Part shown: piece after piece, positions 1 through 64,000 of the stretch | Layout of the letters: each line of letters starts with the position of its first letter | Numbering within the stretch: the first letter of the stretch is position 1 | DNA from: Lachnospiraceae bacterium | Lineage (GTDB): Bacteria; Bacillota; Clostridia; Lachnospirales; Lachnospiraceae | Length of the DNA stretch: 64,000 nt | Assembly: GCA_024692905.1 (NCBI GenBank) | Contig: JAILLY010000066.1 | Coordinates: forward strand, 2,912-66,911 | Direction of reading: 5' to 3' | Translations under genes and position numbers: made by a program | Notes under the pieces: model-generated | What the model saw: the letters and a program-made list of their open reading frames with translations, nothing else | Database searches by the model: none | Told to the model about the DNA's origin: nothing

Positions 1-519
1 ATAGGACATTCCCGTAATATAAAGGTCAAGTACCTGCTTCTCAAAGGAACTTAAGCTCTCATCGATCCTCCGCTCCAGACGTTTGACATTCTCCCGGTCA
101 ATAACAACATCCTCCGGACTTCTGTCGGCTGCGGATCTTAAAACATCAACAAGCCTTGCTTCATCATCCTCATCTCCCCCGTTGCTGTACAGGGAGATAT
201 AGTTGTTAAGCGGGATATGCTTCTTACTGCGTGAACTCTGTATGGCGGTATAGATCTGCCTTGAAATGCACAGATCGGCAAACGTATAGAAACTCGCATC
301 CCTGCCTGAATCATAATCCCTTACGGCTTTGAAGAGACCTATCATTCCTTCCTGGATAAGATCGTCATTATCAGCCCCGAGAATATACATCGACCTGGCC
401 TTGCTTTTTACGAGGTCCTTGTACTTCTCCATGAGATAGTCGGTAACCTCACTGTTCCCGTCACGACTAAGCATTATAAGTTCAACATCCGGTAATCCTT
501 CATATTTTCCGTTATTCAT
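1..519 (-). CDS. sigH: RNA polymerase sigma factor SigH (N-terminal part; C-terminus runs off the left window edge)
   Basis: Absent from the ORF track because it is truncated. Reverse complement from ATG at 519 reads MNNGKYEGLPDVELIMLSRDGNSEVTDYLMEKYKDLVKSKARSMYILGADNDDLIQEGMIGLFKAVRDYD..., which resembles Bacillus SigH region 2. Conserved cysS-mrnC-rlmB-sigH synteny. Confidence 0.8.
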   Translation of the reverse strand, partial: MNNGKYEGLPDVELIMLSRDGNSEVTDYLMEKYKDLVKSKARSMYILGADNDDLIQEGMIGLFKAVRDYDSGRDASFYTFADLCISRQIYTAIQSSRSKKHIPLNNYISLYSNGGDEDDEARLVDVLRSAADRSPEDVVIDRENVKRLERRIDESLSSFEKQVLDLYITGMSY

Positions 520-535
520 GAGACTTATCCCGTTC

Positions 536-1294
536 TTATGATGCAGGTTTCTTCAAAAACTGTCTCTGCCTTACTATCTCATATGCAAGTACTCCGGCAG
601 CAACCGAAGCATTAAGCGATCCTATATCACCCTTCATCGGGATAGATGCGACATAATCGCACTTTTCCCTGACAAGCCGGCTTACTCCCTCACCTTCCGC
701 GCCTATCACCAGCCCTATCGGTCCGGTAAGGTTCTGGTCATACATTACTTCGCCGTCCATATCGGCACATACAAACCAGAGTCCCCGCTTCTTTAACTCA
801 TCAATAGTCCTCGACAGATTCGTGACTCTCGCAACAGGCGTATAATTCAACGCTCCGGCCGATGTCCTTGCAACCACGGGGGTAAGTCCCGCCGCACGGT
901 CCTTGGGGATAATAACGCCGTGTGCTCCGCATATGTTGGCAGTCCTTATTATAGCTCCGAGATTATGCGGATCGACTATATTATCAAGCAGGAAGATAAA
1001 GGGGGGCTCATCCTTTTTTGAAGCAGCATTAAAGATATCATCAATACTTGAATACTCATATGCGGCCGTCTGGGCTATCACACCCTGATGATGTCCGGTG
1101 CTGCTCATCCTGTCCAGAACATCCTTTGTTACGAACTTTATGATCGCCTCACTTTTCTTAGCCTCACGCTTTATTGTCGATATAGGTCCGTCCTGACAGC
1201 CGTCAAGTATATACAGCTTATCTATCGGCCTGCCGGATCTAAGTGCCTCTGTAACGGCATTTCTGCCTTCTATCAATACTTCTTCAAATGCCAT
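536..1294 (-). CDS. rlmB: 23S rRNA (guanosine-2'-O)-methyltransferase, TrmH/SpoU family (RlmB)
   Basis: 252 aa with SpoU motifs (DNIVDPHNLGAIIRTA, GAEGEGVS, IPMKGDIGSLNASVAAGV). Sits in the conserved position after mrnC. Confidence 0.9.
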   Translation of the reverse strand: MAFEEVLIEGRNAVTEALRSGRPIDKLYILDGCQDGPISTIKREAKKSEAIIKFVTKDVLDRMSSTGHHQGVIAQTAAYEYSSIDDIFNAASKKDEPPFIFLLDNIVDPHNLGAIIRTANICGAHGVIIPKDRAAGLTPVVARTSAGALNYTPVARVTNLSRTIDELKKRGLWFVCADMDGEVMYDQNLTGPIGLVIGAEGEGVSRLVREKCDYVASIPMKGDIGSLNASVAAGVLAYEIVRQRQFLKKPAS

Positions 1295-1297
1295 GTT

Positions 1298-1735
1298 CTA
1301 CAACTCCGTTATCACGGAAATCCCCGCCTTTACAAGCCCGACCAGCCGCCCGTTCCGGCCGCACAGATACAGATACCCGATAAGGGCTTCAAGTCCCGTA
1401 GCCATACGGTATTCAGATACCGATGCATTCTTGGCAGTAGTCGGCGACTTGGCGTTCCGTCCTCTTTTATAGACTGCGATCTCTTCATCGGTAAGGATAT
1501 CATTGTCAAGAAATGACCTGACCATAACAGCCTGTGACTGTGCCTTTACAAGTTTACTCGTCTTGCGGTGCAGCACATTTGCCGGACAGTTCGCCTTTTC
1601 GACCAGCACCGTCTTGACCACAAGGTCGAATACGCTGTCACCGATAAAAGCCAGCGCAAGAGGCGAATATCTTAAAGGATCGATCTCATTAAGCGCAAAC
1701 TGCTCTCTTATATTATCATGAATGCCGATCTCCAT
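1298..1735 (-). CDS. mrnC: Mini-ribonuclease 3
   Basis: Motif PLALAFIGDSVFDLVV... is RNase III-like. I trimmed the start to MEIGIH (ATG at 1735) because the longer ORF overlaps the cysS stop at 1737. Confidence 0.85.
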   Translation of the reverse strand: MEIGIHDNIREQFALNEIDPLRYSPLALAFIGDSVFDLVVKTVLVEKANCPANVLHRKTSKLVKAQSQAVMVRSFLDNDILTDEEIAVYKRGRNAKSPTTAKNASVSEYRMATGLEALIGYLYLCGRNGRLVGLVKAGISVITEL

Positions 1736-1736
1736 C

Positions 1737-3134
1737 CTAACCCCTGCTCCAGATGACCCCTTCACGCGTATCCTTGATGATTATGCCTTTTGAGGCAAGC
1801 TCATCCCTTATCGCATCGGCCTTTGCAAAATCCTTTGCTTTCTTTGCCGCGGCTCTCTCCTCGATCTTGGCTTCGATATATGAAGTCAGTTCATCATCGA
1901 TCGCCTCTGTTTCTTTACTCTTAAGCAGGTCAAGACTTAATACGTAGTCAAAATCTTCTATTATCCTGCGCTTTGTCGCACCGTTATGATCTGACTTTAT
2001 CACGTCATATAAAAGAGTCAGCCCCATTGCGGTATTACAGTCGTCACCAACAGCCGTCGCAAACTTTTCATGCCATTCCTTTAATGCAGCCTCATCCACA
2101 TTTCCCTCATCAACGATATTTGCGATGCGGTTCTTTAATTTCCTGTATGTGGCCGCGGTCTGGTCGAGCGTTTCAAACGAAAATGTCAGCGGCTTGCGGT
2201 AATGAGACTGAAGGGCAAAGAGCCTGTAAACGAGAGGATCGTAACCCTTGCTCTCAAGCAGCGAAACAGTCAGAAATTCACCTTTGCTCTTGCTCATCTT
2301 ACCGGACTCATCATTCAAATGATGAACGTGGAACCAGTAATTGCACCATTTATGACCTGTAAATGATTCACTCTGTGCTATCTCATTAGTATGATGCGGG
2401 AACATGTTATCTATACCGCCGCAGTGGATATCAAGCTTTGTTCCCAAATGCTTCATGCTGATGCAGGAGCATTCGATATGCCATCCGGGATATCCGACAC
2501 CCCAGGGACTGTCCCACTTAAGTGCCTGATCCTCGAATTTGGACTTGGTGAACCACAATACAAAATCGTTCTTATTCCGCTTATTTACATCCTCGGTAAC
2601 GTCATCCCTGACGCCGACCATAAGCTCGTCCTCGTTCTGATTGCCGAATACATAATATTCCTTAAGCTTGGAGGTATCGAAATACACGTTCTCCCCGGCC
2701 TTATATGCATATCCCTTCTCGAGGAGTCCCTCTATCATATTTATGAATTCCTTAATACAGTTCGTCGCAGGCTCTACCACATCCGGAGTCTTGATGTTAA
2801 GCTTTGCACAGTCACTAAAGAACGCATCGGTGTAAAACTTTGCGATCTCCATGACCGTCTTGTTCTCTCTTTTGGCACCTTTGAGCATCTTATCCTCGCC
2901 GGTATCCGCATCGGAAGAAAGATGTCCCACATCCGTAATGTTCATAACACGCTTGACATCATAGCCCGAATATCTGAGAAGTTTTTCAAGAACATCTTCA
3001 CAGATATAACTCCTCAGATTTCCGATATGCGCAAAATGATATACGGTGGGGCCGCAGGTATACATGGATACCCTGCCCTCTTCATTGGGTATGAACTCTT
3101 CAACCCTTCTTGTAAGTGAATTATATATCTTCAT
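1737..3134 (-). CDS. cysS: Cysteine--tRNA ligase
   Basis: 465 aa with class I HIGH (HFAHIGN) and KMSKS motifs. Confidence 0.97.
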   Translation of the reverse strand: MKIYNSLTRRVEEFIPNEEGRVSMYTCGPTVYHFAHIGNLRSYICEDVLEKLLRYSGYDVKRVMNITDVGHLSSDADTGEDKMLKGAKRENKTVMEIAKFYTDAFFSDCAKLNIKTPDVVEPATNCIKEFINMIEGLLEKGYAYKAGENVYFDTSKLKEYYVFGNQNEDELMVGVRDDVTEDVNKRNKNDFVLWFTKSKFEDQALKWDSPWGVGYPGWHIECSCISMKHLGTKLDIHCGGIDNMFPHHTNEIAQSESFTGHKWCNYWFHVHHLNDESGKMSKSKGEFLTVSLLESKGYDPLVYRLFALQSHYRKPLTFSFETLDQTAATYRKLKNRIANIVDEGNVDEAALKEWHEKFATAVGDDCNTAMGLTLLYDVIKSDHNGATKRRIIEDFDYVLSLDLLKSKETEAIDDELTSYIEAKIEERAAAKKAKDFAKADAIRDELASKGIIIKDTREGVIWSRG

Positions 3135-3176
3135 ATAAAGACCTCATTTGATGATGTTTGTTATTAATGTTTGTTA

Positions 3177-3848
3177 TTAATGTTCATTCTTTAGCCGTGT
3201 CATCTCATCTTCAAGCTCGGCGATCCTGTCTGCAAGGAGCGAATTCATCTTCTTAAGATCGCGGATATCGTCGCTTATAGGATCCGGCAGATGAACCTGA
3301 TCCATGGTCTCCCGCGGTATAACAACTTCATTCCCCCGCCTTATTATCCTTCCCGGGACACCGACAACGGTACAGTTGGGCGGAACCTCTTCAAGTACGA
3401 CAGAACCTGCTCCTATCTTGCTGTTCGCGCCTATGGTGAACGACCCTAAAACCTTGGCTCCGGCCGAGACCATGACATTATCTTCAAGCGTCGGATGTCT
3501 TTTACCCGTCTCCTTACCGGTACCTCCGAGAGTCACCCCCTGATAAAGCGTCACGTCATTTCCGATCACCGTAGTCTCACCGATAACGACACCGCTCCCG
3601 TGATCGATGAAAAACCCGGTCCCGATACATGCGCCCGGATGGATCTCTATTCCGGTCTTTCTCACAGCTCGCTGTGAGATATATCTTGCAAGAAGATAAT
3701 GCTTTCCCTTATAAAACTTATGAGCAAGCCTGTAATGAAGCATTGCCCTGAAACTGGGATAAAGAAAAACCTCCATCGATGAATGGATGGCGGGATCTCT
3801 TTCACGTATGACTCTTATTTCTTCCTTGATCTTCTTAATAAATCCCAT
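3177..3848 (-). CDS. cysE: Serine O-acetyltransferase (housekeeping copy)
   Basis: Hexapeptide-repeat SAT (GIEIHPGACIGTGFFIDHGSGVVIGETTVIGNDVTLYQGVTLGG). Start trimmed to MGFIKK (ATG 3848), which has GGAG 9 nt upstream. The longer ORF overlaps ispF. Confidence 0.9.
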   Translation of the reverse strand: MGFIKKIKEEIRVIRERDPAIHSSMEVFLYPSFRAMLHYRLAHKFYKGKHYLLARYISQRAVRKTGIEIHPGACIGTGFFIDHGSGVVIGETTVIGNDVTLYQGVTLGGTGKETGKRHPTLEDNVMVSAGAKVLGSFTIGANSKIGAGSVVLEEVPPNCTVVGVPGRIIRRGNEVVIPRETMDQVHLPDPISDDIRDLKKMNSLLADRIAELEDEMTRLKNEH

Positions 3849-3867
3849 CTGTTTATCTCCGTGATCA

Positions 3868-4413
3868 TTAATCCCCGGCTGCGTCAATCCGCGGACAGGT
3901 GCCGCATCCGCCGCAGGCTCCCCCATAGGACATGGAATCACGTACCGAACTTAGCAGACATATCGCCTGGGCGGATATGCCTTCACCGCTTCCTGTAAAG
4001 CCAAGCCCTTCCTCCGTCGTGGCCTTGATATTGACCTGCGAAACCTCTATCATGAGCGCTTCTGAAATACATCTGCGCATATCCTCAATATAAGGGCTCA
4101 TCTTCGGCTTCTGCGCTATCACCGTCGCATCAATGTTGTCAATGATGTAATGCGCATCCTCTATAAGCGTTCCGACGCGCCTTAACAGTTTGACACTGTC
4201 AGCATCCTTATATTCATCATCTGTATCCGGAAAGTGTCTCCCTATGTCGCCAAGTGCGGCTGCACCCAAAAGGGCATCCATTATGGCATGCAATAGGACA
4301 TCCGCATCCGAATGTCCCAGCAATCCTTTCTCATAAGGAATCTTTACACCACCGATCACCAGTTCACGGCCTTCTGTAAGGCGGTGAACATCATAACCAA
4401 TTCCAACCCGCAT
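3868..4413 (-). CDS. ispF: 2-C-methyl-D-erythritol 2,4-cyclodiphosphate synthase
   Basis: [12 protein letters not shown]...[12 protein letters not shown]... is the IspF signature. It carries a C-terminal tail of about 20 aa that is Gly/Cys rich. Confidence 0.9.
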
Positions 4414-4432
4414 ATTTACCGTCCGTTCAAAA

Positions 4433-5749
4433 CTATTTGGCCATATCTGTCAGGAAAATAGTCATTTCTTCAACTTCTCCCGCCTTATCAATAAAGAACA
4501 TCATGCTGTACTTGCCGCGCTCGTAAACGACCTGCTCACGTCCTCCTGCAAGCCTCGTAACTATGCCTTCGCCGTAGATCTCCTCAAGTTCCGAAACACT
4601 CGTGCCGATACCTGCGCCTTCAGCCGTGGTAAATCCGCCCGATGTAACATCTATCTGGGATACAACATAATCTTCTACCGATGAAGGATCCAGATCGCTG
4701 TAGTATATCTCATAGCCGTCAAACTGCTGCATATAGGTTTGTGCGCCGTCCTTTGCATCGACTATCATTCCTTTTATCTTGTTTTGGCCATCAGCCAGTG
4801 CATCAATATCGATCGATGAACCGAGCGAAACATCAAGTCCGCCGAGTCCGGGAATGCTCATGATATTCCTGATGTCCGAATCCTGCATCATATCATAAAG
4901 ATCATACAGGAAGGAACCGTCCCAGTTCACATCCTCCATATCATCGCTCCAATAGTTCATGGATATCCTCACCTGGCCATTATCATCCTTTTCAAGCACA
5001 GTCAGCGCAAACGGAAGATCGTCTCCAACCTTTCGCATCATGACAACGTAGATATCGTTATAATAGAATCCGCCGTCACATACAAGATCCACGGTATTAA
5101 GCATCTCATCTATATACAATGCTCTGTTGCCCGTCTTTCCGGAGAACCTTACCGGCTGGTCAAGATCCTTATTACTTATGCCAAGAGTATTAAAGAGAGC
5201 ATCGTTTACCGCATCTTCGGGTATCTTCGCAACATATCCATCCTTATCATCTTCCCGGCCGAGTTCCTCCATGACACCGGTATCCCTCCTGAACACCTCC
5301 ATAACATCGCAAGCCTCGGGCCTCTCATAGGTACTCAGAAGAAAACCGTTCACGCTTTCATCATTGAAATATACATTGAAAAATTCCATGTCGTCGGCGC
5401 TGAGAACGTCATATACTGCATTTTCACCTATATACGAATTAACCTCCTGCTGGCCGGCTTCTATAAGTCCTTCAACCTCATCTTCGGTAACGGGAGTACT
5501 TATCCACGGGTTATTGGCCCATGCGTCAGCCTTATACCATTCCATAACCGCATTGGCTTCATCTATTCCCTGCTGAACGGATTCCCTTATCTCTCCGACA
5601 TATCCGCTTATCTCTTCAACCGAATCCGAAACCTCGTCAACCGTACGGGTAACATCGGAAATGACTGACGGATCCAGCTGTTCAGTATTACAAGCTGCCA
5701 AACCGATACAGACAATCCCTGCAGTTAACATCAATATAAGTTTTTTCAT
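4433..5749 (-). CDS. Hypothetical lipoprotein
   Basis: Signal peptide plus lipobox ([20 protein letters not shown]). Start at ATG 5749 with GGGAGG upstream. I recognised no family. Confidence 0.6.
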
Positions 5750-5862
5750 GCCGGAACCTCCCAAATATTTGTCATAATTACGCTACCCTAAAGTCTGTTA
5801 TTATATTATATACTGTATTTTCGATAAATAAAAGTTATAATTTATACGATTTAATATTTCCC

Positions 5863-5892
5863 TTGACAATGAATATAAATGATGAGTATAAT
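5863..5892 (+). promoter_or_regulatory. Sigma-A type promoter for tRNA-Met
   Basis: TTGACA (5863-5868), 18 nt spacer, TATAAT (5887-5892), about 30 nt upstream of the tRNA. Confidence 0.6.
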
Positions 5893-5922
5893 AGCAAAGC
5901 GGGTCTGACCCGAATATAATGT

Positions 5923-5996
5923 GGCGAGATGGCTCAACTGGCTAGAGCGTCCGGTTCATACCCGGGAGGTTGAGAGTTCAAGTCTCTCTCTCGCTA
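5923..5996 (+). tRNA. tRNA with CAT anticodon (Met, or Ile2 if lysidine-modified); CCA not encoded
   Basis: Hand-folded cloverleaf. Acceptor GGCGAGA/TCTCGCT (G1-U72 wobble), D arm GCTC-AACTGGCTA-GAGC, anticodon stem TCCGG/CCGGG with loop TTCATAC, T arm GAGAG-TTCAAGT-CTCTC. Confidence 0.85.
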
Positions 5997-5999
5997 CTA

Positions 6000-6040
6000 A
6001 AAAGATAACCCCATGCCGTACGGCATGGGGTTATTCTTTT
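6000..6040. terminator. Bidirectional rho-independent terminator (tRNA on plus, rny on minus)
   Basis: Perfect 13-bp stem ATAACCCCATGCC/GGCATGGGGTTAT, flanked by an A-run upstream and TCTTTT downstream. It lies between the tRNA 3' end and the rny stop at 6044. Confidence 0.8.
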
Positions 6041-6043
6041 AAT

Positions 6044-7597
6044 CTACTTCGCGAAGTCGGTCACACGGCTTTCGCGTATAACATTTACCTTGATCTGACC
6101 CGGATATTCCATCTCTTCTTCGATCTTCTTCGAGATATCTCTGGCGAGCAATACCATATCCGCATCATTTACCTGCTCAGGAACTACCATTATACGGACC
6201 TCTCGGCCTGCCTGAATAGCAAAAGATTTATCGACTCCCTTAAAGGAATTTGTGATATCTTCAAGCTGTTTTAATCTGTTGGTGTATGTCTCCAATGTTT
6301 CTCTTCTTGCACCCGGACGGGCTGCCGAGATAGTATCGGCTGCCTGAACCAGTACCGCAACAAGAGACTGCGGCTCAACATCACCGTGGTGTGCTTCAAC
6401 CGCATTAATGATCGTTGCTGACTCCTTATACTTCCGGCACAGATCCACACCCAGCTGTATGTGCGAACCTTCCATCTCATGATCAACTGCCTTGCCTATG
6501 TCATGCAGAAGACCGGCCCTCTTGGCCAGACGCACATCCGCTCCGATCTCGGAAGCAAGAAGACCGCATAATAATGAGACTTCAATGGAATGCTTAAGAA
6601 CATTCTGACCATAACTCGTCCTGAACTTAAGCCTGCCCAAAAGTTTGATGAGCTCGGGATGGATGCCATGAACACCAACCTCGAGAGTGGCGGATTCTCC
6701 TTCCTCGCGGATCATCGTCTCCACTTCCTTCTGAGCCTTTTCAACCATCTCTTCGATCCTTGCCGGATGTATACGTCCGTCGACGATCAGCTTCTCAAGG
6801 GCAATCCGTGCCACTTCTCGTCTTATGGGATCGAAGCCCGACAAAACTACGGCCTCGGGGGTGTCATCTATTATAAGATCGACACCTGTCATCGTCTCGA
6901 GGGTCCTTATATTACGTCCCTCACGGCCGATGATCCTTCCTTTCATTTCATCGTTAGGCAAAGGAACGACCGAAATCGTCGTTTCGGCTACGTGATCGGC
7001 CGCACATCTCTGAATGGCGTTAACAACGTACTCCTTAGCCTTCTTGTCTGCCTCCTCTTTGGCCTTGTTCTCAAGTTCCTTGATGAGGATGGCAGTCTCG
7101 TGTTTCACATCATCTTCAACAGTTCTTAACAGATACTCTTTTGCTTGTTCAGAGGTCAATCCGGAGATCCTCTCCAGTTCCTGTACACGCTGTTCATTAA
7201 GCTTGGAAATCTGTTCCTTCTGCTTTGCAAGTGCTTCTTCCTTCTGGGCGAAACCGGCTTCACGCTTTTCGATGGCATCAGTCTTCTTGTCAAGATTCTC
7301 TTCCTTCTGCTGCATCCTGCGTTCCATGCGCTGCAGCTCTGCCCGTCTCTCCTTGGTCTCCTTCTCAATGTCATTCCTGGCACGGATGGATTCCTCCTTG
7401 ACCTCGAGCAGCCCTTCGCGCTTCTTGGCTTCGGCAGTCTTGAGGGCTTCATCGATTATCTCACGGGCCTTCTGCTCCGCGTTACCGATCTTCTCCTCAT
7501 CGGATTTCCTTTTGCTCTCATATCCGAACTTATATGCCGCAAAACATCCGATCACCAGAAGAACTACCGCAACTGCAATAATGATAACATATTGCAC
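6044..7597 (-). CDS. rny: Ribonuclease Y
   Basis: N-terminal TM helix, coiled-coil, KH domain ([12 protein letters not shown]) and HD domain (LLHDIGKA). Likely start is GTG at 7597, 6 nt after AGGAGG. The ORF-track ATG at 7630 lies upstream of that RBS. Confidence 0.93.
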
Positions 7598-7703
7598 AGG
7601 GCACCTCCTTATAAAGTTTTCATTGTACAATTATGTAGAATACTTACTTAAGTAAAGTAACTATTCAATCCTAAAAAAATACAACATATAAATATTAAAC
7701 TGT

Positions 7704-8324
7704 TTATAATGTTATGTCAAGCAGTACTTTGTCAAGGACACGCTCTGTCTTGTCGATCGGAAAGCCCTTTCCATACATGTATGAAAGCAGTTTTCTCCTT
7801 GAAACCTCATCCCATCCGGTAACCCTTGCGATCCGTTTGCGTATGAGTTTTTCGATAAGTTCCTCCTCTTCTCCCTCATCAGAAAACTCGCTCATAACCA
7901 TGGATATGACCCTGTCATCAATTCCCTTTTCCTTAAGCTTGCTTATAAGTTCTCTCCTGCTCCTTGTTAAGATATGAGCCGTCACATAATCCCTTGCATA
8001 CCTTACGTCGTCGACATAGCCGTAGGACATCACGTACCCGACCGCATCGTCTATGATATCATCGGGATAAAGCGACTCCTTAAGCTTCCGCCTTAACATG
8101 AACTCGGTATAATCCCTTGACTTAAGGAGATTCATTGCCCTTAACCTGGCCCTGCGGCCCAAAACTTCCGTCCTTATATCGTTTATGATATCATCAGGCA
8201 GTTCTTCGCCCTCTATAATGCCATATTCAGACAATTCGCCCTTGTATAAAACAAAGGCGAATTGATCATTTAAATATATTTTATACTTACCCTTACGGTA
8301 TTCCGTGATACCGGTCACAGTCAT
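7704..8324 (-). CDS. recX: Recombination regulator RecX
   Basis: 206 aa immediately downstream of recA. Repeated helical RecX-type modules (YLLRR.., RKLKEKG). Confidence 0.8.
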   Translation of the reverse strand: MTVTGITEYRKGKYKIYLNDQFAFVLYKGELSEYGIIEGEELPDDIINDIRTEVLGRRARLRAMNLLKSRDYTEFMLRRKLKESLYPDDIIDDAVGYVMSYGYVDDVRYARDYVTAHILTRSRRELISKLKEKGIDDRVISMVMSEFSDEGEEEELIEKLIRKRIARVTGWDEVSRRKLLSYMYGKGFPIDKTERVLDKVLLDITL

Positions 8325-8338
8325 GCGGAAAGCCTCCG

Positions 8339-9373
8339 TTATTCTTCTCCGGGGTCATCAGTTCCTTCACCGGCGGAACCCGTCAGACCGTAATGCTCCC
8401 TTACTTTGGCTTCAACTTCCTTGAGTATCTCGGGATTCTGCTCGAAATAAAGCTTGGTATTCTCGCGGCCCTGACCTATCTTCTGACCGTTATATGAATA
8501 CCATGCGCCCGACTTGACGATAACATCGATATTGGCTGCAAGATCTACTATATCGCCTATCATAGAGATACCCTTACCGAACATGATATCAAACTCGGCT
8601 TCCTTGAAAGGAGGCGCTATCTTGTTCTTGACGACCTTGACACGCGTGCGGTTTCCGATGACTTCACCGCCCTGTTTGAGCGCCTCTATCCTTCTGACAT
8701 CAAGCCTGACCGAAGAATAAAACTTGAGTGCACGGCCGCCCGTGGTTGTCTCGGGATTTCCGAACATCACGCCAACCTTCTCTCTGAGCTGGTTAATGAA
8801 TACAACGGTACAATTGGACTTGGATATTACCGCTGTAAGCTTGCGCAGCGCCTGGGACATGAGACGGGCCTGAAGGCCGACATGGGAATCGCCCATATCA
8901 CCGTCTATTTCAGCCTTCGGGACAAGTGCCGCAACGGAATCCACAACAATTATGTCAACCGCTCCCGACCTTACCATGGTTTCGGTGATCTCAAGAGCCT
9001 GCTCACCGTTATCAGGCTGGGAAATATACAGATTATCTATGTCGACTCCGATATTCCTTGCATAAACCGGATCAAGTGCATGTTCCGCATCTATGAAACC
9101 GGCTATTCCTCCCCTTTTCTGGACTTCGGCTATCATATGAAGGGTAACGGTGGTCTTACCGGAAGACTCAGGTCCATAGATCTCAATGATCCTCCCCTTC
9201 GGGATGCCGCCGAGTCCGAGTGCGATATCAAGGCTGAGCGAACCGGTAGGGATCGTCTCAACATTCATGTGATTGGCCGTATCGCCAAGTTTCATTACCG
9301 AACCCTTGCCGTACTCCTTCTCTATCTTGGATAATGCTACTTCCAATGCCTTAAGCTTTTCTTCTCTTTCCAT
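8339..9373 (-). CDS. recA: Recombinase RecA
   Basis: Walker [10 protein letters not shown] and typical RecA sequence throughout. Start trimmed to MEREEK (ATG 9373, AAGGAGA upstream). The longer ORF-track start lies inside the promoter. Confidence 0.97.
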
Positions 9374-9439
9374 ATTATTCTCCTTTACACTCCCGCAGGA
9401 TCCCCTCCCGGATATTTTGATAAAATGAACGCATTGCCA

Positions 9440-9453
9440 CGAACAAGCGTTCG
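9440..9453 (-). promoter_or_regulatory. LexA (DinR) SOS box, Cheo-box type
   Basis: CGAACAAGCGTTCG is a perfect palindromic match to Firmicute CGAAC-N4-GTTCG. It sits between the recA -10 and the RBS. Confidence 0.8.
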
Positions 9454-9464
9454 CTACGAGATAC

Positions 9465-9493
9465 AATATAAAACATCTGTTCGGGTTTGTCAA
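9465..9493 (-). promoter_or_regulatory. recA promoter with a second, imperfect SOS box in the spacer
   Basis: Minus strand TTGACA (9493-9488), 17 nt spacer, TATATT (9470-9465). The spacer plus -10 contains CGAACAGATGTTTT (9483-9470). Confidence 0.65.
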
Positions 9494-9655
9494 GCGGTTT
9501 TTTGAATTTAGTGGTATTTTGATACCGGCAATACATACCTGCCGATCTTAACGTCAATAATACTACGGGATTTGGAATAAAATGCGACGTAAACGGGACA
9601 GATGAGCCAAATTCCCGCAATGTCACGATTCCTTACATAAGATCCGTACATAAGA

Positions 9656-10492
9656 TCAGGAGAAATTCTTCTCGCTGTAATACTCGAGGACACACATCCT
9701 GAGAAGTGCCAGAGCCGCAGATGCCGCCTGAAGACGTATCTGCATCCTGTCTCCGGTAAAATTGTACTTTACGACCTTGGTCTTGCCGCAAACGCTGCAT
9801 CCAATGTATACAAGGCCCACCGGCTTATCGTCACTTCCGCCGTCGGGTCCGGCGATCCCGGTCGTCGAGAGGGTCACATTGGTCTTTGATACTGCCGCAC
9901 AGCCCTTGACCATTTCTTTTGCGGTCTGTTCACTTACCGCACCGTATTTTAAGAGAGTACTCTTTTTAACGCCAAGCCTTGCTCTCTTGGCCTTGTTTGC
10001 ATATGTAATGAAGCCTTCCTTGAAAACCTCGGAAGCTCCGGGAACATCGATTATCCTTGAAGCCACCATACCGCCGGTACAGGATTCGCATGTCGAGAGG
10101 ACCAGCGAATTGGTACGCAGCAGATCTACCACGGATTCCTCCAAAGTGGTATCTTTATCAGTCGAATATATATTGAGGCCGAACCTGTTCTTTATCTCCT
10201 TTACCACGGACTTGCCCGTCTTCTTGGCGGAACTGGTCCCATCGCCGGTTGCTTCAAGCATAATGTGGACTTCACCGGGTATCGTTTCAATGGTAAGTTT
10301 GGGGTTTTCAAGCACAGTCAGATCGCTTATCTTTTCACGCACCTGATCCTCGGTCATCTGGCATATCCTGAAATACTTGACAAAACGCCCGTCATCTTCC
10401 GGTAACGTTTCGTCGTATGAATCTTCACCGGAAACAGCCGTCTTATCGGGTACTATCTTTGATTCTTTAACCTTATCCTTGTCCTTTGACAT
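9656..10492 (-). CDS. CinA-family protein with C-terminal PncC (NMN amidohydrolase) domain; N-terminal MoCF domain absent
   Basis: C-terminal CESCTGGMVASRIIDVPGASEVF...GAVSEQTAKEM...TGIAGPDGG matches CinA_C. Sits in the conserved pgsA-cinA-recA position. Only 278 aa. Confidence 0.8.
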   Translation of the reverse strand: MSKDKDKVKESKIVPDKTAVSGEDSYDETLPEDDGRFVKYFRICQMTEDQVREKISDLTVLENPKLTIETIPGEVHIMLEATGDGTSSAKKTGKSVVKEIKNRFGLNIYSTDKDTTLEESVVDLLRTNSLVLSTCESCTGGMVASRIIDVPGASEVFKEGFITYANKAKRARLGVKKSTLLKYGAVSEQTAKEMVKGCAAVSKTNVTLSTTGIAGPDGGSDDKPVGLVYIGCSVCGKTKVVKYNFTGDRMQIRLQAASAALALLRMCVLEYYSEKNFS

Positions 10493-10525
10493 CCCAATAC
10501 CCCTTCCGATTCGGGAATGATCCGT

Positions 10526-11074
10526 CTAATGATCATCATTCCGTAATACATTCCTGTTTTTGTATATATAGTCGATGAGTGAAAGTATCGTGAGAACGAG
10601 TGCTATCGCGACCACGGTTCCCGTTACTATCTCATAATAATCGTTTTTGATATCGGCTATGAGAAGTATGATCATAGCCATCTGGAACACCGTCTTAAAC
10701 TTCCCGAGATAGCTTGCGGCAATGACAACTCCGTTGTCGGAAGCTATAAGCCTGAACCCGCTTATGATAAATTCCCTGCTTATTATGATGATCACCATCC
10801 ATGCGGCAAGTGCCCCGGAAGCCGCAAGGCATATTAACGCCGAACATACCAGGAGTTTATCCGCAAGAGGATCCATGAATTTACCGAAGTTTGTGACCAG
10901 GTTATATTTTCTGGCTATCTTTCCGTCCAGCATATCGGTCAGGCTTGCCACGACAAAGATCGCCAGCGCGACCCATTTTCCGTATCCTTCAGGAATATCC
11001 TTAAGCATGAAGAATACAAAAAACGGTATCATCAGCACTCTTAAAACCGTCAGTTTGTTAGGAAGGTTCATCAC
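10526..11074 (-). CDS. pgsA: CDP-diacylglycerol--glycerol-3-phosphate 3-phosphatidyltransferase
   Basis: CDP-alcohol phosphotransferase motif DMLDGKIARK...G..MDPLADK in a multi-TM protein. Confidence 0.9.
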   Translation of the reverse strand: MMNLPNKLTVLRVLMIPFFVFFMLKDIPEGYGKWVALAIFVVASLTDMLDGKIARKYNLVTNFGKFMDPLADKLLVCSALICLAASGALAAWMVIIIISREFIISGFRLIASDNGVVIAASYLGKFKTVFQMAMIILLIADIKNDYYEIVTGTVVAIALVLTILSLIDYIYKNRNVLRNDDH

Positions 11075-12395
11075 ATACCTCTCCGATCAGATCGTATTTA
11101 TCGGCACCGGTTACGGTGACTGTTACAATTTCTCCGCTCATGAGTTCCCTGCCGGACGATAAAAACACCATCCCGTCCACCCCGGGTGCGTCCATATATG
11201 TACGCCCTGCATAAACATCTTCGTCAACAAGGCGTCCTTCTATAAGTACCGGAAGTTTCCTGCCTGTCATTGACTGTGCATGGCCGTAAGCGATCTTCTG
11301 CTGAAGCTCCATAAGATCATCAAGCCTCTGCAGTTTGATATCCTCAACGATCTGCCCGGGCATCTGCGCGGCTTTAGTCCCTTCCTCACGGGAATAAGCA
11401 AATACTCCGAGCCTCTCAAATCCCGTCTCATCCACAAAATCCATAAGAAGTCTGTGATCTTCTTCACTTTCACCCGGAAAACCCGTTATAAGCGTTGTAC
11501 GGATGGCTATATCCGGGATCCTTGCCCTCAGCAGCGAGATGGTCTCCTTTATACCCTCAGCGTTTGTCCTGCGCCCCATCCTCTTTAGGATATCATCCGA
11601 AATATGCTGTATGGGCATATCGATATAATGGCATATCTTCGGTTCGCTGCTCATGACATCAACAAGTTCGTCGGTTATCTCCTCGGGATAACAGTAAAGA
11701 AGCCTTATCCACTCTATACCGTCTGTTAAACACAGCTTCTTAAGAAGATCGGGCAGCATCCTGCGGCCGTATATATCAATACCGTACAAAGTAGTTTCCT
11801 GAGCGACAAGTATAAGCTCTTTTACGCCTTCCGATGCAAGAAACGCCGCTTCTTCGATTAGTCTTTCCATGGGAACGGACCTGTAGCGGCCCCTGATCGC
11901 CGGGATGATACAGTATGTGCAGCGTTTGTCGCAGCCTTCTGCGATCTTAAGATATGAATAGTATCCGCCCGTGGTCATTATCCTGCGTCCTGACGGCACC
12001 GGACGGTCAATGTCAGACAATTCCCTGACATATTCCCCGTTAAGTACCCTGTCTGTAACCTCCGCGATACTGTCGTATGAGGCGGTCCCGACCACGGCAT
12101 CCACTTCCGGGATCTCGCTTTTTATCTCATCGGCATAACGCTGCGCAAGACATCCCGTCACTATGAGTGCCCTGCATCTTTCATCCGGATCGGTCCTTAA
12201 CCTGCCCATTTCGAGAATGGTATTTATACTCTCCTCCTTGGCATCGCCTATGAAGCAGCAGGAATTTACGATAATGACATCGGCTTCCGTTTCATCATCG
12301 GTAAAATCATATCCTCGGTCTCTCAGCGAACCGAGCATGTATTCCGAATCCACAAGGTTCTTGTCACAGCCGAGCGAAACAAACAGTACGTTCAT
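11058..12395 (-). CDS. rimO: Ribosomal protein S12 methylthiotransferase
   Basis: MiaB-like architecture with UPF0004 N-domain Cys residues, radical SAM CDKRCTYC, and a TRAM C-terminus. Confidence 0.88.
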   Translation of the reverse strand: MNVLFVSLGCDKNLVDSEYMLGSLRDRGYDFTDDETEADVIIVNSCCFIGDAKEESINTILEMGRLRTDPDERCRALIVTGCLAQRYADEIKSEIPEVDAVVGTASYDSIAEVTDRVLNGEYVRELSDIDRPVPSGRRIMTTGGYYSYLKIAEGCDKRCTYCIIPAIRGRYRSVPMERLIEEAAFLASEGVKELILVAQETTLYGIDIYGRRMLPDLLKKLCLTDGIEWIRLLYCYPEEITDELVDVMSSEPKICHYIDMPIQHISDDILKRMGRRTNAEGIKETISLLRARIPDIAIRTTLITGFPGESEEDHRLLMDFVDETGFERLGVFAYSREEGTKAAQMPGQIVEDIKLQRLDDLMELQQKIAYGHAQSMTGRKLPVLIEGRLVDEDVYAGRTYMDAPGVDGMVFLSSGRELMSGEIVTVTVTGADKYDLIGEVCDEPS

Positions 12396-12403
12396 ATATG
12401 GTT

Positions 12404-12634
12404 CTATTCTCCGACTATCTTAACGACTCCGGAATTAAGTTCCTCTATCGCAACGGATAAAGGCTTCTTTTCGGCAGCTCCCTCAATAGGCGTGGGGGCA
12501 TTGTTGATAAGCTGCCTTGCACGCTTGCTCGTAGCCATGACTATAGAGTAACGGCTGTTAACTACGGGCTGTTCACCTTCTTCAACCTCACTGTTTACCA
12601 CCTTCATAAGATCACTGTATGACGGATGTAACAT
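12404..12634 (-). CDS. rpoZ: DNA-directed RNA polymerase subunit omega
   Basis: 76 aa with NSRYSIVMATSKRARQL motif. Conserved gmk-rpoZ pairing. Confidence 0.88.
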   Translation of the reverse strand: MLHPSYSDLMKVVNSEVEEGEQPVVNSRYSIVMATSKRARQLINNAPTPIEGAAEKKPLSVAIEELNSGVVKIVGE

Positions 12635-12645
12635 ATCTCTTCCTC

Positions 12646-13272
12646 CTAGACATTCAAAAAATCATTAAATTCCGACCTGATCCTGTCGATCAGCTCTTTA
12701 TTCCGAACCGCCGCATACTTGGAGCAGCAGACGGTTTCATGGACATTTCTTACGCATTCCCCGAGGTCATCGTTTATTATAAGATAATCATATTTCTCAA
12801 TGACATCCGCTTCTCTGGCCCCCTGGTGCATGCGCTTCATGATCACTTCCTCAGACTCGGTCCCGCGCTTTTTAAGCCTGTTGTATATCTCCCGTACACT
12901 CGGCGGCATCACAAACATAAGAAGCGCATCCGGCCGCCCGGCCTTGACCTTAAGTGCACCCTGCTGTTCGATCTCAAGGATGACATCCCTGCCTTCATCA
13001 AGCATTTTGTCGACATACCCGCGGGGGCTTCCGTAATAATTATCGACATACCGGGCATACTCAAGAAATTCATCATCAGCGATCATCTCTTCGAACTTCT
13101 CCTTAGTAACGAAGAAATAATCCTTTCCATCAACTTCCCCGGGTCTCGGAGCCCTTGTAGTGGCCGATACGGATACGGAATAAGTATCATATTCCGAAAG
13201 CAGCCGCTTTACTATGGTTCCCTTTCCCGATCCGGCAAAACCCGAAATTACGAGCAAAGTACCTTTTTTCAT
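12646..13272 (-). CDS. gmk: Guanylate kinase
   Basis: P-loop GFAGSGKGT plus SATTRAPRPGEVDGKDYFF motif. Confidence 0.95.
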   Translation of the reverse strand: MKKGTLLVISGFAGSGKGTIVKRLLSEYDTYSVSVSATTRAPRPGEVDGKDYFFVTKEKFEEMIADDEFLEYARYVDNYYGSPRGYVDKMLDEGRDVILEIEQQGALKVKAGRPDALLMFVMPPSVREIYNRLKKRGTESEEVIMKRMHQGAREADVIEKYDYLIINDDLGECVRNVHETVCCSKYAAVRNKELIDRIRSEFNDFLNV

Positions 13273-13284
13273 ATTGATACCCCG

Positions 13285-14163
13285 TTACTCTATGTTCTGG
13301 ATCTGTTCCCTTACCTTCTCAATATCTGTCTTTAGATCGATCGCCACGTTTGATGTTGAAAGATCGGTTGATTTGCTCAGGATCGTATTTGCCTCACGGT
13401 TCATCTCCTGCGCGATGAAATCAAGCTTTCGTCCAACGCTTCCGCCCGCATTCAAAGTATCAACCGTTCCCTTTATATGGCTCCTTAACCTTACAAGTTC
13501 CTCATCAACACAGGAACGGTCGGCATAAAGAGTGACCTCTGTCAGAATCCTGCTCTCATCGATCGATGCATCAGAGAGCATATCCGAAACCTTATCCTTT
13601 ATCTTCTGCCTGTATTCCTCTATGATCGCCGGAGCCCTCTTCTCTATCTCCTCAACATAATTAAGCATTCCGTCAAGCTTGCCGATAAGGTCGTTCTTTA
13701 AATTTTCCCCTTCATCAAGGCGTGACTTCACGAACGCTTCACATGCCGACCGGATCACCGCTTCCATATCACTCCACAGTTCCTTTTCGTCCACTTCCAT
13801 TTCTTCAAGAGTGAACACCTCGGGGTATCTGGATAATACGGATATGCGGATATCGTTCTCGATCCCGAAGTCTTTTTCCATCTCGTTTAGGTATCTAAGA
13901 TACGCGGCCGCGATATCACGGTTGTATTTCAGGGAAAAATTATCCTCGGCGAAATCTTCATAGGTCATATAAAGATCCACCTTGCCCCTTTGCATATATT
14001 CCTTGAGAAGATTGCGGATAGATGTTTCAAAAAAACCCAGCTTCTTGGGCATCTTGATATTTACATCCAGATATCTGTGGTTGACTGACTTTATCTCAAC
14101 CGTGATCTTACGTTTCTCATCGCAGTGCTCGGCGCGGCCGAAGCCTGTCATGCTCTTGATCAT
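13285..14163 (-). CDS. YicC-family stress-induced protein
   Basis: Begins MIKSMTGFGRAE (YicC N-terminal signature) and has the DUF1732-type C-terminus (GRKLDFIAQEMNREANTI). Start trimmed to ATG 14163. Confidence 0.85.
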   Translation of the reverse strand: MIKSMTGFGRAEHCDEKRKITVEIKSVNHRYLDVNIKMPKKLGFFETSIRNLLKEYMQRGKVDLYMTYEDFAEDNFSLKYNRDIAAAYLRYLNEMEKDFGIENDIRISVLSRYPEVFTLEEMEVDEKELWSDMEAVIRSACEAFVKSRLDEGENLKNDLIGKLDGMLNYVEEIEKRAPAIIEEYRQKIKDKVSDMLSDASIDESRILTEVTLYADRSCVDEELVRLRSHIKGTVDTLNAGGSVGRKLDFIAQEMNREANTILSKSTDLSTSNVAIDLKTDIEKVREQIQNIE

Positions 14164-14272
14164 GTGATTCTCCTTAAATACGGAACAGCGCGTAATCCTC
14201 ATCCCCCGTACGGGATAAAACCTCCGCGCACCATTTATCATTATATTCTAAGGGCTTATGAGCGTCAAGTCA

Positions 14273-14302
14273 TAAAAACAGGGAAGCAATCATGCTTCCC
14301 TG
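14273..14302 (-). terminator. Rho-independent terminator after the Ala-rich repeat protein gene
   Basis: Minus strand CAGGGAAGC-atgatt-GCTTCCCTG followed by TTTTTAT. Confidence 0.75.
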
Positions 14303-14339
14303 TGATATATCTCTATATTATGAAAACGAAAAACGATCT

Positions 14340-15308
14340 TTACGGTGCTCCGACTTTTGCATGTATTGAATGGAGATAAGCAAGCCCCCTTGCTGCCCCG
14401 CTTGCTGCCTGAGCCTTTATATACTGCTGACCTGCTACCGTCGCCACATTGATGCCGTTAAGATATGTAAGTCCTTTTGCTCCTGCCGCTGCCGCCTGTG
14501 CATCCCTTGCTGTCCATGCGGCTACCGTTGCTGCGTTGATACCGTTGAGATATGTAAGACCCTTTGCTCCTGCCGCTGCTGCCTGGGCATCTCTTGCCGT
14601 CCATGAAGCTACTGTCTTTTCATTTATGGAATTGAGATAAGCAAGACCCTTTGCTATATCAGCTTCTGCTGCCGGAACAAGTGCGGGATTTACTTTCTGG
14701 AGATAAGCAAGACCCTTAACGGCTCCGTCAACTGCCTTCGCATCCCTGAATGATGCCGAAGCGGCCGTTGCTGCATTTATCGACTGGAGATATGCGGCAC
14801 CCTTATTGAGTCCGTCGATCGCCTGTGCATCCCTTGCCGCTGCTGCCTTTGCCGTTGCTTCATTTATTGACTGGAGATATGCAGCGCCCTTGTTGAGTCC
14901 GTCGATCGCCTGTGCATCCCTTGCTGCAGCTGCCTTGGCTGTTGCTTCATTTATTGACTGGAGATATGCAGCGCCCTTTGCAAGTCCGTCCGCAGCCTGT
15001 GCATCCCTTGCTGCCGCCGCTGCCGCGGTTGATGCAAATATTGAATCAAGGTAAGCTTCGCCTTTGGCAAGATCGGCCTGAGCTGCCGCATCCTGTGCGA
15101 TCGCTGCCGCTACAGTCTTCTGCTGTATTGACTGAAGATATGCAAGTCCTTTTTCATAACCTGCCATGCCTTCCGAAATAGCATCCGCCTTGGCGGGAAC
15201 TATAAATACAAAACCGGCGAGTGCGAATGTTGCAACGCCTGTCATAACCTTGGTCAATGTCCTGAACATCTCATGTCTCATCATAATGTCTGTTTTCCTT
15301 TCTTTCAT
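14340..15308 (-). CDS. Membrane-anchored or secreted Ala-rich tandem-repeat protein (unknown function)
   Basis: N-terminal hydrophobic anchor (VMTGVATFALAGFVFIVPAKA) followed by about 10 copies of a roughly 29-aa unit (ARDAQA.DGL.KGAAYLQSINEATAKAAA). Confidence 0.6.
   Translation of the reverse strand: MKERKTDIMMRHEMFRTLTKVMTGVATFALAGFVFIVPAKADAISEGMAGYEKGLAYLQSIQQKTVAAAIAQDAAAQADLAKGEAYLDSIFASTAAAAAARDAQAADGLAKGAAYLQSINEATAKAAAARDAQAIDGLNKGAAYLQSINEATAKAAAARDAQAIDGLNKGAAYLQSINAATAASASFRDAKAVDGAVKGLAYLQKVNPALVPAAEADIAKGLAYLNSINEKTVASWTARDAQAAAAGAKGLTYLNGINAATVAAWTARDAQAAAAGAKGLTYLNGINVATVAGQQYIKAQAASGAARGLAYLHSIHAKVGAP
14352..15176 (-). repeat. Coding tandem repeats of about 87 bp (about 10 units, two pairs nearly identical)
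   Basis: Near-identical DNA blocks, for example 14810-14896 vs 14897-14983 and 14440-14520 vs 14527-14607. Confidence 0.8.
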
Positions 15309-15376
15309 AAGCTTTTTGTGATATAAAAGATCGTTTTCCGTAATTTTAAATGCAAGATTTTAAAATCACAAGAGTA

Positions 15377-15405
15377 ATTATAACTCTTCCGACGTATTAT
15401 GTAAA
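15377..15405 (-). promoter_or_regulatory. Candidate promoter for the repeat-protein gene
   Basis: Minus strand TTTACA (15405-15400), 17 nt spacer, TATAAT (15382-15377). Confidence 0.5.
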
Positions 15406-15712
15406 GCAAAAATGTCAGAAAACGTGATTTTTCTGTTTGATGTCACTTTGATGTGTTATTTTACCGCGCAGGATCGCGTTTTAAAAACCTGACCGGAGGA
15501 ATCCCGGCGCCTCCAAAAGGAGCGGGCCGTCATTGTTTCAGGCGGCCTTTATCCCCCCCTGTTTCCGTATATTCGGATGGATGTTTTTAAGGGTGTCCTT
15601 CTTATAAAAAACGCAAAATTCAAAACCCGAACCGTCCCAGTATTCATGCAGTATTGCGGGGATTTTCCCAACGCATTTTCCAGCCGTTTTATTTTCTTCG
15701 GATCACGGTTTT

Positions 15713-15761
15713 AAAAAAACTCTCCGGATGAAAAACCGATCAGGGTCCTTCTTCCGGAGAG
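15713..15761 (-). terminator. Terminator after ribH
   Basis: Minus strand CTCTCCGGA ... TCCGGAGAG (9-bp stem, large loop) followed by TTTTTTT. It lies 34 nt after the ribH stop. Confidence 0.6.
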
Positions 15762-15794
15762 TCCTCGTTAATACTAAAATCCGTATATACGGCC

Positions 15795-16268
15795 TTATAT
15801 TTGTTCCATCAGATTTACCATTTCTATGGCAGCGAGAGCACAGTCATAACCCTTATTTCCGCCCTTGCTTCCCGCGCGGGCTATAGCCTGTTCGATATTT
15901 TCGGTGGTGATCACGCCGAACAGGACAGGTATACCGCTCTTTAATCCAACCTGGGCAACACCCTTTGAAACCTCATTGCATACATAATCGTAATGCGTGG
16001 TATCACCCCTGATCACCGCACCGACACAGATAACAGCATCATATTTCCCGGATGAGGCCATCTTGTCAGCGACAACCGGGATCTCAAAAGCTCCGGGCAC
16101 CCATGCCGCGGTGATGTTCTCTTCTTCAACCCCGTGACGTACAAGACCGTCGACCGCTCCCCCGAGAAGTTTGTTTACTATGATCTCATTGAAACGCGAA
16201 GCGACGATCCCGACCTTCATGCCTTCCTTCGCTACAACCTTTCCTTCAACCAAATTGATCTTATTCAT
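15795..16268 (-). CDS. ribH: 6,7-dimethyl-8-ribityllumazine synthase
   Basis: 157 aa, typical RibH ([12 protein letters not shown]..., WVPGAFEIP). Confidence 0.95.
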
Positions 16269-16301
16269 TGTAAACCTCCTGATCTAAGTTATTATATTAT
16301 A

Positions 16302-17513
16302 TCACAATTTTATATCATTAAATATATGTCCCATTTTATCCTTTTTTGTCTTCATATAAAATGCATCATATTTCTGCGGTTCTATCTCTATCGGGACCCT
16401 TTCCTTTATCTCGAGCCCGAATCCTTCAAGACTGTATATCTTATCGGGATTATTGGTAAGGAGCCTCATTGACTTTACTCCGAGATCTGCTAGGATCTGT
16501 GCTCCAACCCAATATTCCCGCAGGTCCGGTGCAAATCCAAGTTTGATGTTCGCCTCTACTGTATCATACCCCTCCTCCTGGAGTTCGTAAGCTTTGAGTT
16601 TATTTATAAGACCGATACCTCTGCCCTCCTGCCTCATATACAGGATGATACCTCTGCCCTCGGCCTCTACCTGACGCATGGCCTGCTCAAGCTGTTTACC
16701 GCAGTCACAGCGTTTGGATCCGAATACATCTCCGGTAAGGCACTCGGAGTGCACGCGGCAAAGAACGTTCTCTCCGTCTCCGATCTCTCCCTTGATAAGA
16801 GCCACGTGATGTTCACCCGTGATATCATTCACATATCCGGCGATTCTGAACATCCCTATCTCAGTCGGCAGATCGGCCCATGCCTCCCTTACAACATGTT
16901 TTGCGTGAACATGAAGGTAACTCTGAAGATCCTTTATCGTAATGAACTTGATATCATGAGCCTTGGCCAGTTCCCTAAGCTTCGGTGTCCTCATCATTGT
17001 ACCGTCATCATCCATGATCTCACAGCATACACCGACCTCCTTAAGACCGGCAAGCCTCATAAGGTCCACGGTCGCTTCGGTATGACCGTTCCTGACCAGA
17101 ACGCCGCCCTTTCTTGCCGTAAGGGGGAATACATGACCGGGATGCCTGAAATCTCCCGGGACCGAAGAGTCATCACAGCACTTCTGTATTGTAAATGACC
17201 TCTCAACAGCAGATATTCCGGTAGTGGTGGTTATATGATCCACGGAAACAGTAAATGCCGTCGAATGATTATCGGTGTTTTCGGATACCATCTGTGGGAA
17301 TCCCAGCCGTTTGGCAACTTTATCGCTGATCGGGGTACAGATAAGCCCCTTTCCGACGGTCGCCATGAAATTTATGTTTTCAGCCGTTGCAAATTCCCCG
17401 GCGCATATAAAGTCACCCTCATTCTCCCTGTCGGGATCATCCGTTACAAGAATGATCCTTCCTGCGCGGAGCTCCTCTATCGCTTCTTCTATAGTATTGC
17501 ATTCATAGTCCAT
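16302..17513 (-). CDS. ribBA: Bifunctional 3,4-dihydroxy-2-butanone-4-phosphate synthase / GTP cyclohydrolase II
   Basis: 403 aa with DRENEGDFI (DHBPS) and [19 protein letters not shown] (GCHII) motifs. Confidence 0.95.
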
Positions 17514-17530
17514 AGACGATCACAGCCCTT

Positions 17531-18181
17531 TCAGTGAAAAAAGTCCTTAAGCATCTCCATTGTAACACCTCCGGATGAAGAATTCACGCTCTGTCTTATT
17601 CCGGTGAGCTTCGCCACATACTTTCCTATTATATCTGTTTCCAGGTTGACGGGATCTCCCGCGCGCTTATCAAGCAAGGTGGTCTCACCGGCTGTATGAG
17701 GTATTATGGATACCGAAAAATATGCATCCGTCACTGCAGCCACCGTAAGGCTGATCCCGTCGATCGCTATCGAACCTTTTTCCACGACAAGGCCGAGTAT
17801 GGGCGCATCCGCAAAAATGCTTACCCAAACGGCATTTCCGTCCCTTTTTGTATCTCGTATCGTACCTGTGCCGTCAATATGTCCCGAAACAATATGTCCT
17901 CCGAAACGCCCGTCTGCTGCCATTGCCCGTTCGAGATTGACCCGGTTGCCCCTTTTCAGGACCGATAGTGATGATCGTCTGAATGTCTCGGGCATGACAT
18001 CGGCGGTAAATCCGGCACTGTCGATACCGGTCACAGTCAGGCAGACCCCGTTAACTGCGATACTGTCCCCGGTTTTCGTACCCTCCAATACCCTGCGGGC
18101 CGCGATAGTGATACTGCCGCTGCTGCCTTGTATGTTCAATTCTCTGACTGTTCCAAGTTCCTCTATTATACCGGTAAACAT
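17531..18181 (-). CDS. ribE: Riboflavin synthase alpha subunit
   Basis: MFTGIIEELG start and duplicated lumazine-binding barrels (GDSIAVNGVCLTV / GSIAIDGISLTV). Confidence 0.95.
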   Translation of the reverse strand: MFTGIIEELGTVRELNIQGSSGSITIAARRVLEGTKTGDSIAVNGVCLTVTGIDSAGFTADVMPETFRRSSLSVLKRGNRVNLERAMAADGRFGGHIVSGHIDGTGTIRDTKRDGNAVWVSIFADAPILGLVVEKGSIAIDGISLTVAAVTDAYFSVSIIPHTAGETTLLDKRAGDPVNLETDIIGKYVAKLTGIRQSVNSSSGGVTMEMLKDFFH

Positions 18182-18200
18182 ATCCTCATCCTGTCTCTGG

Positions 18201-19295
18201 TCACTTTTTTACATAGCTTAAATGCACATCCGCCCCATGGCATGTAACCTTTTCAAGCTCAAATCCGGGGGCACCTTTTATATCGGCGATCCCTTTTCCG
18301 CCCACCGGCGTCGGTGCCGTACTGCCGCCGAACATCCTCGGCGCAACGAAAACCTCCGCCCTGTCGATCAGATCGTCTCTTAAAAGGCTGTCGTTAAGCG
18401 TGCCTCCGCCCTCTACAATAACGCTGTCTGTCCCAAGTTCACCCAGTCTTTTGAGCAATGCCTTCATATCTATATGTCCGTCCTTTGAGGGCATCTTCTC
18501 AAGGCTGACCCCCATCGCTTCAAGACGGGAGGCATTTGATCCTTCGTCCGAACAATATGCGACTACCGTCTTATACTCCGATGCGGTCTTAACTATATTT
18601 GAATCCGGACTTATCCGGAGATTCGAGTCACATATAACACGCAGTGGACTCCTTAATCCGTCTACCCTTGTATTCAGCATCGGATCGTCCGCGATCACGG
18701 TCCCGATCCCGGCCATTATCGCCATATATCTGTGCCGCATGTATTGGACTTCGTTCCTCGATGCTTCGGAAGTGATCCACTTTGACTGCCCGCTCACCGT
18801 TGCGATCTTCCCGTCCATTGTCATAGCATATTTGAGCACCACATACGGCATACGGGTGGTTATATACTTAAAGAACACGGGATTCAGGGAATCGCATTCA
18901 TCTTTAAGATAATCCTCCGTAACCTCAATACCGGCTTCACGGAGCAGCCCCGCTCCCTTTCCGGCAACAAGGGGGTTGGGATCGCGCGAACCGATCACTA
19001 CCCTTCCTATGCGGTTTTCTATAATGGCTTCCGTGCACGGAGGAGTCTTGCCGTGATGGCAGCATGGTTCGAGAGTCACATAAAGATCGGCTCCTTCCGC
19101 CTTTTCTGTCAGCGACGCAAACGCATTCCTCTCGGCATGCAAAGCCCCGAACCGTTCATGATATCCCTCACCTATGATCCGTCCGCCCTTTACGATCACA
19201 GCCCCGACCATGGGATTTGGGTTTACATAACCTTCTCCTTTTTTTGCGAGCTCAATGGCTCTTTTCATATATTTGGGATCTAGCTTATCAGTCAC
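18201..19295 (-). CDS. ribD: Bifunctional riboflavin-biosynthesis deaminase/reductase
   Basis: CMP/dCMP deaminase zinc motif (HAE...PCCHHGKTPPC) plus RibD_C reductase domain. GTG start at 19295. Confidence 0.93.
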   Translation of the reverse strand: MTDKLDPKYMKRAIELAKKGEGYVNPNPMVGAVIVKGGRIIGEGYHERFGALHAERNAFASLTEKAEGADLYVTLEPCCHHGKTPPCTEAIIENRIGRVVIGSRDPNPLVAGKGAGLLREAGIEVTEDYLKDECDSLNPVFFKYITTRMPYVVLKYAMTMDGKIATVSGQSKWITSEASRNEVQYMRHRYMAIMAGIGTVIADDPMLNTRVDGLRSPLRVICDSNLRISPDSNIVKTASEYKTVVAYCSDEGSNASRLEAMGVSLEKMPSKDGHIDMKALLKRLGELGTDSVIVEGGGTLNDSLLRDDLIDRAEVFVAPRMFGGSTAPTPVGGKGIADIKGAPGFELEKVTCHGADVHLSYVKK

Positions 19296-19311
19296 TTACC
19301 CTGTTCCTTTG

Positions 19312-21492
19312 CTAAGCCTTTGCCGCTGTCGTCCCGGTTATACCGAGTACTACGACCGCACAGGCGGAAATACCCGATACCGGATTATCCGCTATATGAC
19401 GGATGAACGCATGGACGGTGGAGCCGTCATACATCGGCTCATCGACAAAGGTATTCAAGCGTTCCTTTGCACATTTTTTGAGCCTGTCAAGAAAATCCGC
19501 ACCGTATTCGCTGTAATCCTTCTGCAGTCTGAGCCTGGTCCCGAGTTCTATTTCATTGAAATAACGGCCAACGAATTTCCTGTATGACCTGTTGCATCTT
19601 ACCACATTGATGCTGTCACCGTTTGACTCTATTACCGACATGGGCACCGTATCAAAATAATCCTTGAATTTACCCGAACCCTCGCCTGCTACTATGCTAA
19701 GGTCATACAGGTTAACCTTTCCCAGTGAGGTATAATAATCCGATTCCTTGGGATCTTCAAAACCGATCTCGATATCTTTCCTGTATATGTCTTTGGACCC
19801 TTCATAAGTAACCGGCCTGCTGAAGTGAAAGCCCTGAAGCTTGGTGCAGCCGATCTCCTTTAAGAACTCGACCTGTTCTTCCTTCTCAACTCCCTCGGCG
19901 ACGGTTTCTATGCCGAGCCCTGCAGCCATCTTGAGCAGTTCCGTCATTATTATCTTCGCATTTTGGCCCTTGTCAAGCTGCCGCATGAACCTCATGTCAA
20001 ACTTGATAAGGTCAAAATTAATATCCTGAAGCACATCAAGCGATGAATATCCGCTTCCGAAATCGTCCATCCAGACCCTGAACCCAAGTTCCCTGAACCG
20101 TTCGATCCTTGCCTTCATGTATTCAAAATCATCACCGACAACACTCTCGGTTATCTCTATTGTCAGTTTATCGCGCCCGATCCCGGCATCATCAACTCTT
20201 CTGCATATCTCGTCAACGATATCGCAGGTTTCAAAATCCGTCCTTGACAGATTAACCGACACCGGCACTATGGGCTGTCCGGCAGCCTTTTGCTCCAGCA
20301 TCCTGGCAAGGACAAGATCCACCATATGCAGATCGACCCTGTATATAAGCTTTGCATCCTCGAGTATCGGGATGAAATCAGCAGGCGATATGAGTCCCTT
20401 GTCGGGATCTATCCACCGGGCAAGCGCCTCTTCATCGCATACCTTTATATTCGCGGCTCGTACTATGGGCTGGTAATATGCCCGGATCCAGTTTTCGGAG
20501 ATCGCAAGGTCAAGATTATCCAGAATATACTGACGCCTCAGTTCCATCTCAAGCATCGAATCATCAAACCTGATATAGTATGAACGGTTATCGTCCCTGT
20601 GCGAATTACAGGCATATTTGGCACGGTCGCAGGCAATACTGACCTCGGTATTCCCCGTCGGATCAAGATATATGCCAAACCTTACGGGAAGCGTATTGCC
20701 TCCGTTGATCCTGCCGCAATCCTCGATCACGCTGTCCAATACAGCTTCAAGTCCTTCGGCTTTATAATAAAACGCAAAATGATCCTGACCGAAACGGCTG
20801 CAGTTCTCATTACCGAAATAGCCGGCAAGTATCTTTGCAAAACCCGTGATGATCTTGTTTCCTTCGGCAAATCCGTACTTTTTATTAAAATACTTAAGAC
20901 CGCTGATATCGGCATATACAAGAGCCGTTTCCAGCCCTTTCTCATTCATCAGCCTCCTGCCCGCATCTGCAAGCCTGAAGAAATATGTCATACTGGGAAG
21001 TCCGGTGAGAAAATCATAATTCATTTCATGATATATGCTGCCCCTGTTAAGCATGGAACGGTATTCAAGGTTCAGCGAATGCGGATTGACTTCTCCGGAT
21101 TCGCCGTATACTCCTTCATCCGAAAACCATATAACTGCAAGCCTTAAACCCGGCTCGGGATAGATATGCCTTCCAAAAGCATGTATGATCCTGTACTCTC
21201 CCCTTATCTTTGCGCGGAACACCGTATCATATTCTTCGCCTTCATCACCGAGCGCAAAACATACCGCAATATCTGCAAGCCTTGAAGAATCATCCGGATG
21301 TACATCCCTGTACATGTCGGTATCCATTAACTTACAGGCTGATGACGTATCGTCATAACCGAACAGTTCCGCAAAACCTGACGTGACCGCGACCGTCACG
21401 ACACGTTCATCCAGAAACTGGAAAACAGCGTACGGAACGCAGTTTCTCTCAACGAAGGACAGTTCCTCCGGTCCATATACATACTTGTTCAT
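19312..21492 (-). CDS. PAS / degenerate GGDEF / EAL signalling protein (predicted c-di-GMP phosphodiesterase) with an extra C-terminal domain
   Basis: The GGDEF position reads RFGQDHF, which is degenerate. EAL-domain motifs are intact (DEEALARW, EITE, DDFGSGYSSL, EGVE). Confidence 0.85.
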   Translation of the reverse strand: MNKYVYGPEELSFVERNCVPYAVFQFLDERVVTVAVTSGFAELFGYDDTSSACKLMDTDMYRDVHPDDSSRLADIAVCFALGDEGEEYDTVFRAKIRGEYRIIHAFGRHIYPEPGLRLAVIWFSDEGVYGESGEVNPHSLNLEYRSMLNRGSIYHEMNYDFLTGLPSMTYFFRLADAGRRLMNEKGLETALVYADISGLKYFNKKYGFAEGNKIITGFAKILAGYFGNENCSRFGQDHFAFYYKAEGLEAVLDSVIEDCGRINGGNTLPVRFGIYLDPTGNTEVSIACDRAKYACNSHRDDNRSYYIRFDDSMLEMELRRQYILDNLDLAISENWIRAYYQPIVRAANIKVCDEEALARWIDPDKGLISPADFIPILEDAKLIYRVDLHMVDLVLARMLEQKAAGQPIVPVSVNLSRTDFETCDIVDEICRRVDDAGIGRDKLTIEITESVVGDDFEYMKARIERFRELGFRVWMDDFGSGYSSLDVLQDINFDLIKFDMRFMRQLDKGQNAKIIMTELLKMAAGLGIETVAEGVEKEEQVEFLKEIGCTKLQGFHFSRPVTYEGSKDIYRKDIEIGFEDPKESDYYTSLGKVNLYDLSIVAGEGSGKFKDYFDTVPMSVIESNGDSINVVRCNRSYRKFVGRYFNEIELGTRLRLQKDYSEYGADFLDRLKKCAKERLNTFVDEPMYDGSTVHAFIRHIADNPVSGISACAVVVLGITGTTAAKA

Positions 21493-21576
21493 TACGACCC
21501 CCTATGCCGAAATACGAACTTCATATTTGCCACTCTTATAAGCATATCACAATGTCAACCGGATTACAAAGCAAAC

Positions 21577-23670
21577 CTACCAAATATTTACCCTGTTTTG
21601 AGGAGAAATATACATTCCGTCGCCTTCACCGACCTGATATGTGACAAGAAACTCATCAAACTGCTGTAATGTGGCGTTTACCCTCAGATAATTAAGCGGA
21701 TGATCGCTCTTTGAAAGAAGGTATAATTCCCTTTCATACGGAGAGACAACCCTCCATATGGAAGCGTATTTTCTGAAAAACGCGTCGTGATCAAAATGAT
21801 CATGCTCCTTTGCCAGCATCAGCATGACTTTCACACCCGCCATATCGGCGGCAGCCTCATTTACGACATTTTCACCGCTGACCCGGCCGTTTTCAAACGG
21901 GACCATGCTGTCATAATACGCTTTCAGTGCAGCCTCCCTCAGTTCAAACGCATGCTTATCTTCATCCGTCCACCATTCACCCAGTCTTCCGTTCTCATCA
22001 AACCGGGCTCCGCTTAAGTCAAAGGCATGGCTTAACTCATGGCCGATCACGGTTCCTATACCTCCGTACAGTTCCTCCCTGCTCATATCCTCATCGTAGA
22101 ATTCCCCCTCAAGCATACCCAGGAGAATATTTACGGAATTGGTCTGATGATCGTAAAACGCATTACATTGCAATATGTTAAGATCCCACAGTCCGGGATC
22201 CACGGCACATCCGGTAAGCGCCGTATCAAGCCCCAGTTCATATTCATTTACCGCCCGGATACAGCCCGGATAATCAAGCCCGTCAAGCACAAGATGTGAA
22301 TAATCCTTCCACTTATCGGGATAAACCGCATTTATCCTTACCGCCTCGAGTTTGCGGACAGCACGCTGCTTCATTTCCTCACTGAGCCAGTCCTCGCTTT
22401 CTATCATGGCCTTGTATCCCGGGATGATCTCCCCGCAAAGACGGGTTATATCCTCCTTCATCCCGGAACAGTCATATTTCTCAAGATACGTCTTTTCAAG
22501 CGGAACCCTCAGGAACTTAAGTACGGCTTCATATGCCATCTCTTCATCCGAAACATATCCCGCCGCTCCCGACAGTGTGTTTTGTGTCCTCACATATGCC
22601 TCATAGCATTCTCTGTCAAGCTTGTCAGACATATATATAAGATAATGCACCAGCATGTAATTCTTGATCGCAGCAAGGTTTTCGGGTTTATACAGCTCAT
22701 TCAGTTTCCTCAGCACATCAGGTTCGTTTACGGAAAATATTTCCGCCTTACCATATCCGAAACCATTGACAAAGGGTATGACAGGAAAGTCACCCGCCAC
22801 CGATGCAAGTTCGTCCGGTGTATAGTCATTGTTCATCTTTAAGAATCGATCGTCGGAAAGCTTATCCGCTGCACTCATCGATACAGATGCGATCTGCTCC
22901 TCAAGAGCCAGTACCGAATCATATATCGCGCCGGCCCCTTCTTCATCGAGCCCCAGGCGGACCGCAAGTGTGGTGAAGAGTTCCTTTTTTGCTTCGTAAA
23001 TCCTGTTTCCGGTCTCTGTGAGCACCGCATATTCCGCCGCATCCTCCAAAAGGAGCCTGTCATTTCCTATACGAACCGTATACTTGGCAGGGTCGTTCAG
23101 ACCGGGAACGTTTGCTGCACTCACAAATGTGTCGACACAGTTACTCCTTGCGGGATCGCAGATAAATGCGGTAAGTTCCTCCATTGTCCCGATCCCCGAT
23201 ATGTCCGATACGGTTTTCTTTACGGGGGTCACGCCAAGTTCGTTTCGCCTCTCCCAATCTGTCACCGTTTCATACAGATAACGGATAAGTTCCGCATCAT
23301 GGCTGTTTATCTCCTCCCCCGAGAATAATCCCATGGCCTTCTGCCTTGTGTTCTGTTCAGCCGCAAGCATCGGACTTTCATATGAATGGCCGTCTTTTAT
23401 ATCCGTTTCCCTGAGCCAGTCATAATTGACCGCGAAATAATAATCATCCTTTTCATCGGGACATTTTGCGGAAAGTGCATTTTCCTTTATGGATGCATCC
23501 GTCCAGTTCCCCGCCTGTGCCGAAGCTGCCCGTTCCGCAGCTGTCTCTTCGGAAGGCATATCATCCTCTGTCACATCCCCGGTGCCCGCACATCCGGACA
23601 ACGGAGCGCAAAACACGGCAACAGCCGATATCATCGCGATCATTCCGCACGCAAACCGCTTTCTCATCAC
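21577..23670 (-). CDS. M13-family zinc metalloendopeptidase (PepO-like), lipoprotein
   Basis: HELSHAFD (HExxH) and NAFY motifs with a lipobox (PLSGC). 697 aa. Confidence 0.88.
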   Translation of the reverse strand: MMRKRFACGMIAMISAVAVFCAPLSGCAGTGDVTEDDMPSEETAAERAASAQAGNWTDASIKENALSAKCPDEKDDYYFAVNYDWLRETDIKDGHSYESPMLAAEQNTRQKAMGLFSGEEINSHDAELIRYLYETVTDWERRNELGVTPVKKTVSDISGIGTMEELTAFICDPARSNCVDTFVSAANVPGLNDPAKYTVRIGNDRLLLEDAAEYAVLTETGNRIYEAKKELFTTLAVRLGLDEEGAGAIYDSVLALEEQIASVSMSAADKLSDDRFLKMNNDYTPDELASVAGDFPVIPFVNGFGYGKAEIFSVNEPDVLRKLNELYKPENLAAIKNYMLVHYLIYMSDKLDRECYEAYVRTQNTLSGAAGYVSDEEMAYEAVLKFLRVPLEKTYLEKYDCSGMKEDITRLCGEIIPGYKAMIESEDWLSEEMKQRAVRKLEAVRINAVYPDKWKDYSHLVLDGLDYPGCIRAVNEYELGLDTALTGCAVDPGLWDLNILQCNAFYDHQTNSVNILLGMLEGEFYDEDMSREELYGGIGTVIGHELSHAFDLSGARFDENGRLGEWWTDEDKHAFELREAALKAYYDSMVPFENGRVSGENVVNEAAADMAGVKVMLMLAKEHDHFDHDAFFRKYASIWRVVSPYERELYLLSKSDHPLNYLRVNATLQQFDEFLVTYQVGEGDGMYISPQNRVNIW

Positions 23671-23704
23671 TTATTCCTTTCAACTGTCCTTTATACGAAG
23701 CAAT

Positions 23705-23724
23705 GCTGCCGGCGTTCCGGCAGC
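23705..23724 (-). terminator. GC-rich hairpin after the Cys-rich domain gene (weak terminator candidate, no U-tract)
   Basis: GCTGCCGG-cgtt-CCGGCAGC, an 8-bp stem. Confidence 0.3.
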
Positions 23725-23736
23725 ACTGTCATCAAT

Positions 23737-24000
23737 TCATTCCCAGTATCTGTATTCCTTAATTGTCTTTAATATAGTTTCATAATTCCCGGCTTCATGC
23801 GGATAAGTACATCCGGTGCATACCTTCTTGAGTTTCCCGTTCTTTTCGGTAAACACGGGCTTCCCCGGACAGTCCCGCATAAAATACAGGGGACAGTAGC
23901 AAAACAGACAGTTTATATCATCAAGCCCCTTATGGCAGGGATAATATTTGCATTCCCTGTTTTCAAAATAGCGGTGGGCCTGATCCTTCTTCTCAGTCAT
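23737..24000 (-). CDS. Cysteine-rich small domain protein (PF04071-like)
   Basis: ECKYYPCH...CLFCYCPLY...CPG...CTGCTYPH cysteine pattern. Start trimmed to MTEKKD (ATG 24000). Confidence 0.65.
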   Translation of the reverse strand: MTEKKDQAHRYFENRECKYYPCHKGLDDINCLFCYCPLYFMRDCPGKPVFTEKNGKLKKVCTGCTYPHEAGNYETILKTIKEYRYWE

Positions 24001-25492
24001 CCTTTTTTTCCTGCCCCGCCATCCTGACCATACTCTCATACATCGGTCCGGTCACATAAACACCTGCTGCCGGGAACCTGGTGGGATTGACGGCACAGTC
24101 AAACTTACCTATGAGTCCGCCTACGGTGTGTATCATTCCGTCCCATTCCCTGCCGTATTCCGACCTGAGCCTGCGCCAGTCCGTATACATGATAACGGCA
24201 TCCCTGTCGCCTTTGCCTTTCATGGTGGCTATACCAAGCTTCATATCCTTCTCAAGAGCCTTCTCGCCGCCGGCCTCTTCCGCGGCTCCCCCGTCATGTT
24301 TCATCGGGATTATCAGCTTGGCCTTGGTCATCTCCATGCCCATGAACCTGTAATAAAGCTTGAAAATAAGGGCAGAATCATCCTTGTCATCCACCGGAGC
24401 ATCCATCTGTCCTATAAGGAGCATCCATCTGACGAGATCGGGATTCGTGACAGGTATATTGGTGACCGGTATTCCCTTATGATCCGGCTTCTTTACGAGC
24501 ATTCCGGCGGCGATCGATGTCTGAACGACATTTATCGCGGCTCCGCATGCACCGTTTATATAGAAATTGCCGGCAAGGAAATTGCCTATGCCCTTCTTAT
24601 CATCCCCGTTCCTTACTACAGCGAGCTCAAGCTTGTCATTGCCGTAAAGTTTTCTGTAATGCCTTCTGTAAGCCCTTGTAACGATAAGTATGTTCGGAGG
24701 AGTGCATATATAAGATCCGTCACCCTTGTCTATTGTCTGTGAGAACAGATGCGCCTCGCCGGTCTTTTTGTCATGAACATAATATATCTCATCGGCCTTG
24801 ATTATCTTTTCGCACATCGCGGCGATCAGCTTGTCAAGCCTCTTCTTGCGCTCTTCCCTGACTTCCTCTTCCTCATCCTTGCCCGCATGGTTCGAATACC
24901 AGGTATTGAGGCGCCATATCTCCGCGCAGTCGGTAAGGCTTAGGTGCTGCATCTCCTCAACAGTCAGCCTGAGAGCACGTTCCTTCACATATGCATCGCC
25001 GAGTGCGCCGACATACGCATCATGTATGGCATCTTCACCCATATCCCTGGTATAGAGTACGGTTCCTATTCCGATATCATATTCCCTTGCATCTTCAAGT
25101 ATCAGGGTTACGGCCGTATCGGTAGCCGAATCGACCATCTGCTCATCAACCTGTATACCGGTTATGGTGGTCATCACCGCCTGCCTGTCATCGTCACCGA
25201 AATTGACGGCTCCTATGATCATATTCGGGGTAACATTTCCCTTTATGTTTCCGGAAACCGCGATATTGCCCGTATCCGGGACAGGCTTAACGCCAAGTAC
25301 GCCCATTACGAACGAGCACTTCACCGGAGCATCCTTATCCTCATCCTTAACGCTGCTCCCGGATGGCCCGCCATGCTCAACTTCACCGACTATCCCGTCG
25401 TCAAACTCTCCGAACCGTTCATCCTTAAGTTCGTCAAGTTCATCTTCCCTCGCATCTTTTTTCCCTTTTTTAAAAATGTTCAGAATTCCCAT
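23993..25492 (-). CDS. Hypothetical protein (acidic N-terminus, possible beta-barrel and SseB-like regions)
   Basis: Long ORF with coding-like composition. The family assignment comes from weak recollection only. Confidence 0.4.
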   Translation of the reverse strand: MGILNIFKKGKKDAREDELDELKDERFGEFDDGIVGEVEHGGPSGSSVKDEDKDAPVKCSFVMGVLGVKPVPDTGNIAVSGNIKGNVTPNMIIGAVNFGDDDRQAVMTTITGIQVDEQMVDSATDTAVTLILEDAREYDIGIGTVLYTRDMGEDAIHDAYVGALGDAYVKERALRLTVEEMQHLSLTDCAEIWRLNTWYSNHAGKDEEEEVREERKKRLDKLIAAMCEKIIKADEIYYVHDKKTGEAHLFSQTIDKGDGSYICTPPNILIVTRAYRRHYRKLYGNDKLELAVVRNGDDKKGIGNFLAGNFYINGACGAAINVVQTSIAAGMLVKKPDHKGIPVTNIPVTNPDLVRWMLLIGQMDAPVDDKDDSALIFKLYYRFMGMEMTKAKLIIPMKHDGGAAEEAGGEKALEKDMKLGIATMKGKGDRDAVIMYTDWRRLRSEYGREWDGMIHTVGGLIGKFDCAVNPTRFPAAGVYVTGPMYESMVRMAGQEKKDD

Positions 25493-25531
25493 ATCTTTAC
25501 CCCTCTGTACCGGTCGACGGCCCCCTGTATA

Positions 25532-25957
25532 TTATGAACTTATCTCCTCGTCCGAAGCAAGCATGAAGCCCTTCTCATTAAGCAGTTTCTCCGTTGCCTC
25601 CACATCATCGACCCTTAGTACGACATATGCCCCGAACTGCTTATTGGACGTAAATGCATATGTATACTTAAGATTGATCTCGGCTTCCTCCAAAACTCTC
25701 AATATCCTGTATAACGCACCGCCTTTATCGTCCATTTTGACGGCGACAACGCTCGTTACCTTGGAAAGTATATCCTCACCGAGCAGCTTCCTGGCCTTGT
25801 CAAGATCCGAAACTATCATCCTGACGATACCGTAATCACTGGAATCCCCAATGCTTAATGCCCTTATGTTGACATCCGATTCCGATATCCTCTTTATGGC
25901 TTCGCTCAGCCTGCCATGTTTATTTTCGATAAAGATTGATAACTGTTTGACTGCCAT
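25532..25957 (-). CDS. ACT domain-containing protein
   Basis: 141 aa with two ACT-like repeats (LSIFIENKHGRL...). This is the typical partner downstream of phenylacetate-CoA ligase genes. Confidence 0.75.
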   Translation of the reverse strand: MAVKQLSIFIENKHGRLSEAIKRISESDVNIRALSIGDSSDYGIVRMIVSDLDKARKLLGEDILSKVTSVVAVKMDDKGGALYRILRVLEEAEINLKYTYAFTSNKQFGAYVVLRVDDVEATEKLLNEKGFMLASDEEISS

Positions 25958-25984
25958 ATGTCCCTCCCGGAATATATCAAAAAC

Positions 25985-27289
25985 TCAATGAAGCTTCCTG
26001 TTGTCGATAACTCTTACCGCCTTACCCTCGCTCCTCTGAATGGTCTTTGGCGGAACGAGATGGATCTTGGGCCCTATACCGAGCATAGTACGCATCGAGG
26101 CCGCCAGTTTCTTCTCCATATCCTGCATATCAGCAATATTATCCGAGAACTGATCGGGTGAAAGTTCAACATCGATATCCAGGGTGTCCGTATTGTTCTT
26201 GCGGTCAACATAGATCATATAATTCGGAGTATAGCCCTCGTTTAAAAGCACCGTTTCGATCTGGCTGGGGAATACGTTCACGCCGCGGATGATGAGCATG
26301 TCATCGCTCCTGCCCATAGGCTTGCACATCTTGACATGTGTACGTCCGCATGAACATTTGCCCCTGGTGAGTATACATATATCCCTGGTCCTGTAACGGA
26401 GCAGCGGAAATGCCTCCTTATCAAGAGCGGTAAATACGAGTTCACCCTTCTCACCCTCCGGGAGCACTTCGCCCGTTTCCGGATCTATGATCTCGGCATA
26501 GAAATGATCCTCATTTATATGCATTCCGGTCTGCTCACTGCATTCAAACGCAACTCCCGGGCCGCTTGTTTCGGTAAGTCCGTATATATCGTATGCCTTT
26601 ATCCCGAGTCCGTCCTGGATCTGGGTCCTCATCTCCTCGGTCCAGGGTTCCGCACCGAATATGCCGGCCTTGAGTTTATTATCCCCAGGCCCGTATCCCC
26701 GTTCCTTAAGTGATTCTGCTATAAAAGCCGCATAACTCGGGGTACAGCACAGTATCGTGGAATTTAAATCCATCATGAACTGGATCTGGCGGTCCGTATT
26801 GCCCGAAGACATGGGCAGAGTCAGACATCCGACCTTATGTGAGCCGCCATGAAGCCCGGAACCGCCGGTAAAAAGCCCGTATCCGTAGCATACCTGAACA
26901 ACATCCTCTTTTGACCCGCCCGCAGCGACTATCGCCCTGGCACAGCACTCCTCCCAAAGGTCGATATCATGCTGGGTATAGAATGCGACAACTCTCTTTC
27001 CGGTTGTACCCGATGTGGAATGGATCCTTACACAGTTACTAAGATCCGTGGCCAAAAGACCGTACGGATAACATTCTCTTAAGTCATCCTTTTTAAGGAA
27101 AGGCAGCTTTTGGATGTCATCAATGCTCTTTATATCCTCCGGGGTTATCCCCTTATCATCCATAAGTTTCCTGTAATATGCGACATTATCATATACATGC
27201 CTCACCTGTTTTACGATCTTTACGTTCTGTATCCTGACGATCTCGTCCCTTGAAGCCGTTTCGATCTCAGGCTGAAAATACTGTTGCAT
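25985..27289 (-). CDS. paaK: Phenylacetate--CoA ligase family protein
   Basis: 434 aa, adenylate-forming PaaK-type (HSTSGTTGK, YGLTET, RYRTRD). Confidence 0.88.
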   Translation of the reverse strand: MQQYFQPEIETASRDEIVRIQNVKIVKQVRHVYDNVAYYRKLMDDKGITPEDIKSIDDIQKLPFLKKDDLRECYPYGLLATDLSNCVRIHSTSGTTGKRVVAFYTQHDIDLWEECCARAIVAAGGSKEDVVQVCYGYGLFTGGSGLHGGSHKVGCLTLPMSSGNTDRQIQFMMDLNSTILCCTPSYAAFIAESLKERGYGPGDNKLKAGIFGAEPWTEEMRTQIQDGLGIKAYDIYGLTETSGPGVAFECSEQTGMHINEDHFYAEIIDPETGEVLPEGEKGELVFTALDKEAFPLLRYRTRDICILTRGKCSCGRTHVKMCKPMGRSDDMLIIRGVNVFPSQIETVLLNEGYTPNYMIYVDRKNNTDTLDIDVELSPDQFSDNIADMQDMEKKLAASMRTMLGIGPKIHLVPPKTIQRSEGKAVRVIDNRKLH

Positions 27290-27408
27290 TTCTGTTCCCC
27301 TTTCAGCGGATCCGGCGTATATTTGTGACCGGACCTACCGGATAATTGTAATATCATTACTGCCTGTACGTCAATGTTAAAACGTTACGGTACGTACGTC
27401 ACTGACGA

Positions 27409-28053
27409 TCATTTGGTCCCGAATATCCTGTCTCCGGCATCCCCGAGTCCGGGACAGATATATGCATCCTTGTTGAGTTCCCTGTCGAGATGCCCTATAT
27501 ATATCTGGACATCCGGATGCGCTTCATGCAGCCGCTTGACTCCTTCCGGAGCCGCGATTATGCACATGAACTTGATGTTTACGCCGCCGTGCGACTTGAT
27601 CTGGTCGATCGCATCCACGGCCGAACCGCCGGTCGCGAGCATGGGATCCATTACAACTATGGTCCTCTGCTCTATCGGGCTCGGCAGTTTGCAGTAGTAC
27701 TCCTGAGGCTCATGAGTCTGCTCGTCGCGGTACATTCCTATATGTCCTACCTTTGCAGTCGGAACAAGCGCAAGCACTCCGCTCACCATTCCGAGACCGG
27801 CTCTTAAGATCGGCACAAGCGCCAGCTTCCTTCCGGCGATCATCGGCGTGTCGCAGCTCTCTATAGGGGTCTCAACCCTGACATCAACCATCGGAAGGTC
27901 GCTTAATGCCTCAAAGCCTTCAAGCATGGCTATTTCCTCGACGAGCTTGCGAAATTCGTTCGTACCGGTATTCTTATCCCTGAGCATCGAGATCTTGTGC
28001 TGGATCAGGGGATGCGTCGAAATGGTTATGTTCTCTTCATTTTCGTAATTCAT
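27409..28053 (-). CDS. upp: Uracil phosphoribosyltransferase
   Basis: HPLIQHK...[10 protein letters not shown]...DPMLATGGS signature. Confidence 0.95.
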
Positions 28054-28079
28054 ATAAGCCTCCTGTAAACGGTAGTACT

Positions 28080-29501
28080 CTATTCGTCTTTCTTGTCTTT
28101 TTCATCATCGGAGCTGGTTATGTAAACCCCGCGGCTCTGGTCGCCCTTGGGATTTGCACCGAAGGTATAGTCATTACCGGGAAGTATCGCATTTAAAACG
28201 ATACCGGCGATGGCAGCGATCGCAAGAGCGGTAAGCGTGATCGAGGTCGATCCCAGGTTGAAGGTAAGTCCGTCCGAGAAGCCCAGCCCGCATACAAAGA
28301 TCACACCGGCGATTATAAGGTTTCTGGACTTGGTAAGATCCACCCTGTTCTCTACTATGTTCCTTACACCGATCGCGGATATCATTCCGTAAAGCATAAA
28401 GGATATGCCCCCGATTATGGCGGTCGGCATCGTTGAGATCACCGCGGAAAACTTGGGAACGAACGAAAGAATTATGGCCATGACCGCGGCGATCCTTATA
28501 ACGAGCGGATCGTATACCTTCGACAGTTCCAGTACTCCGGTGTTCTCACCGTAAGTGGTATTTGCGGGACCTCCTATAAGTCCTGCGACGGCTGTTGCAA
28601 GGCCGTCACCCGTCAGAGTCCGGTGAAGACCCGGTGTTTCAATGAAATTCTCCCCTACCGTAGCCGAAATGGCTGACATATCTCCGATATGCTCCATCAT
28701 GGAGGCAATGGCGATCGGCGCCATTACCAGTATGGCAGTGATATCAAACTTGCATATCTGGAATGAAGGTATGCCGACAAATGACGCGCCGGCCACCGAT
28801 GAAAAATCAATGAGTGCGCTTCCGTCGGGATTTGTAACGCCGACGGCATTGAGCACCAGCGCAAATACATACGATATCGCAACACCCATGAGGATCGGGA
28901 TGATCTTAAACATACCCTTGCCCCAGATATTGAATATGATTATCACCGCAAGTGCTATGAACGCAAGGAACCAGTTGGATGATGCATTTGATATGGCGGA
29001 ACCGGCAAGCGAAAGTCCGATGCATATAATGATCGGGCCCGTGACTATGGGAGGCAGGAACCTCATAACCTTGTGAATGCCGACAAGCTTGATTATGATC
29101 GCAAGTACGAAATACAGGCATCCTGCGATAACGACTCCGCCGCATGCGTAAGCCGCCTTCTCATCGGCTCCCATTGCCGCAAACTTTCCCATATTCAGAT
29201 TGGCTACCGTATAAAAGCCTCCGAGAAAAGCAAATGAGGATCCCAAAAAGGCCGGTACCCTGAACTTGGAACATACATGAAAAATGAGGGTTCCGACACC
29301 GGCGCAGAACAGCGTTACGGCAACGGTCAGCCCTCTTGTGACGGGTTCTCCCGTGGCATCCTTGAAGTATCCTCCTACAAGGATCGGTACCAGAACAGTG
29401 GCACCGAACATGGCAAACATATGCTGCAGACCAAGGATCAGCAGACGCACGTTGCCTAATAACTTGGCATTTCTGATGGGTTGCGTACCCTTTTGTTCCA
29501 T
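28080..29501 (-). CDS. uraA: Uracil/xanthine permease (NCS2 family)
   Basis: Multi-TM protein with NCS2 motifs ([23 protein letters not shown]). Start trimmed to MEQKGT (ATG 29501, GAGGGAGG upstream). Forms an operon with upp. Confidence 0.88.
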
Positions 29502-29560
29502 AAAAAACCTCCCTCTACATGCTAGTCCTGTAAACATGCCGTTAATATTCCATCCCTACC

Positions 29561-29589
29561 ATAATAATCCCTAAACGGCAGATTATCAA
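29561..29589 (-). promoter_or_regulatory. Candidate promoter of uraA-upp
   Basis: Minus strand TTGATA (29589-29584), 17 nt spacer, TATTAT (29566-29561). Confidence 0.55.
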
Positions 29590-29736
29590 TACAAAATATT
29601 GTGTTTTCTCATTTTTTGCATACTACATATATTGCTTTTGTCATATATGTAAGGGTCTGTGATTTTGGTTTACATAATTCAAAAATATGTGATCTTTTTC
29701 TTGTTATTTCGTGACCATTTGTGATAACCTATAGGC

Positions 29737-30999
29737 ATGAATGAAAATTGGTACAGACTCGACAACGTGGCCAAGGTATTCCTTGCCGCACACAACAAAA
29801 GAAATCCGCGTTCCATCCGCGTGAGCTGTATCCTGACGGAACCCGTGGACGAAGCAATACTTAAGCAGGCGCTTGAACTCACGGTAAAACAGCGCCCCCA
29901 GTTCCAGGTCAGGATAAGAAGGGGCTTTTTCTGGCATTATCTTGAGCAGACTGACGCAACACCCGAGGTTTCAAAGGAGGAATCCGCCCCGTGCCCTTCC
30001 CTGTACGGAGGTGCATACAAGGGAGTCCTTCATTATCTTGTGACTTATTACCGCGACCGGATAAATGTGGACATGTTTCACGCCATAAGCGACGGGAACG
30101 GTGCTTTCCTTTTCCTGAAGCTTCTTGTGTTAAACTATCTTAAACTGAAACATTCGGGACGCTTCGATGAGGTTTCGCTCGGGGATACCGCTTCCTCCGA
30201 TGACAGGGAGCAGAACAGCTACGACCACTTCTACGATGACAGCAGCGGGCCGATACCGCATACCATACTCAACAAGAAAAAGAAGGCCTTCCGTATACCC
30301 GGCCGCATGCTTCCGTACAATCAGTTAAGATATTACGAGGTTCACATGGAGGCGGCAGGTCTTCTCAAACAGGCAAGGGAGCTTAAAGTGAGCCTTACAA
30401 GTTACATAGGGGCACAGCTTATGCTGGCAATAAGTTCCGATATGCCCATACGGCACCGCAAGGATCCGGTCACGATCTCCATTCCGGTCAACCTCCGCAA
30501 CTACTTTCCTTCCGAAACCATGCGGAATTTCTTCAACAACGTTGATGTTTCGCATATATTTGACGGAACCGAAACTCTTGAAGCTCTTTGCAGGGAATTC
30601 GATCTGCAGCTTAAATCAAGCCTGCGTCCCGAACTGATAAAGAAACAGATGAACAGATACCAGAGCATCGAAAGTTTCTTCCTTACAAGGATGGTGCCGC
30701 TGTTTATCAAGCAGCCGGTCGTAAGGCTTTTCTCCTGGATGGAAAACCGGACGGTGACTGCGGTACTCTCCAATCTCGGACATATAACCATGCCCGAAAA
30801 TACCGGACAGTACATTACTGGTTTTACCGATTTCTGCAGCACGGATAATCTGTTCATCACGGTCACGAGTTACGGAAACGATCTTGTGCTCGGGATAACG
30901 AGCGCCTACTCCGGGACCGGGACGATCCGTCGCCTGCTTAGTTCACTGAATATCGAAGACAGCAATATGTATATGTATGCAACTGAGGTTATACGGTAG
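29737..30999 (+). CDS. Condensation/alcohol-acetyltransferase-like acyltransferase (HxxxD family)
   Basis: 420 aa with HAISDGNG (HxxxDG) catalytic motif. Confidence 0.6.
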   Translation: MNENWYRLDNVAKVFLAAHNKRNPRSIRVSCILTEPVDEAILKQALELTVKQRPQFQVRIRRGFFWHYLEQTDATPEVSKEESAPCPSLYGGAYKGVLHYLVTYYRDRINVDMFHAISDGNGAFLFLKLLVLNYLKLKHSGRFDEVSLGDTASSDDREQNSYDHFYDDSSGPIPHTILNKKKKAFRIPGRMLPYNQLRYYEVHMEAAGLLKQARELKVSLTSYIGAQLMLAISSDMPIRHRKDPVTISIPVNLRNYFPSETMRNFFNNVDVSHIFDGTETLEALCREFDLQLKSSLRPELIKKQMNRYQSIESFFLTRMVPLFIKQPVVRLFSWMENRTVTAVLSNLGHITMPENTGQYITGFTDFCSTDNLFITVTSYGNDLVLGITSAYSGTGTIRRLLSSLNIEDSNMYMYATEVIR

Positions 31000-31000
31000 G

Positions 31001-31657
31001 ATGAAGAAATGTAATAACTGCAATATAATGATCGGCGGAAATACGGACACTTGTCCGCTGTGCCAGAATATGCTCTCCGGAGAAGCATCGCCCGACAACT
31101 GGCCTTCCCCAAGAAGGCTCAGGGTAAAGGCATTCGCATATAAACTCCAGCTTTTCATAGTACTTGCACTTACAACGATCGCGCTTTCCCTTGACTTTCT
31201 TCTTGATCTCAACAACGGAAAGCATTACAGCCTGCTTCTTGCTCTGTGGCTCATACTGTTCGAGATGGATCTTTCCGGAAATATGAAACGGCCTTTCGTG
31301 GTATCGAGAACGGTAAGCATAAGCACGTTCCATCTGTGCATCCTTCTCCTTGTCACCGGGTGGTTCCTGGGATTCCTCCCGGTCTCGGCCTATATCATCA
31401 CACCATCGCTGTTATGTGCGTCGCTGGCTGCAAATCTTGTATTTACGATGACAGACACCACGGAAAACGCGCTTGTATATCTTTTGGGAAATATCCTTCT
31501 GGTGATCATAGCATATGCCGTGCTAAAGCTAAAATATCCCGAGCCGGGGCTTTTATGGACGATATGTCTGATGCTTGGTTTCGTAGCCATTATAGGGACC
31601 GTGATATTCAAAGGCCGCAAGGTTTCCGATGAGATACAGAAGCGAATGAACTTCTGA
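31001..31657 (+). CDS. Zinc-ribbon N-terminus plus polytopic membrane protein (DUF6320-like)
   Basis: MKKCNNCNIMIGGNTDTCPLCQN (CxxC...CxxC) followed by 5-6 TM helices. ATG at 31001 is 2 nt after the upstream stop. Confidence 0.6.
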   Translation: MKKCNNCNIMIGGNTDTCPLCQNMLSGEASPDNWPSPRRLRVKAFAYKLQLFIVLALTTIALSLDFLLDLNNGKHYSLLLALWLILFEMDLSGNMKRPFVVSRTVSISTFHLCILLLVTGWFLGFLPVSAYIITPSLLCASLAANLVFTMTDTTENALVYLLGNILLVIIAYAVLKLKYPEPGLLWTICLMLGFVAIIGTVIFKGRKVSDEIQKRMNF

Positions 31658-31779
31658 ATACATGCATATCCTTATACATTATATCCGATAAGGACCGCTC
31701 CGGGGCAATCCGCATTGTCGGATAAATCTTTCGATAATGACCCTTTAACCCGGTATCTTTATATCTTTTTACAATGGGA

Positions 31780-33120
31780 TCATACGGGCGGAAGTATGAA
31801 TACCTGCCCTATGTCGATAAGCGAGGGATTGTTTATGATCCCGGCATTGAGTTCATATATCTCAACCCATCTGCTGCCGTCGCCCAGTTTCTCCTGAGCT
31901 ATCTTCCACAAACAATCACCCTTTGAAACAGTATATGTGTTATCCGCATCGGCGGATTCAACCGCCTCGCCGGGATCATCCGTGTCTTCCCGGGATTCAT
32001 TTACCGTCTGTTCGGCCTCTTCCCTTGATTCATTTACTATCTGTTCAGCTTCTTCCCTTGATTCATTTACTATCTGTTCAGCTTCTTCCTTTGAGTCGTT
32101 TACTATCTGTTCAGCTTCTTCCTTTGAATCGTTTAATACCTGCTCGGCTTCCTGCCTGGCATTGTTTACTATCTGCTCAGCCTCTTCACCGGCACGTGAC
32201 AGTATTTCCTCCGCTTCCTTATTTGCATCATCAAGTATCTGCTCAGCCTGGTCGTTTGCTTCATCCAGCATAGCCTGAGCTTCTTCCCGGGCTTGTGCAA
32301 GAAGTTCATCGGCCTCGGATGCGGAAGAGTCTGAATCCGCATCATCGGATTCGGCTGCATTTTCGGTTTCCGCGGTTTCTTCCACGTTTGTTTCTTCCAC
32401 GTTTTCGTTTTCCTCTACTGCGGGCAATTCTTCTTGCGTTTCTTCCTCTTCTTCGTTCTGCACCACTTCTCCGGCTGCTTCTTCGTCCTGCGTCTCTTCT
32501 CCGTCCTCTTCTTCGTCCTGCGTCTCTTCTCCGGACGCTTCTTCGTCCTGCGTCTCTTCTCCGGCCTCTTCTTCGTCCTGTGTCTCTTCTTCGGCCTCTT
32601 CTTCGTCCTGTGTCTCTTCTCCGGCCTGCGTCACTTCTTCGGCCGTTTCCGTGTTTTCTTCAGTTTCACCGTTATCACCGGCTTCATTTACTGTTCTGGG
32701 ATAATACTTCTCTATATCCTCTCCGGGTTCAACCATTATGATCTCCACATCGGAGAAACCCTTTGCTACTATCTTTTCAAGCAGGAGAGCCGCATCATTG
32801 TCGCCTGAAGCAAGCCCCATGAACGCACTTAAATCTCCTGTGATATTCACGTTTGCATCACCGTTGTCCGAAAGCTCTACGTCTGCGGAAATGACCTCGG
32901 CTCCTATCCCTTCATAAACCTTTCTCAGTTCCTCAACCGTATCAAGCACTTCCTTGCCGTCATTCTGCGGATCTGACAGGATGATGACCATCTTTCCTTT
33001 ATAATCTGCGTACTGCTCATCCGCAGCAAATGCCGAATACGTATTTGCGAATATGAAGGCGGCCGCAAAGGCGAGCATACATATTATTCCTTTTATTATC
33101 CTCTTAGCAGGTATGTTCAT
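31780..33120 (-). CDS. Secreted LysM-domain protein with acidic tandem repeats
   Basis: Signal peptide (MNIPAKRIIKGIICMLAFAAAFIFANTYSAFA), Glu/Asp-rich repeats and a C-terminal LysM domain (YTVSKGDCLWKIAQEKLGDGSRWVEIYELN). Start trimmed to ATG 33120 with GGAGGGG upstream. Confidence 0.8.
   Translation of the reverse strand: MNIPAKRIIKGIICMLAFAAAFIFANTYSAFAADEQYADYKGKMVIILSDPQNDGKEVLDTVEELRKVYEGIGAEVISADVELSDNGDANVNITGDLSAFMGLASGDNDAALLLEKIVAKGFSDVEIIMVEPGEDIEKYYPRTVNEAGDNGETEENTETAEEVTQAGEETQDEEEAEEETQDEEEAGEETQDEEASGEETQDEEEDGEETQDEEAAGEVVQNEEEEETQEELPAVEENENVEETNVEETAETENAAESDDADSDSSASEADELLAQAREEAQAMLDEANDQAEQILDDANKEAEEILSRAGEEAEQIVNNARQEAEQVLNDSKEEAEQIVNDSKEEAEQIVNESREEAEQIVNESREEAEQTVNESREDTDDPGEAVESADADNTYTVSKGDCLWKIAQEKLGDGSRWVEIYELNAGIINNPSLIDIGQVFILPPV
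31990..32200 (-). repeat. Coding 33-bp tandem repeats (EAEQIVN[DE]S[KR]E, about 6 units)
   Basis: Direct repeats of tcatttactatctgttcagcttcttcccttgat-type units are visible in the sequence. Confidence 0.8.
32470..32640 (-). repeat. Coding 30-bp tandem repeats (EETQDEEEA[EG], about 5 units)
   Basis: Direct repeats of cttcttcgtcctgcgtctcttctccggcct-type units. Confidence 0.8.
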
Positions 33121-33252
33121 AATCCGATCCCCTCCAGATCTGTATTTTGGATTCTGGTTAACATAATATATGATGTGCATGCTTTCGTACACTTTGGATA
33201 ATTCTAACAGAAAAGGCTTATCTTTTCCAGTCTTTAAGCGCCTTTGAGCAGC

Positions 33253-33282
33253 AAAAAAACGTCCTCGAACGGGACGTTTTTT
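33253..33282. terminator. Bidirectional-looking terminator downstream of the PAP2 gene
   Basis: AAAAAAACGTCC-tcgaacg-GGACGTTTTTT, with A-run and T-run on either side. Confidence 0.7.
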
Positions 33283-33389
33283 AAAGAATGGTATACATAA
33301 TTCCAATATTTTGTATCTTGCGTATGATGTTATGTCAATATATTGTAATTATGAACGATTTGTAAATTTTCAATTAACAATATATGAAC

Positions 33390-34085
33390 TCAAGCTCTTT
33401 CCTTATATAAAACATGTTCTTTGGCGAGGCTGCCTTCGGACTCATAAAGGGTCACAAGCCTGTCTGCCAGTACGAAAAGGATCAAAGCTCCGACAACATC
33501 CAGCAGGGAATGCTGCTTGATAAATACCGTCGACAGGATGATAAGGACCGAAAGAACATCGATCGCCACACGCATCAGCGGCTTCTTAAACAACCTTGTA
33601 TTGCTCCTCATGACCGCCTGCATTGCTACGCAGGTATTATATACGTGAATGCTCGGAAATACATTTGTCGAAGTATCTATCGTGTACAGATATGAGACCA
33701 TCCTGCAGAACACGTTATTATCGGGAACAAATGAAGGCCTAAGATACAGCTTGGTCGGTATGATAAGCGAAAATACGATGAAAACACTCATTCCGAATAC
33801 AAGCATATAACTGATCCTCTTATATTCGCTCTCCTTCTTGACAAGTAGGTATATGCATACACAGGGTATCATAAGGAACCAGGCGAAATAAGGAATGACA
33901 AAATATTCACAGAACGGGATCAGCCTGTCTATACGCATATATGTATACAGATATGACGGCGGATCGGCCTTTTCTATAACGGAAAAAAGAAACAGATAGG
34001 CTGCCATGAACATAAGCAGCGGCAAAAGCTTGCCTAACTTGTATTTCCAAAAGATCGCATATTTCCGTAATGTCTTCGGATCCAT
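33390..34085 (-). CDS. PAP2-superfamily membrane phosphatase-like protein
   Basis: Polytopic protein with PSIH and KQHSLLD (SxH / HxxxD-like) motifs. Start trimmed to MDPKTL (ATG 34085), consistent with the promoter TTGACA-17-TATTAT at about 34124-34152. Confidence 0.6.
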   Translation of the reverse strand: MDPKTLRKYAIFWKYKLGKLLPLLMFMAAYLFLFSVIEKADPPSYLYTYMRIDRLIPFCEYFVIPYFAWFLMIPCVCIYLLVKKESEYKRISYMLVFGMSVFIVFSLIIPTKLYLRPSFVPDNNVFCRMVSYLYTIDTSTNVFPSIHVYNTCVAMQAVMRSNTRLFKKPLMRVAIDVLSVLIILSTVFIKQHSLLDVVGALILFVLADRLVTLYESEGSLAKEHVLYKERA

Positions 34086-34172
34086 CAGTGCCCTTCCTCC
34101 GTTTATGCACAAAACCAAGACCTTATCATACGAATAATAGCCCCTGCACCTCACCGTGTCAACAATTATTTA

Positions 34173-34201
34173 TTGACTTGCAAATATGCATATACTATTA
34201 T
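34173..34201 (+). promoter_or_regulatory. Candidate promoter for the TVP38 gene
   Basis: TTGACT (34173-34178), 17 nt spacer, TATTAT (34196-34201). Confidence 0.55.
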
Positions 34202-34227
34202 AAATATGTTTTTTAAGAGGAAATATA

Positions 34228-34977
34228 ATGATCAAAGACTTGCTAAGATCCAAAAAATTCTGGATCGCTTCAATTTCACTGCTCATCGTTGTGGCCGTAG
34301 CTACGGCCCTCGTCCTTTATCTCGGGGAACCCATTATTGACATGATGGCCGACAGGGAAACATTCCGTTCCTGGATCCACAGTTTCGGTCCTGCGGGATG
34401 GCTGATATTCATAGGCCTCGAAGTGCTTCAGGTCGTCATCTCCGTGATCCCGGCCGGACCGGTAAACATAGCAGCCGGCTACTCATACGGAATATTCTGG
34501 GGAACCGTACTCTGCCTGATAGGTGATACTCTCGGCAGCATGATAGTATTCCTTCTGGTCAAGCGGTTCGGGATGAAGATCATCAGGATCTTCTTTAAAA
34601 ACGATGAGTTCAAAAAATACGAATCCGTACTTAACCGTCCCAAACTCAAACTGTTCATGTTCATATCCTTTATGATACCGAACACTCCCAAGGACCAGTT
34701 CTGCTATATAGCCGGCTTAAGTGACATATCCGTTGCGGAATGGTTTGTTATAGTATCGATCGGCCGTATGCCTTCGATACTGATAAGCACTCTTATGGGG
34801 AATGCGGCCTACCGGTCGGATCTGAGATCGTTCATACTCATATTCGCATTCTCCGTGGCCGCATGTATACTCGCTTATATCTTCTACCGCCGCTGGAACT
34901 TAAGCCAGGGCGGACAGGGATCATCTTCGGAGGTTAAAGAACCTTCCGAGATCGAAGCACCTGACATTCGTCCATGA
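34228..34977 (+). CDS. TVP38/TMEM64 (DedA-related, VTT domain) membrane protein
   Basis: 249 aa multi-TM protein with a typical VTT-domain core (PAGPVNIAAGYSYG..., PNTPKDQFCYIAGLS). Confidence 0.75.
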   Translation: MIKDLLRSKKFWIASISLLIVVAVATALVLYLGEPIIDMMADRETFRSWIHSFGPAGWLIFIGLEVLQVVISVIPAGPVNIAAGYSYGIFWGTVLCLIGDTLGSMIVFLLVKRFGMKIIRIFFKNDEFKKYESVLNRPKLKLFMFISFMIPNTPKDQFCYIAGLSDISVAEWFVIVSIGRMPSILISTLMGNAAYRSDLRSFILIFAFSVAACILAYIFYRRWNLSQGGQGSSSEVKEPSEIEAPDIRP

Positions 34978-36357
34978 CCGGTTAATACGGTCATTACTCT
35001 CATCATCAAAACAGGCCATGACCACCGAACGGTCCACAACGCTTTTGGGCGGATATTGCGCATAAAGCTGCCTTCTGCCCTGATCTTCCGGCACCGTCAC
35101 CGTGTATTTTTCGTTCGCCTCATCTGAATCTTCTTCAAAGAAATAGCCTATATTGTCGTATTCAATGGTATCCTCTTCTTCATCCTCCGCCTCATAATTA
35201 TACTTAAGATAATCGAATACAAGGGGGCTTTCTCCTCCGGAGATCACAGAGGTATATCCGATGTAATACATATTTCTGACCGCATTTTCGGGCATACTCA
35301 TGAAGTTTACGAACGCTTCTGCCGCATGCCTCTTTCTTTCATCCCGGTTTATGCCCTTCTTCAGCATCACCCAGCCGTCAAACCACAGATTGGTACCTTC
35401 CGCGGGTGCCGAATAGCACAGCTCATAGCCGTCTTCCTCTGCCTGGTCGAGAGTATATACCGCATCGCCCGACCACTGTTCGTTTGCGACCACCTTTCCG
35501 GTCACCATATCCGCCTTTCCGCTGTCAGTCTCAAAGGAATAAACGTTGTCCTTTGCCCGGATAAGGATATCCTCTACCGCCTGCACGGTATCGGGATCTG
35601 TCCTGTTAAGTATTTCGGCAAGCCGTTTATGATAATCTGCGGATCTTATGAAATCCTCATCGGTGATCTCATCATAGTAATTTATCGCAGCTGCGGCAAA
35701 GTATGCATCACGCACACTGTCCTTTATCGTAACACGGCGGTAATGGTCCCTGTTTATAAGGATATTCCAATGGGAAGCCTCCTCATCGGTCACCTCTTCG
35801 GGATTATATACGATCCCGAGAGTACCCCACATATATCCTGCCGCATATTTGTCAAGCCTCTCACCATCGATGGAAAGCCTGGAAAAGACATTTCTTATAT
35901 AAGGTGAGACTCCGTACGAATAATAATTTCCGGGAGCTTTGGGATCGTGGAATCCGTCAGAATACGGTTCGAGCATCCCTTCACGCATCATCTTCATTAT
36001 CATGTATTCCGACGGACATGCGAGATCGTAAACATCTCCGATCGTGATCTGATTGTACAGTTCCTCGTTCGTTCCGAATGTTGAATATTCGACCTTAACG
36101 GGTATTCCGTAGGTTTCAAGATACCATTCTTCGAAGTCCTCCACAAGGCTCCCTTCGCCGATTATCGAAGTCCCGTCACTTAATTCGATGGTCTCATCTT
36201 CATCCCATCCGCCTTCATCTATGTATTCTTCCCAGTTACATACGCAAAGCGTAACCGTATCGGAGCCTGCCCGTTTACAGCCGTTAAGAACTAAAGCCGA
36301 AAGGACAAGAGACATAAGCATGAATATGACCGCTGTTTTTATAAGATGACCTCTCAT
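34921..36357 (-). CDS. potD: Spermidine/putrescine ABC transporter substrate-binding lipoprotein (long form)
   Basis: Lipobox LVLNGC and PotD-like SBP sequence. Last gene of potABCD. Start trimmed to ATG 36357, which overlaps the potC stop. Confidence 0.8.
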   Translation of the reverse strand: MRGHLIKTAVIFMLMSLVLSALVLNGCKRAGSDTVTLCVCNWEEYIDEGGWDEDETIELSDGTSIIGEGSLVEDFEEWYLETYGIPVKVEYSTFGTNEELYNQITIGDVYDLACPSEYMIMKMMREGMLEPYSDGFHDPKAPGNYYSYGVSPYIRNVFSRLSIDGERLDKYAAGYMWGTLGIVYNPEEVTDEEASHWNILINRDHYRRVTIKDSVRDAYFAAAAINYYDEITDEDFIRSADYHKRLAEILNRTDPDTVQAVEDILIRAKDNVYSFETDSGKADMVTGKVVANEQWSGDAVYTLDQAEEDGYELCYSAPAEGTNLWFDGWVMLKKGINRDERKRHAAEAFVNFMSMPENAVRNMYYIGYTSVISGGESPLVFDYLKYNYEAEDEEEDTIEYDNIGYFFEEDSDEANEKYTVTVPEDQGRRQLYAQYPPKSVVDRSVVMACFDDESNDRINRSWTNVRCFDLGRFFNLRR

Positions 36358-37151
36358 ACCCTTACACTGCCCTCCTCTTTTCCTGCCCTTATATTGGCAC
36401 CGGCAACGACGGCGACAACAGCCACGAACATCACGGCAGACAATGCCCAAAGTGCGGTCTTGATATCGGTCTGCGCACCTCTCGTCGCATTTACGACATA
36501 GGTACTGATCGTATCGAAAGTCGCGGGTTTTAAGTATGTTGCTATAAAATAATCGTCAAGCGACAGGGTAACCGCCGTCATAAAACCGGATACTATTCCC
36601 GGCATTATCTGCGGTATCACAACCTTTTTCAGGGCATGCACGGGATCGCAGCCAAGATCGAGCGCGGCCTCATAAAGCGAATTATCCATCATCTTAAGCC
36701 TTGGCATCACGCACAGATACACAAAAGGCGTACACAACGCCGTCTGAGCGATGACAAGGGGGATATAGGTATCCTTATCCATATGGAGAAGTACGATCAT
36801 GAATATGCAGATCGAAAAACCCGTTACAACATCAGCGTTGACCACCGGAACTTCGTTGAATATCTCAATGGTGCGTCTTATCCCTTTGCGTGAATAAAAG
36901 GCGCCCACCGCTCCGGCGGTACCAAGAAGCACGGAAACGACGGCTACAATGATGGCGAGCGACAACGTTCCGAACATCATCTCAAGGAGCTCAGGCTCCG
37001 TGAACAGAGTCACATAATTCTTAACTGAGAATTCCCTTACCGAACCTATCATGGCGGAGCCTGTAAAGCTGTAAAACGTAAGTATGAGGATCGGAAGATA
37101 TAAAAACGCAAGCACAAGCCAGATGATGATATGCTGCCCGTATTTCTTCAT
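36354..37151 (-). CDS. potC: Spermidine/putrescine ABC transporter permease
   Basis: 6-TM BPD-type permease with EAA loop (YEAALDLGC). Confidence 0.85.
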   Translation of the reverse strand: MKKYGQHIIIWLVLAFLYLPILILTFYSFTGSAMIGSVREFSVKNYVTLFTEPELLEMMFGTLSLAIIVAVVSVLLGTAGAVGAFYSRKGIRRTIEIFNEVPVVNADVVTGFSICIFMIVLLHMDKDTYIPLVIAQTALCTPFVYLCVMPRLKMMDNSLYEAALDLGCDPVHALKKVVIPQIMPGIVSGFMTAVTLSLDDYFIATYLKPATFDTISTYVVNATRGAQTDIKTALWALSAVMFVAVVAVVAGANIRAGKEEGSVRV

Positions 37152-37936
37152 ATGCGCTCCTCCTCCTTCCCGAGTATGACTTTATCGGTAAATACCGTAA
37201 AGAAGCCGATTAGCATCAGCAGTATCGCGGATATGATCGATCCGTTGTTCCAGTCGTATGAATTGAAATAACTGCCGATAAGGCTTCCCATGATATACGT
37301 GCTGTTATAAACCATATCAAGTACGACATAATTGGTCATCGCAGGGAGGAATACCATGGTCACACCGCTTATGATACCGGGGACCGACAGCGGAAGTATG
37401 ACCTTTAACAATACCTGCGGAAAGGTCGCCCCCAGATCGTGCCCCGCTTCTATCATGGATTTATCCAGCTTGGTAAGGGCATTGAACAGCGGCATTATCA
37501 TAAACGGCAGAAAATCATAAACCATACAGATCACCGTGTTCATAAAGGGATGATACGCAAGGTTGCCCTCAAGCACGGTGAGTATCTCCTTAAGTGCGGT
37601 TATCCTTAACGTAAAGTTTATCCACATGGGGAGCACGAAGACCATAAGAAACGCATGCTTCCTCGCATAACTTCCCTTGGCAAGGATATATGCCACGGGA
37701 TATGCAAGCAGCAGGCAGATGGCCGTCACTACAACAGCGATCACAAGCGAATATACGAGCGTTCCCATAGTCTTGCCGTTTGTAAAGAATTCCGCGAAAT
37801 TCCGGCACGACAAATGACCTTCCGCATCTGTAAACCCGTAATAAAGCACTACCAGAAGCGGCATGACCACAAAGAGCACAAGATATATAAAGTACGGAAC
37901 AGCGAGCTGCTTCCTGTCAAAAGTCACTTTGTTCAA
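37148..37936 (-). CDS. potB: Spermidine/putrescine ABC transporter permease
   Basis: 6-TM permease with EAA loop (IEAGHDLGA). Its start and stop overlap the neighbouring genes. Confidence 0.85.
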
Positions 37937-39396
37937 TGCATATCCTCCTGCTTAAGACGGAATTTCATCTTTTTCTTAGGCAGGATGACGCTGACCTTAT
38001 CATCCTGGTTCCACAGATCTTCGTCATCTACCACATAATCGATCTCATTATCGGTCCTTATTGTATAGCTGTAATGGTCGCCTATATAATAGAAAGAAAC
38101 TATCCTTCCGACCACATCGCCTTCCTTGGCATCATCGGACATATCTCCGTCCTCGGGCTGATAAAAAGCAATGACTTCCTTACCCTGATAATCTATAAAC
38201 TCACCGTTCTCATCAAGCAGCCGTCCCTTTGATACCCTTGAATCCGGGTAGATACGATGCTGGTCCACGAACATGGCAAAATCCTTAAATACAAGGTACA
38301 GTCCTTTCCCGTCGACAAACCCGTCGATAAATCCAAGGAAATTGTTAATGGTCATATCATAAGGAATGATATGTATGTTGTCAGGCAGGACCGTAAGGCC
38401 GACAACAGCACCGGGCCTGTAATGCTCAAGGCAGTGGACTTCCATCTCATACTGCCCGCACTGGACGAATGTAACATAGAAAGTCCCCTTGAAATCGGCG
38501 CTTGTAACCTCTCCTGTCAGGATTCCGTCCTTTTCACCGACCACAGAGACATCTTCGGGACGGATCACCGCTTCTATCTTCTTACCCGGTTCATAATCAT
38601 CCACGCATTCAAACTCCGCACCGGCAAACGATGCCTTTCTCCTGCCGCTCATTACTCCGTTGAAGATATTGCTCTCTCCGATAAAGTCCGCAACAAACAC
38701 ATTGGCCGGTTCATTATATATCTCCTCCGGTGTCCCGACCTGCTGGATCTTCCCGTCTGCCATGACCACGATCTTATCGGACATGGTAAGTGCCTCTTCC
38801 TGATCGTGTGTGACAAAGATAAATGTGATCCCGAGGCGTTTATGCATGTTTTTAAGTTCAAGCTGCATCTCCTTGCGCATCTTGTAATCAAGCGCGCTTA
38901 AGGGTTCATCAAGCAGCAGGACCCTGGGTTCATTTACAACAGCCCTCGCGATCGCTATGCGCTGCTGCTGTCCTCCGGACAGGGTTGATACACTTCTCTT
39001 TTCAAACCCTTCAAGATCGACGAGTTCAAGAACTTCCTTTACCTTCCTGTCTATCTCATCCTTTTCGAGTTTCTTGAGTTTGAGCCCGAAAGCGATATTG
39101 TCATACACGTTAAGATGAGGGAACAGGGCATATTTCTGGAAAACCGTATTTACCGGCCGCTCATTTGGCGGAAGCAGTGATATATCATTATCATCAAGCA
39201 GTATCTTACCGTCAGTCGGCCTGTCAAAGCCTCCGATCATCCGGAGTATAGTTGTCTTGCCGCATCCGGAAGGGCCGAGGAGAGTCACAAACTCCCCCTC
39301 ATTTATGTCAAGGCTCAGCTCCTCGATCACGTTTACCTTGCCGTCATAACTCTTCCTTACTCCGTCAAGCCTTATTATCGTCTTAGTTTCACTCAT
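37933..39396 (-). CDS. potA: Spermidine/putrescine ABC transporter ATP-binding protein (with C-terminal extension of about 120 aa)
   Basis: Walker [18 protein letters not shown], Walker B LLLDEP. 487 aa. Confidence 0.88.
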
Positions 39397-39437
39397 CCGT
39401 ATGTCCTCTTTACAGTTTATGGTATTCCGTAAGTTCT

Positions 39438-40301
39438 TTAATATGCCATCCTGAATATATCATAAATACCGTCCCACATTATCCACCGGCCCTTGATCTT
39501 TACAACCGTGATCTCAATGGGGAACGCCTCATTCACGGGGCCGTCCTTTGATGTTCCCGTGACACTTTCCGTACAGTAAAGCCTGTAGCCTCTGGTAACC
39601 CTGGCATCTTCAAGGGATGATGTCAGGTCAAAAAGCGCCGAAGTCACCTTGGCATCACCTGTTCCCGCCAGCCATGAACGGCCTATGTCATTCATGAGTC
39701 CGGCAAAATCAGCCGTATATGAATTGCATTGGGATGCACTGAGCGGCTCCGCGATATTGATGGTCACACGGTATTTAAAATCGTCCCCGTATCTGGCGCG
39801 GTTATCCTCATAGACCGCATGGCTCTCGTCCATGGAAGAATAAAGATCGTCCATATACGCCTGATTCTGGCGAAGCTTCTTCCTTAACTTCCTAAGGCCG
39901 CGCTCCGCAAGCCCGTTCCCGTATGCCGCAGCCAGATCTTCACTCGAATATCCGTCCTTGTTAAGATACTCTTCATATACCGCAACCGGAGTCCTGTAAT
40001 CATTTCCAACCCCCGTCATGGCAAATATCACCACTGCCCCGAGGATAATGAGTGATACCAAAAGGAACAAAAGCCGTATTGCGATACGGCGGTTCATGCG
40101 CTTTTTCTTCTTCCCCGCCGTCAAGCCTTCCGTCAGAGCGGACTCTTCATCGTCATCTTCGTCATCATCCAAAGAAGGACCGGTGTCTGTCTTTCTCCTG
40201 ACTCTCACAGGCTCATCAAGTTCCTCATCCGAAAGCTCATCTTCATCTTTTGCATCATCCAGGATTATGACATGTTTAACCTTTTTATCTTTTCCTGCCA
40301 T
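39438..40301 (-). CDS. Hypothetical single-pass membrane protein with acidic N-terminus
   Basis: Long ORF with one TM helix ([23 protein letters not shown]). I recognised no family. Confidence 0.5.
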
Positions 40302-40303
40302 CT

Positions 40304-41032
40304 TTACTCCAAATCTTTAATCTGTCTTCTGTCGGGTCCGGCCTTGGCGGCGATAATGACAGTCATGTATCCCGTATCGTCTGCGATATCTTTTGCCGGA
40401 TAAAACACCTCTTCATCGGGAAGCCCGCAGTCTTTTACGGCATATACCCTTCCTTTGCCGTCTTCCTCATACTTGATGAGTTTATCTTTAAGCGCCGCAA
40501 TATTTTTTGACACCTTCATAAAGACCCTTGTATCACCGTCATCCGGCAGTTTCTCATCGTCAAAGCCGGCCAGGATATGGAGGTTTTCCTTTCCCTCGCA
40601 CAGGGTTACCCCGAGACGGTTTGCCGCCGCGCAGAAGGATGTTACGCCGCTTATCCTCTCGACCCTGTATCCGGCGGCAATGACCGGCGCTGCTATATAG
40701 CCAAACGTCGAATAAACACTCGGGTCACCTATCGTTAAAAACGCGGCATTCCTGCCTTCATCAAGGACCTCTCCGATCTTAAGCGCCACTCTTTCATGGA
40801 ACTTATGCAGTTCCTCCTTGTCCATGCTCATCGGAAAAGGTTCAAAAATGCATTCCTTCTCCCCGATCTCATTACATATCTGCCTTGCTATCTCATAGGC
40901 ACGGCAGCCCGCACGGTCCGAAGCGGGAAGGATGAGCACATCCGCATCTCTTATGGCATTTACGGCCTTGATCGTCATCAGTTCCGGATCTCCCGGGCCG
41001 ACGCCTATACCGGTCAGTATCCCCTTTTCCAT
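40304..41032 (-). CDS. cbiL: Precorrin-2 / cobalt-factor II C20-methyltransferase
   Basis: GIGVGPGDPELMT tetrapyrrole-methylase signature. 242 aa, next to cbiC. Confidence 0.8.
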   Translation of the reverse strand: MEKGILTGIGVGPGDPELMTIKAVNAIRDADVLILPASDRAGCRAYEIARQICNEIGEKECIFEPFPMSMDKEELHKFHERVALKIGEVLDEGRNAAFLTIGDPSVYSTFGYIAAPVIAAGYRVERISGVTSFCAAANRLGVTLCEGKENLHILAGFDDEKLPDDGDTRVFMKVSKNIAALKDKLIKYEEDGKGRVYAVKDCGLPDEEVFYPAKDIADDTGYMTVIIAAKAGPDRRQIKDLE

Positions 41033-41070
41033 ATGCTCCTCCCTCCATTGATACTTTGGCTTTTATCATA

Positions 41071-41721
41071 TCATCCCAGGGCACGTATTACCAGCGCATT
41101 TATGATCGCCGCCGCAACATTGCTGCCGCCCTTTTTCCCCTTTGCCACTATGTAAGGACAGTCAAGAGTCATGATCAGTTCCTTGGCCTCCGTAACATTT
41201 ACGAAGCCTACGGGAACTCCTATTATCCCGCCCGGCTTAAGACCTTCCTCCCTGACCAGTTCATAAAGCCTTATAAGCGCAGTAGGGGCATTTCCGATAA
41301 CAAATACCGTTCCGTCTCCAAGCCCTGCTGCCTTGTCCATACTCAGATATGCACGCGTACGTCCCGTCCCTGCCGATTCCCGGGCGATATCTTCATCCTG
41401 CATATAGCAAAAGACACTGCAGCCAAAGTTCTTAAGCCGCGACATATTTATACCCGACCTTGCCATCTGCGTATCGGTAACAATGGGAAAACCGCTGCGT
41501 ATCGCTTCCGTTATTTCATCCACTGCATTCTCCGAAAAACACAGGTTGCAGGCATAATCAAGATCGGCGGTGGTATGTATAGCCCTCATCACCACCGGTG
41601 CCTTATCCTCTTCAAGAACAATGCCGCGTTTATCAAGCTCCTCCCGGATCATCTCAAAACTCTTCTTTTCTATTTCGGCCGGCGAAAGATCACCGTATCT
41701 TAATCCTTCAATTTCCTTCAT
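41071..41721 (-). CDS. cbiC: Precorrin-8X / cobalt-precorrin-8 methylmutase
   Basis: 216 aa CbiC/CobH-like (IHTTADLDY..., VIGNAPTAL, GFVNV). Confidence 0.85.
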   Translation of the reverse strand: MKEIEGLRYGDLSPAEIEKKSFEMIREELDKRGIVLEEDKAPVVMRAIHTTADLDYACNLCFSENAVDEITEAIRSGFPIVTDTQMARSGINMSRLKNFGCSVFCYMQDEDIARESAGTGRTRAYLSMDKAAGLGDGTVFVIGNAPTALIRLYELVREEGLKPGGIIGVPVGFVNVTEAKELIMTLDCPYIVAKGKKGGSNVAAAIINALVIRALG

Positions 41722-41733
41722 ATTAATATTACC

Positions 41734-43239
41734 TTATATCCCGGTTCCTTCGATCAGCCTGTAGATCTTATCAATATCAAGGCTTTGTCGCAGTACGTTC
41801 GCAAGCTTATCGTACTGCTCCTCCCTGTATTCCCCGTAGGATAAGGTCCTTTTATCGCGGCGCGATATCCCCTTTATGTCAAACAGCATATCGATCACGG
41901 CTTCCTTAAACGGTGTATCATCAAATATCCCGTGCAGGTATGTACCGATACAGCGGCCTTTTACACACCCCTCCGGCCCGTCAGTCCTTGCAAAATCCGA
42001 TCCGTCCCCGTTTAAGCGGCAGCTCCTGCCCATGTGTATCTCATATCCGTTTACGGGAAGATGCGATAATCTTTCAAACGTTCCGTTAAAGTCAAGTGTC
42101 CGGCCTTTTGTCTGCCTTGTGACCTTTGACGTCTCAAATACGGTTTCTACGGGAAGAAGTCCCATCCCCCTGATGCTTCCGCCTCCTTCGGTCCCGGATC
42201 CGTCCGTTATCTTCCGACCCATGAGCTGGTATCCGCCGCAGATGCCGAATACAATGACTCCGTGTGAATTTGCCTTAAGGATCGCCGCTTCAAGGCCGCT
42301 CTCCCTTAAGAACCTCATGTCATCTATCGTATTCTTGCTCCCCGGTATTATTATCATGTCCGGATCGCCGAGTTCTTCCGGTTCCTTTACATATCTTATA
42401 CATACATCCTCATCGGTCTCAAACGAAGCTGTATCCGTGAAATTCGATATTCGTTTAAGCCGGATGACAGCTATATCCGCCTTATAACGGCCTGCACTTA
42501 TGCGCGGCTTAAAGAGTGACTCTCCCGAAAGGGAATCCTCATCTTCAATATGGAGATCAGACCAGGGAACGACGCCGAGCACCGGCTTCCCGGTCTTTTC
42601 AGAAAGCATCGTAAGCCCGGGATCAAGCAGCGAAACATCGCCTCTGAACTTATTTATTATGAATCCAAGGACCCTGTTCCTGTGGGCTTCGTCAAGCAGC
42701 TCCATAGTCCCCACAAGCTGCGCGAACACTCCGCCACGGTCTATATCTCCGACGAGCAGGACCGCAGCGTTTGCGATATCAGCCATGCCCATGTTCACTA
42801 TGTCATTCTTGCTAAGGTTGATCTCCACAGGGCTTCCGGCACCCTCAATGACAATAATGTCGTTTTCGGCAGCAAGACCTTCGTATGCCGAACGGATGAC
42901 GGGGATATACTCCGTCTTTTTACGGTAATATTCGGAAGCACTCATATTACCGGCCGCAGACCCCATTACAATGACCTGGGATCCGGTATCCGTGGTGGGC
43001 TTAAGCAGGATAGGATTCATCCTGACATCGGGCTTTTTCCCTGATGCTTCAGCCTGCACGGCCTGTGCGCGACCGATTTCACCGCCGCTTGCGGTGATAT
43101 ATGAATTAAGCGCCATATTCTGGGACTTAAACGGCGCAGTCTTATAGCCGTCCTGAGTAAATATCCGGCATAAACCGGCCGTGATCAGGCTCTTTCCGAC
43201 ATTGCTCATAGTCCCCTGGATCATCAGTGCCCTTGCCAT
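41734..43239 (-). CDS. cobQ: Cobyric acid synthase
   Basis: MIQGTMSNVGKS N-terminus plus a GATase C-domain (GICGGYQ). Start trimmed to MARALM (ATG 43239, GGAGG upstream). Confidence 0.9.
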   Translation of the reverse strand: MARALMIQGTMSNVGKSLITAGLCRIFTQDGYKTAPFKSQNMALNSYITASGGEIGRAQAVQAEASGKKPDVRMNPILLKPTTDTGSQVIVMGSAAGNMSASEYYRKKTEYIPVIRSAYEGLAAENDIIVIEGAGSPVEINLSKNDIVNMGMADIANAAVLLVGDIDRGGVFAQLVGTMELLDEAHRNRVLGFIINKFRGDVSLLDPGLTMLSEKTGKPVLGVVPWSDLHIEDEDSLSGESLFKPRISAGRYKADIAVIRLKRISNFTDTASFETDEDVCIRYVKEPEELGDPDMIIIPGSKNTIDDMRFLRESGLEAAILKANSHGVIVFGICGGYQLMGRKITDGSGTEGGGSIRGMGLLPVETVFETSKVTRQTKGRTLDFNGTFERLSHLPVNGYEIHMGRSCRLNGDGSDFARTDGPEGCVKGRCIGTYLHGIFDDTPFKEAVIDMLFDIKGISRRDKRTLSYGEYREEQYDKLANVLRQSLDIDKIYRLIEGTGI

Positions 43240-43287
43240 TACCGCCTCCAAAGACCGATAAACGTTGTGCATCTTCCCGCGTTCAAA

Positions 43288-43318
43288 GAAGGCCCCGCCA
43301 ACGACCGGCAGGGCCTTC
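43288..43318 (-). terminator. Hairpin after metY (terminator candidate, short U-tract)
   Basis: Minus strand GAAGGCCC-tgccggtcgttggcg-GGGCCTTC followed by TTTG. Confidence 0.4.
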
Positions 43319-43375
43319 AATTCGTTACAGCAATATGATTTTATTACAAAAGGCTGATATAGTACAGTATTTTTC

Positions 43376-44659
43376 TTATCTTGCGGCAGCAAATCCTTTC
43401 TCAAGATCGGCTATGATATCATCTATGTGCTCCGTTCCGATGGAAAGACGTATCGTATTCTGCTTAATACCCTGATCGAGAAGTTCTTCGTCATTAAGCT
43501 GCGAATGGGTGGTTGAAGCGGGATGTATAACAAGACTCTTCACATCGGCAACGTTCGCAAGAAGTGAGAATATCTCGAGGTTGTCGATAAACTTCCATGC
43601 TTCATCCTTGCCGCCCTTTATCTCGAAAGTGAAGATGGACGCTCCGCCGTTGGGGAAATATCTCTCATAAAGCGCATGATCCGGATGATCTGAAAGCGAA
43701 GGATGATTTACCTTGACAACCTGAGGATGTTTGCTCAAATACTCAACAACCTTCTTAGTATTCTCCGCATGGCGCTCAAGCCTGAGGGACAGGGTCTCAA
43801 CTCCCTGAAGGAGAAGGAATGCGTTGAACGGTGAGATCGTTGCGCCGGTATCCCTTAAAAGAATGGCACGGATATAGGTTACGAATGCGGCAGGGCCGAC
43901 AACATCATAGAATGATACTCCGTGATAGCTGGGATTCGGTGCTGCGATATTGGGATACTTGCCGCTTGCCTTCCAGTCAAACTTTCCGGATTCAACTATT
44001 ATGCCGCCCAGTGTGGTACCGTGGCCGCCGATGAACTTGGTCGCCGAATGGACAACGATATCCGCTCCGTGCTCGATCGGACGGATAAGATAAGGTGTTC
44101 CGAAAGTATTGTCTATAACGAGCGGAAGCCCGTGACTGTGTGCGATCTTTGCTATCGCATCTATGTCGGGTATATCACTGTTGGGATTGCCGAGAGTCTC
44201 AAGATAGATCGCCCTTGTGTCATCCTGAATCGCGTCTTCGACTTCCTTAAGATCGTGTGCATCAACAAAAGTCGTGGTGATGCCATACTGGGGAAGCGTA
44301 TGTGCGAAAAGGTTATATGTTCCGCCGTAGATCGTCTTCTGGGCTACTATATGTCCGCCGTTTGCGGCAAGTGCCTCGATCGTATAGGTTATGGCAGCCG
44401 CTCCCGAAGCAAGTGCGAGTGCTGCGCTTCCGCCTTCAAGTGCCGCAAGCCTCTTCTCGAGGACATCCTGCGTGGTGTTCGTAAGCCTTCCGTAGATATT
44501 TCCCGCATCTGCAAGACCGAAACGGTCCGCTGCGTGTTTGCTGTTGTGGAATACATATGAAGTCGTCTGGTAGATGGGTACCGCACGCGAATCGGTTGCG
44601 GGATCCGCCTCTTCCTGTCCTACATGTAACTGAAGTGTTTCAAATCTGTAATCGCTCAT
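43376..44659 (-). CDS. metY: O-acetylhomoserine sulfhydrylase (aminocarboxypropyltransferase)
   Basis: 427 aa Cys/Met-metabolism PLP enzyme ([12 protein letters not shown] contains the PLP lysine; N-terminal [11 protein letters not shown]). Confidence 0.9.
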
Positions 44660-44754
44660 TTTTTCTCTCCTTTGTTTTCTGTTATCTGAAATATATAAAT
44701 GTCAGTTGCTTCTTACGTATCCGTCCCCGCCGGGTACATGAGCCTTATCTGCAT

Positions 44755-44785
44755 AAAAAATCCCGGGGCTTATTCATCTCCCGGG
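44755..44785 (-). terminator. Attenuator terminator in the metY leader
   Basis: Minus strand CCCGGGAG-atgaataagc-CCCGGG then A-TTTTTT. Both arms have complementary partners inside the upstream leader ORF (CTCCCGGG at 44875-44868; GGGGGCTTAT at 44854-44845 pairs with ATAAGCCCC). Confidence 0.65.
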
Positions 44786-44814
44786 TAATCGGCATTCACT
44801 GGATCCAATATCCT

Positions 44815-44937
44815 TTAGATCTTATCGGGCTGATGCATCAAGACATAAGCCCCCGCCGTATTACTTACCCGGGAGTTCTGCATTCGGCAACAACACATAA
44901 TCTCATTTTCCTGTGCATATGTCCTGATACCGTTCAT
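44815..44937 (-). CDS. Cys/Met-rich leader peptide, 40 aa (MNGIRTYAQENEIMCCCRMQNSRVSNTAGAYVLMHQPDKI)
   Basis: AAGGAG lies 9 nt upstream of the ATG, and the ORF starts about 24 nt after the predicted TSS. Codons 14-19 are ATG TGT TGT TGC CGA ATG. A paralogous peptide sits at 50737-50850. Confidence 0.6.
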   Translation of the reverse strand: MNGIRTYAQENEIMCCCRMQNSRVSNTAGAYVLMHQPDKI

Positions 44938-44967
44938 CTCGTTTATCTCCTTTCGTTTGTTTTCCAT

Positions 44968-45006
44968 ATAATAACACCACCTGCCTACCGTGTCAATAGG
45001 TTTTAA
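44968..45006 (-). promoter_or_regulatory. metY promoter with conserved operator-like box (copy 1 of 3)
   Basis: Minus strand TTAAAACCTATTGACACGGTAGG (45006-44984). TTGACA (44996-44991), 17 nt spacer, TATTAT (44973-44968). Confidence 0.7.
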
Positions 45007-45030
45007 GAATAAATTTATGACTCTCCCGTA

Positions 45031-45765
45031 TCAATATTCAAAAGAGTCAAGGAAGCGTCTTGCGCGTTCCGTACGGGGATCCGTAAAGAACTCATCGGGC
45101 CTGCCCTCTTCAACTATCCTTCCGCCGTCTATGAACACGATCCTGTCGGCAACGGCCCGGGCAAAAGCCATCTCATGCGTTACTATGAGCATGGTCCTTC
45201 CTTCTTTCGCAAGCGACAGTACAACTTCAAGAACTTCGCGCACCATTTCGGGATCCAACGCCGCAGTCACCTCGTCAAAAAGAAGTATCTCGGGGTGCAT
45301 TATCAATGCCCGCACTATGGCCACCCTCTGTTTCTGTCCTCCGGAGAGCTGCCTGGGATACTGATCCTTCTTATTTGAGAGTCCGACCCGCTCAAGCAGG
45401 CTGACGGCCTCCCTGACGGCCTCATCCTTATTTCTTCCCTGAACCTTGACAGGCGCAAGGGTTATATTCTGGAGTATGGTCTTATGAGGGAAAAGATCGT
45501 AACTTTGGAATACCATCCCTATCTTCTGGCGGTCCTTTGCGATATCGACACCCGTGGGGTTTATGATTTTCCCGTCAAGCAGGACCTTCCCGTCCTCGAT
45601 CTTTTCAAGTCCGTTAAGGCACCTTAAAAATGTGCTCTTTCCGCAGCCCGAAGGCCCGACGATCACAACGACCTCGCCGGGATTTACCGTCATATTCACA
45701 TCATCAAGCACGGTATATCCGTCAAATTCCTTATGCAGATGCTCCACTGTGAGTATCGGATCCAT
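45031..45765 (-). CDS. Polar amino acid (cystine/glutamine-type) ABC transporter ATP-binding protein
   Basis: GPSGCGKST, LSGGQKQRV, LLFDE motifs, GlnQ/TcyN-like. Start trimmed to MDPILT (ATG 45765, GGAGG upstream). Confidence 0.88.
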   Translation of the reverse strand: MDPILTVEHLHKEFDGYTVLDDVNMTVNPGEVVVIVGPSGCGKSTFLRCLNGLEKIEDGKVLLDGKIINPTGVDIAKDRQKIGMVFQSYDLFPHKTILQNITLAPVKVQGRNKDEAVREAVSLLERVGLSNKKDQYPRQLSGGQKQRVAIVRALIMHPEILLFDEVTAALDPEMVREVLEVVLSLAKEGRTMLIVTHEMAFARAVADRIVFIDGGRIVEEGRPDEFFTDPRTERARRFLDSFEY

Positions 45766-45778
45766 ATCTTCCTCCTTA

Positions 45779-46465
45779 TCAGGCTGCCTTTTTCTCAAGA
45801 TACCGTGACAACAGGCTTATCGGCCAGCACGCGATAAAATACAACAGGAATACCGTTGCAAATACGCCGAATGCGGCATTCGGGGACGACTTTCTGTTGG
45901 CTTCGATTATCTGCTGCCCCACCTTTAGAACTTCAACTATACCTATCATCATGACAAGACTTGTCGTCTTTATCATACGTGTTATCAGGTTTATCGCAAG
46001 CGGCAGCAATCGCCGCACCGTCTGCGGTATGATCACATAAAGATATGTCTGGAGCCCTGTCATCCCCAGCGCATATGAACTCTCGTACTGGATGACGGGA
46101 ATGCTTATCAGGGCGCCTCTGACTAGATCTGCCATTTCAGCGCTCCCCCAGAACGTAAAAACGATGATCGACGCAGTCTCGGCCGAAAGATTCAGCCCCA
46201 TTGCCTTCGTGGCGCCGAAATACACGATGAACAAAAGCACCATCTGAGGCATTATCCGTACCGTTTCAAGATATATCCTTGATACGACCTTTATCGCGGG
46301 CTTATTGAGTGTCATGAGCATCCCGAGGACCAAACCTATGACAATGGAAAGCACAACGGATATCATGCTTATCTTAAGCGCTGCCATAAGTCCCGATAAG
46401 AGGCGCATCATATTATTTCCTTTGAACAGCACATCGATCCCGATGCTTTCGATAACCGGACTCAT
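45779..46465 (-). CDS. Amino acid ABC transporter permease (HisMQ/TcyLM type)
   Basis: 5-TM His/Glu/Gln/Arg-type permease with ATGA overlap to the upstream gene. Confidence 0.85.
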   Translation of the reverse strand: MSPVIESIGIDVLFKGNNMMRLLSGLMAALKISMISVVLSIVIGLVLGMLMTLNKPAIKVVSRIYLETVRIMPQMVLLFIVYFGATKAMGLNLSAETASIIVFTFWGSAEMADLVRGALISIPVIQYESSYALGMTGLQTYLYVIIPQTVRRLLPLAINLITRMIKTTSLVMMIGIVEVLKVGQQIIEANRKSSPNAAFGVFATVFLLYFIACWPISLLSRYLEKKAA

Positions 46466-47127
46466 ACCTGATCTCCGTAAATACCAAACCTTACTTTTTT
46501 CTCAACAAAACTTCCGAGCATCGATACCGGAAGCAGCATTATCATATAGAATACAACGAGCAGGAAAAGGCACTCCGTTGTATCATAATACAGCCCGATA
46601 AGATCCTTTGCCGTAAACATAAGATCCATGAGGCTGATCGCCGAAAACACACTGGTCTCCTTGAGTAAAAAGATTATATTTGCCATTACCGCAGGCATGG
46701 TGCTTATCACCGCCTGAGGAAGGATCACATACATGAATATCCGGCGCTTGGTAAATCCCAGCGCAAGTGCACTCTCAGTCTGGGAGACCGGCACGGCATC
46801 AAGTCCGCTCCTTAAAGACTCGGTCATATAGCTTCCGCCGAGCAGTCCGAGTCCCAAAATACCGCATGTTTCGGCCGGTATCGCGATCCCTGCCTTCGGA
46901 AGGCCGAAATATATGAAGAAGAGCTGGACAAGCAGAGGCGTATTCCTGAAAAGCTCAACATAAGCCTTTATTACCTTAGAGAGCACGGGAACCTTAAAAT
47001 GCAGCACAAAGGCGCCGGCAATACCTATTGCCAGCGACAGTGCTATTCCCGTCCATCCTATCCTTACAGTGAGGAAAAATGCCCGGACATATAACGGAAG
47101 ATATGAATTAAGGGCTCCTGTATCCAT
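46462..47127 (-). CDS. Amino acid ABC transporter permease (HisMQ/TcyLM type)
   Basis: 221 aa paralogue of the adjacent permease (FRNTPLLVQLFFIYFGLP). Confidence 0.85.
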   Translation of the reverse strand: MDTGALNSYLPLYVRAFFLTVRIGWTGIALSLAIGIAGAFVLHFKVPVLSKVIKAYVELFRNTPLLVQLFFIYFGLPKAGIAIPAETCGILGLGLLGGSYMTESLRSGLDAVPVSQTESALALGFTKRRIFMYVILPQAVISTMPAVMANIIFLLKETSVFSAISLMDLMFTAKDLIGLYYDTTECLFLLVVFYMIMLLPVSMLGSFVEKKVRFGIYGDQV

Positions 47128-47136
47128 GAACTGTTC

Positions 47137-47799
47137 CTATTTCTTCCTGTGATCGATCCCGGAAGCCACCTTCATTCCGAGATTCTGTATGATCTGGAAT
47201 ATGATTATGAGCAATGCTACGGTCACGAGCATTATATCCGTCTTCCATCTGTAATAACCGTAACGTACGGCTATATCACCAAGACCGCCTCCGCCGACGG
47301 TACCCGACATTGCCGAATATCCCAGCAGCACGCCCGTAGTGATCGTGGCGCCGGTAACCAGTGAAGTCTTTGCCTCCACAAGCAGTACCTTCAATATTAT
47401 CTGCATATTGCTTGCACCCATGGCCCTTGCGGCTTCGATAACTCCGGCATCGACTTCGTTGAGCGCCGATTCGACCATTCTTGCGATGTAGGGCGCGGCA
47501 CATACGACAAGGGGTACTATGGTAGCGGTGGAACCGTAACTCTGACCCACTAACGCCCTTGTGAACGGGATAAGGAGTATAAGCAGGATAAGGAAAGGGA
47601 TACTTCTTATTATATTGCAGAATATATCAAGGATCCTGTATATTATCCTGTTTGGCTTAAGGCCGCCGCTCCTTGTGACATTCAGGACAACGCCAAGAGG
47701 CAGTCCGACCGCATATCCCATAAGCGCGGAAACAAGAGTCATATACAGCGTGTCCCTTATACCTTCAAGCAGCATTTCTATTATCTTCTGATCAAACAC
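47137..47799 (-). CDS. metI: Methionine ABC transporter permease
   Basis: 220 aa MetI-like (EAARAMGAS...). Overlaps the metN stop. Confidence 0.85.
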   Translation of the reverse strand: MFDQKIIEMLLEGIRDTLYMTLVSALMGYAVGLPLGVVLNVTRSGGLKPNRIIYRILDIFCNIIRSIPFLILLILLIPFTRALVGQSYGSTATIVPLVVCAAPYIARMVESALNEVDAGVIEAARAMGASNMQIILKVLLVEAKTSLVTGATITTGVLLGYSAMSGTVGGGGLGDIAVRYGYYRWKTDIMLVTVALLIIIFQIIQNLGMKVASGIDHRKK

Positions 47800-48805
47800 C
47801 TTCCCTCACCTCCGTCACGGAAAGTCCCCTCTCCTTAAGATACGCGATTATATGATTCTGGATATCCTCATCATCCGGCAGTCCCAAAAGGATCTCACCC
47901 TTGGCCTTGCCGCCGACGTTCCTCGTATCGGCGCCGAGGATGTTTACCGGAGCGTTGAATTTAAGTATGACGTTGGATATCACGGGTTCGAATGCAGAGT
48001 TTTCGGAAAAGACTATCCTTATCACACGCTCCGACTTAAGGCTGTCTATCGGCGAATACCTGCTCTTTTTGTTTGCGATAAGCTCCCTGGCCACATCCGT
48101 CTTCGGTGAAGCAAATATCTCCTCAACCAGTCCCTCCTCAACAAGACGGCCGTTCTCGATTATCGCAACCTTGCTGCAGATATCGGTGATGACGGACATC
48201 TGATGAGTTATGACCACGATCGTGATATTCAGTTTCTCGTTTATCTCCTTAAGAAGAGAAAGGATCGACTCTGTGGTCTGGGGATCGAGCGCACTCGTTG
48301 CCTCATCACACAGAAGTATATCCGGATTTGTCGCAAGTGCTCTTGCTATCGCTACACGCTGCTTCTGTCCGCCCGAAAGCTGTGACGGGTATGACTTTTC
48401 CTTATCGGAAAGATTGACCGTATCAAGCAGCTCCCTTGCCTTCTCCCTTGCCTTTTTCTTCGGCATCCCGGATATCTCAAGAGGAAAGCAGACATTATCG
48501 ATCACGTTCTTCTGCTCAAGCAGATTGAAACCCTGAAAGATCATGCCTATATCCCTTCGTTTTATCCTGAGTTCCTTTTCCGAAAGCTTTGAGAGATCGG
48601 TACCGCCTATGAGTACACGGCCTTCATTTGGTACCTCAAGATAATTGATCGAGCGGACCAGCGTACTCTTGCCGGCCCCGGACATACCTATTATCCCGTA
48701 TATCTCACCCTTTTCGATACTGAGGCTGACATCATTAAGCGCAACGATCTCATGGCCTCCCGCTTCAAACCTTTTGGTCAGGTTCTTGATCTCTATCTCA
48801 CTCAT
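47792..48805 (-). CDS. metN: Methionine ABC transporter ATP-binding protein with C-terminal NIL domain
   Basis: GMSGAGKST, LSGGQKQRV, LLCDE, plus a NIL-type C-terminus (VIRIVFSENS...ILGADTRNVGG). Confidence 0.9.
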   Translation of the reverse strand: MSEIEIKNLTKRFEAGGHEIVALNDVSLSIEKGEIYGIIGMSGAGKSTLVRSINYLEVPNEGRVLIGGTDLSKLSEKELRIKRRDIGMIFQGFNLLEQKNVIDNVCFPLEISGMPKKKAREKARELLDTVNLSDKEKSYPSQLSGGQKQRVAIARALATNPDILLCDEATSALDPQTTESILSLLKEINEKLNITIVVITHQMSVITDICSKVAIIENGRLVEEGLVEEIFASPKTDVARELIANKKSRYSPIDSLKSERVIRIVFSENSAFEPVISNVILKFNAPVNILGADTRNVGGKAKGEILLGLPDDEDIQNHIIAYLKERGLSVTEVREGV

Positions 48806-48843
48806 ATTAAACTCCTGCCGTTCATATTAAAATTTCAATCCCC

Positions 48844-48871
48844 ATTATACACGAAAAGCATGGATTGTGAA
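48844..48871 (-). promoter_or_regulatory. Candidate internal promoter ahead of metN
   Basis: Minus strand TTCACA (48871-48866), 16 nt spacer, TATAAT (48849-48844). Confidence 0.4.
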
Positions 48872-48881
48872 CCCGGCCCGG

Positions 48882-48913
48882 AAAAATATCCGGGAGGGCT
48901 TATGCCCTCCCGG
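48882..48913 (-). terminator. Intra-operon terminator/attenuating hairpin after the fused SBP gene
   Basis: Minus strand CCGGGAGGGC-ataa-GCCCTCCCGG (10-bp stem) then ATATTTTT. It starts 8 nt after the SBP stop. Confidence 0.7.
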
Positions 48914-48920
48914 GAGATAT

Positions 48921-50609
48921 TTAACCTTCAAAGAATACCACTGCTCCGTCATAAGTGTCTTCGATGAACTTCTTGATGTCATCAGACCTTAATACCTTGA
49001 CGAGAGCCTGGATCTTTGCATCATTCTCATGTCCCTCGTATACCGCGATGATATTAACGTAGGTCTTGGCCGCGACCGAATCCGTTGCCTCATAAGCTAT
49101 GGAATCATGTCCTACGGAATATCCTGCCTCAAGAGCATAGTTTCCGTTGAGTACAACGTATGAAACCTCACTGACGACCCTTGCGACCTGAGCCGCTTCA
49201 AGCTCGACAAACTTGATCTCATAGGGATTTTCGGTGATGTCGTTAACCGTGGCGGTAAGTCCGGCACCGTCCTTTAACGTAAGCAGTCCGTTGTCCTGAA
49301 GAAGAAGGAGTGCCCTTGCCTCATTGGTGGTATCATTGGGGATCGCTATCGTATCACCCTTTGCGATCTCATCGAGAGTCTTCTTGGTACCGGGATAGAT
49401 ACCGAAGGGTTCGTAATGGATATCGCCGGCATCGACAAGATGGGTTCCCTGCTCCTCATTGAAGCTGTTAAGATAAGGTACATGCTCTACATAGTTTGCA
49501 TCAAATTCACCTGATTCAACTACAAGGTTAGGCTGAACATAATCTTCAAACTCAGTTATCTCAAGCTTGTATCCGTGCTGTTCAAGAATCTTTGCTGCTT
49601 CTTCAAGTATCTCCGCATGAGGTATGGGAGAAGCGGCGATCTTTATAACCTCACCGTTTCCGTCCGGAATGTCGAGATCGGAAGCGGCTCCCGTTGAAAC
49701 AGGTGCGGCAACGACAGCGGTGTCTCCGCCTCCCTCAACTACGAGCGTATCCTCATAATCCTTTCCGTAGGTGTCGATAAGAGTGGCCTCATAATCCGCA
49801 TGGAAGAAATTCTCGTTTCCGAGTGCCTTTATCTCATCATTAAGCCAGTCAAGAAGTGTGCTGTTTCCTTTGCTTACGGCGGGAGCTATCGTATCCTGGC
49901 TTCCGAGTGAAGGGATGCCGACAACATATCCCTCGTTCTCAAGCGAATAAGCTATGACCTCTGTATTGTCGTTTGCCCATGCAACGCCTGTTCCGTTCTC
50001 AAACGATGTTTTTGCGGTTGCATATGTATCAAACTTCTGAAGCTTTATCTCCGGGTTGTTCTTCTCAAGATACGTCTCGGCCGTGGTTCCGGATATAACG
50101 ATCACCTGTTCATCGGCACCTATCTGATCAAGGCTCTCGATCACATGATCCTCATGCGAAACGACTCCGAGTGCAACATTCATATAAGGAAGGGCAAAGT
50201 CAACCTTCTCGGCCCTTTCTTCCGTTACCGTGAAGTTTGCAAGTATTATATCGACCTTGCCTGTCTCAAGATATTCAACCCTGCTTGCAGCCTCGGTTGA
50301 AACATAATTGATCTTAACTCCCAGATCCTTTCCTATCCTTTCGGCAAAGTATACGTCATATCCCTGATACTGTCCGTTCTCATCCACATATCCGAACGGA
50401 TTCTTATCGGAAAATACTCCGATGTTGATCTCACCGCTTGCCTTGATCTCATCAAGCGTCCTGTAGATCCTGTTTGCATCGTTCGTTGTTTCAGGGGCCG
50501 TACTCTGGACGGGAGCCGCTGCGCCTGCTGCGCACCCTGCGAGAAGTCCTCCGGTGAGTACTGCAGCCAGTGCTGTCCTTAACACATTCCTAAGTAGTTT
50601 TTTCTTCAT
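48921..50609 (-). CDS. Fused two-domain substrate-binding lipoprotein: SBP_bac_3 (polar amino acid/cystine-type) N-half plus MetQ/NlpA (methionine) C-half
   Basis: Lipobox LLAGC. Residues about 50-290 resemble family-3 amino-acid SBPs (GEINIGVFSDKNPFGYVDENGQYQGYDV...). Residues about 320-562 resemble MetQ (KIAASPIPHAEILE..., IAIPNDTTNEARALLLL). Confidence 0.8.
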   Translation of the reverse strand: MKKKLLRNVLRTALAAVLTGGLLAGCAAGAAAPVQSTAPETTNDANRIYRTLDEIKASGEINIGVFSDKNPFGYVDENGQYQGYDVYFAERIGKDLGVKINYVSTEAASRVEYLETGKVDIILANFTVTEERAEKVDFALPYMNVALGVVSHEDHVIESLDQIGADEQVIVISGTTAETYLEKNNPEIKLQKFDTYATAKTSFENGTGVAWANDNTEVIAYSLENEGYVVGIPSLGSQDTIAPAVSKGNSTLLDWLNDEIKALGNENFFHADYEATLIDTYGKDYEDTLVVEGGGDTAVVAAPVSTGAASDLDIPDGNGEVIKIAASPIPHAEILEEAAKILEQHGYKLEITEFEDYVQPNLVVESGEFDANYVEHVPYLNSFNEEQGTHLVDAGDIHYEPFGIYPGTKKTLDEIAKGDTIAIPNDTTNEARALLLLQDNGLLTLKDGAGLTATVNDITENPYEIKFVELEAAQVARVVSEVSYVVLNGNYALEAGYSVGHDSIAYEATDSVAAKTYVNIIAVYEGHENDAKIQALVKVLRSDDIKKFIEDTYDGAVVFFEG

Positions 50610-50698
50610 AATATTTCCCTCTTTTCTTTTATGATATATTGTTTCTTTCCGTATCGTTACTGTTACATTTATCTCCGAGTCCTTTATGTCCCGGCATC

Positions 50699-50724
50699 AA
50701 AAAAGCCCGGGATCTCTCCCGGGC
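50699..50724 (-). terminator. Attenuator terminator in the transporter-operon leader
   Basis: Minus strand GCCCGGGA-gaga-TCCCGGGC (8-bp stem) followed by TTTTTT. The 5' arm plus loop (GCCCGGGAGA) is a perfect 10-nt complement of TCTCCCGGGC (50795-50786) inside the leader ORF. Confidence 0.8.
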
Positions 50725-50736
50725 TCAGACTCGATC

Positions 50737-50850
50737 TTAACAGTGTGCATGACACGGAAGCCATACACGCCTAAGCCTTACATCAGCCCGGGAGAATAGC
50801 ATTCGACACATACACATCATACAACAGCCATTCATATATAAGCTTCTCAT
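50737..50850 (-). CDS. Cys/Met-rich leader peptide, 37 aa (MRSLYMNGCCMMCMCRMLFSRADVRLRRVWLPCHAHC)
   Basis: AAGGAGG lies 7 nt upstream of the ATG. Eight of nine consecutive codons (9-17) are Cys or Met. It shares the C-R-M-x-x-S-R core and CGAATGC...CTCCCGGG nucleotides with the metY leader ORF. Confidence 0.65.
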   Translation of the reverse strand: MRSLYMNGCCMMCMCRMLFSRADVRLRRVWLPCHAHC

Positions 50851-50880
50851 TGTCCTGCCTCCTTTCGATTCAATGGTAAT

Positions 50881-50920
50881 AAAATACACCCTAATTCCTA
50901 CTGTGTCAATAGGTTTTTAA
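50881..50920 (-). promoter_or_regulatory. Transporter-operon promoter with conserved operator-like box (copy 2 of 3)
   Basis: Minus strand TTAAAAACCTATTGACACAGTAGG (50920-50897). TTGACA (50909-50904), 17 nt spacer, TATTTT (50886-50881). Confidence 0.65.
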
Positions 50921-50927
50921 AAAAATT

Positions 50928-51179
50928 TTAATCCCCTACCTTTTTAATGTATAACTCAAACGTTCCGTCCTCATTATCAACGAGCTTAAGTACCTCGTGG
51001 CCCTCCTCCTTAACGCTCCTTGGCACGTTATTGACCGGTTCACCGTCATTTAAGTGGACCTGAAGTACCTGACCCTCATCAAGCTCATCAAGAGCGACCT
51101 TGGTCTTTACAAAGGTCACGGGACAGTTCACATCCGTAATATCAACAGTATCATCAACTTTAATATCTATCTCAGCCAT
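50928..51179 (-). CDS. TusA/SirA-like sulfurtransferase
   Basis: 83 aa from ATG 51179 (AAGGAGG 5 nt upstream). Conserved Cys in VNCPVTF and a two-layer alpha/beta pattern typical of TusA. Confidence 0.7.
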   Translation of the reverse strand: MAEIDIKVDDTVDITDVNCPVTFVKTKVALDELDEGQVLQVHLNDGEPVNNVPRSVKEEGHEVLKLVDNEDGTFELYIKKVGD

Positions 51180-51223
51180 TTTTTCCTCCTTTTGCGGGTC
51201 CCCGCAAAATACTTGTTTTATCA

Positions 51224-51652
51224 TCAGATCACGATCAGCTCTTCTTTTCGTACAGTCTTCTCTCCTTCTGCTTTCTCAATATGAAATGCATTAAGAACGG
51301 GGTTTTCTTCCTCCATGAGCGAAAGGATCAGATAACTCGCGCTGCTGTCATTGGCCAGCCGCTTATCTTCCTCTGACGGACGCGAGGGTGACGCCGGATG
51401 GGAGTGCCAGTTTCCGAGCGGTTTAAGGGCTCTTGCTCTCATATCCTTTACCGCATTGAGCTGTTCATGCGGATCGATCGTAAAATGCTCGCTGGTATGA
51501 TCGGTATTTGTCAGTATGTATACCTTACATATTTCCCGCACGCCATCCCTGCGATCGACTCCCGCTATCAGTCCGCAGGCTTCGTTCGGGCTTTCCTTAA
51601 GAGAGTGTTCATATATCATTTCAAAATCGCTGCGCTTTATCGTTATCTTCAT
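51224..51652 (-). CDS. JAMM/MPN+ metalloprotease (Mov34 family), copy 2
   Basis: NEACG glutamate motif and HSHPASPSRPSEED (HxHx7Sx2D). Start at ATG 51652 with GGAG upstream. Confidence 0.85.
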   Translation of the reverse strand: MKITIKRSDFEMIYEHSLKESPNEACGLIAGVDRRDGVREICKVYILTNTDHTSEHFTIDPHEQLNAVKDMRARALKPLGNWHSHPASPSRPSEEDKRLANDSSASYLILSLMEEENPVLNAFHIEKAEGEKTVRKEELIVI

Positions 51653-51706
51653 ATATTCTCCGTTCAACTATCATATGTGGTTCCAGCAGCAGCATCCAAA
51701 GAAAGA

Positions 51707-52522
51707 TCATTTGGACTGCTTCAGTTCACACTCCGCCTGCTCATAATCGATAAGCTCCGTTATCGTCGGTTCATCCGAACATACGGCACATCCCTTTCCG
51801 CGGGGAGGAAGCTTTATCTTATGAAATTCCATCTTAAGCGCATCATAAGTCAGCAGGTATCCCGAAAGCAGTTCGCCCGTACCCGTTATATACTTTACCG
51901 CCTCCATTGCCTGAAGCGAACCGATCACGCCGCCCATGGCTCCGATGACTCCGGCCTGTTTGCAGGTTGGGACCGCATCCTTTGGGGGCGGATTCTTAAA
52001 TATACATCTGTAGCAGGGGCTCTCGCCGGGGATTATCGTGGTGAGCTGCCCCTTGAACCGTATGATGCCGGCATGTGATAAGGGCTTTTTTTCCATCACA
52101 CATGCATCGTTGATAAGAAATTTTGCGGGGAAATTATCTGTCCCGTCCAGGATAAAATCATAATCCCTTATAAGCTCGCGTATGTTTGTACTGTTAACGA
52201 ACTGATAATAGGTATTCACAATCACATCCGGATTGATCGCACGCATGGTCTCTGCGGCTGATTCTACCTTCTTCTTCCCTATATCGGGTGTCGTATGTAT
52301 GACCTGCCTCTGAAGATTGGACAGATCGACAACATCTGCATCCGCTATGCCTATGGTTCCCACGCCGGCAGCGGCAAGATAAAGTGCGGCCGGTGCTCCG
52401 AGTCCTCCGGCACCTATTATGAGGACTTTTGCATTGAGCAGTTTTTTCTGCCCTTTTACGCCGATCTCCTTTAATATGATATGTCTTGAGTAACGCTCCA
52501 GCTGTTCATTTGTAAAAGCCAT
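51707..52522 (-). CDS. ThiF/MoeB/HesA-family E1-like adenylyltransferase
   Basis: RYSRHIIL..., GAGGLGAPAALYLAAAGVG nucleotide loop, CYRC and CAVC zinc pairs. TAATG overlap with the ThiS-like gene. Confidence 0.88.
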   Translation of the reverse strand: MAFTNEQLERYSRHIILKEIGVKGQKKLLNAKVLIIGAGGLGAPAALYLAAAGVGTIGIADADVVDLSNLQRQVIHTTPDIGKKKVESAAETMRAINPDVIVNTYYQFVNSTNIRELIRDYDFILDGTDNFPAKFLINDACVMEKKPLSHAGIIRFKGQLTTIIPGESPCYRCIFKNPPPKDAVPTCKQAGVIGAMGGVIGSLQAMEAVKYITGTGELLSGYLLTYDALKMEFHKIKLPPRGKGCAVCSDEPTITELIDYEQAECELKQSK

Positions 52523-52731
52523 TAAAGCCTTCCTCCTCCCATGAAGTATAAGAATTCGACCTCATCACCTTCGTTAAGAGCATGACTGTCAAAACTGCCT
52601 TTATCGATGAACTCCTCATTTACCGATACAGTCACATATTCCGGAGTTTCCACGTTTTCCTGCTCAATAAGCGCAGCGACCGTGATCCCGTCCGCAACTT
52701 CTTTTTTCTCTCCAGCTATAGTGATCTTCAT
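52522..52731 (-). CDS. ThiS/MoaD-like ubiquitin-fold sulfur-carrier protein with C-terminal extension (…FMGGGRL)
   Basis: 69 aa with a beta-grasp pattern (MKITIAGEKKEV...GDEVEFLYFMGG). The diglycine is followed by 2-3 extra residues. Strong RBS AGGAGGG. Confidence 0.8.
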   Translation of the reverse strand: MKITIAGEKKEVADGITVAALIEQENVETPEYVTVSVNEEFIDKGSFDSHALNEGDEVEFLYFMGGGRL

Positions 52732-52759
52732 GATCTTCCCTCCTGTAGTGTTTATTCTC

Positions 52760-53770
52760 TTAAATTATGTAGTACCACTCATCGCTCTGGCTTAATTCTT
52801 CACTTCTTATCTCGTTTTTGTCTGTCCGGTATTCCATCTCAAGATTCTTCATGCTGACCCTTGTGTTCGCATCGATGGAACAGGTGATGAATGCATTTCC
52901 TCCAATGACGGCATTCTCACCGATGACAGTCTCTCCTCCGAGGATTGATGCACCGGCATAGATCGTAACGTTATCGCATATGGTCGGATGTCTTTTCCTG
53001 CCGGAAAGTCTCTGCCCGCCTCTTGTGGAAAGAGCTCCTATCGTGACACCCTGATAAATCTTGACATTTCTGCCTATGACCGCCGTCTCGCCTATAACTA
53101 TCCCCGTACCGTGATCTATGAAGAAATATTTATCGATGGCCGCCCCCGGATGTATGTCTATGCCCGTCTTACTGTGCGCATATTCCGTCATGAGTCTCGG
53201 AAGAACGGGCACCTGTTCAAGATACAGCTCATGGGCCAGCCTGTACACCGTGATCGCCATCAGGCCGGGATATGCAAGAATGATCTCTTCATAACATCCC
53301 GCTGCCGGGTCCCCGTCATAAGCAGCCGAAAGATCCGTCTCTATATACTCACGTATCTTTGGTATCCTGGCAAAGAATGCCTTGCAGATACGGTAACTTT
53401 CCCGCTTCCTTTCATCATCGGTAAGGGTTCCCCTTTTTCTGCAGTAATCAAGGGCCAGATACACCTGTTTGCTCAGATGATAAAATATATCCTCGATGAT
53501 GACGGCAAAACTGTTCCTTGGATTATATATCTTGTAAGAGCGGTCCCTGAAATAACCCGGAAATATTATCCTGAAAAGATTTCTTATAAGTTCATGAACC
53601 TCTGCTTTGTCAGGTTTGTTATATATATTGACCTCATCGATATGTTTTTTTCCTTCAAAATCCTCAAATATGTTTTTGACGATAAGATCTATCTCTTCTT
53701 CCCTTATTATCTCATTCACCGGTATTCTCCTTATATCCTCATGTACTGCCGGATCCATCCGGCAGCACAT
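52760..53770 (-). CDS. Serine O-acetyltransferase, long form (about 150-aa N-terminal domain), encapsulin-operon associated
   Basis: C-terminal hexapeptide SAT core (GIDIHPGAAIDKYFFIDHGTGIVIGETAVIG). 336 aa. The N-terminus reads MCCRM. Confidence 0.85.
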   Translation of the reverse strand: MCCRMDPAVHEDIRRIPVNEIIREEEIDLIVKNIFEDFEGKKHIDEVNIYNKPDKAEVHELIRNLFRIIFPGYFRDRSYKIYNPRNSFAVIIEDIFYHLSKQVYLALDYCRKRGTLTDDERKRESYRICKAFFARIPKIREYIETDLSAAYDGDPAAGCYEEIILAYPGLMAITVYRLAHELYLEQVPVLPRLMTEYAHSKTGIDIHPGAAIDKYFFIDHGTGIVIGETAVIGRNVKIYQGVTIGALSTRGGQRLSGRKRHPTICDNVTIYAGASILGGETVIGENAVIGGNAFITCSIDANTRVSMKNLEMEYRTDKNEIRSEELSQSDEWYYII

Positions 53771-53782
53771 GAAGGCATTACT

Positions 53783-55504
53783 TTAAGCAAATGTCTTTAA
53801 TACTTTAACCAGTGCATCAATGTCATCCGGAGAATTATAAAGCGCGATAGTCGGCCTTACCGAACTTTCATATCCGAAACGGCGCAGAACCGGCTGCGCA
53901 CAGTGATGTCCCGTGCGAACAGCTATCCCGTAGCTGTCAAGCCTCTTTCCGACCTCTTCATCCGAATATCCGTCAAGCTTGAATGACAATGCCGATGACT
54001 TGTTGAGTGCGGTCCCTATAAGATGAAGTCCCTTTACCATTTTCATCTCTTTCATGGCATATGTTAAAAGTTCATGCTCCCAGCGGTAAACGCAGGGCAT
54101 GCCGATATCGGTAAGATAGGAAAGCGCCGCGCCAAGACCGACAGCATCGGCTATGCTTCCCGTTCCGGCTTCGAATTTGTTCGGGGCGGGATTATATATC
54201 GTCCTTTCAAAAGTCACATCCGCGATCATATTTCCGCCGCCGTGATAAGGCCTGGCTGCCTCGAGCAGTTCCTTCTTTCCGTAAACCGCTCCTATGCCCG
54301 TCGGAGCAAAGATCTTATGTCCGGAGAATACAAAGAAATCCGCATCAAGCGCCGATACATTCACCGGTATATGTGCCACCGACTGGGCTCCGTCAATGAG
54401 TATGCGTACTCCGTGCCTGTGTGCGATTGCAATGAGCTCCTCAACCGGAGTGACTGTTCCAAGCACATTGGACACATGGGTCACCGCAACAAATCTGGTC
54501 CGCTTTGTGAAAAGCTTCTCATACTCATGAAGTATGAGCTGACCGGTCTCATCGCAGGGTATAACCTTTATCACCGCACCCGTTTCCTGGGCTATCAGCT
54601 GCCAGGGAACTATGTTCGCATGGTGTTCAAGGATCGAGACGATGATCTCGTCTCCGGGTTCGAGCATCGGCTTTACATAAGCATTTGCCACGAGGTTTAT
54701 ACCTTCGGTCGTGCCTCGCACGAAGATGATCTCATCAGATGAAGGCGCACCGATAAAATCGCGCACGATATCCCTTGCTTTTTCGTATGCATCCGTCGAT
54801 CTTGCCGCCAGAGTATGGGCACCCCTGTGCACATTGCTGTTCTCATGCCCATAATAATACGAGAGTCTGTCTATAACGGCCTTTGGACGCTGCGTGGTCG
54901 CTCCGTTATCGAGCCATATCAGCGGATTGCCGTTTATCTGCTCTTTGAGGATTGGAAAATCATCCCTGATCTGGGCAAGCGACTTGCTGCCTATCCTTAT
55001 CTGGTCGTTCCTCGACGAAGCGGGGGCTGCCTTTGAGGCATCGCCGCTGACACTGTCACCTCCAAGCGATGTGGGGACATCTATCCTGCGGCCTTTTTCA
55101 TACGCCTGCGCCTGAGACATGACTGTCGGGGAATAACTCACGCTCTTTTCACCGGTAAGCACGGGTATATCCCCCATACCGGGGATCATTTCCGCCTCCG
55201 GAGCACTTACCGCCTCAACCGTCTGAAGATACTGATCGGTGTATCCCCCGCCGTAAGCGAAAGGGTGCTCCCAATCAAACGGTTCTGTCACCGGTGTGCT
55301 CAAGCCCGGGATTTCTCCGGCCGTTCCGGCATACGTGCCGGTCGAAGGTATATTCACTTCGGGAACGGATGCTGCCGGTATATCTGTCTCGGGAATACCG
55401 TATACACCTTCCGTAAGATCCGGAAACATCTCATTTGCAAGAATACTGAGTTCTCCCGCGCTTAAGATGCCGTCAGGATTATCAATCGTAATCATAATAT
55501 TCAC
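53783..55504 (-). CDS. SufS/CsdA-type cysteine desulfurase with about 170-aa disordered N-terminal extension (predicted encapsulin cargo)
   Basis: The catalytic part has HHANIVPWQ, SGHK (PLP lysine) and RTGHHCAQP (active-site Cys). The ORF-track start is GTG 55504 and an ATG at 55495 is also possible. It overlaps the encapsulin 3' end. Confidence 0.88.
   Translation of the reverse strand: MNIMITIDNPDGILSAGELSILANEMFPDLTEGVYGIPETDIPAASVPEVNIPSTGTYAGTAGEIPGLSTPVTEPFDWEHPFAYGGGYTDQYLQTVEAVSAPEAEMIPGMGDIPVLTGEKSVSYSPTVMSQAQAYEKGRRIDVPTSLGGDSVSGDASKAAPASSRNDQIRIGSKSLAQIRDDFPILKEQINGNPLIWLDNGATTQRPKAVIDRLSYYYGHENSNVHRGAHTLAARSTDAYEKARDIVRDFIGAPSSDEIIFVRGTTEGINLVANAYVKPMLEPGDEIIVSILEHHANIVPWQLIAQETGAVIKVIPCDETGQLILHEYEKLFTKRTRFVAVTHVSNVLGTVTPVEELIAIAHRHGVRILIDGAQSVAHIPVNVSALDADFFVFSGHKIFAPTGIGAVYGKKELLEAARPYHGGGNMIADVTFERTIYNPAPNKFEAGTGSIADAVGLGAALSYLTDIGMPCVYRWEHELLTYAMKEMKMVKGLHLIGTALNKSSALSFKLDGYSDEEVGKRLDSYGIAVRTGHHCAQPVLRRFGYESSVRPTIALYNSPDDIDALVKVLKTFA
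54995..55504 (-). other. Predicted intrinsically disordered cargo-loading domain of the desulfurase
   Basis: Low-complexity Pro/Gly/Ser/Thr-rich region. It contains GELSILANEMFPDL, which resembles the LARLANEFF-type loading motif reported for family 2A encapsulin cargo. Confidence 0.55.
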
Positions 55505-56438
55505 CTACTTCTACATCCTCAAGCACCGCTATCGCATCATCCGCAAGTATCGCAGCCGAGCAGTACAGAGATAATAAGTAAGATGCCACTCCCTTATCAT
55601 CGATGCCTCTGAAACGCACCGACAGTCCTCTTGAATGTTCGTTCTTGAGTCCTGCCTGGAATAATCCGACAACACCCCTCTTTGCTTCACCCGTACGGAT
55701 GAGAAGGATGTTGGTCTTTCCGCTTTCGGACTTGGGATTCTTAAGTCCGTCAACCAGGAGCTTGTCCGTAGGGATCACAGGGATCCCCCTCCATGTAAGG
55801 AAGTTTCCTCCTGCAATGTTTACAACTACAGGCGGTACACCCCTCTTCGTGCACTCTCTCTCAAATGCTGCGATAGCCCTGGGGTGAGCAAGGAAAAATG
55901 AGGGCTCCTTCCATACCTTGGTTATGAGTTCATCAAGATCATCGGGCGTAGGTGCACCGTTGCGTGTCTGGATCCTCTGGGAATCAGGCACGTTCTTCAA
56001 AAGGCCGTAATCATCATTATTGATCAGCTGGCTCTCCTGACGCTCCCTTAAAGACTCGATCGCAAGTCCGAGCTGCTCCTGGACCTGATCGTAGGGTACA
56101 CTGTAAACATCCTCCACGGATGTGTTCACATTGATGATCGTTGAGATCGAATTAAGGACATATTCGCGGGGTTTCGTCTCATACTCAACATATCCCTGCG
56201 GAATTATGTCTGACTTTTTCGTCTGGGAGCAGAGCACGTCGAGCGGGGTTTCGCCTTCAACCACCCTGTTCACCCTGTAGATACCGGTCTCCAGCCCCTT
56301 GAACTCAAGGAATTTGGTGAGCCATCTGGGGGTGAGTGCTCCAAACTGGGGCTTGGTCTTGGTAATGTTCGCAAGATTATAGGCCGCCTGAGAATCAAGC
56401 GCGTTGATCCCCTCTTTCTTAACTGTTTCGTTTGCCAT
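55482..56438 (-). CDS. Family 2A encapsulin shell protein (SrpI-like, HK97 fold)
   Basis: 318 aa from ATG 56438 (GGAGG 7 nt upstream). Motifs I recall from SrpI-type shells: LTPRWLTKFL, GIYRVNRV, KPREYVLNSISTIINV, ERQESQLIN, TRNGAPTPDDLDELITKVWKEPSFFLAHPRAIAAFERECTKRGVPP, LLSLYCSAAILADDAIAVL. No cNMP-binding insertion. Confidence 0.8.
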   Translation of the reverse strand: MANETVKKEGINALDSQAAYNLANITKTKPQFGALTPRWLTKFLEFKGLETGIYRVNRVVEGETPLDVLCSQTKKSDIIPQGYVEYETKPREYVLNSISTIINVNTSVEDVYSVPYDQVQEQLGLAIESLRERQESQLINNDDYGLLKNVPDSQRIQTRNGAPTPDDLDELITKVWKEPSFFLAHPRAIAAFERECTKRGVPPVVVNIAGGNFLTWRGIPVIPTDKLLVDGLKNPKSESGKTNILLIRTGEAKRGVVGLFQAGLKNEHSRGLSVRFRGIDDKGVASYLLSLYCSAAILADDAIAVLEDVEVGEYYDYD

Positions 56439-56518
56439 TTCAGTTCCTCCTGTCTTATGATTGATCATTTTCTATTAGATAGTCTGCTCCTGACAGACGT
56501 ATCCATCGTAAATATATA

Positions 56519-57976
56519 TCAGAGCCATGCGCCCTCGTGCGAAAACATGATATCCTTCATCGCCTCTATACCGCCCTTTAAGTTGTACATCGGGCCGTTA
56601 TACCCCGCTTCCCTTAACGTATTGATCGCGAGGATGCTTCGTTTGCCCTCCCTGCAGACAAAGACCGTATCCTTATCCGGATCAAGTTCATCCTTTCTCC
56701 TTGCAAGCTGGCCTATCGGGATCACTATCGCATCCGGGAAACGCATTATCGAGCGCTCGTGCGGTTCACGTACATCGATTATGGTCATGGGATCCTTGTC
56801 CTCTATTCGCCTGGCGAGTTCCTCCGGAGTGAATCCTTCGACAGGGATCTCATCTTCCGCAGTTTTAAGATGGCAGAATTCCTCGTAATCAAAATCCTCA
56901 ACCCTGAATATCGAGGGATCTGCCCCGCATATCGGACACTTACGGTCCTTCTTCACCTTAACGATCCTGGATCCGAGATACAGGCTGTCGATCGTAAGCA
57001 GCCTGCCGTCAAGATGTTCTCCTATCCCGATGATCAGTTTAAGTGCTTCATTTGCTGCGATGCTCCCGATGATTCCGGGCAACGGACTTATCGTGCCGCC
57101 CTCCGCACATGTCGGGACAAGCCCCGGCTCAGGCGGTTCGGGAAACAGGCATCTTAAACAGGGACCTCCGTTAAGATTGAAGATGCCGACCCTGCCTTCA
57201 TACTGGTATATCGCCCCGAATACCAGGGGTATGCCCAGAAGTGCACAGGCATCGTTTATAAGATATCTGGACCTGTGATCGCCGGTGCAGTCTATCACAA
57301 GATCGTAGCCGTCGATCATGGATACTATGTTGTCGGCATTGATCCTTTCATTCTCCGATTCAAAATTTATGTTCCTGTTGGTGTTCCTGACTGTATCCCG
57401 TGCCGATGCCACCCTGGGACGCTTAACATCACGGGCACTGTGTATTACCTGACTCTGAAGGTCTTCAAGAGAAACATCATTATCATCGACCACTTTTATC
57501 GTTCCGACACCTGCTGCCGCAAGATACTGGATAACGGGCGAACCCAGCGCCCCCGCCCCCATGACAACGACTCTTGACGCTTTGATCCTCTTCTGGCCCT
57601 TGACTCCTATCTCTCTTAGCAGAAGATGTTTGCCGAAACGTTCAACCTCCTGATCGTCAAGACCGACTTCCTTCCTCCGTTCATCCGGTATGAGATTATC
57701 CGAAGGCGCACCTCCTGCGATCGACGGTAGCAGGAGTACCTCATCATCGGGTTTTAGTTTTCTGTACCACTGATCGGGTTCACTCCTGTCCTCATCCCCG
57801 ACATATAACCTTATAAAGCTGTTAAGTCCTCCGTCTGCATTGAATATCACCTTTTTTGAATCCGGATATTCATCGGTCAGGAAATTGAGGATACTTTTAA
57901 TATCATCCCCCGAAACTTCCACGAAACTGTTCCTTCCGAAAAATCCCCTTAAAGTAGCCGATATATAAACCTTCAT
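56519..57976 (-). CDS. Triple fusion: MoaD/ThiS-like Ubl domain (ends ...LLLPSIAGG) plus ThiF/MoeB E1 adenylyltransferase plus C-terminal rhodanese
   Basis: Residues 1-92 show a beta-grasp pattern with a diglycine at the junction. E1 core GAGALGSPVIQYLAAAGVG with CLRC/CPIC. Rhodanese active loop VCREGKRS. Confidence 0.85.
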   Translation of the reverse strand: MKVYISATLRGFFGRNSFVEVSGDDIKSILNFLTDEYPDSKKVIFNADGGLNSFIRLYVGDEDRSEPDQWYRKLKPDDEVLLLPSIAGGAPSDNLIPDERRKEVGLDDQEVERFGKHLLLREIGVKGQKRIKASRVVVMGAGALGSPVIQYLAAAGVGTIKVVDDNDVSLEDLQSQVIHSARDVKRPRVASARDTVRNTNRNINFESENERINADNIVSMIDGYDLVIDCTGDHRSRYLINDACALLGIPLVFGAIYQYEGRVGIFNLNGGPCLRCLFPEPPEPGLVPTCAEGGTISPLPGIIGSIAANEALKLIIGIGEHLDGRLLTIDSLYLGSRIVKVKKDRKCPICGADPSIFRVEDFDYEEFCHLKTAEDEIPVEGFTPEELARRIEDKDPMTIIDVREPHERSIMRFPDAIVIPIGQLARRKDELDPDKDTVFVCREGKRSILAINTLREAGYNGPMYNLKGGIEAMKDIMFSHEGAWL

Positions 57977-58432
57977 TTACTTCTGTCCTCCAATTATGAT
58001 CACCGGCCGCACCGCCTTTGTACAGGTATCCTGTCCGGACTTATCCGGGAGCATTCTTATATAACCGGCCGTCTCCGTACAGCCCTTCTCATCCACCGAT
58101 ACGATCACATATATCAAACCGGGTACAGCATGCTTAATATCTTCATCCGAGCATATTGCGGGCTTGTCCGGATGTGAATGATAAAAGCCAAGCAGATCCA
58201 TCCCGGCTGTTTCCGCCTCGTTCTCTATCTGCCGGAGCTGACCGGCATCTATGCGGTAGCCCTCAGCCGCACTTATTCCGGAAAGTGTATTCCGAGCGGG
58301 CCTTACCATATTAATCCGCCGTGTGTCCTTATACCCAAGCAGTGCTCCGCATCCCTCGCAGGGATATGCACGGCTTAAATGCTCTCTCATGAGTTCATAT
58401 TCATCATTGTCAAACCAAACAACATCTTCCAT
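57977..58432 (-). CDS. JAMM/MPN+ metalloprotease (Mov34 family), copy 1
   Basis: PCEGCG glutamate motif and HSHPDKPAICSDED (HxHx7Sx2D). Confidence 0.85.
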   Translation of the reverse strand: MEDVVWFDNDEYELMREHLSRAYPCEGCGALLGYKDTRRINMVRPARNTLSGISAAEGYRIDAGQLRQIENEAETAGMDLLGFYHSHPDKPAICSDEDIKHAVPGLIYVIVSVDEKGCTETAGYIRMLPDKSGQDTCTKAVRPVIIIGGQK

Positions 58433-58451
58433 ATGATACCGTCAATGGCCT

Positions 58452-59684
58452 CTACCGGGAGACCGACTTTACAGCCTGCACAAAATCTTCCACCAGATCC
58501 TCTGCATCCTCTATGCCCACACTGACCCTTACGGTATCTTCATATACACCTGCTGCATTCATCTCTTCCACGGCTGTCTTATTGTACAGTGTCGATGCGG
58601 GATGTATGACCAGCGTACGAAGATCGCCGATGTTACTTGCTATCATCGCATATTTCAGCGAATCGATGATCTTAAATGCCCTTTCCTTAGACCCGGCCCG
58701 GAAGCTTAATATACCGCCCCCAAGGCCTCTGAGTTCCTCTTTGGCGATCTTATTGTACGGATGATCCGGGAGAGTCAGATAATTGACCTTAATCCCTTCA
58801 ATCTCATAAAGTGCACGGGCAAGTTTATCGGCGTTATCACAGATCCTTTCCATCCTAAGTCCGAGCGTATCGGTTCCTATATAGTTAAGGAATGCGTTCA
58901 TCGGGGCCATGCAGCCGCCGATATTCTCCCATATATCGTTACGAAGCCTTACGGAAAAGGCCATCGGTCCGTATTTCTTATAATCCGAAAGTGCAGTATG
59001 CTTATCCGCATCCCACTTAAACTTACCGCCGTCGACTATGATGCCGCCGATCGAATTACCTCCCCCGTTTAAATATTTGGAAGTCGAATGAATGACTGCA
59101 TCCGCCCCCATCGACAGAGACCTGGCCAGATATGGGGTTGCCGTCGTTGCGTCCACAAAAAGCGGGATCCCGGCTTCATGGGCCGCCGCAGCCGTCCCGG
59201 CCACATCCATGACTTTCAGTGAGGGATTGGCGATCAGCTCACCGAATACCACCTTAGTCCTTTCGTTTATGAACGGCCTTATCGAGTCGCCGTTCATCTC
59301 AGCGGTATAAACGGTATGGATACCAAGCTTTTCAAGATCATGTAACAGTTCTATTGTCCCACCGTACAGACCGCTGCAGGTTATTATCTCATCACCGCTT
59401 CCACATACCGCAAGCAATGCAGACGCGATGGCAGACATCCCGCTGCTGCAGCAGACAGCACCCACGCCTCCTTCAAGTTCGCTTATCCTCTGCTCGAAGG
59501 CGGCTATCGTAGGATTTCCGATGCGCGTATATGCATACCCCATGCTCTTATGTGCAAAAACCTTCTCAAGTTCCTCCATACTCTCGTACCTGAAAGCACT
59601 GACCTGAGAGATGGGCGGGAGCATCTCACGCGATGCATATCCCCGGGATGTTTTTCCGTGTAAAAGCTTCGTATTAAACTGCAT
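58452..59684 (-). CDS. O-acetylhomoserine/O-acetylserine sulfhydrylase-like PLP enzyme (second MetY/CGS-family paralogue)
   Basis: 410 aa, Cys/Met-metabolism PLP family (HSTSKYLNGGGNS contains the PLP lysine). Confidence 0.85.
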   Translation of the reverse strand: MQFNTKLLHGKTSRGYASREMLPPISQVSAFRYESMEELEKVFAHKSMGYAYTRIGNPTIAAFEQRISELEGGVGAVCCSSGMSAIASALLAVCGSGDEIITCSGLYGGTIELLHDLEKLGIHTVYTAEMNGDSIRPFINERTKVVFGELIANPSLKVMDVAGTAAAAHEAGIPLFVDATTATPYLARSLSMGADAVIHSTSKYLNGGGNSIGGIIVDGGKFKWDADKHTALSDYKKYGPMAFSVRLRNDIWENIGGCMAPMNAFLNYIGTDTLGLRMERICDNADKLARALYEIEGIKVNYLTLPDHPYNKIAKEELRGLGGGILSFRAGSKERAFKIIDSLKYAMIASNIGDLRTLVIHPASTLYNKTAVEEMNAAGVYEDTVRVSVGIEDAEDLVEDFVQAVKSVSR

Positions 59685-59695
59685 TTTTGATCCCT

Positions 59696-60076
59696 TTACC
59701 CGTTTGATCTCTTCTTTTCATAATCATTAAGCGCCGACTGTATGGCTTCCTCCGCAAGGACCGAGCAGTGCATCTTATAATCCGGAAGTCCGTCCAGCGC
59801 CTCCGCCACTGCCTTGTTCGTAAGCTTCATCGCTTCACTCACGGGCTGCCCCTTTATAAGTTCGGTCGCCATAGAACTTGATGCTATGGCACTTCCGCAT
59901 CCGAAGGTCTCAAACTTCACATCCTTTATGATGTCGTCCTCGATCTTTAAATACATCTTCATAATGTCGCCGCATCTTGCATTCCCGACTTCTCCGATGC
60001 CGTCCGCATCTTCTATGACTCCGACATTTCTAGGATTGCGAAAATGATCCATTACTTTTTCACTGTATAAAGCCAT
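59696..60076 (-). CDS. iscU: Fe-S cluster assembly scaffold IscU/NifU-N
   Basis: 126 aa with the three conserved Cys in GNARCGD, FGCGSAIASS and MHCSVLA. Confidence 0.93.
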   Translation of the reverse strand: MALYSEKVMDHFRNPRNVGVIEDADGIGEVGNARCGDIMKMYLKIEDDIIKDVKFETFGCGSAIASSSMATELIKGQPVSEAMKLTNKAVAEALDGLPDYKMHCSVLAEEAIQSALNDYEKKRSNG

Positions 60077-60097
60077 GATCCTTCCTCCAAATTCTTC

Positions 60098-61282
60098 CTA
60101 TAAAATATGCTGTTTCTTTCCCGACTCAAGATCACGCCAGATAGGCGAGAAGCTCCTTAAATACTCAACCACTTCTCTTACCGACGAAATGATAAAGTCA
60201 ACATCCTTATCACTTATATCCTCTCCTATACTGAGTCTTAAAGACCCGTGCGCCACATCATGTACCCTGCCTATCGCAAGGAGCACATGGGAAGGATCAA
60301 GCGATCCGGATGTACATGCGCTTCCGGATGATGCCTGTATCCCTTTATCATCAAGCAGGAGCAGGAGTGACTCTCCCTCTATACCCTCAAAACAAAAATT
60401 CACGTTCGAAGGCAGTCTCTTCTTTTCGTCGCCGTTTAGCGCAGAGTGCGGTATCTCCCTTAATCCCTTTATCAGGCGGTCACGCTTTTTTATGAGTTCC
60501 CCCGATGTTTTATCCATTCCCGCAGCAGCTTCCTTAAGGGCCTTTGCCATGGCTGCGATCGCCGGAACGTTCTCCGTACCCGCACGAAGCCCCCTCTCCT
60601 GGGCGCCGCCTTCTATCAGATTTGTAAGTCTTATGCCCTTTTTCGCATAAAGGAAACCGACACCTTTGGGGCCGTGGAACTTATGGCCCGATGCCGAAAG
60701 AAGATCGATGTTGTCATCCACGACATTTACCGGGATATGTCCCACAGCCTGTACGGCATCAGTATGGAAGAGGACCTTCTTTTCCCTGCAGATCACTCCT
60801 ATCTCCCTTATGGGCTGGATCGTTCCGATCTCATTATTTGCATACATTATCGTAACAAGGCAGGTATCGTCCCTTATCGCCTCTCCGACCTCGGAAGGGA
60901 TAAGGAGTCCGTTCTCATGCACATCAACAAGTGTTATCTCAAAGCCTTCCTTCTTAAGCTTATTAAGGGTGTGAAGTACCGCATGGTGCTCAAATGCAGA
61001 AGATACTATATGAAGCTTTCCGTTCTTTTTTCCAAGAGCGGCTGCCGAAAGGATCGCCTGGTTATCTGCCTCGCTCCCGCCGGAGGTGAATAATATCTCC
61101 CGTCTGCCGGCTCCTATCACACCTGCTATATCCTCTCTTGCTTCCTCGAGGATCTCCCTGGCTCTCTGTCCGAAGCCGTATAAGCTCGACGGATTACCAT
61201 AGTTTTCCTTCATTACCGATATCATTGTCTTCATTGCCGTCTCACTCATTCTGGTGGTCGCGGCATTATCTGCATATATCAC
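60098..61282 (-). CDS. iscS: Cysteine desulfurase NifS/IscS (class I)
   Basis: 394 aa with SGHKFHGPKG (PLP lysine) and SSGSACTSG active-site loop. GTG start 5 nt after GGAGGTG. Confidence 0.93.
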   Translation of the reverse strand: MIYADNAATTRMSETAMKTMISVMKENYGNPSSLYGFGQRAREILEEAREDIAGVIGAGRREILFTSGGSEADNQAILSAAALGKKNGKLHIVSSAFEHHAVLHTLNKLKKEGFEITLVDVHENGLLIPSEVGEAIRDDTCLVTIMYANNEIGTIQPIREIGVICREKKVLFHTDAVQAVGHIPVNVVDDNIDLLSASGHKFHGPKGVGFLYAKKGIRLTNLIEGGAQERGLRAGTENVPAIAAMAKALKEAAAGMDKTSGELIKKRDRLIKGLREIPHSALNGDEKKRLPSNVNFCFEGIEGESLLLLLDDKGIQASSGSACTSGSLDPSHVLLAIGRVHDVAHGSLRLSIGEDISDKDVDFIISSVREVVEYLRSFSPIWRDLESGKKQHIL

Positions 61283-61309
61283 GTTATCACCTCCAGGTTA
61301 ATTGACTGT

Positions 61310-61351
61310 ATTATAACGACTACTTACCTACCATGTCAATAGGTTTTTTAA
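61310..61351 (-). promoter_or_regulatory. Promoter of the sulfur operon with conserved operator-like box (copy 3 of 3)
   Basis: Minus strand TTAAAAAACCTATTGACATGGTAGG (61351-61327). TTGACA (61339-61334), 18 nt spacer, TATAAT (61315-61310). Confidence 0.65.
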
Positions 61352-61359
61352 AAAGGGAC

Positions 61360-61389
61360 TTGATTTACCCATTAACCCTGCGGTATAAT
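61360..61389 (+). promoter_or_regulatory. Candidate promoter of the Rrf2 regulator gene
   Basis: TTGATT (61360-61365), 18 nt spacer, TATAAT (61384-61389). It directly abuts the conserved box. Confidence 0.5.
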
Positions 61390-61414
61390 AGGCAAAAATC
61401 AAAGGAGAAGAAAA

Positions 61415-61810
61415 ATGATCTCTACACGCGGAAGATACGCGATACGCGTTATGATAGACCTTGCCCAGAATCAGGACGAGCACTATATACCCCTTAAGGA
61501 CATAGCGGCAAGGCAGGAAATATCCAAAAAATATCTCGAGATAATAGTTAAGGATATGGTGGCCGGAGGACTCTTAAAGGGTGCCAGCGGCAAGGGCGGC
61601 GGATACAAGCTGTGCCGTGCGCCGGAAGAATATAATATAGGTGAGATAATCGAACTGATGGAGGGCACTCTTTCATCGGTTGCATGTCTTGCCGACAAGA
61701 CCAACGTCTGCCCGAGGAGAAAGTCCTGCCAGACACTTCCCATGTGGGAGGAATATGATAAGATGGTGCACGATTTCTTCTACGGGAAAAAGTTAAGTGA
61801 CCTTATCTAA
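61415..61810 (+). CDS. Rrf2-family transcriptional regulator (IscR/CymR-like) with three-Cys putative Fe-S ligands
   Basis: MISTRGRYAIRVMIDLA... is a winged-helix Rrf2 N-terminus. Cys triad in CLADKTNVCPRRKSC. Divergent from iscS. Confidence 0.88.
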   Translation: MISTRGRYAIRVMIDLAQNQDEHYIPLKDIAARQEISKKYLEIIVKDMVAGGLLKGASGKGGGYKLCRAPEEYNIGEIIELMEGTLSSVACLADKTNVCPRRKSCQTLPMWEEYDKMVHDFFYGKKLSDLI

Positions 61811-62997
61811 GACAGTTTTTCGATAAGCTTATCCAGATAACGGTTAAGCTTATCGGAGCCGGCTTCGAATATCTTCGAATACTTCTCCTTCTCCTCTTCT
61901 ATCTGTTCGGCCAGATATTCCCTTACCGTTGCATTTATTGATGAAGAAAGTTCACCGACTATTTCCTTGAAAATACTGCGGTCCTTTTCATCCATCGTTT
62001 CAAGTGTGTTTATCATCCTTCTGCTCATCCCGACGGGATCCGCAACGAATTCGTTAAGGTCGGAAGCCCCCGAGCCGCTCACTATCTCATACAGAAGTTC
62101 AACAAACTCCTGTCTTTTTTCGTAATCCATATTTCCGACCCAGCGGTTTACGGATTCATTGCCCACATAGGTATGCCTGTGTATGCTGTCCGCCTTCTTG
62201 AACTCCGTGCCGTCAACTATCCAGTTGAACGGATCGTGCTGGAGCAGGCCAAAGTGCCTGCATCTTATCACTTCGTATCTTTCCTGGGTCTGAAGGGCCA
62301 TACCGACTATGGAGGATCTTGGTACCGACTTCCTTATCCTGTCCTTTATCATCGTGAATTCATCACTGTCAAGGACTCCTTCCGCAAATCCGGGACCGTC
62401 ATGCGAATAGATGAGCCGTATCCTTTCCCTTACATCACTCTTGCACTTCATGGCGGCATATACCGCAAGGTTCCCGCCCTTGGAATGACCTCCCAGAGTC
62501 ATTTCGGACCTTGTCTTTGACGATACCATATTTAGGTACTGTACTGCCTTGGTCTGAGCCGGGACCGGGGTGATGAAGGCCATATTAAAATCCTCTTTCC
62601 AGCCCGTTAACGTTTCATCCGTGCCCCTGTAAGCCACATATACGAACCCGTTCTCAAAAATGCAGGTTACCGCCGAAAACTGGATCTCCCATTGGGCATC
62701 AACGATATTTACATACTCAAACAGCCTGACATTTGAAAACCTTCTGCCGGATACCATCGCCTCCATAAGGCCCCTGTTAACCTTCTCAAATCTTGTATCG
62801 GTAAAAAGAGAATCATATTCGGGACTGTCCTTTATCTCTCTTACCGTCATGGAGTGATCCGGAGTCTTTAAAAGCTTATCAAACTTAAGATATGCAAACT
62901 GAGACAGCACGAGTGAATCCACTTCATTAAACGGCAGCTCGTCAAGCGTCCTGTCCCCGTATTCCGTTACATAATCCGTAATATTTCCCATTCCCAT
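61807..62997 (-). CDS. DUF2974 / Mbeg1-like alpha/beta-hydrolase (lipase-like) protein
   Basis: 396 aa with GGHSKGG nucleophile elbow and VAYRGTDETLTGWKEDF motif. Confidence 0.7.
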   Translation of the reverse strand: MGMGNITDYVTEYGDRTLDELPFNEVDSLVLSQFAYLKFDKLLKTPDHSMTVREIKDSPEYDSLFTDTRFEKVNRGLMEAMVSGRRFSNVRLFEYVNIVDAQWEIQFSAVTCIFENGFVYVAYRGTDETLTGWKEDFNMAFITPVPAQTKAVQYLNMVSSKTRSEMTLGGHSKGGNLAVYAAMKCKSDVRERIRLIYSHDGPGFAEGVLDSDEFTMIKDRIRKSVPRSSIVGMALQTQERYEVIRCRHFGLLQHDPFNWIVDGTEFKKADSIHRHTYVGNESVNRWVGNMDYEKRQEFVELLYEIVSGSGASDLNEFVADPVGMSRRMINTLETMDEKDRSIFKEIVGELSSSINATVREYLAEQIEEEKEKYSKIFEAGSDKLNRYLDKLIEKLS

Positions 62998-63020
62998 ATT
63001 TCGTCATCTCCATAAACGGA

Positions 63021-64000
63021 TCACAGCAGCGCACACTCAACCTCAAGGTTACCGGGATCAAAGTGATATGGCTCCCTGCCGTCTATATTTGTCATGATCA
63101 CCTCGTTAAGTTCGCTCGTGAACGATATCCCGCGTATTTTGTCAAGCACGGGATACTTGGGATTGCCCGTATCCGTCCCCGTAACGAGAACGGTACGTTC
63201 CGGGACTTCCTTAAACAGAGCGTTAAGGAATTCCCTGTAATACCCCTCATCATCATTTTCCGCAAGAAGAAATGCGATAAAAACACAGTCAGCCGCCTCA
63301 TCATCCCCGGGAAGGGTTATATACCCGAGCCGGGAGATAAGAAAATTCAAGCGCCTAAGAAGCGAATATATCCCCGAACATTTCTTAAGCACATACTGCT
63401 TGACATTCTGTCTGTTCCAAAGCGCCCCGACTGTGACTGTCTTTCCTTCTTTGGCAAGAAGAAAAAAGTCATCCGCCTTTATATCCCCTATATCGGACAG
63501 TTTGTCAAAAGCCGGGAACATATCGCGCTTCCTGCCATGATCGTTAAGAAAGCTTACGATATCTTCTTCATCTTCCGGCACGCCACGTCTGAATACCAAA
63601 CGGTCTCTGTCCCGGGTTCTTTTTCCGGCTCCCGCCTTCGGACTGAAGATAAAAGTCCTGTATCCTGTGATCCTTACAGCATACGGCATATACTTCCTCT
63701 TCTTATGAAGCATTGACATGACGTCATCATTGCCGGTAAGGAGCGAACAGAAGTATGCATCCGCGCCGGCCCGTTCGCACATCCGGGAAAACATCTCATG
63801 CCAGTTCAAATAACCTTCCGATCCCGGGATGCGTTTCATGTTGGTCACATAGCATACGCGCTTTTTTGAACCGCATATATACATATTTCTTACTATAGCC
63901 GCGATGGTCGCGATAACAATGCCGTCCTTTTTTATGACCCCGACGCATGATTCTTTACTCTCTTCAAGAAAAGATGCATAAGGATCGCTGCGTCTCGTAT
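63021..64000 (-). CDS. Hypothetical protein (reading frame stays open to the right window edge; 5' end probably outside the window)
   Basis: The ORF track starts at M 63884, but the same frame has no stop from 63885 to 64000. I recognised no family. Confidence 0.45.
   Translation of the reverse strand, partial: TRRSDPYASFLEESKESCVGVIKKDGIVIATIAAIVRNMYICGSKKRVCYVTNMKRIPGSEGYLNWHEMFSRMCERAGADAYFCSLLTGNDDVMSMLHKKRKYMPYAVRITGYRTFIFSPKAGAGKRTRDRDRLVFRRGVPEDEEDIVSFLNDHGRKRDMFPAFDKLSDIGDIKADDFFLLAKEGKTVTVGALWNRQNVKQYVLKKCSGIYSLLRRLNFLISRLGYITLPGDDEAADCVFIAFLLAENDDEGYYREFLNALFKEVPERTVLVTGTDTGNPKYPVLDKIRGISFTSELNEVIMTNIDGREPYHFDPGNLEVECALL

Follow-up and report, generated by a model that had tools for sequence, protein, structure and literature searches.

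What controls metY at this locus, and what is the purpose of the short open reading frame (ORF) that lies directly upstream of the gene? A preliminary description of the 64,000-nucleotide stretch of Lachnospiraceae DNA analyzed here (hereafter, the window) had proposed a 40-codon leader ORF with its own ribosome-binding site on the minus strand, followed by an intrinsic terminator. All of the features ascribed to the ORF are present, the encoded peptide contains IMCCCRMQNSRV, and the terminator arms with their A-T6 tail are found as described (Table 1). Each refuting condition named there that sequence analysis could address came out in favor of the proposal. In our assessment, the metY leader is quite probably a ribosome-mediated transcription attenuator through which the supply of charged tRNA-Cys and tRNA-Met is sensed. 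The family to which it belongs most likely turns on sulfur amino-acid genes when ribosomes stall for want of charged Cys or Met tRNA.

Table 1. Features of the metY leader and of its paralogous copy, in window coordinates.
Feature	Position	Strand	Details
metY	43376..44659	(-)	O-acetylhomoserine sulfhydrylase family, Cys_Met_Meta_PP, E = 2e-135
Putative transcription-factor operator	44984..45000	(-)	inverted repeat CCTA-N9-TAGG (CCTATTGACACGGTAGG) enclosing the -35 box
Promoter, sigma-70 type	44968..44996	(-)	TTGACA, 17 nt, TG-n-TATTAT; 11/12 match
Shine-Dalgarno (SD)	44947..44953	(-)	AAAGGAG, 9 nt before leader ATG
Leader ORF	44815..44937	(-)	40 codons + stop, MNGIRTYAQENEIMCCCRMQNSRVSNTAGAYVLMHQPDKI; ATG at 44937, stop 44817-44815
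Sensor codons and CGA ATG	44881..44898	(-)	ATG TGT TGT TGC 44898-44887, CGA ATG 44886-44881
S1, 5' strand of antiterminator helix P1	44865..44875	(-)	CUCCCGGGUAA; within ORF, begins 11 nt past last Cys codon
P2, 5' strand	44854..44858	(-)	CGGCG; pairs with 44794-44790 (UGCCG)
P3 hairpin	44827..44852	(-)	in ORF; GGGCU/AGCCC + AUGU/GCAU
P2, 3' strand	44790..44794	(-)
S2, shared strand	44778..44788	(-)	UUACCCGGGAG; 3' strand of P1 or 5' terminator arm
Intrinsic terminator	44755..44785	(-)	CCCGGG 44785-44780, 12-nt loop, CCCGGG 44767-44762 (S3), A, U6 44760-44755
Paralogous copy, whole	50699..50913	(-)	operator, promoter, SD, ORF, S1, S2, terminator
Paralogue ORF	50850-50737	(-)	MRSLYMNGCCMMCMCRMLFSRADVRLRRVWLPCHAHC
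Paralogue S1	50795-50785	(-)
Paralogue S2	50725-50715	(-)
Paralogue terminator	50726-50703	(-)	with U6

The element is not confined to the window. It precedes metY in 27 of 80 metY loci, each from a different related genome, and it is carried by at least 120 metagenome contigs of rumen and human-gut origin. Among the metagenome matches listed, the downstream genes encode MetY, MetQ-like, cystine-type and sulfonate-type binding proteins, permeases and other Cys/Met PLP enzymes, so that the placement before sulfur amino-acid genes noted earlier recurs consistently. Twenty-seven copies are annotated as small proteins in a protein collection, one of them as a 'hypothetical protein' and none with an informative name; peptides of the family are 27–45 aa long. 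The element belongs to a large family, apparently not described before, in gut and rumen Clostridia: a literature search on Cys/Met leader peptides in Firmicutes and Lachnospiraceae and on the peptide motifs returned only actinobacterial, mycobacterial and Rhodobacterales cases.

The ORF, its frame and the Cys/Met run are conserved in dozens of independent relatives. An SD sequence with an in-frame ATG is found in all 28 genome copies, where the N-terminal leader sequence varies freely while its length changes only in steps of three. Among 126 relatives with an SD followed by ATG, the SD-proximal ATG is in frame with the run in 119 and out of frame in seven. When the 10 codons preceding the run are read in frame 0, a stop turns up in 1 of 134 sequences; reading the other two frames gives 54 and 68. 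The distance from ATG to CGA is 42–48 nt in 99 of 133 copies. The ORF invariably extends through S1. The metY leader thus has a short ORF with its own ribosome-binding site, as leader-peptide attenuators do, and like them is enriched in cognate codons, with M-C-C-C in the window copy. Among 117 distinct peptides, Cys occupies position -2 in 77% and position -1 in 68%, and Met occupies position -3 in 54%, whereas elsewhere in the leader N-termini Cys amounts to 0.4% and Met to 2.6%—an enrichment of ~20–190-fold immediately before CGA-AUG. Both TGT and TGC serve as Cys codons. In some members of the family a single Cys codon or no Cys codon is present, and W, Y, G, R or S fills those positions, which speaks against the attenuator reading. 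In its favor, one copy (L045) that has lost both Cys codons also lacks a usable terminator. Judged from sequence, the codon mix of the run tracks the downstream gene or transporter substrate: leaders with MMM alone stand before MetQ-like binding proteins, those with CCCC or CC and no Met before SBP_bac_3-type proteins and amino-acid permeases, and mixed runs before metY and a fused Cys+Met binding protein.

The expectation that the run rather than the rest of the peptide would be conserved holds in part. The run is kept, and both the N- and C-terminal peptide sequences are poorly conserved; in the subfamily of the window copies the first 12–15 residues are not conserved. CGA-AUG, however, is constant in 28 of the 29 copies identified by searches that did not depend on it, and the conserved residues coincide with pairing strands (S-R-A with S1, M-A-G-A with P2/P3, R-L with P3). 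Because S-R-A is fixed by RNA pairing and CGA-AUG is invariant, conservation of the run alone is not strictly what the family displays. Five codons are used for the Leu that follows R-M, and a sister subfamily carries the peptide F-x-x-L-[LV]-R-x-N-F-R-x-G-x-M, whose six invariant residues are each specified by 2–5 synonymous codons. The constancy of CGA-AUG and the peptide conservation in the sister subfamily are unaccounted for by simple codon counting. We considered CAUUUG at the P2/P1 junction as a pairing partner of CGAAUG and rejected it: in the alignments CAUUUG varies while CGAAUG does not, and there is therefore no covariation between the two.

Two segments of the ORF had been proposed to pair with the two arms of the terminator. 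The first pairing, originally drawn with CTCCCGGG at 44875-44868, is real and longer than claimed, extending to 11 perfect base pairs between CUCCCGGGUAA and UUACCCGGGAG. The second, between GGGGGCTTAT (44854-44845) and ATAAGCCCC, exists at this locus as a 9-nt complement (GGGGCUUAU/AUAAGCCCC) but is not a feature of the family. The longest complement between the corresponding zones averages 4.6 nt in 133 distinct relatives, near the 4.3 nt of shuffled sequences, and shrinks to 3 nt in the copy at 50.8 kb; on these grounds we reject it as a family-wide antiterminator. In relatives the same segment forms the local hairpin P3, with a family consensus of GGGGCG/CGCCUC and compensatory variants. 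The antiterminator is described by three helices, P1–P3, whose junctions and loops differ among members in both sequence and length. P1 is 97.9% paired in 29 relatives, with both sides changed in 6 of its 10 pairs, and the compensatory changes that keep S1 paired with S2 recur in dozens of independent relatives. In the 29-sequence alignment the three helices are jointly 89.7% paired, against at most 50% when the strands are slid; 15 of 21 pairs show double-sided changes, and none of 500 shuffles did as well. P2 and P3 alone are 76.7% paired in 70 diverse sequences (at most 47% otherwise), with 46 double changes against 18.7 ± 3.6. The geometry is rigid: the last Cys codon lies 11 nt from S1 in 27 of 28 copies, and S1 lies a median of 91 nt from S2 (IQR 85–97). 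As in the attenuator class, the leader can therefore form a pairing incompatible with the terminator, and the 5' strand of that pairing is positioned for control by a ribosome. We found no protector pairing of the 1:2 type, that is, no conserved upstream hairpin or other partner for S1, and a trp-like region 1, in which an N-terminal coding hairpin would hold the Cys codons, is unsupported (mean z = -0.45). Trp-type attenuators typically have such a protector, but the attenuator class is not defined by it.

At the sequence level, the terminator lies between leader ORF and gene, its U run ~95 nt from the metY start. A hairpin with a U run of at least 4 nt is found in 123 of 133 relatives, with a median of -15.7 kcal/mol. 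The metY copy, with six GC pairs and -11.5 kcal/mol, is weak and falls below this median in strength, a point against the attenuator reading; a simple terminator scan does not detect it. In the folding model, masking the positions covered by a ribosome shifts the preferred fold as an attenuator predicts. The antiterminator and the terminator are preferred in 61 and 62 cases without a ribosome, in 81 and 42 with a ribosome stalled at Cys, in 40 and 83 with a ribosome at the stop codon, and in 0 and 121 with a ribosome over S1. For the metY copy under the stalled-ribosome mask, the antiterminator differs from the terminator by +0.6 kcal/mol, and with energies so near balance, thermodynamics alone does not select the antiterminator. 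We accordingly do not take equilibrium folding as proof of a switch. The length of the N-terminal part is also not proportional to the S1–S2 distance, as a signature of a kinetic race would have it: the correlation has an unexpected sign (Spearman -0.32).

The preliminary description had also singled out a related leader near 50.8 kb. It lies ahead of a gene for a fused SBP_bac_3 + NlpA (MetQ-like) lipoprotein. The nucleotide motif ascribed to both leaders is indeed shared, but its spacing is CGAATG-N5-CTCCCGGG, which corresponds to CGAATGC-N4 instead of the N5 first given. In this form the window contains it at two places and no others, 44886-44868 and 50805-50787, where 100 shuffles give an expectation of 0.00. 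The flanks of S1 and S2 differ between the copies yet stay complementary (CUCCCGGGUAA/UUACCCGGGAG versus UCUCCCGGGCU/AGCCCGGGAGA). The copies also share 21 of 22 nt of a promoter segment, AAAACCTATTGACAC[G/A]GTAGG, and the promoter architecture of the metY leader recurs in relatives. Transcription would start ~7 nt past the -10 box, near 44961. The inverted repeat around the -35 box is probably a transcription-factor operator: the window has three CCTA-N9-TAGG sites where 0.62 are expected, and the word CCTATTGA lies upstream of ~100 of 131 distinct family members. The operator at the leader promoter is common to a nifS sulfur operon that adjoins a gene for an Rrf2-family regulator (61415-61810); this conserved operator is probably of the Rrf2 type and likely provides a second, independent layer of control above the attenuator.

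We propose the following order of events. The strong SD would drive translation of the 40-codon leader. When Cys- or Met-tRNA is scarce, the lead ribosome would stall on the M-C-C-C codons with its front edge falling just short of S1. S1 would then stay single-stranded while P3 and P2 form downstream, and once S2 exits the polymerase, P2 would zip into the 11-bp P1. With S2 held in P1 and thus not available to the terminator, polymerase would continue into metY. When both amino acids are plentiful, ribosomes would traverse S1, P2 and P3, all of which lie inside the ORF, so that S1 is occupied or unwound as S2 emerges; S2 would pair locally with S3, and termination at the U run would yield a leader RNA of ~200 nt. 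The stalling, its selection of the antiterminator and the kinetic order of these steps are what we infer from the arrangement of the parts. With a single ribosome waiting at the stop codon, both S1 (~58 nt upstream) and S2 (~28 nt downstream) are left uncovered, and S1 is not otherwise sequestered; termination in the replete state would therefore need kinetics, trailing ribosomes or the polymerase moving ahead. For want of a conserved 1:2 protector pairing, the default of an untranslated leader is predicted to be read-through.

The conserved residues around the run bear on what the ribosome responds to. The nascent leader peptide with its R-M module could itself be the sensor or part of it, arresting or slowing the ribosome from the exit tunnel, possibly responding to a small molecule as TnaC and SpeFL do, with the Cys/Met codons as part of the stall site and the same RNA switch downstream. 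The synonymous codons behind the six invariant residues of the sister subfamily imply selection on the peptide there, and the constancy of CGA-AUG and the retention of Leu after R-M through five codons point the same way. The residues that would occupy the tunnel during a stall at the Cys codons are, however, unconserved in the subfamily of the window copies, and CGA is fixed as nucleotides and not just as Arg, which points to selection at the RNA or codon level. Known metabolite-sensing arrest peptides induce their genes when ligand is plentiful, the opposite of what genes of biosynthesis and uptake would need; we regard sensing by the peptide as unlikely. A composite sensor, in which a conserved peptide or codon module and hungry Cys/Met codons jointly program the stall, is rather unlikely as well. 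The module may be the invariant CGA-AUG here and the longer peptide motif in the sister subfamily, and the fixed distances (14–16 codons before the run, 11 nt to S1, ~91 nt to S2) may tune the race between polymerase and lead ribosome. If true, such a sensor would be a natural case of amino-acid attenuation without transcription–translation coupling, under a fast and uncoupled Firmicute RNA polymerase.

The covarying three-helix fold, with the invariant single-stranded CGAAUG beside P1, also invites the reading that P1-P2-P3 serves as a riboswitch aptamer or is recognized by an RNA-binding antiterminator protein, with an ORF that is incidental or only loads ribosomes. Many Firmicutes do use SAM riboswitches or T-boxes on the same genes (PMC2965389). 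A covariance-model scan of the window at the Rfam gathering score yielded no SAM riboswitch, T-box or other match, and at E<=10 the regions 44500-45200 and 50600-51000 gave only chance-level matches to unrelated families; the metY leader is therefore neither a SAM riboswitch nor a T-box. Twenty metY loci that lack the element, scanned at gathering and permissive thresholds, showed no SAM riboswitch or T-box either. The junctions and loops, which would be expected to house a ligand pocket, vary in the family, and an untranslated RNA leaves unexplained the SD, the in-frame ATG, the stop-free frame, the Cys/Met enrichment and a codon mix that follows the transporter substrate. We consider this reading highly improbable. 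Closer still to negligible is the idea that the product of the ORF is a Cys-rich peptide with a function of its own—as RiPP precursor, metal binder or trans-acting regulator—and that the hairpin is an ordinary inter-operon terminator. The peptides are small, Cys-rich and sometimes annotated as genes, and leader peptides with trans functions are known (PMC7298713), but the termini are poorly conserved, the conserved residues coincide with the pairing strands, and no maturation genes lie nearby. The ORF is moreover always immediately upstream of sulfur amino-acid genes, and inside it lies a covarying alternative partner for the terminator's 5' arm.

Read as an attenuator of the charged-tRNA type, the metY leader family is an addition to the textbook class. 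It shares with enterobacterial trpL, hisL, pheL, leuL, thrL and ilvL an SD-led short ORF with a cognate codon run, mutually exclusive antiterminator and terminator, a U run and an output set by ribosome position. It differs from them in sensing through both Cys and Met codons, in its hosts (Clostridia and other gut and rumen anaerobes), in the missing conserved 1:2 protector pairing, in a long-range three-helix antiterminator that spans ~90 nt mostly inside the ORF, and in an ORF that extends ~20 codons beyond the sensor codons, with the invariant CGA-AUG after the run. Cys runs report cysteine supply to cysteine-metabolism operons in mycobacterial polycysteine leaderless sORFs and actinobacterial Cys leader candidates (10.1101/834739; PMC1262725), which likewise have several loci per genome sharing the signal. 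The mycobacterial sORFs, however, are leaderless, lack an intrinsic terminator and act by sequestering the next gene's ribosome-binding site, none of which applies to the metY leader with its SD, covarying antiterminator, U-run terminator and Met codons within the run; the resemblance is confined to the sensing step. Upstream of cysS in Rhodobacterales, the uORFC-8-2 motif combines a predicted uORF containing two tandem Cys codons with an intrinsic terminator after it, and is interpreted, by prediction, as ribosome-mediated attenuation (PMC8632094). It belongs to a different phylum and a tRNA synthetase gene, its structure has two stems with the Cys codons in the first, and no relationship to the metY-leader family is detectable here. 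In Firmicutes, S-box (SAM-I) riboswitches and Met/Cys T-boxes sit at the same place in the genome, have the same terminator/antiterminator output and control the same genes (metY, metNIQ, cystine transporters), but here a translated ORF replaces the aptamer or tRNA-binding leader. Ribosome-mediated transcription attenuation of antibiotic-responsive genes is known from Bacillus subtilis bmrCD/BmrB and vmlR (PMC4191407, PMC9226507), where, again in a Firmicute host, a ribosome stalled on a leader ORF chooses antiterminator over intrinsic terminator. The signal there is a ribosome-targeting drug and not amino-acid supply, and a codon run is absent; we count this precedent in support of the attenuator reading.

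To our knowledge, amino-acid leader-peptide attenuators are rare in Firmicutes. The RNA polymerase of B. subtilis is reported to outrun the ribosome (cited in PMC9226507). Clostridia therefore offer, in a large and geometrically rigid family, a good test of whether and how attenuation of this sort can do without tight coupling. The natural Met-only, Cys-only and mixed runs constitute a ready specificity series, the element is a candidate Cys/Met-responsive genetic switch, and hundreds of 'hypothetical proteins' of 27–45 aa could be re-annotated as leader peptides. If the proposed attenuation holds, it would explain how sulfur amino-acid synthesis and uptake are matched to demand in many gut and rumen Clostridia without S-box or T-box leaders on metY and the Met/Cys transporters, and a single signal, tRNA charging, would coordinate several operons on top of their shared operator.

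Comparison with relatives indicates that the leader ORF upstream of metY is real and conserved. In 28 of 28 genome-derived copies an ATG lies 7-9 nt past the Shine-Dalgarno sequence (SD), sharing the frame of the Cys/Met run and of S1, the strand of the antiterminator inside the ORF; the 10-16 residues at the N-terminus have unrelated sequences, and their number varies solely by whole codons. In a frame-blind test, taking the nearest ATG 3-12 nt downstream of an SD-like pentamer, this ATG was in frame 119 times and out of frame 7 times. Among 134 distinct sequences, only one has a stop in frame 0 within 10 codons before the run, versus 54 and 68 for the other frames. The ORF has a median length of 37 aa (10-90% range 32-41) and extends through S1 in all copies. 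The conservation anticipated in the preliminary description is thus borne out by the in-frame SD-led ATG, the stop-free frame and the narrow length range.

Features of the two leaders and neighbouring sulfur and cobalamin genes in the window
Feature	Position	Strand	Remarks
Promoter TTGACA-17-TG-n-TATTAT	44996-44968	minus	near-consensus
SD AAAGGAG, metY leader	44953-44947	minus
Leader ORF MNGIRTYAQENEIMCCCRMQNSRVSNTAGAYVLMHQPDKI	44937-44815	minus	40 codons
S1 CUCCCGGGUAA	44875-44865	minus	inside ORF; starts 11 nt past last Cys codon
S2 UUACCCGGGAG	44788-44778	minus	perfect complement of S1
Terminator CCCGGG-12 nt-CCCGGG, then A-U6	44785-44755	minus	-11.5 kcal/mol
metY	start 44659	minus	Cys_Met_Meta_PP, E = 2e-135
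CobQ-like, CbiC, tetrapyrrole methylase genes	41734-43404, 40304-41721	minus	cobalamin biosynthesis; directly 3' of metY
Fused lipoprotein gene	48921-50609	minus	562 aa
Terminator before metN	48913-48890	minus	strong
Promoter before metN	48871-48844	minus	near-consensus
Fourth CCGGG-like segment GATGCCGGGAC	50695-50690
ACCTA-N9-TAGGT	44984-45000, 50897-50913	minus	overlap -35 box of the two leader promoters
ACCTA-N9-TAGGT, third site	61327-61343	minus	overlaps -35 box, nifS-nifU sulfur operon promoter
Rrf2-family (CymR/IscR-like) regulator gene	61415-61810	plus	divergent; E = 2e-31; ~70 nt from third site
Leaderless sulfur-metabolism operon	50928-61282	minus
Encapsulin shell protein gene	55482-56468
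Cysteine desulfurase gene	53783-55504		573 aa

The proposed paralogue at 50.8 kb has a promoter segment identical to that of the metY leader at 21/22 nt, an ORF (MRSLYMNGCCMMCMCRMLFSRADVRLRRVWLPCHAHC), an S1/S2 pair (UCUCCCGGGCU/AGCCCGGGAGA) and a strong terminator. The bases beside CCCGGG in S1 and S2 vary between the two copies, with complementarity kept. A nucleotide string common to both leaders is present, but its earlier form, CGAATGC-N5, was one off: the correct string, CGAATG-N5-CTCCCGGG, is found at two places in the window, with an expectation of 0.00. The 50.8-kb leader lies upstream of a gene for a single lipoprotein, an amino-acid/cystine-type SBP_bac_3 domain fused to an NlpA (MetQ-like) domain, followed 3' by metN, metI, two more permeases and an ATPase. 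These downstream genes comprise a pair of MetNI type and an ABC set of the polar-amino-acid type. The fusion is also found in relatives (L081-L084, L101, L135, L172, L202). A terminator and, immediately after it, a promoter separate the binding-protein gene from metN, so that the transporter genes may be transcribed apart from the leader-controlled binding protein. At the other locus, the start of the first cobalamin gene overlaps the metY end, and co-transcription with metY may therefore occur.

A 29-sequence MAFFT alignment supports three nested antiterminator helices: P1 (S1:S2, 10 bp), P2 (AUGGC:GCCAU) and P3, a local hairpin (GGGGCG…CGCCUC). Across them 89.7% of cells are paired, versus <=50% with partners slid, and 15 of 21 pairs are altered on both sides, which 0 of 500 shuffles match. 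The proposed pairing of S1 with the terminator arm S2, perfect in the metY leader, covaries in this alignment, with P1 variants such as CUCUCAGACA/UGUCUGGGAG (L028), ...CCGGACA/UGUCCGG... (L062) and CUUCCGGG/CCCGGAAG (L061). A retest on 70 diverse sequences, limited to P2 and P3 with P1 fixed by the search pattern, gave 76.7% paired versus <=47%, and 46 double changes versus 18.7 +/- 3.6. S2 doubles as the 5' arm of the terminator hairpin in the metY leader; the hairpin of S2 with S3, the terminator 3' arm (median -15.7 kcal/mol), followed by a run of 4 or more U residues, is found in 123 of 133 distinct members. A second pairing in the preliminary description, GGGGCUUAU:AUAAGCCCC, exists in the metY leader (9 nt) but is missing from the paralogue and relatives, and family-wide its segment is the P3 5' strand. 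Together with S1:S2 it would make a pseudoknot whose crossing loop is 4 nt long; we treat it as particular to the metY leader copy. A fourth CCGGG-like segment, 22 nt past the U run, complements the terminator 3' arm in 47 of 132 members, versus 8 of 132 for a control window.

With peptide positions numbered from the Arg of the invariant R-M, 117 distinct peptides have Cys at -2 (77%) and -1 (68%) and Met at -3 (54%) and -4 (33%); the remaining N-terminal residues are 0.4% Cys and 2.6% Met. Both Cys codons occur at -2 (TGT 87, TGC 17), and Cys and Met swap for each other even though two or three nucleotides separate their codons, evidence that selection acts on the decoded amino acid. The expectation that the run is conserved rather than the rest of the peptide holds for the enriched run and the unrelated N-termini, but not for the CGA-AUG after it, which is invariant too (28 of 29 copies retrieved without it as key) and for which no covarying partner was found. 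Met-only runs (MMM) stand upstream of MetQ-like proteins, Cys-only runs (CCCC, CC) upstream of SBP_bac_3-type proteins and amino-acid permeases, and mixed runs upstream of metY and the fused protein, an association of small numbers and partly non-independent sequences. One locus, L045, has lost both Cys codons and also misses a credible terminator.

The leader belongs to no known RNA family: across the whole window, Rfam 15 at gathering score matches only a tRNA, and at E<=10 both leaders give only chance-level matches to unrelated families; neither search returned a SAM or T-box match. Loops, junctions and the stop-codon linker are free to vary, which argues against a ligand pocket. A sister subfamily lies upstream of metY in Treponema (L025, L049, L058, L064, L070) and human-gut Firmicutes (L089, L137, L141, L167, L186, L203). 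Its peptide, F-x-x-L-[LV]-R-[QES]-N-F-R-[CN]-G-[RVL]-M, is kept amid abundant synonymous change, pointing to selection on the peptide itself, so a nascent chain may contribute to stalling. Rumen Treponema members have a simpler stop-then-terminator layout; in the Treponema leaders Cys codons follow the motif and the terminator hairpin begins right past the stop codon.

Comparative evidence strongly suggests a ribosome-mediated attenuator. S1, the P2 5' strand and P3 all lie within the ORF, the start of S1 is fixed at 11 nt past the last sensor codon, and antiterminator and terminator compete for S2. By established footprint sizes a ribosome should shield ~9-10 nt past its A-site codon, so that one with its A-site on the last Cys codon would halt immediately before S1. 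While it waits at this point, P3 and P2 would fold behind the polymerase and P1 would zip as S2 emerges, ahead of S3 synthesis, giving read-through; undelayed ribosomes would occupy or unwind S1-P3 during S2 and S3 synthesis, and the local terminator would win. Ribosome-masked minimum-energy folds agree with this direction: antiterminator and terminator number 61 and 62 with no ribosome, 81 and 42 with one stalled at Cys, 40 and 83 with one at the stop codon, and 0 and 121 with one over S1. The two folds are nearly isoenergetic (metY leader ddG(anti-term) -4.4 kcal/mol with no ribosome and +0.6 under the stall mask), a lone ribosome on the stop codon leaves both S1 and S2 uncovered, and a conserved protector pairing for S1 was not found across the family, which implies that the decision must be kinetic. 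S1 might be kept covered by trailing ribosomes, or the polymerase might be ahead, with the lead ribosome near S1 once S2 appears; for B. subtilis, polymerase is reported to outpace the ribosome (PMC9226507). The rigid geometry would fit a timed design: start-to-CGA distance is 42-48 nt in 99 of 133 copies, and S1-S2 distance has a median of 91 nt (IQR 85-97). For a leader that is not translated, the prediction is read-through, unlike in the trp type.

The inverted repeat ACCTA-N9-TAGGT surrounds the -35 box in ~100 of 131 distinct members and occurs three times in the window versus 0.62 expected. Since it also recurs in other organisms, it is probably an operator common to the family, and control of all three window promoters by a CymR/IscR-like repressor is a reasonable inference. 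The leaderless sulfur-metabolism operon contains nifS, nifU, a second Cys_Met_Meta_PP enzyme, JAB, ThiF-rhodanese, an SrpI-like type 2A encapsulin shell protein, a cysteine desulfurase that is likely the encapsulin cargo, a hexapeptide transferase (CysE-like), ThiF, JAB and TusA.

Actinobacteria have known or predicted leader ORFs with Cys codons (PMC1262725); those of mycobacteria are leaderless and act on the next gene's RBS without a terminator (10.1101/834739). Such ORFs have also been predicted before cysS in Rhodobacterales (PMC8632094). Among Firmicutes, reports of leader-peptide attenuation concern a His leader (PMC2965389) and antibiotic-responsive genes (PMC4191407, PMC9226507). No description of a Firmicutes Cys/Met leader peptide that switches a terminator ahead of metY or of Met/Cys transporters was found in Rfam 15 or the searchable literature, whose coverage is incomplete. 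The element is real and widespread, belongs to a textbook class and is apparently undescribed so far.

Searching one genome per species gave 80 metY loci, mostly from rumen Lachnospiraceae and other Clostridia; a sequence profile that recovers both window copies puts the element immediately 5' of metY at 27 of them. By exact-pattern scan, at least 120 rumen and human-gut metagenome contigs match CGAATG-N5-CTCCCGGG-N63-93-CCCGGGAG. Only 27 copies are called as proteins in a 5.8-billion-protein collection, none informatively named and one labelled 'hypothetical protein'. Among the 120 contigs listed, the first gene 3' of the leader encodes a metY-like protein in 63 (3 of them Cys_Met_Meta_PP paralogues, 32-41% identical), MetQ-like, SBP_bac_3-type or fused binding proteins in 25 and amino-acid permeases in 5. 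An automated pass left 11 as 'other' (an NMT1-like binding protein, another lipoprotein type, a B3_4-domain protein and several spurious or partial ORF calls), and 16 have no detected ORF, mainly owing to contig ends. One contig (L125) carries two copies, one before metQ and a more divergent one (MLTDLRLMCCRMHYLRAV..., 11909-11696, minus strand) before a metC/metB-like gene, a 304-aa ORF, metN and metI. In L081-L084 metY, the fused binding protein, two permeases and an ATPase all follow a single leader. MetY is 85-92% identical among the Lachnospiraceae, Ruminococcaceae, Selenomonas/Anaerovibrio and Treponema genomes of the 80 loci (L001-L080), and the operator-bearing promoter accompanies it across these taxa, which suggests that the whole metY cassette has spread horizontally among rumen and gut anaerobes.

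Follow-up and report, generated by a model that had tools for sequence, protein, structure and literature searches.

The classical leader-peptide transcription attenuators are those of trp, his, thr, leu, ilv, and pheA in Escherichia coli and Salmonella. In Firmicutes, methionine and cysteine genes are thought to be controlled by S-box riboswitches, T-boxes, and CymR-type repressors and, to our knowledge, leader-peptide attenuation is rare outside Proteobacteria and Actinobacteria. The logic of classical attenuation involves an ORF led by a Shine-Dalgarno (SD) sequence, codons of the pathway concerned, and a mutually exclusive antiterminator and terminator (bioRxiv 10.1101/834739). The mycobacterial polycysteine small ORFs (e.g. 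Ms5788A) are leaderless and act at the level of translation, sequestering the downstream SD without an intrinsic terminator (bioRxiv 10.1101/834739), and no terminator hairpins were found for actinobacterial Cys leader peptides (PMC1262725). In Rhodobacterales, the uORFC-8-2 motif upstream of cysS is a predicted attenuator in which Cys codons occur in tandem and a U run comes after the terminator stem (PMC8632094). Within Firmicutes, the His leader peptides preceding hisS/hisZ paralogues in Bacilli are among the few "regular" leader-peptide attenuators to have been predicted (PMC2965389). Our literature search yielded just these actinobacterial, Rhodobacterales cysS, and Bacillus His cases; no Cys/Met or Met leader peptide for Clostridia, Lachnospiraceae, or Firmicutes, nor any leader-peptide attenuator with Met codons, was found in the searchable literature, outside of which most subscription-journal papers lie, so that this absence is not proof.

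Features of the leader upstream of the transporter operon

The window analyzed here (the whole 64-kb stretch of DNA) harbors an ABC transporter operon preceded by a leader, leader 1, which a sequence-only reading had interpreted as a trp/his-type attenuator. The features of this locus are as follows.

50881..50913, minus strand: promoter of leader 1 from a promoter scan (TTGACA-17-TATTTT, 50909..50881), with the -35 TTGACA at 50909-50904 and the -10 TATTTT at 50886-50881
50913-50897, minus strand: conserved promoter motif CCTATTGACACAGTAGG, containing the -35 of leader 1
50858..50864, minus strand: SD AAGGAGG of leader 1, with a 7-nt spacer to the ATG at 50850-50848
50737..50850, minus strand: leader ORF 1, 37 codons plus TAA (50739-50737), encoding MRSLYMNGCCMMCMCRMLFSRADVRLRRVWLPCHAHC
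50800..50826, minus strand: regulatory codon run CCMMCMCRM, codons 9-17 (4 Cys, 4 Met, 1 Arg), the proposed ribosome stall site
50798..50808, minus strand: segment 1, TGTCGAATGCT, comprising the last Cys codon, CGA-ATG, and then CT
50785..50795, minus strand: segment 2, TCTCCCGGGCT, putative antiterminator 5' strand, within the ORF (codons 19-22)
50745..50768, minus strand: inner hairpin, GTGTATGGC, loop TTCCGT, GTCATGCAC, enclosed by the antiterminator in the predicted ON fold
50725-50715, minus strand: segment 3, the 5' arm of the leader 1 terminator and partner of segment 2
50699..50726, minus strand: intrinsic terminator from a terminator scan, GAGCCCGGGA, loop GAGA, TCCCGGGCTT plus T6, with a 10-bp stem
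45031..50609, minus strand: transporter operon behind leader 1, predicted to be regulated (Pfam; gene order matches related loci with the leader)
50609-48921, minus strand: fused SBP_bac_3+NlpA binding protein (SBP), first gene of the operon (Pfam)

All the features that had been read from the sequence alone were recovered. The position of the predicted promoter places the transcription start site about 24 nt upstream of the leader ATG, as had been proposed, and the strong ribosome-binding site 7 nt before a 37-codon ORF is read on the minus strand, as is the stretch in which eight of nine consecutive codons specify Cys or Met. The reported complementarity between TCTCCCGGGC (50795-50786) and GCCCGGGAGA (50724-50715) is exact and turned out to be longer than the 10 nt claimed, because segment 2 (50795-50785) is a perfect 11-nt complement of the terminator 5' arm (50725-50715). 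Counted from the first base of the final Cys codon, segment 2 begins 14 nt downstream. The terminator described as GCCCGGGA-gaga-TCCCGGGC followed by TTTTTT is present at 50724-50699; it separates the leader ORF from the first structural gene and lies some 90 nt ahead of the SBP start codon. The assignment of the downstream genes to a Met/cystine-type transporter operon agrees with Pfam, which identified SBP_bac_3+NlpA, MetN-like, and MetI-like components; after the fused binding protein, the operon encodes a MetN-like ATPase with a NIL domain, a MetI-like permease, two further permeases, and a second ABC ATPase.

In a six-frame scan of the 64-kb window, runs of at least five Cys/Met codons out of six consecutive codons, with at least two Cys, occurred in two places only, the leader 1 ORF and a site around 44898. 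Because such runs are rare in the window, are conserved in dozens of genomes and metagenome contigs, and are accompanied by high covariance-model scores, the leader 1 element is not a chance feature. The model built from relatives scored the leader 1 site at 117.8 bits, a value that is not independent, since the sequence itself is in the training set.

A second leader upstream of a metY-like gene

The second codon run belongs to a further copy of the element, leader 2, the features of which are as follows.

44968..45000, minus strand: promoter of leader 2, with the motif CCTATTGACACGGTAGG at 45000-44984, the -35 TTGACA at 44996-44991, and the -10 TATTAT ending at 44968
44815..44937, minus strand: leader ORF 2, 40 codons, encoding MNGIRTYAQENEIMCCCRMQNSRVSNTAGAYVLMHQPDKI
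44898-44881, minus strand: codon run MCCCRM of leader 2
44875-44865, minus strand: segment 2 of leader 2, CTCCCGGGTAA
44788-44778, minus strand: segment 3 of leader 2, TTACCCGGGAG, exact complement of its segment 2
44785-44762, minus strand: weak terminator CCCGGG-N12-CCCGGG, followed by T6 at 44760-44755
43376..44659, minus strand: MetY-like pyridoxal phosphate (PLP) enzyme of Cys/Met metabolism (Pfam PF01053, E=2e-135), predicted target of leader 2

Covariance model R1 scored leader 2 at 86.6 bits (E=5e-18), and this score is independent because leader 2 lies outside the training set. Its terminator consists of six GC pairs with a 12-nt loop and was missed by a simple scan because the loop exceeds 8 nt; this weak terminator and the ON fold, which is favored by 4.4 kcal/mol, speak against attenuation. 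We propose that a second attenuator of the same family (44937-44755) may control metY. The promoter motif shared by leaders 1 and 2 has three exact sites in the window, against 0.38 expected, and is also found upstream of the leaders at most related loci. As the motif is conserved and operator-like, control at the protein level is probably present too. At one family copy, an Rrf2 gene is divergent to the element.

Conservation and gene association of the leader family

A comparative search for similar leaders, one of the checks suggested by the sequence-only reading, retrieved a family upstream of orthologous operons and of metY, in addition to the second copy in the window. An ORF with a Cys/Met run was present upstream of orthologous operons in 50 of 80 Lachnospiraceae loci, so that the small ORF is conserved, the lack of which had been named as a ground for rejecting the reading. 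The core motif was found at 46 loci (about 46 of the 80 Lachnospiraceae genomes) and at the two window sites, and about 81 of 100 metagenome loci matched the covariance model at E ≤ 1e-3. With 122 unique leaders compared, leader 1 appears to belong to a large family of more than 120 distinct examples that is apparently undescribed. Cultured carriers include Lachnospiraceae bacterium XBB2008, which has two copies (locus L042), and YSD2013 (locus L045); the family is thus directly testable. Among 128 family instances, the first downstream gene encodes the SBP of a Met/cystine ABC transporter in 62 and a MetY-like enzyme in 39, the latter often followed by CysK, and the same element also precedes metY/cysK operons without a transporter. 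On the other hand, the closest orthologous locus (L001, 88% SBP identity) has no leader, just a 100-nt spacer after an unrelated gene, showing that the leader is not obligatory for the transporter operon.

A profile search with the leader peptide returned 46 relatives, all unnamed or annotated as "hypothetical." For these relatives no Pfam family match was obtained and only unnamed short ORFs were found, which argues against a known peptide family. In Rfam searches, cmscan of positions 40000-56000 at E ≤ 10 gave nothing relevant, the whole window at the gathering threshold contained one tRNA only and no riboswitch, T-box, or leader family, and 17 related loci at the gathering threshold gave no matches. 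A riboswitch or T-box model scoring on this leader had been anticipated as the finding that would speak against attenuation, and no relevant match of this kind was obtained.

Translation signature across the family

The family carries a sequence signature of translation. An SD of at least 4 nt at matching spacing, together with a start codon, was found in 50 of 51 leaders, and in 98 of 111 unique leaders (88%, against one-third expected) the SD-ATG shared the reading frame of the Cys codons, this frame being open in 96. Frame 0 contained 457 Cys and Met codons out of 984, compared with 146 and 26 in the other frames. Cys occupies position -1 in 111/111 leaders, a position fixed by the search pattern; elsewhere in the profile of these 111 leaders, Cys reaches 73% at -2, and Met 50% at -3 and 32% at -4. 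Cys and Met codons vary freely in order and number (e.g. MCMCCC, MCCMCMCC, and MMCC), and Cys is encoded by TGT (254 codons) or TGC (41 codons). Many members have just two or three Cys codons, which speaks against the attenuator reading. Cys is the predicted core signal and Met a frequent companion.

In all 35 aligned genome leaders, segment 2 lies 14 nt from the last Cys codon, a spacing between stall site and segment 2 that fits a ribosome footprint. CGA-ATG is invariant in every main-class leader found (alignment A1), including the third base of CGA. In the peptide alignment, R, M, and S are invariant and C nearly so, and the family profile has L or F at +2 and R or Q at +5. In the window leader and two relatives (L053 and L037), a 2-nt insertion shifts the frame while the RNA stays aligned and, on this comparison, the C-terminal half of the leader peptide is not conserved. 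Leader classes unrelated in sequence (L055, L067, L073, and L071) keep the Cys/Met run; 9-17 nt further on, within the ORF, each has a stretch complementary to its own terminator arm.

Covariation and folding of the leader RNA

The antiterminator is 99% paired with compensatory changes, the Gln/Arg codon covarying with U/C in the terminator arm (A1 columns 114/232: AU 22, GC 12, GU 1). The inner hairpin is 93% paired (A1 columns 137/160: UA 15, CG 9, UG 8) and the terminator 86.6% paired in A1; at the sequence level, a hairpin that includes segment 3 and is followed by at least four U was present in 107 of 123 unique leaders. Among 78 distinct metagenome sequences, the antiterminator was 98.9% paired and two-sided changes occurred in 20 of 27 pairs (203 cells versus 59 ± 8 when shuffled), and the inner hairpin in alignment A4 was 92.5% paired with 6/6 pairs covarying, the A4 covariation counts coming from an alignment fitted to the model and with part of segment 2 fixed by the search pattern. 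The stop-codon hairpin is also conserved, together with its UCAUUU loop.

The ON and OFF folds are almost equal in energy (mean ddG -1.1 over the 35 aligned leaders). When these 35 leaders were folded under ribosome masks, the ON/OFF balance shifted: ddG was -2.6 with a ribosome at the last Cys codon, -4.4 with the start site masked in addition (31/35 favoring ON), and +2.0 with a ribosome at the stop codon.

Two further helices may protect the terminator. A helix between the start region and a distal segment, X, is 85% paired, against 25-49% when the partner is slid, has six covarying pairs, and reaches z < -2 in 49% of 122 leaders, L022 and L032 being members in which it is strong; both copies in the window have a weak duplex here (-9.7 and -6.5 kcal/mol, z ~0). 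Segment 1 is a candidate for one strand (5') of a protector helix in which it would pair with segment 2a, the inner hairpin's 5' strand. Pairing in this 1:2a helix reaches 83%, and no more than 51% when slid; the helix shows no covariation, has a partner at a consistent position, and is likewise weak in the window copies. An extension helix, ATGG[CT]C:G[AG]CCAT, is just 64-69% paired in the alignments, partly as a result of 1-nt register shifts, and is probably real. Other pairings were considered and set aside. Pairing of the SD with segment 2 (anti-SD) as a general protector involves only 4-5 bp and needs the variable codon before Ser, pairing of segment 2 with the following GCCGGG is possible only in Arg (CGG) variants, and pairing of CGAAUG with the loop of the stop hairpin needs a bulge and fails in CAGAU variants, the segment 1:2a candidate being preferred to it.

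Alternative explanations

The conserved RNA might itself be a ligand-, tRNA-, or protein-binding switch in which the ORF is incidental. This would account for the inner hairpin, the stop-codon hairpin with its UCAUUU loop, and the start region:X helix, which covary beyond coding needs, and for the invariance of CGAAUG as nucleotides, down to the third base of CGA; the operator-like promoter motif also points to protein-level control as a probable additional layer. We nevertheless regard such a switch as very unlikely, since no Rfam, T-box, or SAM model matched even at E ≤ 10, the SD-ATG lies in the frame of the run in 88% of leaders, Cys and Met permute in order and number with TGT and TGC interchanging, leader classes unrelated in sequence keep both the run and the geometry, and the 14 nt from stall site to segment 2 fit a ribosome footprint.

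A reading that does involve translation is that of a nascent-peptide arrest sensor of the TnaC/SpeFL type, in which C-R-M-[LF]-x-S-[RQ]-A would stall on a small molecule and not on tRNA charging. The invariance of R, M, and S, the near invariance of C, and the restriction to L/F at +2 and R/Q at +5 are in line with it, and RNA pairing explains the invariance of CGA-AUG in part only. However, the codons for x-S-[RQ]-A lie in the antiterminator strand, and their Q/R alternation covaries with the terminator arm, indicating selection at the RNA level; divergent leader classes lack the motif and still carry a Cys/Met run, and induction of uptake and biosynthesis genes by starvation suits codon sensing better than ligand arrest, so that an arrest peptide is to our mind less probable still. 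Least probable of all is that the ORF encodes a functional Cys-rich small protein, for example a metal- or redox-binding peptide, or a RiPP precursor that the neighboring ABC system would export. The peptide is Cys-rich, adjoins an ABC transporter, and has homologues that gene callers sometimes label as hypothetical proteins, but its C-terminal half switches frame between close relatives with the nucleotides aligned, it has no Pfam match, no maturase or radical-SAM gene is adjacent, and the neighbors are importer or biosynthesis genes. The transporter is moreover a binding-protein-dependent importer with MetNIQ-like and SBP_bac_3 components, and the element also occurs before metY/cysK operons that have no transporter.

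Proposed mechanism

Taken over these comparisons, each sequence-level part of the trp/his-type attenuator put forward by the sequence-only reading is backed, namely the in-frame ORF, the codons, the spacing, the antiterminator, the terminator, and the genes. We consider it likely that leader 1 is a ribosome-mediated transcription attenuator sensing the charging of tRNA-Cys, and probably that of tRNA-Met as well. The sequence features, conservation, frame, spacing, covariation, and gene association are observations, from which we infer the stalling, its timing, what the extra helices do, and any in vivo response. Transcription would begin about 24 nt ahead of the 37-codon ORF, which would be strongly initiated. 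Under Cys or Met shortage, the lead ribosome would stall with its A site at a Cys or Met codon between 50826 and 50806, and because the footprint of the stalled ribosome would end just before segment 2 (50795-50785), that segment would stay free to pair with the terminator 5' arm (50725-50715) once the arm is made. The segment 2:3 pairing would close a three-way ON fold around the inner hairpin and block the terminator, and RNA polymerase would read into the Met/cystine ABC transporter operon. With charged tRNAs plentiful, the ribosome would pass segment 2 and the inner hairpin and reach the stop codon, whereupon the terminator (50724-50705 plus U6) would form and transcription would end.

In the stall/fluent logic originally suggested, a stalled ribosome leaving segment 2 free agrees with our analysis, whereas the notion that fluent translation covers the antiterminator is too simple. 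The leader ORF extends 45-60 nt past segment 2, and the distance from its stop codon to segment 3 has a median of 30 nt; a ribosome at the stop codon is no longer on segment 2, so that covering alone cannot explain termination, and other conserved helices probably set a default OFF state. In most members, these would probably be the helix of the leader SD/start region with distal segment X inside the ORF and the helix of UGY-CGA-AUG (segment 1) with segment 2a, both of which a stalled or queued ribosome would block.

A more elaborate model is possible, and we offer it tentatively, as an idea about which we are more doubtful than convinced. The element may sense two amino acids, Cys plus Met, with an OFF state that depends on a long-range helix hiding the leader SD/start against a segment near the 3' end of the ORF, so that the switch would read the occupancy of the start site by a stalled or queued ribosome as well as where the lead ribosome stands. 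The length of the N-terminal spacer, about 9-16 codons, would be tuned for one queued ribosome and, together with the promoter motif CCTATTGACAnnnTAGG, the family would form, in Lachnospiraceae of the gut and rumen, a hitherto unrecognized regulon for sulfur amino acids. If true, a Cys plus Met attenuator with a start-site helix would be the first Met-codon-sensing leader peptide.

The most likely role of the switch is to let this gut or rumen bacterium induce the genes for sulfur amino acid uptake and synthesis under shortage. More broadly, in Lachnospiraceae, which are abundant in the gut and rumen, the family appears to govern how sulfur amino acids are both taken up and made, and may represent a compact and portable sensor of Cys/Met charging. 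It would also explain many "hypothetical" ORFs of 35-45 aa, and the long ORF with self-sequestration of the start site may offer a system for studying how ribosome position and queuing are turned into a transcription decision.

Comparison with known systems

Like S-box (SAM-I) riboswitches and Cys/Met T-boxes, the leader family is found before metNIQ-type transporters, metY, and cysK, and its predicted output is an intrinsic terminator in the 5' leader; unlike these, it has neither an aptamer nor a tRNA-binding architecture, and it has no Rfam match in the window or related loci. The mycobacterial and actinobacterial Cys leaders resemble it in that a short upstream ORF with a Cys run governs Cys-related genes, in a multi-locus regulon that acts through the ribosome. 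In contrast, the window leader has an SD, a 5' UTR of about 24 nt, a terminator/antiterminator pair, and Met codons; its SD, 5' UTR, and intrinsic terminator set leader 1 apart from the leaderless mycobacterial polycysteine small ORFs. The uORFC-8-2 motif shares predicted ribosome-mediated transcription attenuation, tandem Cys codons, and a terminator with a U run, whereas it occurs in Alphaproteobacteria and upstream of cysS only, has two Cys codons in its first stem and no Met, and is unrelated to the window leader in sequence and structure. With the His leaders of Bacilli, the element has in common that it would be a leader-peptide attenuator in Firmicutes, where T-boxes are the norm, although the amino acid, the genes, and the order (Bacillales) differ and there is no sequence similarity.

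The classical attenuators are similar in having an SD-led ORF, clustered codons of the pathway, an antiterminator exclusive with an intrinsic terminator, and regulatory codons whose distance to the antiterminator 5' strand is roughly that of a ribosome footprint, and the putative sensing of two amino acids recalls thr (Thr plus Ile) or ilv. The window leader differs from them in its Firmicutes host, its Cys plus Met specificity, and the lack of any sequence relationship, and also in that its ORF spans both the antiterminator strand and the inner hairpin, stopping a median of 30 nt before the terminator arm, and that its candidate OFF helix would use the leader SD/start, instead of or besides a segment 1:2 hairpin.

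Two Cys/Met leaders in a sulfur gene island

When all six frames of the window were scanned for Cys/Met runs (at least five of six consecutive codons, with at least two Cys), only two sites emerged, both in short leader ORFs on the minus strand. In each leader, a segment inside the ORF (segment 2) is complementary to the 5' arm of a downstream terminator (segment 3), and pairing of the two would form an antiterminator. The features, read from the sequence and, for the genes, from Pfam, are as follows.

Leader 1
50909..50881, minus strand: promoter-like TTGACA-17-TATTTT
50864-50858, minus strand: SD AAGGAGG, 7-nt spacer to the ATG at 50850
ATG 50850, stop 50739-50737, minus strand: leader ORF of 37 codons, MRSLYMNGCCMMCMCRMLFSRADVRLRRVWLPCHAHC, with regulatory codons 9-17 reading CCMMCMCRM
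50795-50785, minus strand: segment 2, TCTCCCGGGCT, perfect reverse complement of AGCCCGGGAGA
50725-50715, minus strand: segment 3, AGCCCGGGAGA, 5' arm plus loop of the terminator hairpin
to 50699, minus strand: terminator hairpin GCCCGGGA-gaga-TCCCGGGC, then T6
50609-48921, minus strand: 562-aa SBP_bac_3 + NlpA/MetQ-like fusion, first gene downstream

Leader 2
44996..44968, minus strand: promoter, 11/12 consensus matches
ATG 44937, minus strand: SD and leader ORF, peptide MNGIRTYAQENEIMCCCRMQNSRVSNTAGAYVLMHQPDKI
44875-44865, minus strand: segment 2, CTCCCGGGTAA, exactly complementary to TTACCCGGGAG over 11 nt
44788-44778, minus strand: segment 3, TTACCCGGGAG, exact complement of CTCCCGGGTAA
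to 44755, minus strand: short GC hairpin and T6, just upstream of metY
44659-43376, minus strand: MetY-like PLP enzyme, separated from the ABC operon by a 370-nt gap

Every detail of leader 1 put forward by the sequence-only reading, from the SD and the 37-codon ORF to the Cys/Met run, the segment 2 complement, and the terminator, proved correct when read on the minus strand. The stop codon of leader 1 lies only ~12 nt from segment 3, and the terminator of leader 2 is weaker than that of leader 1. A covariance model (R1) trained on 35 genome-derived leaders, of which leader 2 is independent, scored leader 2 at 86.6 bits (E = 5e-18) and found no further site in the window beyond the leader copies. 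Two or more copies before different sulfur amino acid operons also occur in some other genomes and contigs (L129:11724-11923 and L042:300-560).

The fused SBP gene is followed, on the same strand, by genes for a MetN-like ATPase with a NIL domain, a MetI-like permease, two more permeases, and a second ABC ATPase (Pfam). The SBP_bac_3 half is of the cystine/amino-acid type, the fused protein is lipoprotein-like with two ABC permease/ATPase sets downstream, and at least 80 Lachnospiraceae species share the fusion. Upstream of leader 1, a minus-strand sulfur-metabolism cluster encodes NifS, NifU, a Cys/Met PLP enzyme, JAB, ThiF-rhodanese, an SrpI-like encapsulin, a cysteine desulfurase, a serine acetyltransferase-like protein, ThiS, ThiF, JAB, and TusA (Pfam). 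The SrpI-like type 2A encapsulin shell gene (55482-56468, minus strand, within the region 52760-56468) is followed by that of a 573-aa cysteine desulfurase with an N-terminal extension of ~195 aa (53783-55504, minus strand), which precedes the serine acetyltransferase-like gene; as predicted from the genes, this is a shell-with-cargo arrangement inside a Lachnospiraceae sulfur island. Two sulfur-carrier gene sets (50928-52731 and 56519-59684, minus strand), comprising ThiS-ThiF-JAB-TusA and Cys/Met PLP enzyme, JAB, and ThiF-rhodanese, suggest that protein-thiocarboxylate-dependent synthesis of Cys or homocysteine may adjoin the attenuated operons.

The -35 lies within a CCTA/TAGG inverted repeat, the promoter motif CCTATTGACAnnnTAGG, which has exactly three sites in the window against 0.38 expected (50897-50913, 44984-45000, and 61327-61343, minus strand); these lie at the promoters of leader 1, leader 2, and the leader-less nifS-nifU sulfur operon. 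The motif also stands upstream of most leaders in related loci, divergent classes included, and a shared transcription factor may use it as its operator; in L085, one copy has an Rrf2 gene oriented divergently from it.

Distribution and associated genes

Judged by comparative sequence evidence, the leader family is real and conserved. With each species represented by a single genome, 80 loci with the fused SBP were retrieved (69-88% identity), nearly all from Lachnospiraceae MAGs and isolates of the rumen and gut. The search for Cys/Met-run ORFs upstream of orthologous operons that the sequence-only reading had proposed was borne out, a short SD-led ORF with such a run lying upstream of the fused-SBP gene in 50 of the 80 loci; the core motif TGY-CGA-ATG-N5-CTCCCRGG is present in 46 of the 80 and at two window sites. 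At least 120 metagenome stretches matched in a pattern scan, and R1 recognises 81 sites in the first 100 of these. A leader-peptide profile search of 5.8 billion proteins retrieved 46 short ORFs, all unnamed or "hypothetical" and none with a Pfam domain. The closest orthologous locus (L001, 88% SBP identity) has no leader at L001:3900-4000, its binding-protein gene lying ~100 nt after an unrelated gene, which implies gain or loss of the attenuator between near relatives.

First gene downstream in 128 leader instances, with Pfam checks
SBP of Met/cystine-type ABC system: 62
MetY-like enzyme, often then CysK: 39
ABC permease: 4
GDSL protein, then Met/cystine-type SBP: 2
PP-loop protein: 1
Unclassified gene: 13
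No downstream gene, contig ends: 7

This tally ties the leader consistently to sulfur amino acid uptake and synthesis.

Support for a codon-level reading of the ORF

Of 111 unique leaders that have an SD and ATG within 100 nt, 98 place the ATG in the reading frame of TGY-CGA-ATG, against one third expected, and 96 keep that frame open. Over the eight-codon stretch preceding CGA, Cys and Met make up 457 of the 984 codons when read in frame, compared with 146 and 26 in the other frames; Cys is written TGT 254 times and TGC 41 times. Position -1 is Cys in all leaders, as set by the search pattern, whereas the residues before it are mixed: Cys 73% and Met 20% at -2, Met 50% and Cys 33% at -3, and Met 32% and Cys 21% at -4. 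Cys and Met occur in freely varying order and number (MCMCCC, MCCMCMCC, MMCC, CCWCMC), the N-terminal part varies in sequence and length, and the C-terminal half shows no peptide conservation, a 2-nt insertion in leader 1 and two related loci (L053, L037) shifting the frame without disturbing the nucleotide alignment. Together, these features favour sensing at the level of codons over a peptide with a function of its own.

The predicted terminator/antiterminator switch

In the alignment of the 35 genome leaders, the antiterminator is 99% paired, the inner hairpin it encloses 93% (with UA/CG/UG alternation), and the terminator 87%. The pair at columns 114:232 is AU in 22 leaders, GC in 12, and GU in 1, such that the choice between Gln (CAG) and Arg (CGG) in the leader covaries with U versus C in the terminator arm, and a small stop-codon hairpin also covaries. 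In 78 distinct metagenome sequences, whose alignment was fitted to the model structure and in which part of segment 2 was set by the search pattern, the antiterminator (ON) fold is 86.5% paired versus at most 58% with slid partners, with two-sided changes at 20 of 27 pairs (203 cells versus 59+/-8 in shuffles). A hairpin holding segment 3 and directly followed by at least four U is found in 107 of 123 unique leaders. Leader classes of unrelated sequence (L055, L067 and L073, MKQQT..MCMCMMCC; and L071) have a Cys/Met run in the same layout, with an in-ORF complement of their own, differing terminator arm 9-17 nt after the run. The loop UCAUUU occurs in both the inner and stop-codon hairpins (columns 147-152 and ~181-190, e.g. 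L022 and L032) and is the complement of the AAAUGA context at the leader start codon; leader 1 lacks the stop-codon hairpin.

In all 35 aligned leaders, segment 2 begins exactly 14 nt downstream of the first base of the last Cys codon. A ribosome with a given codon in its A site protects ~12-13 nt downstream, so segment 2 would begin just outside a ribosome stalled at the last Cys. The best folds with terminator or antiterminator forced are nearly iso-energetic (mean ddG, ON minus OFF, -1.1 kcal/mol), and masking a ribosome footprint at the last Cys moves this to -2.6 kcal/mol, or -4.4 kcal/mol with the initiation region also masked (antiterminator favoured in 31/35). In these folding models, the direction of the shifts fits attenuation logic. 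The sequence-only reading had fluent translation cover segment 2 and release the terminator; a footprint at the stop codon does shift the mean to +2.0 kcal/mol (terminator favoured in 21/35), but the ORF extends well beyond segment 2 (stop codon to segment 3, median 30 nt), so a ribosome at the stop codon is no longer over it.

The default OFF (terminator) state is probably supplied by two further conserved candidate pairings. A conserved distal segment within the ORF, X (CUCAUUUGUCAUG), is reverse-complementary to the leader start region (consensus CAUGACAAAUGAG), and the helix between them is 85% paired in the 35-leader alignment versus 25-49% when slid, with two-sided changes at six pairs and sequences that differ among subfamilies (e.g. 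GGAGGCGCGGACAUG with GUCUGCGUCCU). Across 122 unique leaders, the median energy is -13.9 kcal/mol for the best duplex between the start region and the leader downstream of it, and 49% reach z < -2. The helix appears in ~15 of 35 forced-terminator folds and never alongside the antiterminator, which it crosses, a combination that a nested-only folding model cannot show. The second pairing joins UGY-CGA-AUG-CU at the end of the Cys run (segment 1) to the inner-hairpin 5' strand (segment 2a), 13-17 nt after segment 2; it is 83% paired versus at most 51% when slid, and lacks covariation because its 5' strand never varies. Both helices are weak in leaders 1 and 2. A ribosome stalled in the Cys run would cover segment 1 and it, or one queued behind, would occupy the start region, which would free their partners for the ON fold.

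Arg-Met after the Cys run is always CGA-AUG in the main class (including 50800-50805 and 44881-44886, minus strand), and the third base of CGA is invariant in the 35 pattern-free aligned leaders. Its pairing with the inner-hairpin 5' strand is compatible, G-U-rich, and without covariation; CGA-AUG may serve to slow the ribosome or to make RNA polymerase pause.

Interpretation and relation to known systems

It is quite probable that the leader family is a ribosome-mediated Cys(/Met) attenuator, and the trp/his-type reading proposed from the sequence is supported by frame statistics, spacing, antiterminator pairing, and gene association. An RNA switch in which the ORF is incidental, be it a riboswitch, a T-box, or a protein-binding RNA, fits poorly with the frame statistics, with the permuted codons, and with the divergent leader classes; Rfam scans of the window and of 17 related loci gave no match for the leader, including the riboswitch or T-box match named beforehand as a refuting alternative. 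Conservation of C-R-M-L-x-S-R/Q-A might instead reflect a ligand-dependent arrest peptide, which we regard as very unlikely since RNA pairing explains most of that conservation. The frame-shifted C-termini, like the gene contexts, contradict the idea that the ORF makes a functional Cys-rich peptide.

The mechanism of an attenuator in these Lachnospiraceae would agree with classical leader-peptide attenuation. Actinobacterial Cys leaders have been predicted without terminators (PMC1262725), and the mycobacterial case that has been studied is a leaderless ORF that controls translation (10.1101/834739). In Rhodobacterales, transcription attenuation has been predicted for a uORF with two Cys codons that precedes cysS (PMC8632094), and among "regular" leader peptides in Firmicutes the novelty reported was for His in Bacilli (PMC2965389). 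In the literature searched, of incomplete coverage, no leader attenuator with Cys/Met or Met codons was found for Clostridia or Lachnospiraceae. What would be new in the Lachnospiraceae leaders is their specificity for Cys with Met, their phylum-level context, the long ORF spanning the switch, and the proposed self-sequestration of the leader start site.

Follow-up and report, generated by a model that had tools for sequence, protein, structure and literature searches.

Operon structure and conservation

In a 64-kb window (the whole stretch of 64,000 nucleotides that was analysed), twelve genes on the minus strand (positions 50928-61282) combine a family 2A encapsulin and its cysteine desulfurase with two sets of ubiquitin-like sulfur carriers (Ubl), E1 enzymes and JAMM peptidases. 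This encapsulin and sulfur-carrier operon is real: dozens of species genomes show this gene order again, so that the arrangement goes beyond chance. On balance we favour reading it as a sulfur amino-acid starvation operon that links two protein-thiocarboxylate pathways with a desulfurase encapsulin of family 2A, and the mechanism as a whole, assembled from sequence, appears plausible. The host is a rumen Lachnospiraceae-type bacterium.

All twelve open reading frames of the original prediction were recovered with their coordinates, and every domain assignment was backed by Pfam, NCBIfam and PDB sequence searches. With refined starts the junctions range from -14 to 80 nt, as tiny or overlapping as had been described. 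No strong terminator was predicted within the operon and no intrinsic terminator was found upstream of 50726-50703 in the direction of its transcript; promoter and terminator counts equal the shuffle expectation. The proposed layout as a putative single operon is supported.

The neighbourhood was compared in the 80 species genomes with the shell protein nearest to that of the window (84-93% identical); these are the nearest relatives only, so that the frequencies are valid for one clade, and their denominators (51-74) are the loci with enough sequence covered for the given gene. The predicted gene combination proved to be conserved: the gene for a Ubl-E1-rhodanese fusion lies immediately upstream of the shell gene (Enc) in 73/74 loci, with a JAMM peptidase gene before it in 66/72, the desulfurase gene (CyD) lies directly downstream of Enc in 73/73, a serine O-acetyltransferase (SAT) gene is present in 48/54 and a ThiS/ThiF/JAMM set in 42/51. 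A sulfhydrylase gene immediately precedes JAMM1 in 49 of 68 loci (MetY-like in 41, CysM/CysK-like PALP in 8; in L084 and L085, for instance, a CysM-like PALP is followed by JAMM-fusion-Enc-CyD-SAT) and occurs anywhere in the locus in 45/51. The adjacency of fusion and Enc spans phyla and a large divergence of the fusion protein, and was kept even in L088, where the fusion is only 42% identical and Enc 84%. The ThiS/ThiF/JAMM module shifts position relative to the fusion module, while the fusion gene stays beside Enc.

Shell, cargo and acetyltransferase

The family 2A shell protein (55482-56438, minus strand; 318 aa) scored 491.5 bits with NF041162 (encap_f2a, NCBIfam; cut-off 380) and matched the solved shells 8T6R (5.7e-114) and 6X8M (2.2e-109). 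Its start was refined to ATG 56438, with GGAGG 7 nt upstream, in agreement with homologue lengths of 315-319 aa. The SufS-type desulfurase cargo CyD (53783-55495, minus) starts at ATG 55495, so that it shares 14 nt with Enc, as it also does in L081. It reached 774.6 bits with NF041166 (f2_encap_cargo1; cut-off 800), which covered only aa 165-571; the remaining N-terminal domain (about 165 aa) is poorly conserved and bears the loading motif, its conserved islands including LSILANEMFP (compare the published loading motif LARLANEFFS). K397 and C535 of CyD are invariant across loci. The SAT-like hexapeptide transferase (52760-53770, minus), extended by about 125 aa at its N-terminus, scored 164 bits with cysE TIGR01172 (cut-off 211) and 149.9 bits with EpsC (cut-off 150).

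Desulfurase encapsulins of family 2A have been described as SrpI of Synechococcus elongatus, in Acinetobacter baumannii and as mycobacterial Mmp1 (PMC8049743, PMC10836720, PMC11659603). The present cluster resembles their operons in that the shell exceeds the cut-off of the 2A model, with matches of about 1e-100 to 1e-114 to solved shells, the cargo is of the SufS type with a poorly conserved N-terminal domain carrying an LxxLANExF motif, a SAT-like gene is adjacent and control by sulfur starvation is likely. Unlike the classical operons it has no stand-alone rhodanese (Ab-RLD/2FSX type) and carries JAMM and the Ubl-E1-rhodanese fusion instead, usually with a sulfhydrylase before them, together with ThiS/ThiF/JAMM/TusA, and it is found in strict anaerobes of the gut and rumen. 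Of the SAT and rhodanese neighbours expected of a 2A encapsulin, a SAT-like gene is present; the fused rhodanese is not of the classical type, its match to 2FSX being weak (E 1e-3). Published surveys list four encapsulin operon types, built solely from R, AT, Enc and CD, and ThiF, ThiS and JAB are absent from the published Pfam list of encapsulin neighbours. We found no paper in the literature searched that links encapsulins to Ubl/E1/JAMM, as had been supposed.

The module next to the shell

The fusion gene encodes three domains on the minus strand. The N-terminal CysO/MoaD-like ubiquitin-fold domain (57710-57976; aa 1-89) ends in an invariant P-x-[IV]-A-G-G (P84, A87, G88 and G89 invariant in 82 sequences), and the internal GG is also invariant in 10 distant fusions (33-63% identical), followed by a variable linker. 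PF02597 was found in 22/22 members, and the profile built from this domain matched the CysO structures 4N6E_B (2.8e-15) and 3DWG_C (M. tuberculosis; 1.2e-14) end-to-end to the C-terminal GG, which bears out the proposed parallel with CysO/MoeZ/Mec. An AF2 model has strands and helices that fit a beta-grasp (pLDDT 81-91), with low confidence at aa 85-100. The E1 domain (56861-57664; aa ~105-372; PF00899 4.8e-69) is of the MoeB/MoeBR type (1JW9 MoeB, 5e-49), with GxGxxG, two CxxC motifs and C290 all invariant. In the C-terminal rhodanese domain (56519-56839; aa ~380-485; PF00581 2.8e-15) the active-site loop reads C441-R-E-G-K-R, C441, G444 and R446 being invariant in 82/82.

Upstream lie the JAMM/MPN+ metallopeptidase JAMM1, an analogue of Mec+ (57977-58432, minus; Prok-JAB 2.8e-18; E26, H85, H87, S95 and D98 invariant in 26/26), and a divergent MetY-like O-acetylhomoserine/O-acetylserine sulfhydrylase (58452-59684, minus; PF01053 2.8e-100). 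The latter scored 388 bits with TIGR01326 (cut-off 495; 635 for the canonical MetY at 43376-44659, to which it is 33% identical) and 287 bits against Wolinella MetY (3RI6), to which it is no nearer than to other O-acetylhomoserine sulfhydrylases; its PLP lysine, Lys203, is kept in 55/55. No CysK/CysM was found within the 64-kb window. Since both SAT and the MetY-like enzyme score below curated family cut-offs, their substrates are uncertain.

Compared with the M. tuberculosis CysO/MoeZR/Mec+/CysM system (Iyer et al. 2006, types 4c and 4d), the module shares the CysO-like beta-grasp ending in AGG, an E1 with C-terminal rhodanese, a JAMM peptidase and, in Oscillospiraceae-type relatives, a CysM-like PALP directly upstream. 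It differs in that the Ubl forms the N-terminal part of the E1 polypeptide and so has to be excised, the E1 retains both CxxC motifs (MoeBR-like) and the sulfhydrylase of the window is MetY-like rather than CysM. Moreover, the operon includes a SAT, which points to O-acetylserine in place of the O-phosphoserine of M. tuberculosis, and it encodes a dedicated desulfurase that is encapsulated, whereas for MoeZR the source of sulfur is reported as unknown. Further relatives in kind are QbsC/QbsD/QbsE (thioquinolobactin) and other JAMM-matured carriers, the N-terminal Ubl-ThiF fusions of Campylobacter and Pelobacter (Iyer et al. 2006) and the M. tuberculosis MoaD-MoaE fusion MoaX, which is cleaved (PMC4326299). 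Between them they show carriers that are processed at GG before activation, E1-rhodanese architecture and a precedent for fused carriers that need cleavage for activity. They differ from the present system in end product and genomic context, and none is tied to a protein compartment.

The ThiS/ThiF/JAMM2/TusA module

The second carrier is of the ThiS type (52522-52731, minus; TIGR01683 68.5 bits, cut-off 37) and ends in FMGGG-RL; FMGGG is kept in nearly all orthologues, after which comes a variable tail (1-9 residues). The carrier is followed by a ThiF/MoeB-type E1 without rhodanese domain (51707-52522, minus; PF00899 2.8e-87), in which GxGxxG, two CxxC motifs and C187 are invariant in 54/54 and the median identity between loci is 91%, by a second JAMM/MPN+ metallopeptidase, JAMM2 (51224-51652, minus, start refined to ATG 51652; Prok-JAB 3.9e-24, 2KKS 1.3e-36; E29, H88, H90, S98 and D101 invariant in 56/56) and by a TusA/SirA-type sulfur-relay protein (50928-51224, minus; PF01206 4.6e-21), in which Cys34 of the C-P-x-T motif is kept in 47/47 and the real start is possibly ATG 51179.

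The two sets had been taken for duplicates, a view we rejected: the E1 domains are 39% identical and the JAMMs 28%, and a pairwise comparison found no significant similarity between the two Ubls of the operon. They match two distinct neighbourhood types, CysO/MoeZ/Mec (here fused) and ThiS/E1/JAMM/TusA/MetY, both long described (Iyer et al. 2006, PMC1779556, rows 4c and 4e). Where the ThiS/ThiF/JAMM module stands apart from the encapsulin block, it brings its own MetY and TusA, as in type 4e. To that type (Ubl, JAB, E1 without rhodanese, SirA and OAHS) belongs HcyS/HcyF/HcyD/MetY of Wolinella succinogenes, the other proposed parallel, with which the module shares a ThiS-type carrier with removable C-terminal tail, a rhodanese-less E1, a JAMM, a TusA/SirA protein and an O-acetylhomoserine sulfhydrylase homologue. 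Unlike in Wolinella, sulfate-reduction genes are absent, MetY is one of a divergent subfamily with 33-35% identity to the canonical enzyme, and in most loci the two parts of the module stand on either side of the encapsulin block. Wolinella HcyS/MetY was reportedly the subject of work by Krishnamoorthy and Begley in 2011.

Regulation and the head of the operon

A promoter TTGACA-18-TATAAT precedes the operon (61310-61345, minus), its sigma-70 elements running from 61339 to 61310 with a consensus match of 12/12, and the motif AACCTATTGACAnnGTAGG, a candidate operator, lies over the -35 box. The motif has 3 copies in the window (0.02 expected) and was found before the first cluster gene in 30/85 loci; in relatives metY or an Rrf2 gene usually comes right after the conserved promoter. 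The same promoter motif precedes the canonical MetY gene and Met/Cys transporter genes, in each case with a Cys/Met leader peptide. A second copy, as promoter/operator motif, a Cys/Met-rich leader ORF of 37 aa (50737-50850) and a strong terminator (50703-50726) together occupy 50703-50915 on the minus strand; this terminator, the first strong one predicted downstream of the operon, is predicted to attenuate the Met/Cys transporter genes that lie beyond it. The sharing of the motif with Cys/Met-leader-controlled genes points to probable induction by sulfur amino-acid starvation. A divergent Rrf2-family regulator (IscR/CymR-like; 61415-61810, plus; Pfam Rrf2 1.9e-31; rrf2_super 114.9 bits, IscR 92 and CymR 86 bits, both under the NCBIfam cut-offs) is a candidate repressor of the cluster via the promoter-overlapping motif, and in 17/51 loci an Rrf2 gene is found beside the cluster or at its head.

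The operon is headed by a NifS/IscS-type desulfurase (60098-61282, minus; TIGR03402 509 bits, cut-off 530.75) and a clostridial-type NifU/IscU scaffold (59696-60076, minus; TIGR03419 219 bits, cut-off 188). The pair had been seen as the Fe-S head of the system, which did not hold: both genes occur jointly in only 2/51 fully covered loci and are an incidental, lineage-specific addition. Overall, the original prediction was partly supported.

Proposed pathway and alternatives

E1 enzymes act by adenylating a free C-terminal glycine, which would make cleavage of the fusion by JAMM1 chemically required. In the favoured scheme CyD, packaged via its N-terminal loading motif, would convert cysteine to alanine and sulfane sulfur; both are predicted here by analogy with homologous systems in which they were shown experimentally. 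The gene upstream of the shell encodes CysO-like Ubl, E1 and rhodanese as a single polypeptide. JAMM1 would cut after Gly89 to free the Ubl C-terminus, the E1 domain would adenylate Gly89 and the Cys441 persulfide of the rhodanese would turn the adenylate into Ubl-COSH. The adjacent PLP sulfhydrylase (the divergent MetY in the window, CysM-like in Oscillospiraceae-type loci) would then be the acceptor enzyme, joining the thiocarboxylate with O-acetylhomoserine or with O-acetylserine from SAT, and after an S-to-N acyl shift JAMM would free homocysteine or cysteine, as in the CysO/MoeZR/CysM/Mec chemistry (PMC3227635). ThiS with its removable tail, ThiF, JAMM2 and TusA, the latter as persulfide shuttle, would act likewise as an HcyS/HcyF/HcyD/MetY-type module. 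In the most speculative step, which we infer from synteny, the sulfane sulfur on rhodanese and TusA would derive from CyD inside the shell or from the sulfur it has stored; the E1-rhodanese would then do what has been suggested for the separate rhodanese in classical encapsulin operons. NifS/NifU count as a local addition to the transcript, and a Cys-codon leader attenuator may form a second level of control in some relatives.

Several observations count against this scheme. A single MetY-like enzyme would serve two carriers, 17/68 loci (e.g. Pseudobutyrivibrio) lack a sulfhydrylase immediately before JAMM1, and the shell pores are small, which poses an access problem for the cytosolic E1-rhodanese and TusA. 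Moreover, classical encapsulin operons occur without Ubls, and Ubl-E1-Rhd/JAMM/PALP/SAT modules without encapsulin (L094, L086); each half can thus work alone.

The two halves may instead be co-regulated and not channelled, a possible though doubtful alternative in which encapsulin, CyD and SAT store or buffer sulfur and the Ubl modules separately make cysteine or homocysteine, with sulfur from a cytosolic desulfurase (NifS/IscS/SufS) or sulfide, as neighbours through a sulfur-starvation regulon only. The existence of JAB-fusion-PALP-SAT without Enc, of Rrf2-PALP-JAB-fusion and of classical R/AT/Enc/CD operons would fit, as would the promoter motif that also drives canonical metY and transporter genes, and no sulfur route through the shell is known (PMC10836720). 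The cytosolic NifS on the same transcript could be the real donor, but nifS/nifU are missing from 49/51 clusters. Sharing of a regulator alone predicts more reshuffling, whereas the near-absolute adjacency of fusion and Enc persists while the ThiS/ThiF module moves, and the fusion sits in the rhodanese slot of classical operons.

It is unlikely that one or both carriers serve cofactor, tRNA or natural-product thiolation (thiamin thiazole, Moco, 2-thiouridine or a thioacid metabolite) and not Cys/Hcy synthesis. ThiS does exceed the thiS equivalog cut-off, ThiF scores 272.8 against 275.25 for thiazole ThiF, one related tri-domain fusion adjoins ThiG (L090) and another a PKS gene, and mycobacterial MoeZR is used in both Moco and cysteine synthesis (PMC3227635). 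However, no ThiG/ThiH/MoaE/TtuA-type gene was seen in the window cluster or the annotated encapsulin loci, no cofactor-pathway enzyme was among the annotated neighbours in the five loci with gene tables examined, and the neighbouring acceptor enzymes are MetY-like or CysM/CysK-like; the type 4e company of the stand-apart module and the control exerted by Cys/Met leader peptides argue likewise. Fusion relatives outside encapsulin clusters always have one sulfur-accepting enzyme alongside, PALP or ThiG. Archaeal SAMPs are dual sulfur carriers and protein modifiers, and sub-cut-off NCBIfam matches to haloarchaeal SAMP1, the SAMP-activating E1 UbaA and desampylase were found, but Ubls that modify and regulate shell, cargo or metabolic enzymes (SAMPylation-like, with JAMM deconjugation) are very improbable given the absence of an E2/E3-like gene, the fusion of E1 to a rhodanese with invariant Cys, the CysO-nearest Ubl profile, the sulfhydrylase neighbours and only partial and weak PADLOC E1-E2/JAB matches (<=65 bits).

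The encapsulin literature describes 2A encapsulins as sulfur stores that respond to sulfur starvation by induction, and treats the route of remobilisation and the role of SAT as open questions (PMC10836720, PMC10925157). The operon described here suggests, without proving, how sulfur stored in the shell may return to amino-acid synthesis.

Organisation of the cluster and its transcription signals

What is new in this Lachnospiraceae bacterium is that a desulfurase encapsulin and ubiquitin-like (Ubl) sulfur-carrier systems are physically joined in a conserved arrangement. Twelve head-to-tail ORFs were found on the minus strand at 50928-61282 (ORF listing of the window), and Pfam and NCBIfam profile searches backed each domain assignment of the original prediction. 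They encode NifS (60098-61282), clostridial NifU (59696-60076), a PLP enzyme of Cys/Met metabolism belonging to the O-acetylhomoserine/O-acetylserine sulfhydrylase subfamily (58452-59684, here called MetY-like), a Prok-JAB peptidase (JAMM1, 57977-58432), a 485-aa protein combining ThiF and Rhodanese domains (the fusion, 56519-57976), a family 2A encapsulin shell (55482-56468 by ORF listing), a SufS-type desulfurase matching the 2A cargo model (53783-55504 by ORF listing), a hexapeptide transferase resembling serine acetyltransferase (SAT, 52760-53770), ThiS (52522-52731), ThiF/MoeB (51707-52522), a second Prok-JAB peptidase (JAMM2, 51224-51667 by ORF listing) and TusA (50928-51224). The shell start was refined to the ATG at 56438, which has GGAGG 7 nt upstream and agrees with homologues of 315-319 aa, and the desulfurase start to the ATG at 55495, leaving a 14-nt overlap with the shell gene that is the same in related loci; JAMM2 was refined to 51652, and TusA possibly starts at 51179. 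With the refined starts the gene junctions measure -14 to 80 nt.

A promoter matching the sigma-70 consensus perfectly (61339->61310) precedes the cluster and the first strong terminator after it lies at 50726-50703. In a consensus scan, internal promoter-like and terminator-like sites were as numerous as in shuffled sequence, with only weak hairpins inside the cluster; such a scan gives no evidence for separate transcription units, though these may exist. No riboswitch or known RNA was detected by Rfam at gathering thresholds in the cluster or next to it, nor at E <= 1 for 50500-51000. A gene for an Rrf2-family regulator (61415-61810; profile searches) is divergent from the cluster. An exact look-up gave no record of a protein identical to the shell protein. 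At the nucleotide level, none of the genomes in the species collection was closer than ~74-83%, over parts of the cluster. A second SAT homologue, presumably the housekeeping cysE, is found at ~3366-3797 (minus strand) and shares 47% identity with the catalytic portion of the SAT in the cluster.

Shell and cargo

The shell scored 491.5 bits on NF041162 (cut-off 380) and 4.5e-95 on PF19307, and matched 2A shells of known structure, among them those from A. baumannii (8T6R, 5.7e-114), S. elongatus (SrpI, 6X8M, 2.2e-109) and mycobacteria (Mmp1); the match to 8WOL was at 1.7e-100. As an HK97-fold shell protein above the curated cut-off that resembles solved 2A shells, it belongs to family 2A. It has 318 aa and an SrpI-like domain as its sole Pfam match, and the cNMP-binding insertion that marks 2B off from 2A is absent; 2B structures align with it over their C-terminal ~235 residues only, and the 2B model gave 382.7 bits, below its cut-off of 400.

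The desulfurase scored 774.6 bits on NF041166 over residues 165-571, just short of the curated cut-off of 800, with the first 164 residues unmatched. These first ~165 residues show low conservation, many indels and three conserved islands; low conservation, indels and composition suggest a disordered domain. The first island, LSILANEMFP, agrees at 6/10 positions with the published loading motif LARLANEFFS, so that the protein, a shell-adjacent SufS-type enzyme with an N-terminal loading motif, has the features of a 2A desulfurase cargo.

Conservation among related loci

Scanning one genome per species with the shell protein gave at least 548 relatives, of which the best 80 (84-93% identical) were taken with 10-kb flanks; gene presence was scored by tblastn of the window proteins and is counted among those of the best 80 loci that have enough flanking sequence. 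The 80 are mostly from rumen and gut Lachnospiraceae, among them the cultured AB2028, G41, V9D3004, KH1P17, XBB2008 and Pseudobutyrivibrio xylanivorans DSM 14809 and MZ8; the other labels, taken from MAGs, are Oscillospiraceae, Ruminococcus, Roseburia, Fibrobacter, Ruminobacter, Succinimonas and Treponema.

The gene combination, whose absence from every related genome would have refuted the original prediction, clearly recurs among these loci. The fusion gene lies immediately 5' of the shell gene in 73/74 loci and the desulfurase gene immediately 3' of it in 73/73, while a JAMM gene precedes the fusion gene in 66/72. Within the locus we found SAT in 48/54, ThiS with ThiF in 44/54, the complete ThiS/ThiF/JAMM set in 42/51, TusA in 41/51 and any sulfhydrylase in 45/51. 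The Fe-S assembly pair that had been thought to head the operon (iscS and iscU) is present in just 2/51 loci and is a local addition. Next upstream of JAMM1 we observed a MetY-like gene (41/68), a PALP cysteine synthase gene (8/68) or the JAMM gene of the other module (2/68); in the remaining 17/68 neither a sulfhydrylase nor a JAMM gene was detected at this position. An Oscillospiraceae-type relative, for instance, has the order Rrf2 - AraC - PALP - JAB - ThiS.ThiF.Rhodanese - SrpI-like - Aminotran_5 - Hexapep, its PALP protein scoring best with the CysM model.

Two blocks can be distinguished. Block B (JAMM, fusion, shell, desulfurase and often SAT) is never broken, and block A ((MetY), TusA, (thioredoxin), ThiS, ThiF, JAMM) is found before it, after it or, as in the window, split around it; in at least 7 loci the five genes metY-TusA-(Trx)-ThiS-ThiF-JAMM form one block. 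A stand-alone ThiS/ThiF/JAMM/TusA/MetY block is often accompanied by a thioredoxin gene (L085 507-4829, L050, L059, L068 and L079), in L085 also by a thioredoxin-reductase-like gene. The thioredoxin genes hint at a dedicated reductant to resolve an acyl-persulfide.

The median identity across loci is highest in the cluster for the shell (91%), with 67% for the fusion and 36% for JAMM1, and the shell is under unusually strong constraint. Recent horizontal transfer as the source of this conservation is unsupported, since the GC content of the cluster tracks that of the host flanks from 40 to 55%, which argues for selection; non-Firmicutes records may reflect misbinning of MAGs. In the 80 closest loci (L001-L080) the shell is 84-93% identical (e.g. 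L073, L048 and L074) and JAMM1 27-45%; their hosts, with flanking GC of 40-55%, are labelled Firmicutes, Fibrobacterota, Gammaproteobacteria and Spirochaetota (labels from MAGs).

A carrier fused to its activating enzyme

The N-terminal part of the fusion (residues 1-89) was recognised weakly when searched alone (SAMP1 3e-9, archaeal MoaD 2e-6; NCBIfam). A profile built from 22 orthologous N-terminal domains matched CysO best in the PDB (4N6E, 2.8e-15; M. tuberculosis CysO, 3DWG chain C, 1.2e-14), both alignments running end to end and placing the CysO C-terminus ...PAVAGG on residues 84-89, P-S-I-A-G-G; Pfam ThiS was matched by 22/22 of these domains. An AlphaFold2 model, used for domain boundaries only, had a mean pLDDT of 84 with low confidence at residues 85-100, and the strand/helix pattern of residues 1-84 is consistent with a beta-grasp fold. 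Among 82 orthologues P84, A87, G88 and G89 are invariant, the remainder of the Ubl domain averaging 48% identity. The GG is also invariant in ten tri-domain or Ubl-E1 fusions that are 33-63% identical to that of the window, which differ in the length of the linker behind it. Invariant as well are the GxGxxG loop, both CxxC motifs and Cys290 of the E1 part and Cys441, Gly444 and Arg446 of the rhodanese active-site loop; this conservation supports function. With both CxxC motifs present the E1 is 'MoeBR-like' by the criterion of PMC3227635.

JAMM1 has invariant E...HxH...S..D residues, and its stop codon abuts the start codon of the fusion. For MoeB, ThiF and MoeZR it is established that the E1 adenylates a free C-terminal glycine. 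The carrier domain must therefore be cut out of the fusion, and JAMM1 would be the obvious candidate for its excision.

The second carrier set and the sulfhydrylase

The window ThiS passes the TIGR01683 cut-off and ends in FMGGG-RL. FMGGG is kept in nearly all orthologues and is followed by a variable tail of 1-9 residues (R, C, Q, AR, SR, SYGVY and others), a pattern as would be expected for a tail removed by a peptidase. All catalytic residues of ThiF, JAMM2 and TusA are kept in 47-56 orthologues, and neither the cluster nor the annotated encapsulin loci contain ThiG, ThiH or ThiE. The Ubl/E1/JAMM set had been described as duplicated. The two sets share only 39% identity between E1 domains and 28% between JAMMs, with no significant similarity between the Ubls, which rules out a recent duplication. 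A CBASS-type Cap2/Cap3 defence system is likewise rejected: PADLOC matches were partial, confined to the adenylation domain and at most 65 bits, and there was no E2.

The MetY-like protein of the cluster scored 388 bits on TIGR01326, under the cut-off of 495, compared with 635 bits for a canonical, presumably sulfide-using MetY elsewhere in the window (43376-44659, minus strand), to which it is 33% identical. Where block A stands alone in other genomes, its MetY shares 50% identity with the cluster protein and 35% with the canonical one. These scores and identities set the cluster-linked enzymes apart as a divergent group, and the organism has a standard MetY in addition to the divergent one. 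The PLP lysine of the cluster protein (Lys203) is invariant among orthologues. Wolinella MetY (3RI6) was the third-best PDB match (287 bits), but ordinary O-acetylhomoserine (OAH) sulfhydrylases score about equally, so that sequence alone does not tie the protein to the thiocarboxylate-using enzyme. CysK/CysM (PALP) genes are absent from the entire 64-kb window.

Regulation

A 19-nt element, AACCTATTGACAnnGTAGG, occurs at 61327-61345, 50897-50915 and 44984-45002 (all minus strand; 3 matches vs 0.02 expected) and overlaps the -35 box of three window promoters, including that of the operon. Its consensus ACCTATTGACAtaGTAGGTAAAT is found together with a -10 box just upstream of the first cluster gene in 30/85 loci, whether this is metY, an Rrf2 gene, iscS, a PALP gene or JAMM1. 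The element is probably the operator of a sulfur regulon. Our guess for the regulator acting at the motif ACCTATTGACAnnGTAGGT is the Rrf2 protein, and loci in which Rrf2 is the first gene look like an autoregulated repressor arrangement.

Behind each of the other two window copies lie a ribosome-binding site, a short ORF with many Cys and Met codons and then a strong terminator. One ORF, MRSLYMNGCCMMCMCRMLFSRADV... (50737-50850, minus strand), precedes a terminator at 50703-50726 and binding-protein/ABC transporter genes; the other, ...IMCCCRMQNSRVSNTAGAY... (44815-44937, minus strand), precedes a terminator at ~44755-44786 and the canonical metY. Their Cys/Met-codon-rich stretches are …NGCCMMCMCRMLFSRA… and …IMCCCRMQNSRV…. 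A CCCGGG in the conserved S-R-A codons can pair, as an antiterminator, with the 5' arm of the terminator, the alternative fold to be expected of a ribosome-mediated attenuator. Neither leader region matched an Rfam family. M-C-C-C-R-M leaders occur in at least 9 related loci, and several loci (L023, L044, L047, L055 and L056) have a similar leader ahead of the encapsulin cluster itself. The two short ORFs thus look like Cys(/Met)-sensing leader-peptide attenuators, as described in mycobacteria and other Actinobacteria (bioRxiv 10.1101/834739; PMC1262725); for Lachnospiraceae we found no description of Cys leader-peptide attenuators in the literature. From the common promoter element and the leaders, the cluster would be part of a regulon responsive to the supply of cysteine or methionine, in agreement with reports that sulfur starvation induces 2A encapsulins (PMC8049743; PMC10836720).

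The transporter genes include one for a 562-aa lipoprotein (48921-50609, minus strand) in which SBP_bac_3 (cystine/amino-acid type) is fused to a MetQ/NlpA domain, predicted to be a two-headed binding protein for sulfur amino acids. It is followed by MetN (47792-48805), a MetI-like protein (47137-47799) and a second amino-acid ABC transporter set (45031-47127).

Relation to known systems

For desulfurase encapsulins, 1462 operons in 11 phyla have been described, of four types combining rhodanese, serine acetyltransferase, shell and desulfurase (PMC10836720). The published neighbour list contains aminotransferase V, hexapeptide transferase, rhodanese, ABC transporter, LysR, HTH_3 and PALP, and lacks ThiF, ThiS and JAB. 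In the openly accessible literature searched we found no paper linking encapsulins to thiocarboxylate, JAMM, ThiF, MoeB, MoeZ, CysO or sulfur carriers, and a search for encapsulin with sulfhydrylase or Lachnospiraceae gave only the Ab-RLD paper and one unrelated study.

The place taken in classical operons by a simple, stand-alone rhodanese of the Ab-RLD/2FSX kind is occupied in this cluster by a carrier-activating E1-rhodanese. One rhodanese sequence cluster 'contains all encapsulin-associated' rhodaneses (PMC10836720; PMC10925157), with 2FSX, 44% identical to Ab-RLD, as representative. The sole rhodanese of our cluster is the C-terminal domain of the fusion; no stand-alone gene is present. 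It matches 2FSX with an E-value of only 1e-3, other rhodanese types matching better, which rules out orthology and makes the domain an analogous replacement.

Both Ubl modules have been known as neighbourhood types since 2006, when Iyer, Burroughs and Aravind described Ubl, E1-rhodanese, JAB and cysteine synthase (row 4c), Ubl, JAB, rhodanese-less E1, SirA and O-acetylhomoserine sulfhydrylase in low-GC Gram-positives and Wolinella (row 4e), and also N-terminal Ubl-ThiF fusions (PMC1779556). The fusion module resembles the CysO/MoeZ/Mec/CysM pathway, the CysO/MoeZR/CysM/Mec chemistry of which is established (PMC3227635 and references therein), in its beta-grasp carrier ending in GG, its E1 with a C-terminal rhodanese and its JAMM; it differs in that carrier and E1 form one polypeptide and in that the window has a MetY-like enzyme instead of a CysM-type PALP, although 8/68 loci have a CysM-like PALP at the same position. 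The second module shares with the HcyS/HcyF/HcyD/MetY pathway (4e) a carrier with a C-terminal extension, an E1 without rhodanese, a JAMM, SirA/TusA and an OAH sulfhydrylase, and differs from thiamin ThiS/ThiF, whose partners ThiG, ThiH and ThiE are not in the cluster. The chemistry of the HcyS/HcyF/HcyD/MetY pathway is established in Wolinella.

The fusion beyond encapsulin loci

We searched the fusion against 50%-identity representatives of ~15 billion proteins. Among the top 150 clusters examined, just ~8 have the three-domain architecture, nearly all others being E1-rhodaneses without a Ubl domain. Two loci (L086/L087) have the order Rrf2 - CysM-like PALP - JAB - fusion, the contig ending directly after the fusion, and a JGI contig has PKS gene - PALP - JAB - fusion. 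In L088 the fusion is 42% identical to that of the window and the shell gene directly after it 84%. Other arrangements are Rhodanese - x - fusion - CysK-like (L089), JAB - fusion - ThiG, a thiazole synthase (L090, 1389-4223), and JAB - fusion - PALP - SAT-like without encapsulin (L094, 7513-11370). The JAMM and fusion pair thus seems to be a portable unit for making thiocarboxylates, with the enzyme encoded next to it determining the target, which supports the amino-acid reading for the window. A SAT goes with the version that has a cysteine synthase, also where there is no shell. This and the portability of the pair show that an encapsulin is not required by the Ubl half.

A possible cycle of sulfur storage and release

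Desulfurase encapsulins accumulate elemental sulfur; how it is retrieved, where it goes and what the acetyltransferase does are open questions according to the encapsulin authors (PMC10836720; PMC10925157). The best reading of the cluster is the pathway of the original prediction, in which sulfur taken from cysteine in the compartment passes via rhodanese or TusA to Ubl thiocarboxylates and on to homocysteine or cysteine. It needs correcting on three points: the Fe-S pair is incidental to the cluster, each of the two modules is of a different type already known, and the carrier comes fused to its E1 and is self-primed. The crucial link, passage of sulfur from the shell to rhodanese or TusA, is suggested by synteny. 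The main rival, co-regulation of the genes without any such channelling, would be at home with the shared regulation and with a Ubl half that does not need the encapsulin, and the unbroken order around the shell fits a handover of sulfur; we regard the rival as unlikely, though it keeps some weight.

Within the reading by channelling we tentatively propose, as a possibility somewhat short of an even chance, that the encapsulin forms the entry point of a closed cycle in which sulfur is stored and released in protein-bound form. Under cysteine sufficiency the packaged desulfurase would bank sulfur within the shell. The shell-associated E1-rhodanese would prime itself, its own CysO-like domain being cut free by JAMM, and, upon Cys/Met starvation, would withdraw the shell sulfur as protein thiocarboxylate, from which the dedicated sulfhydrylase would rebuild cysteine or homocysteine using O-acetylserine, supplied by the SAT of the operon, or O-acetylhomoserine. 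If true, this would explain both the remobilisation of sulfur and the long-unexplained SAT of desulfurase encapsulin operons, and would name the missing sulfur donor of MoeZ-type E1-rhodaneses.

A candidate downstream pathway can be read from the operon itself, which encodes an activating enzyme with a domain that accepts sulfur, a carrier, a peptidase for maturation and release and an enzyme that forms the amino acid, so that the acknowledged open question on stored sulfur becomes testable, which is of interest for research on encapsulins and on sulfur trafficking. To our knowledge, protein-thiocarboxylate synthesis of cysteine and methionine has so far been demonstrated for Mycobacterium and for Wolinella. 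The supply of sulfur amino acids is important to fibre digestion in rumen and gut habitats, and the pathway proposed here would extend this route to abundant Firmicutes of the rumen and gut, to Fibrobacter and to Succinivibrionaceae-type MAGs.
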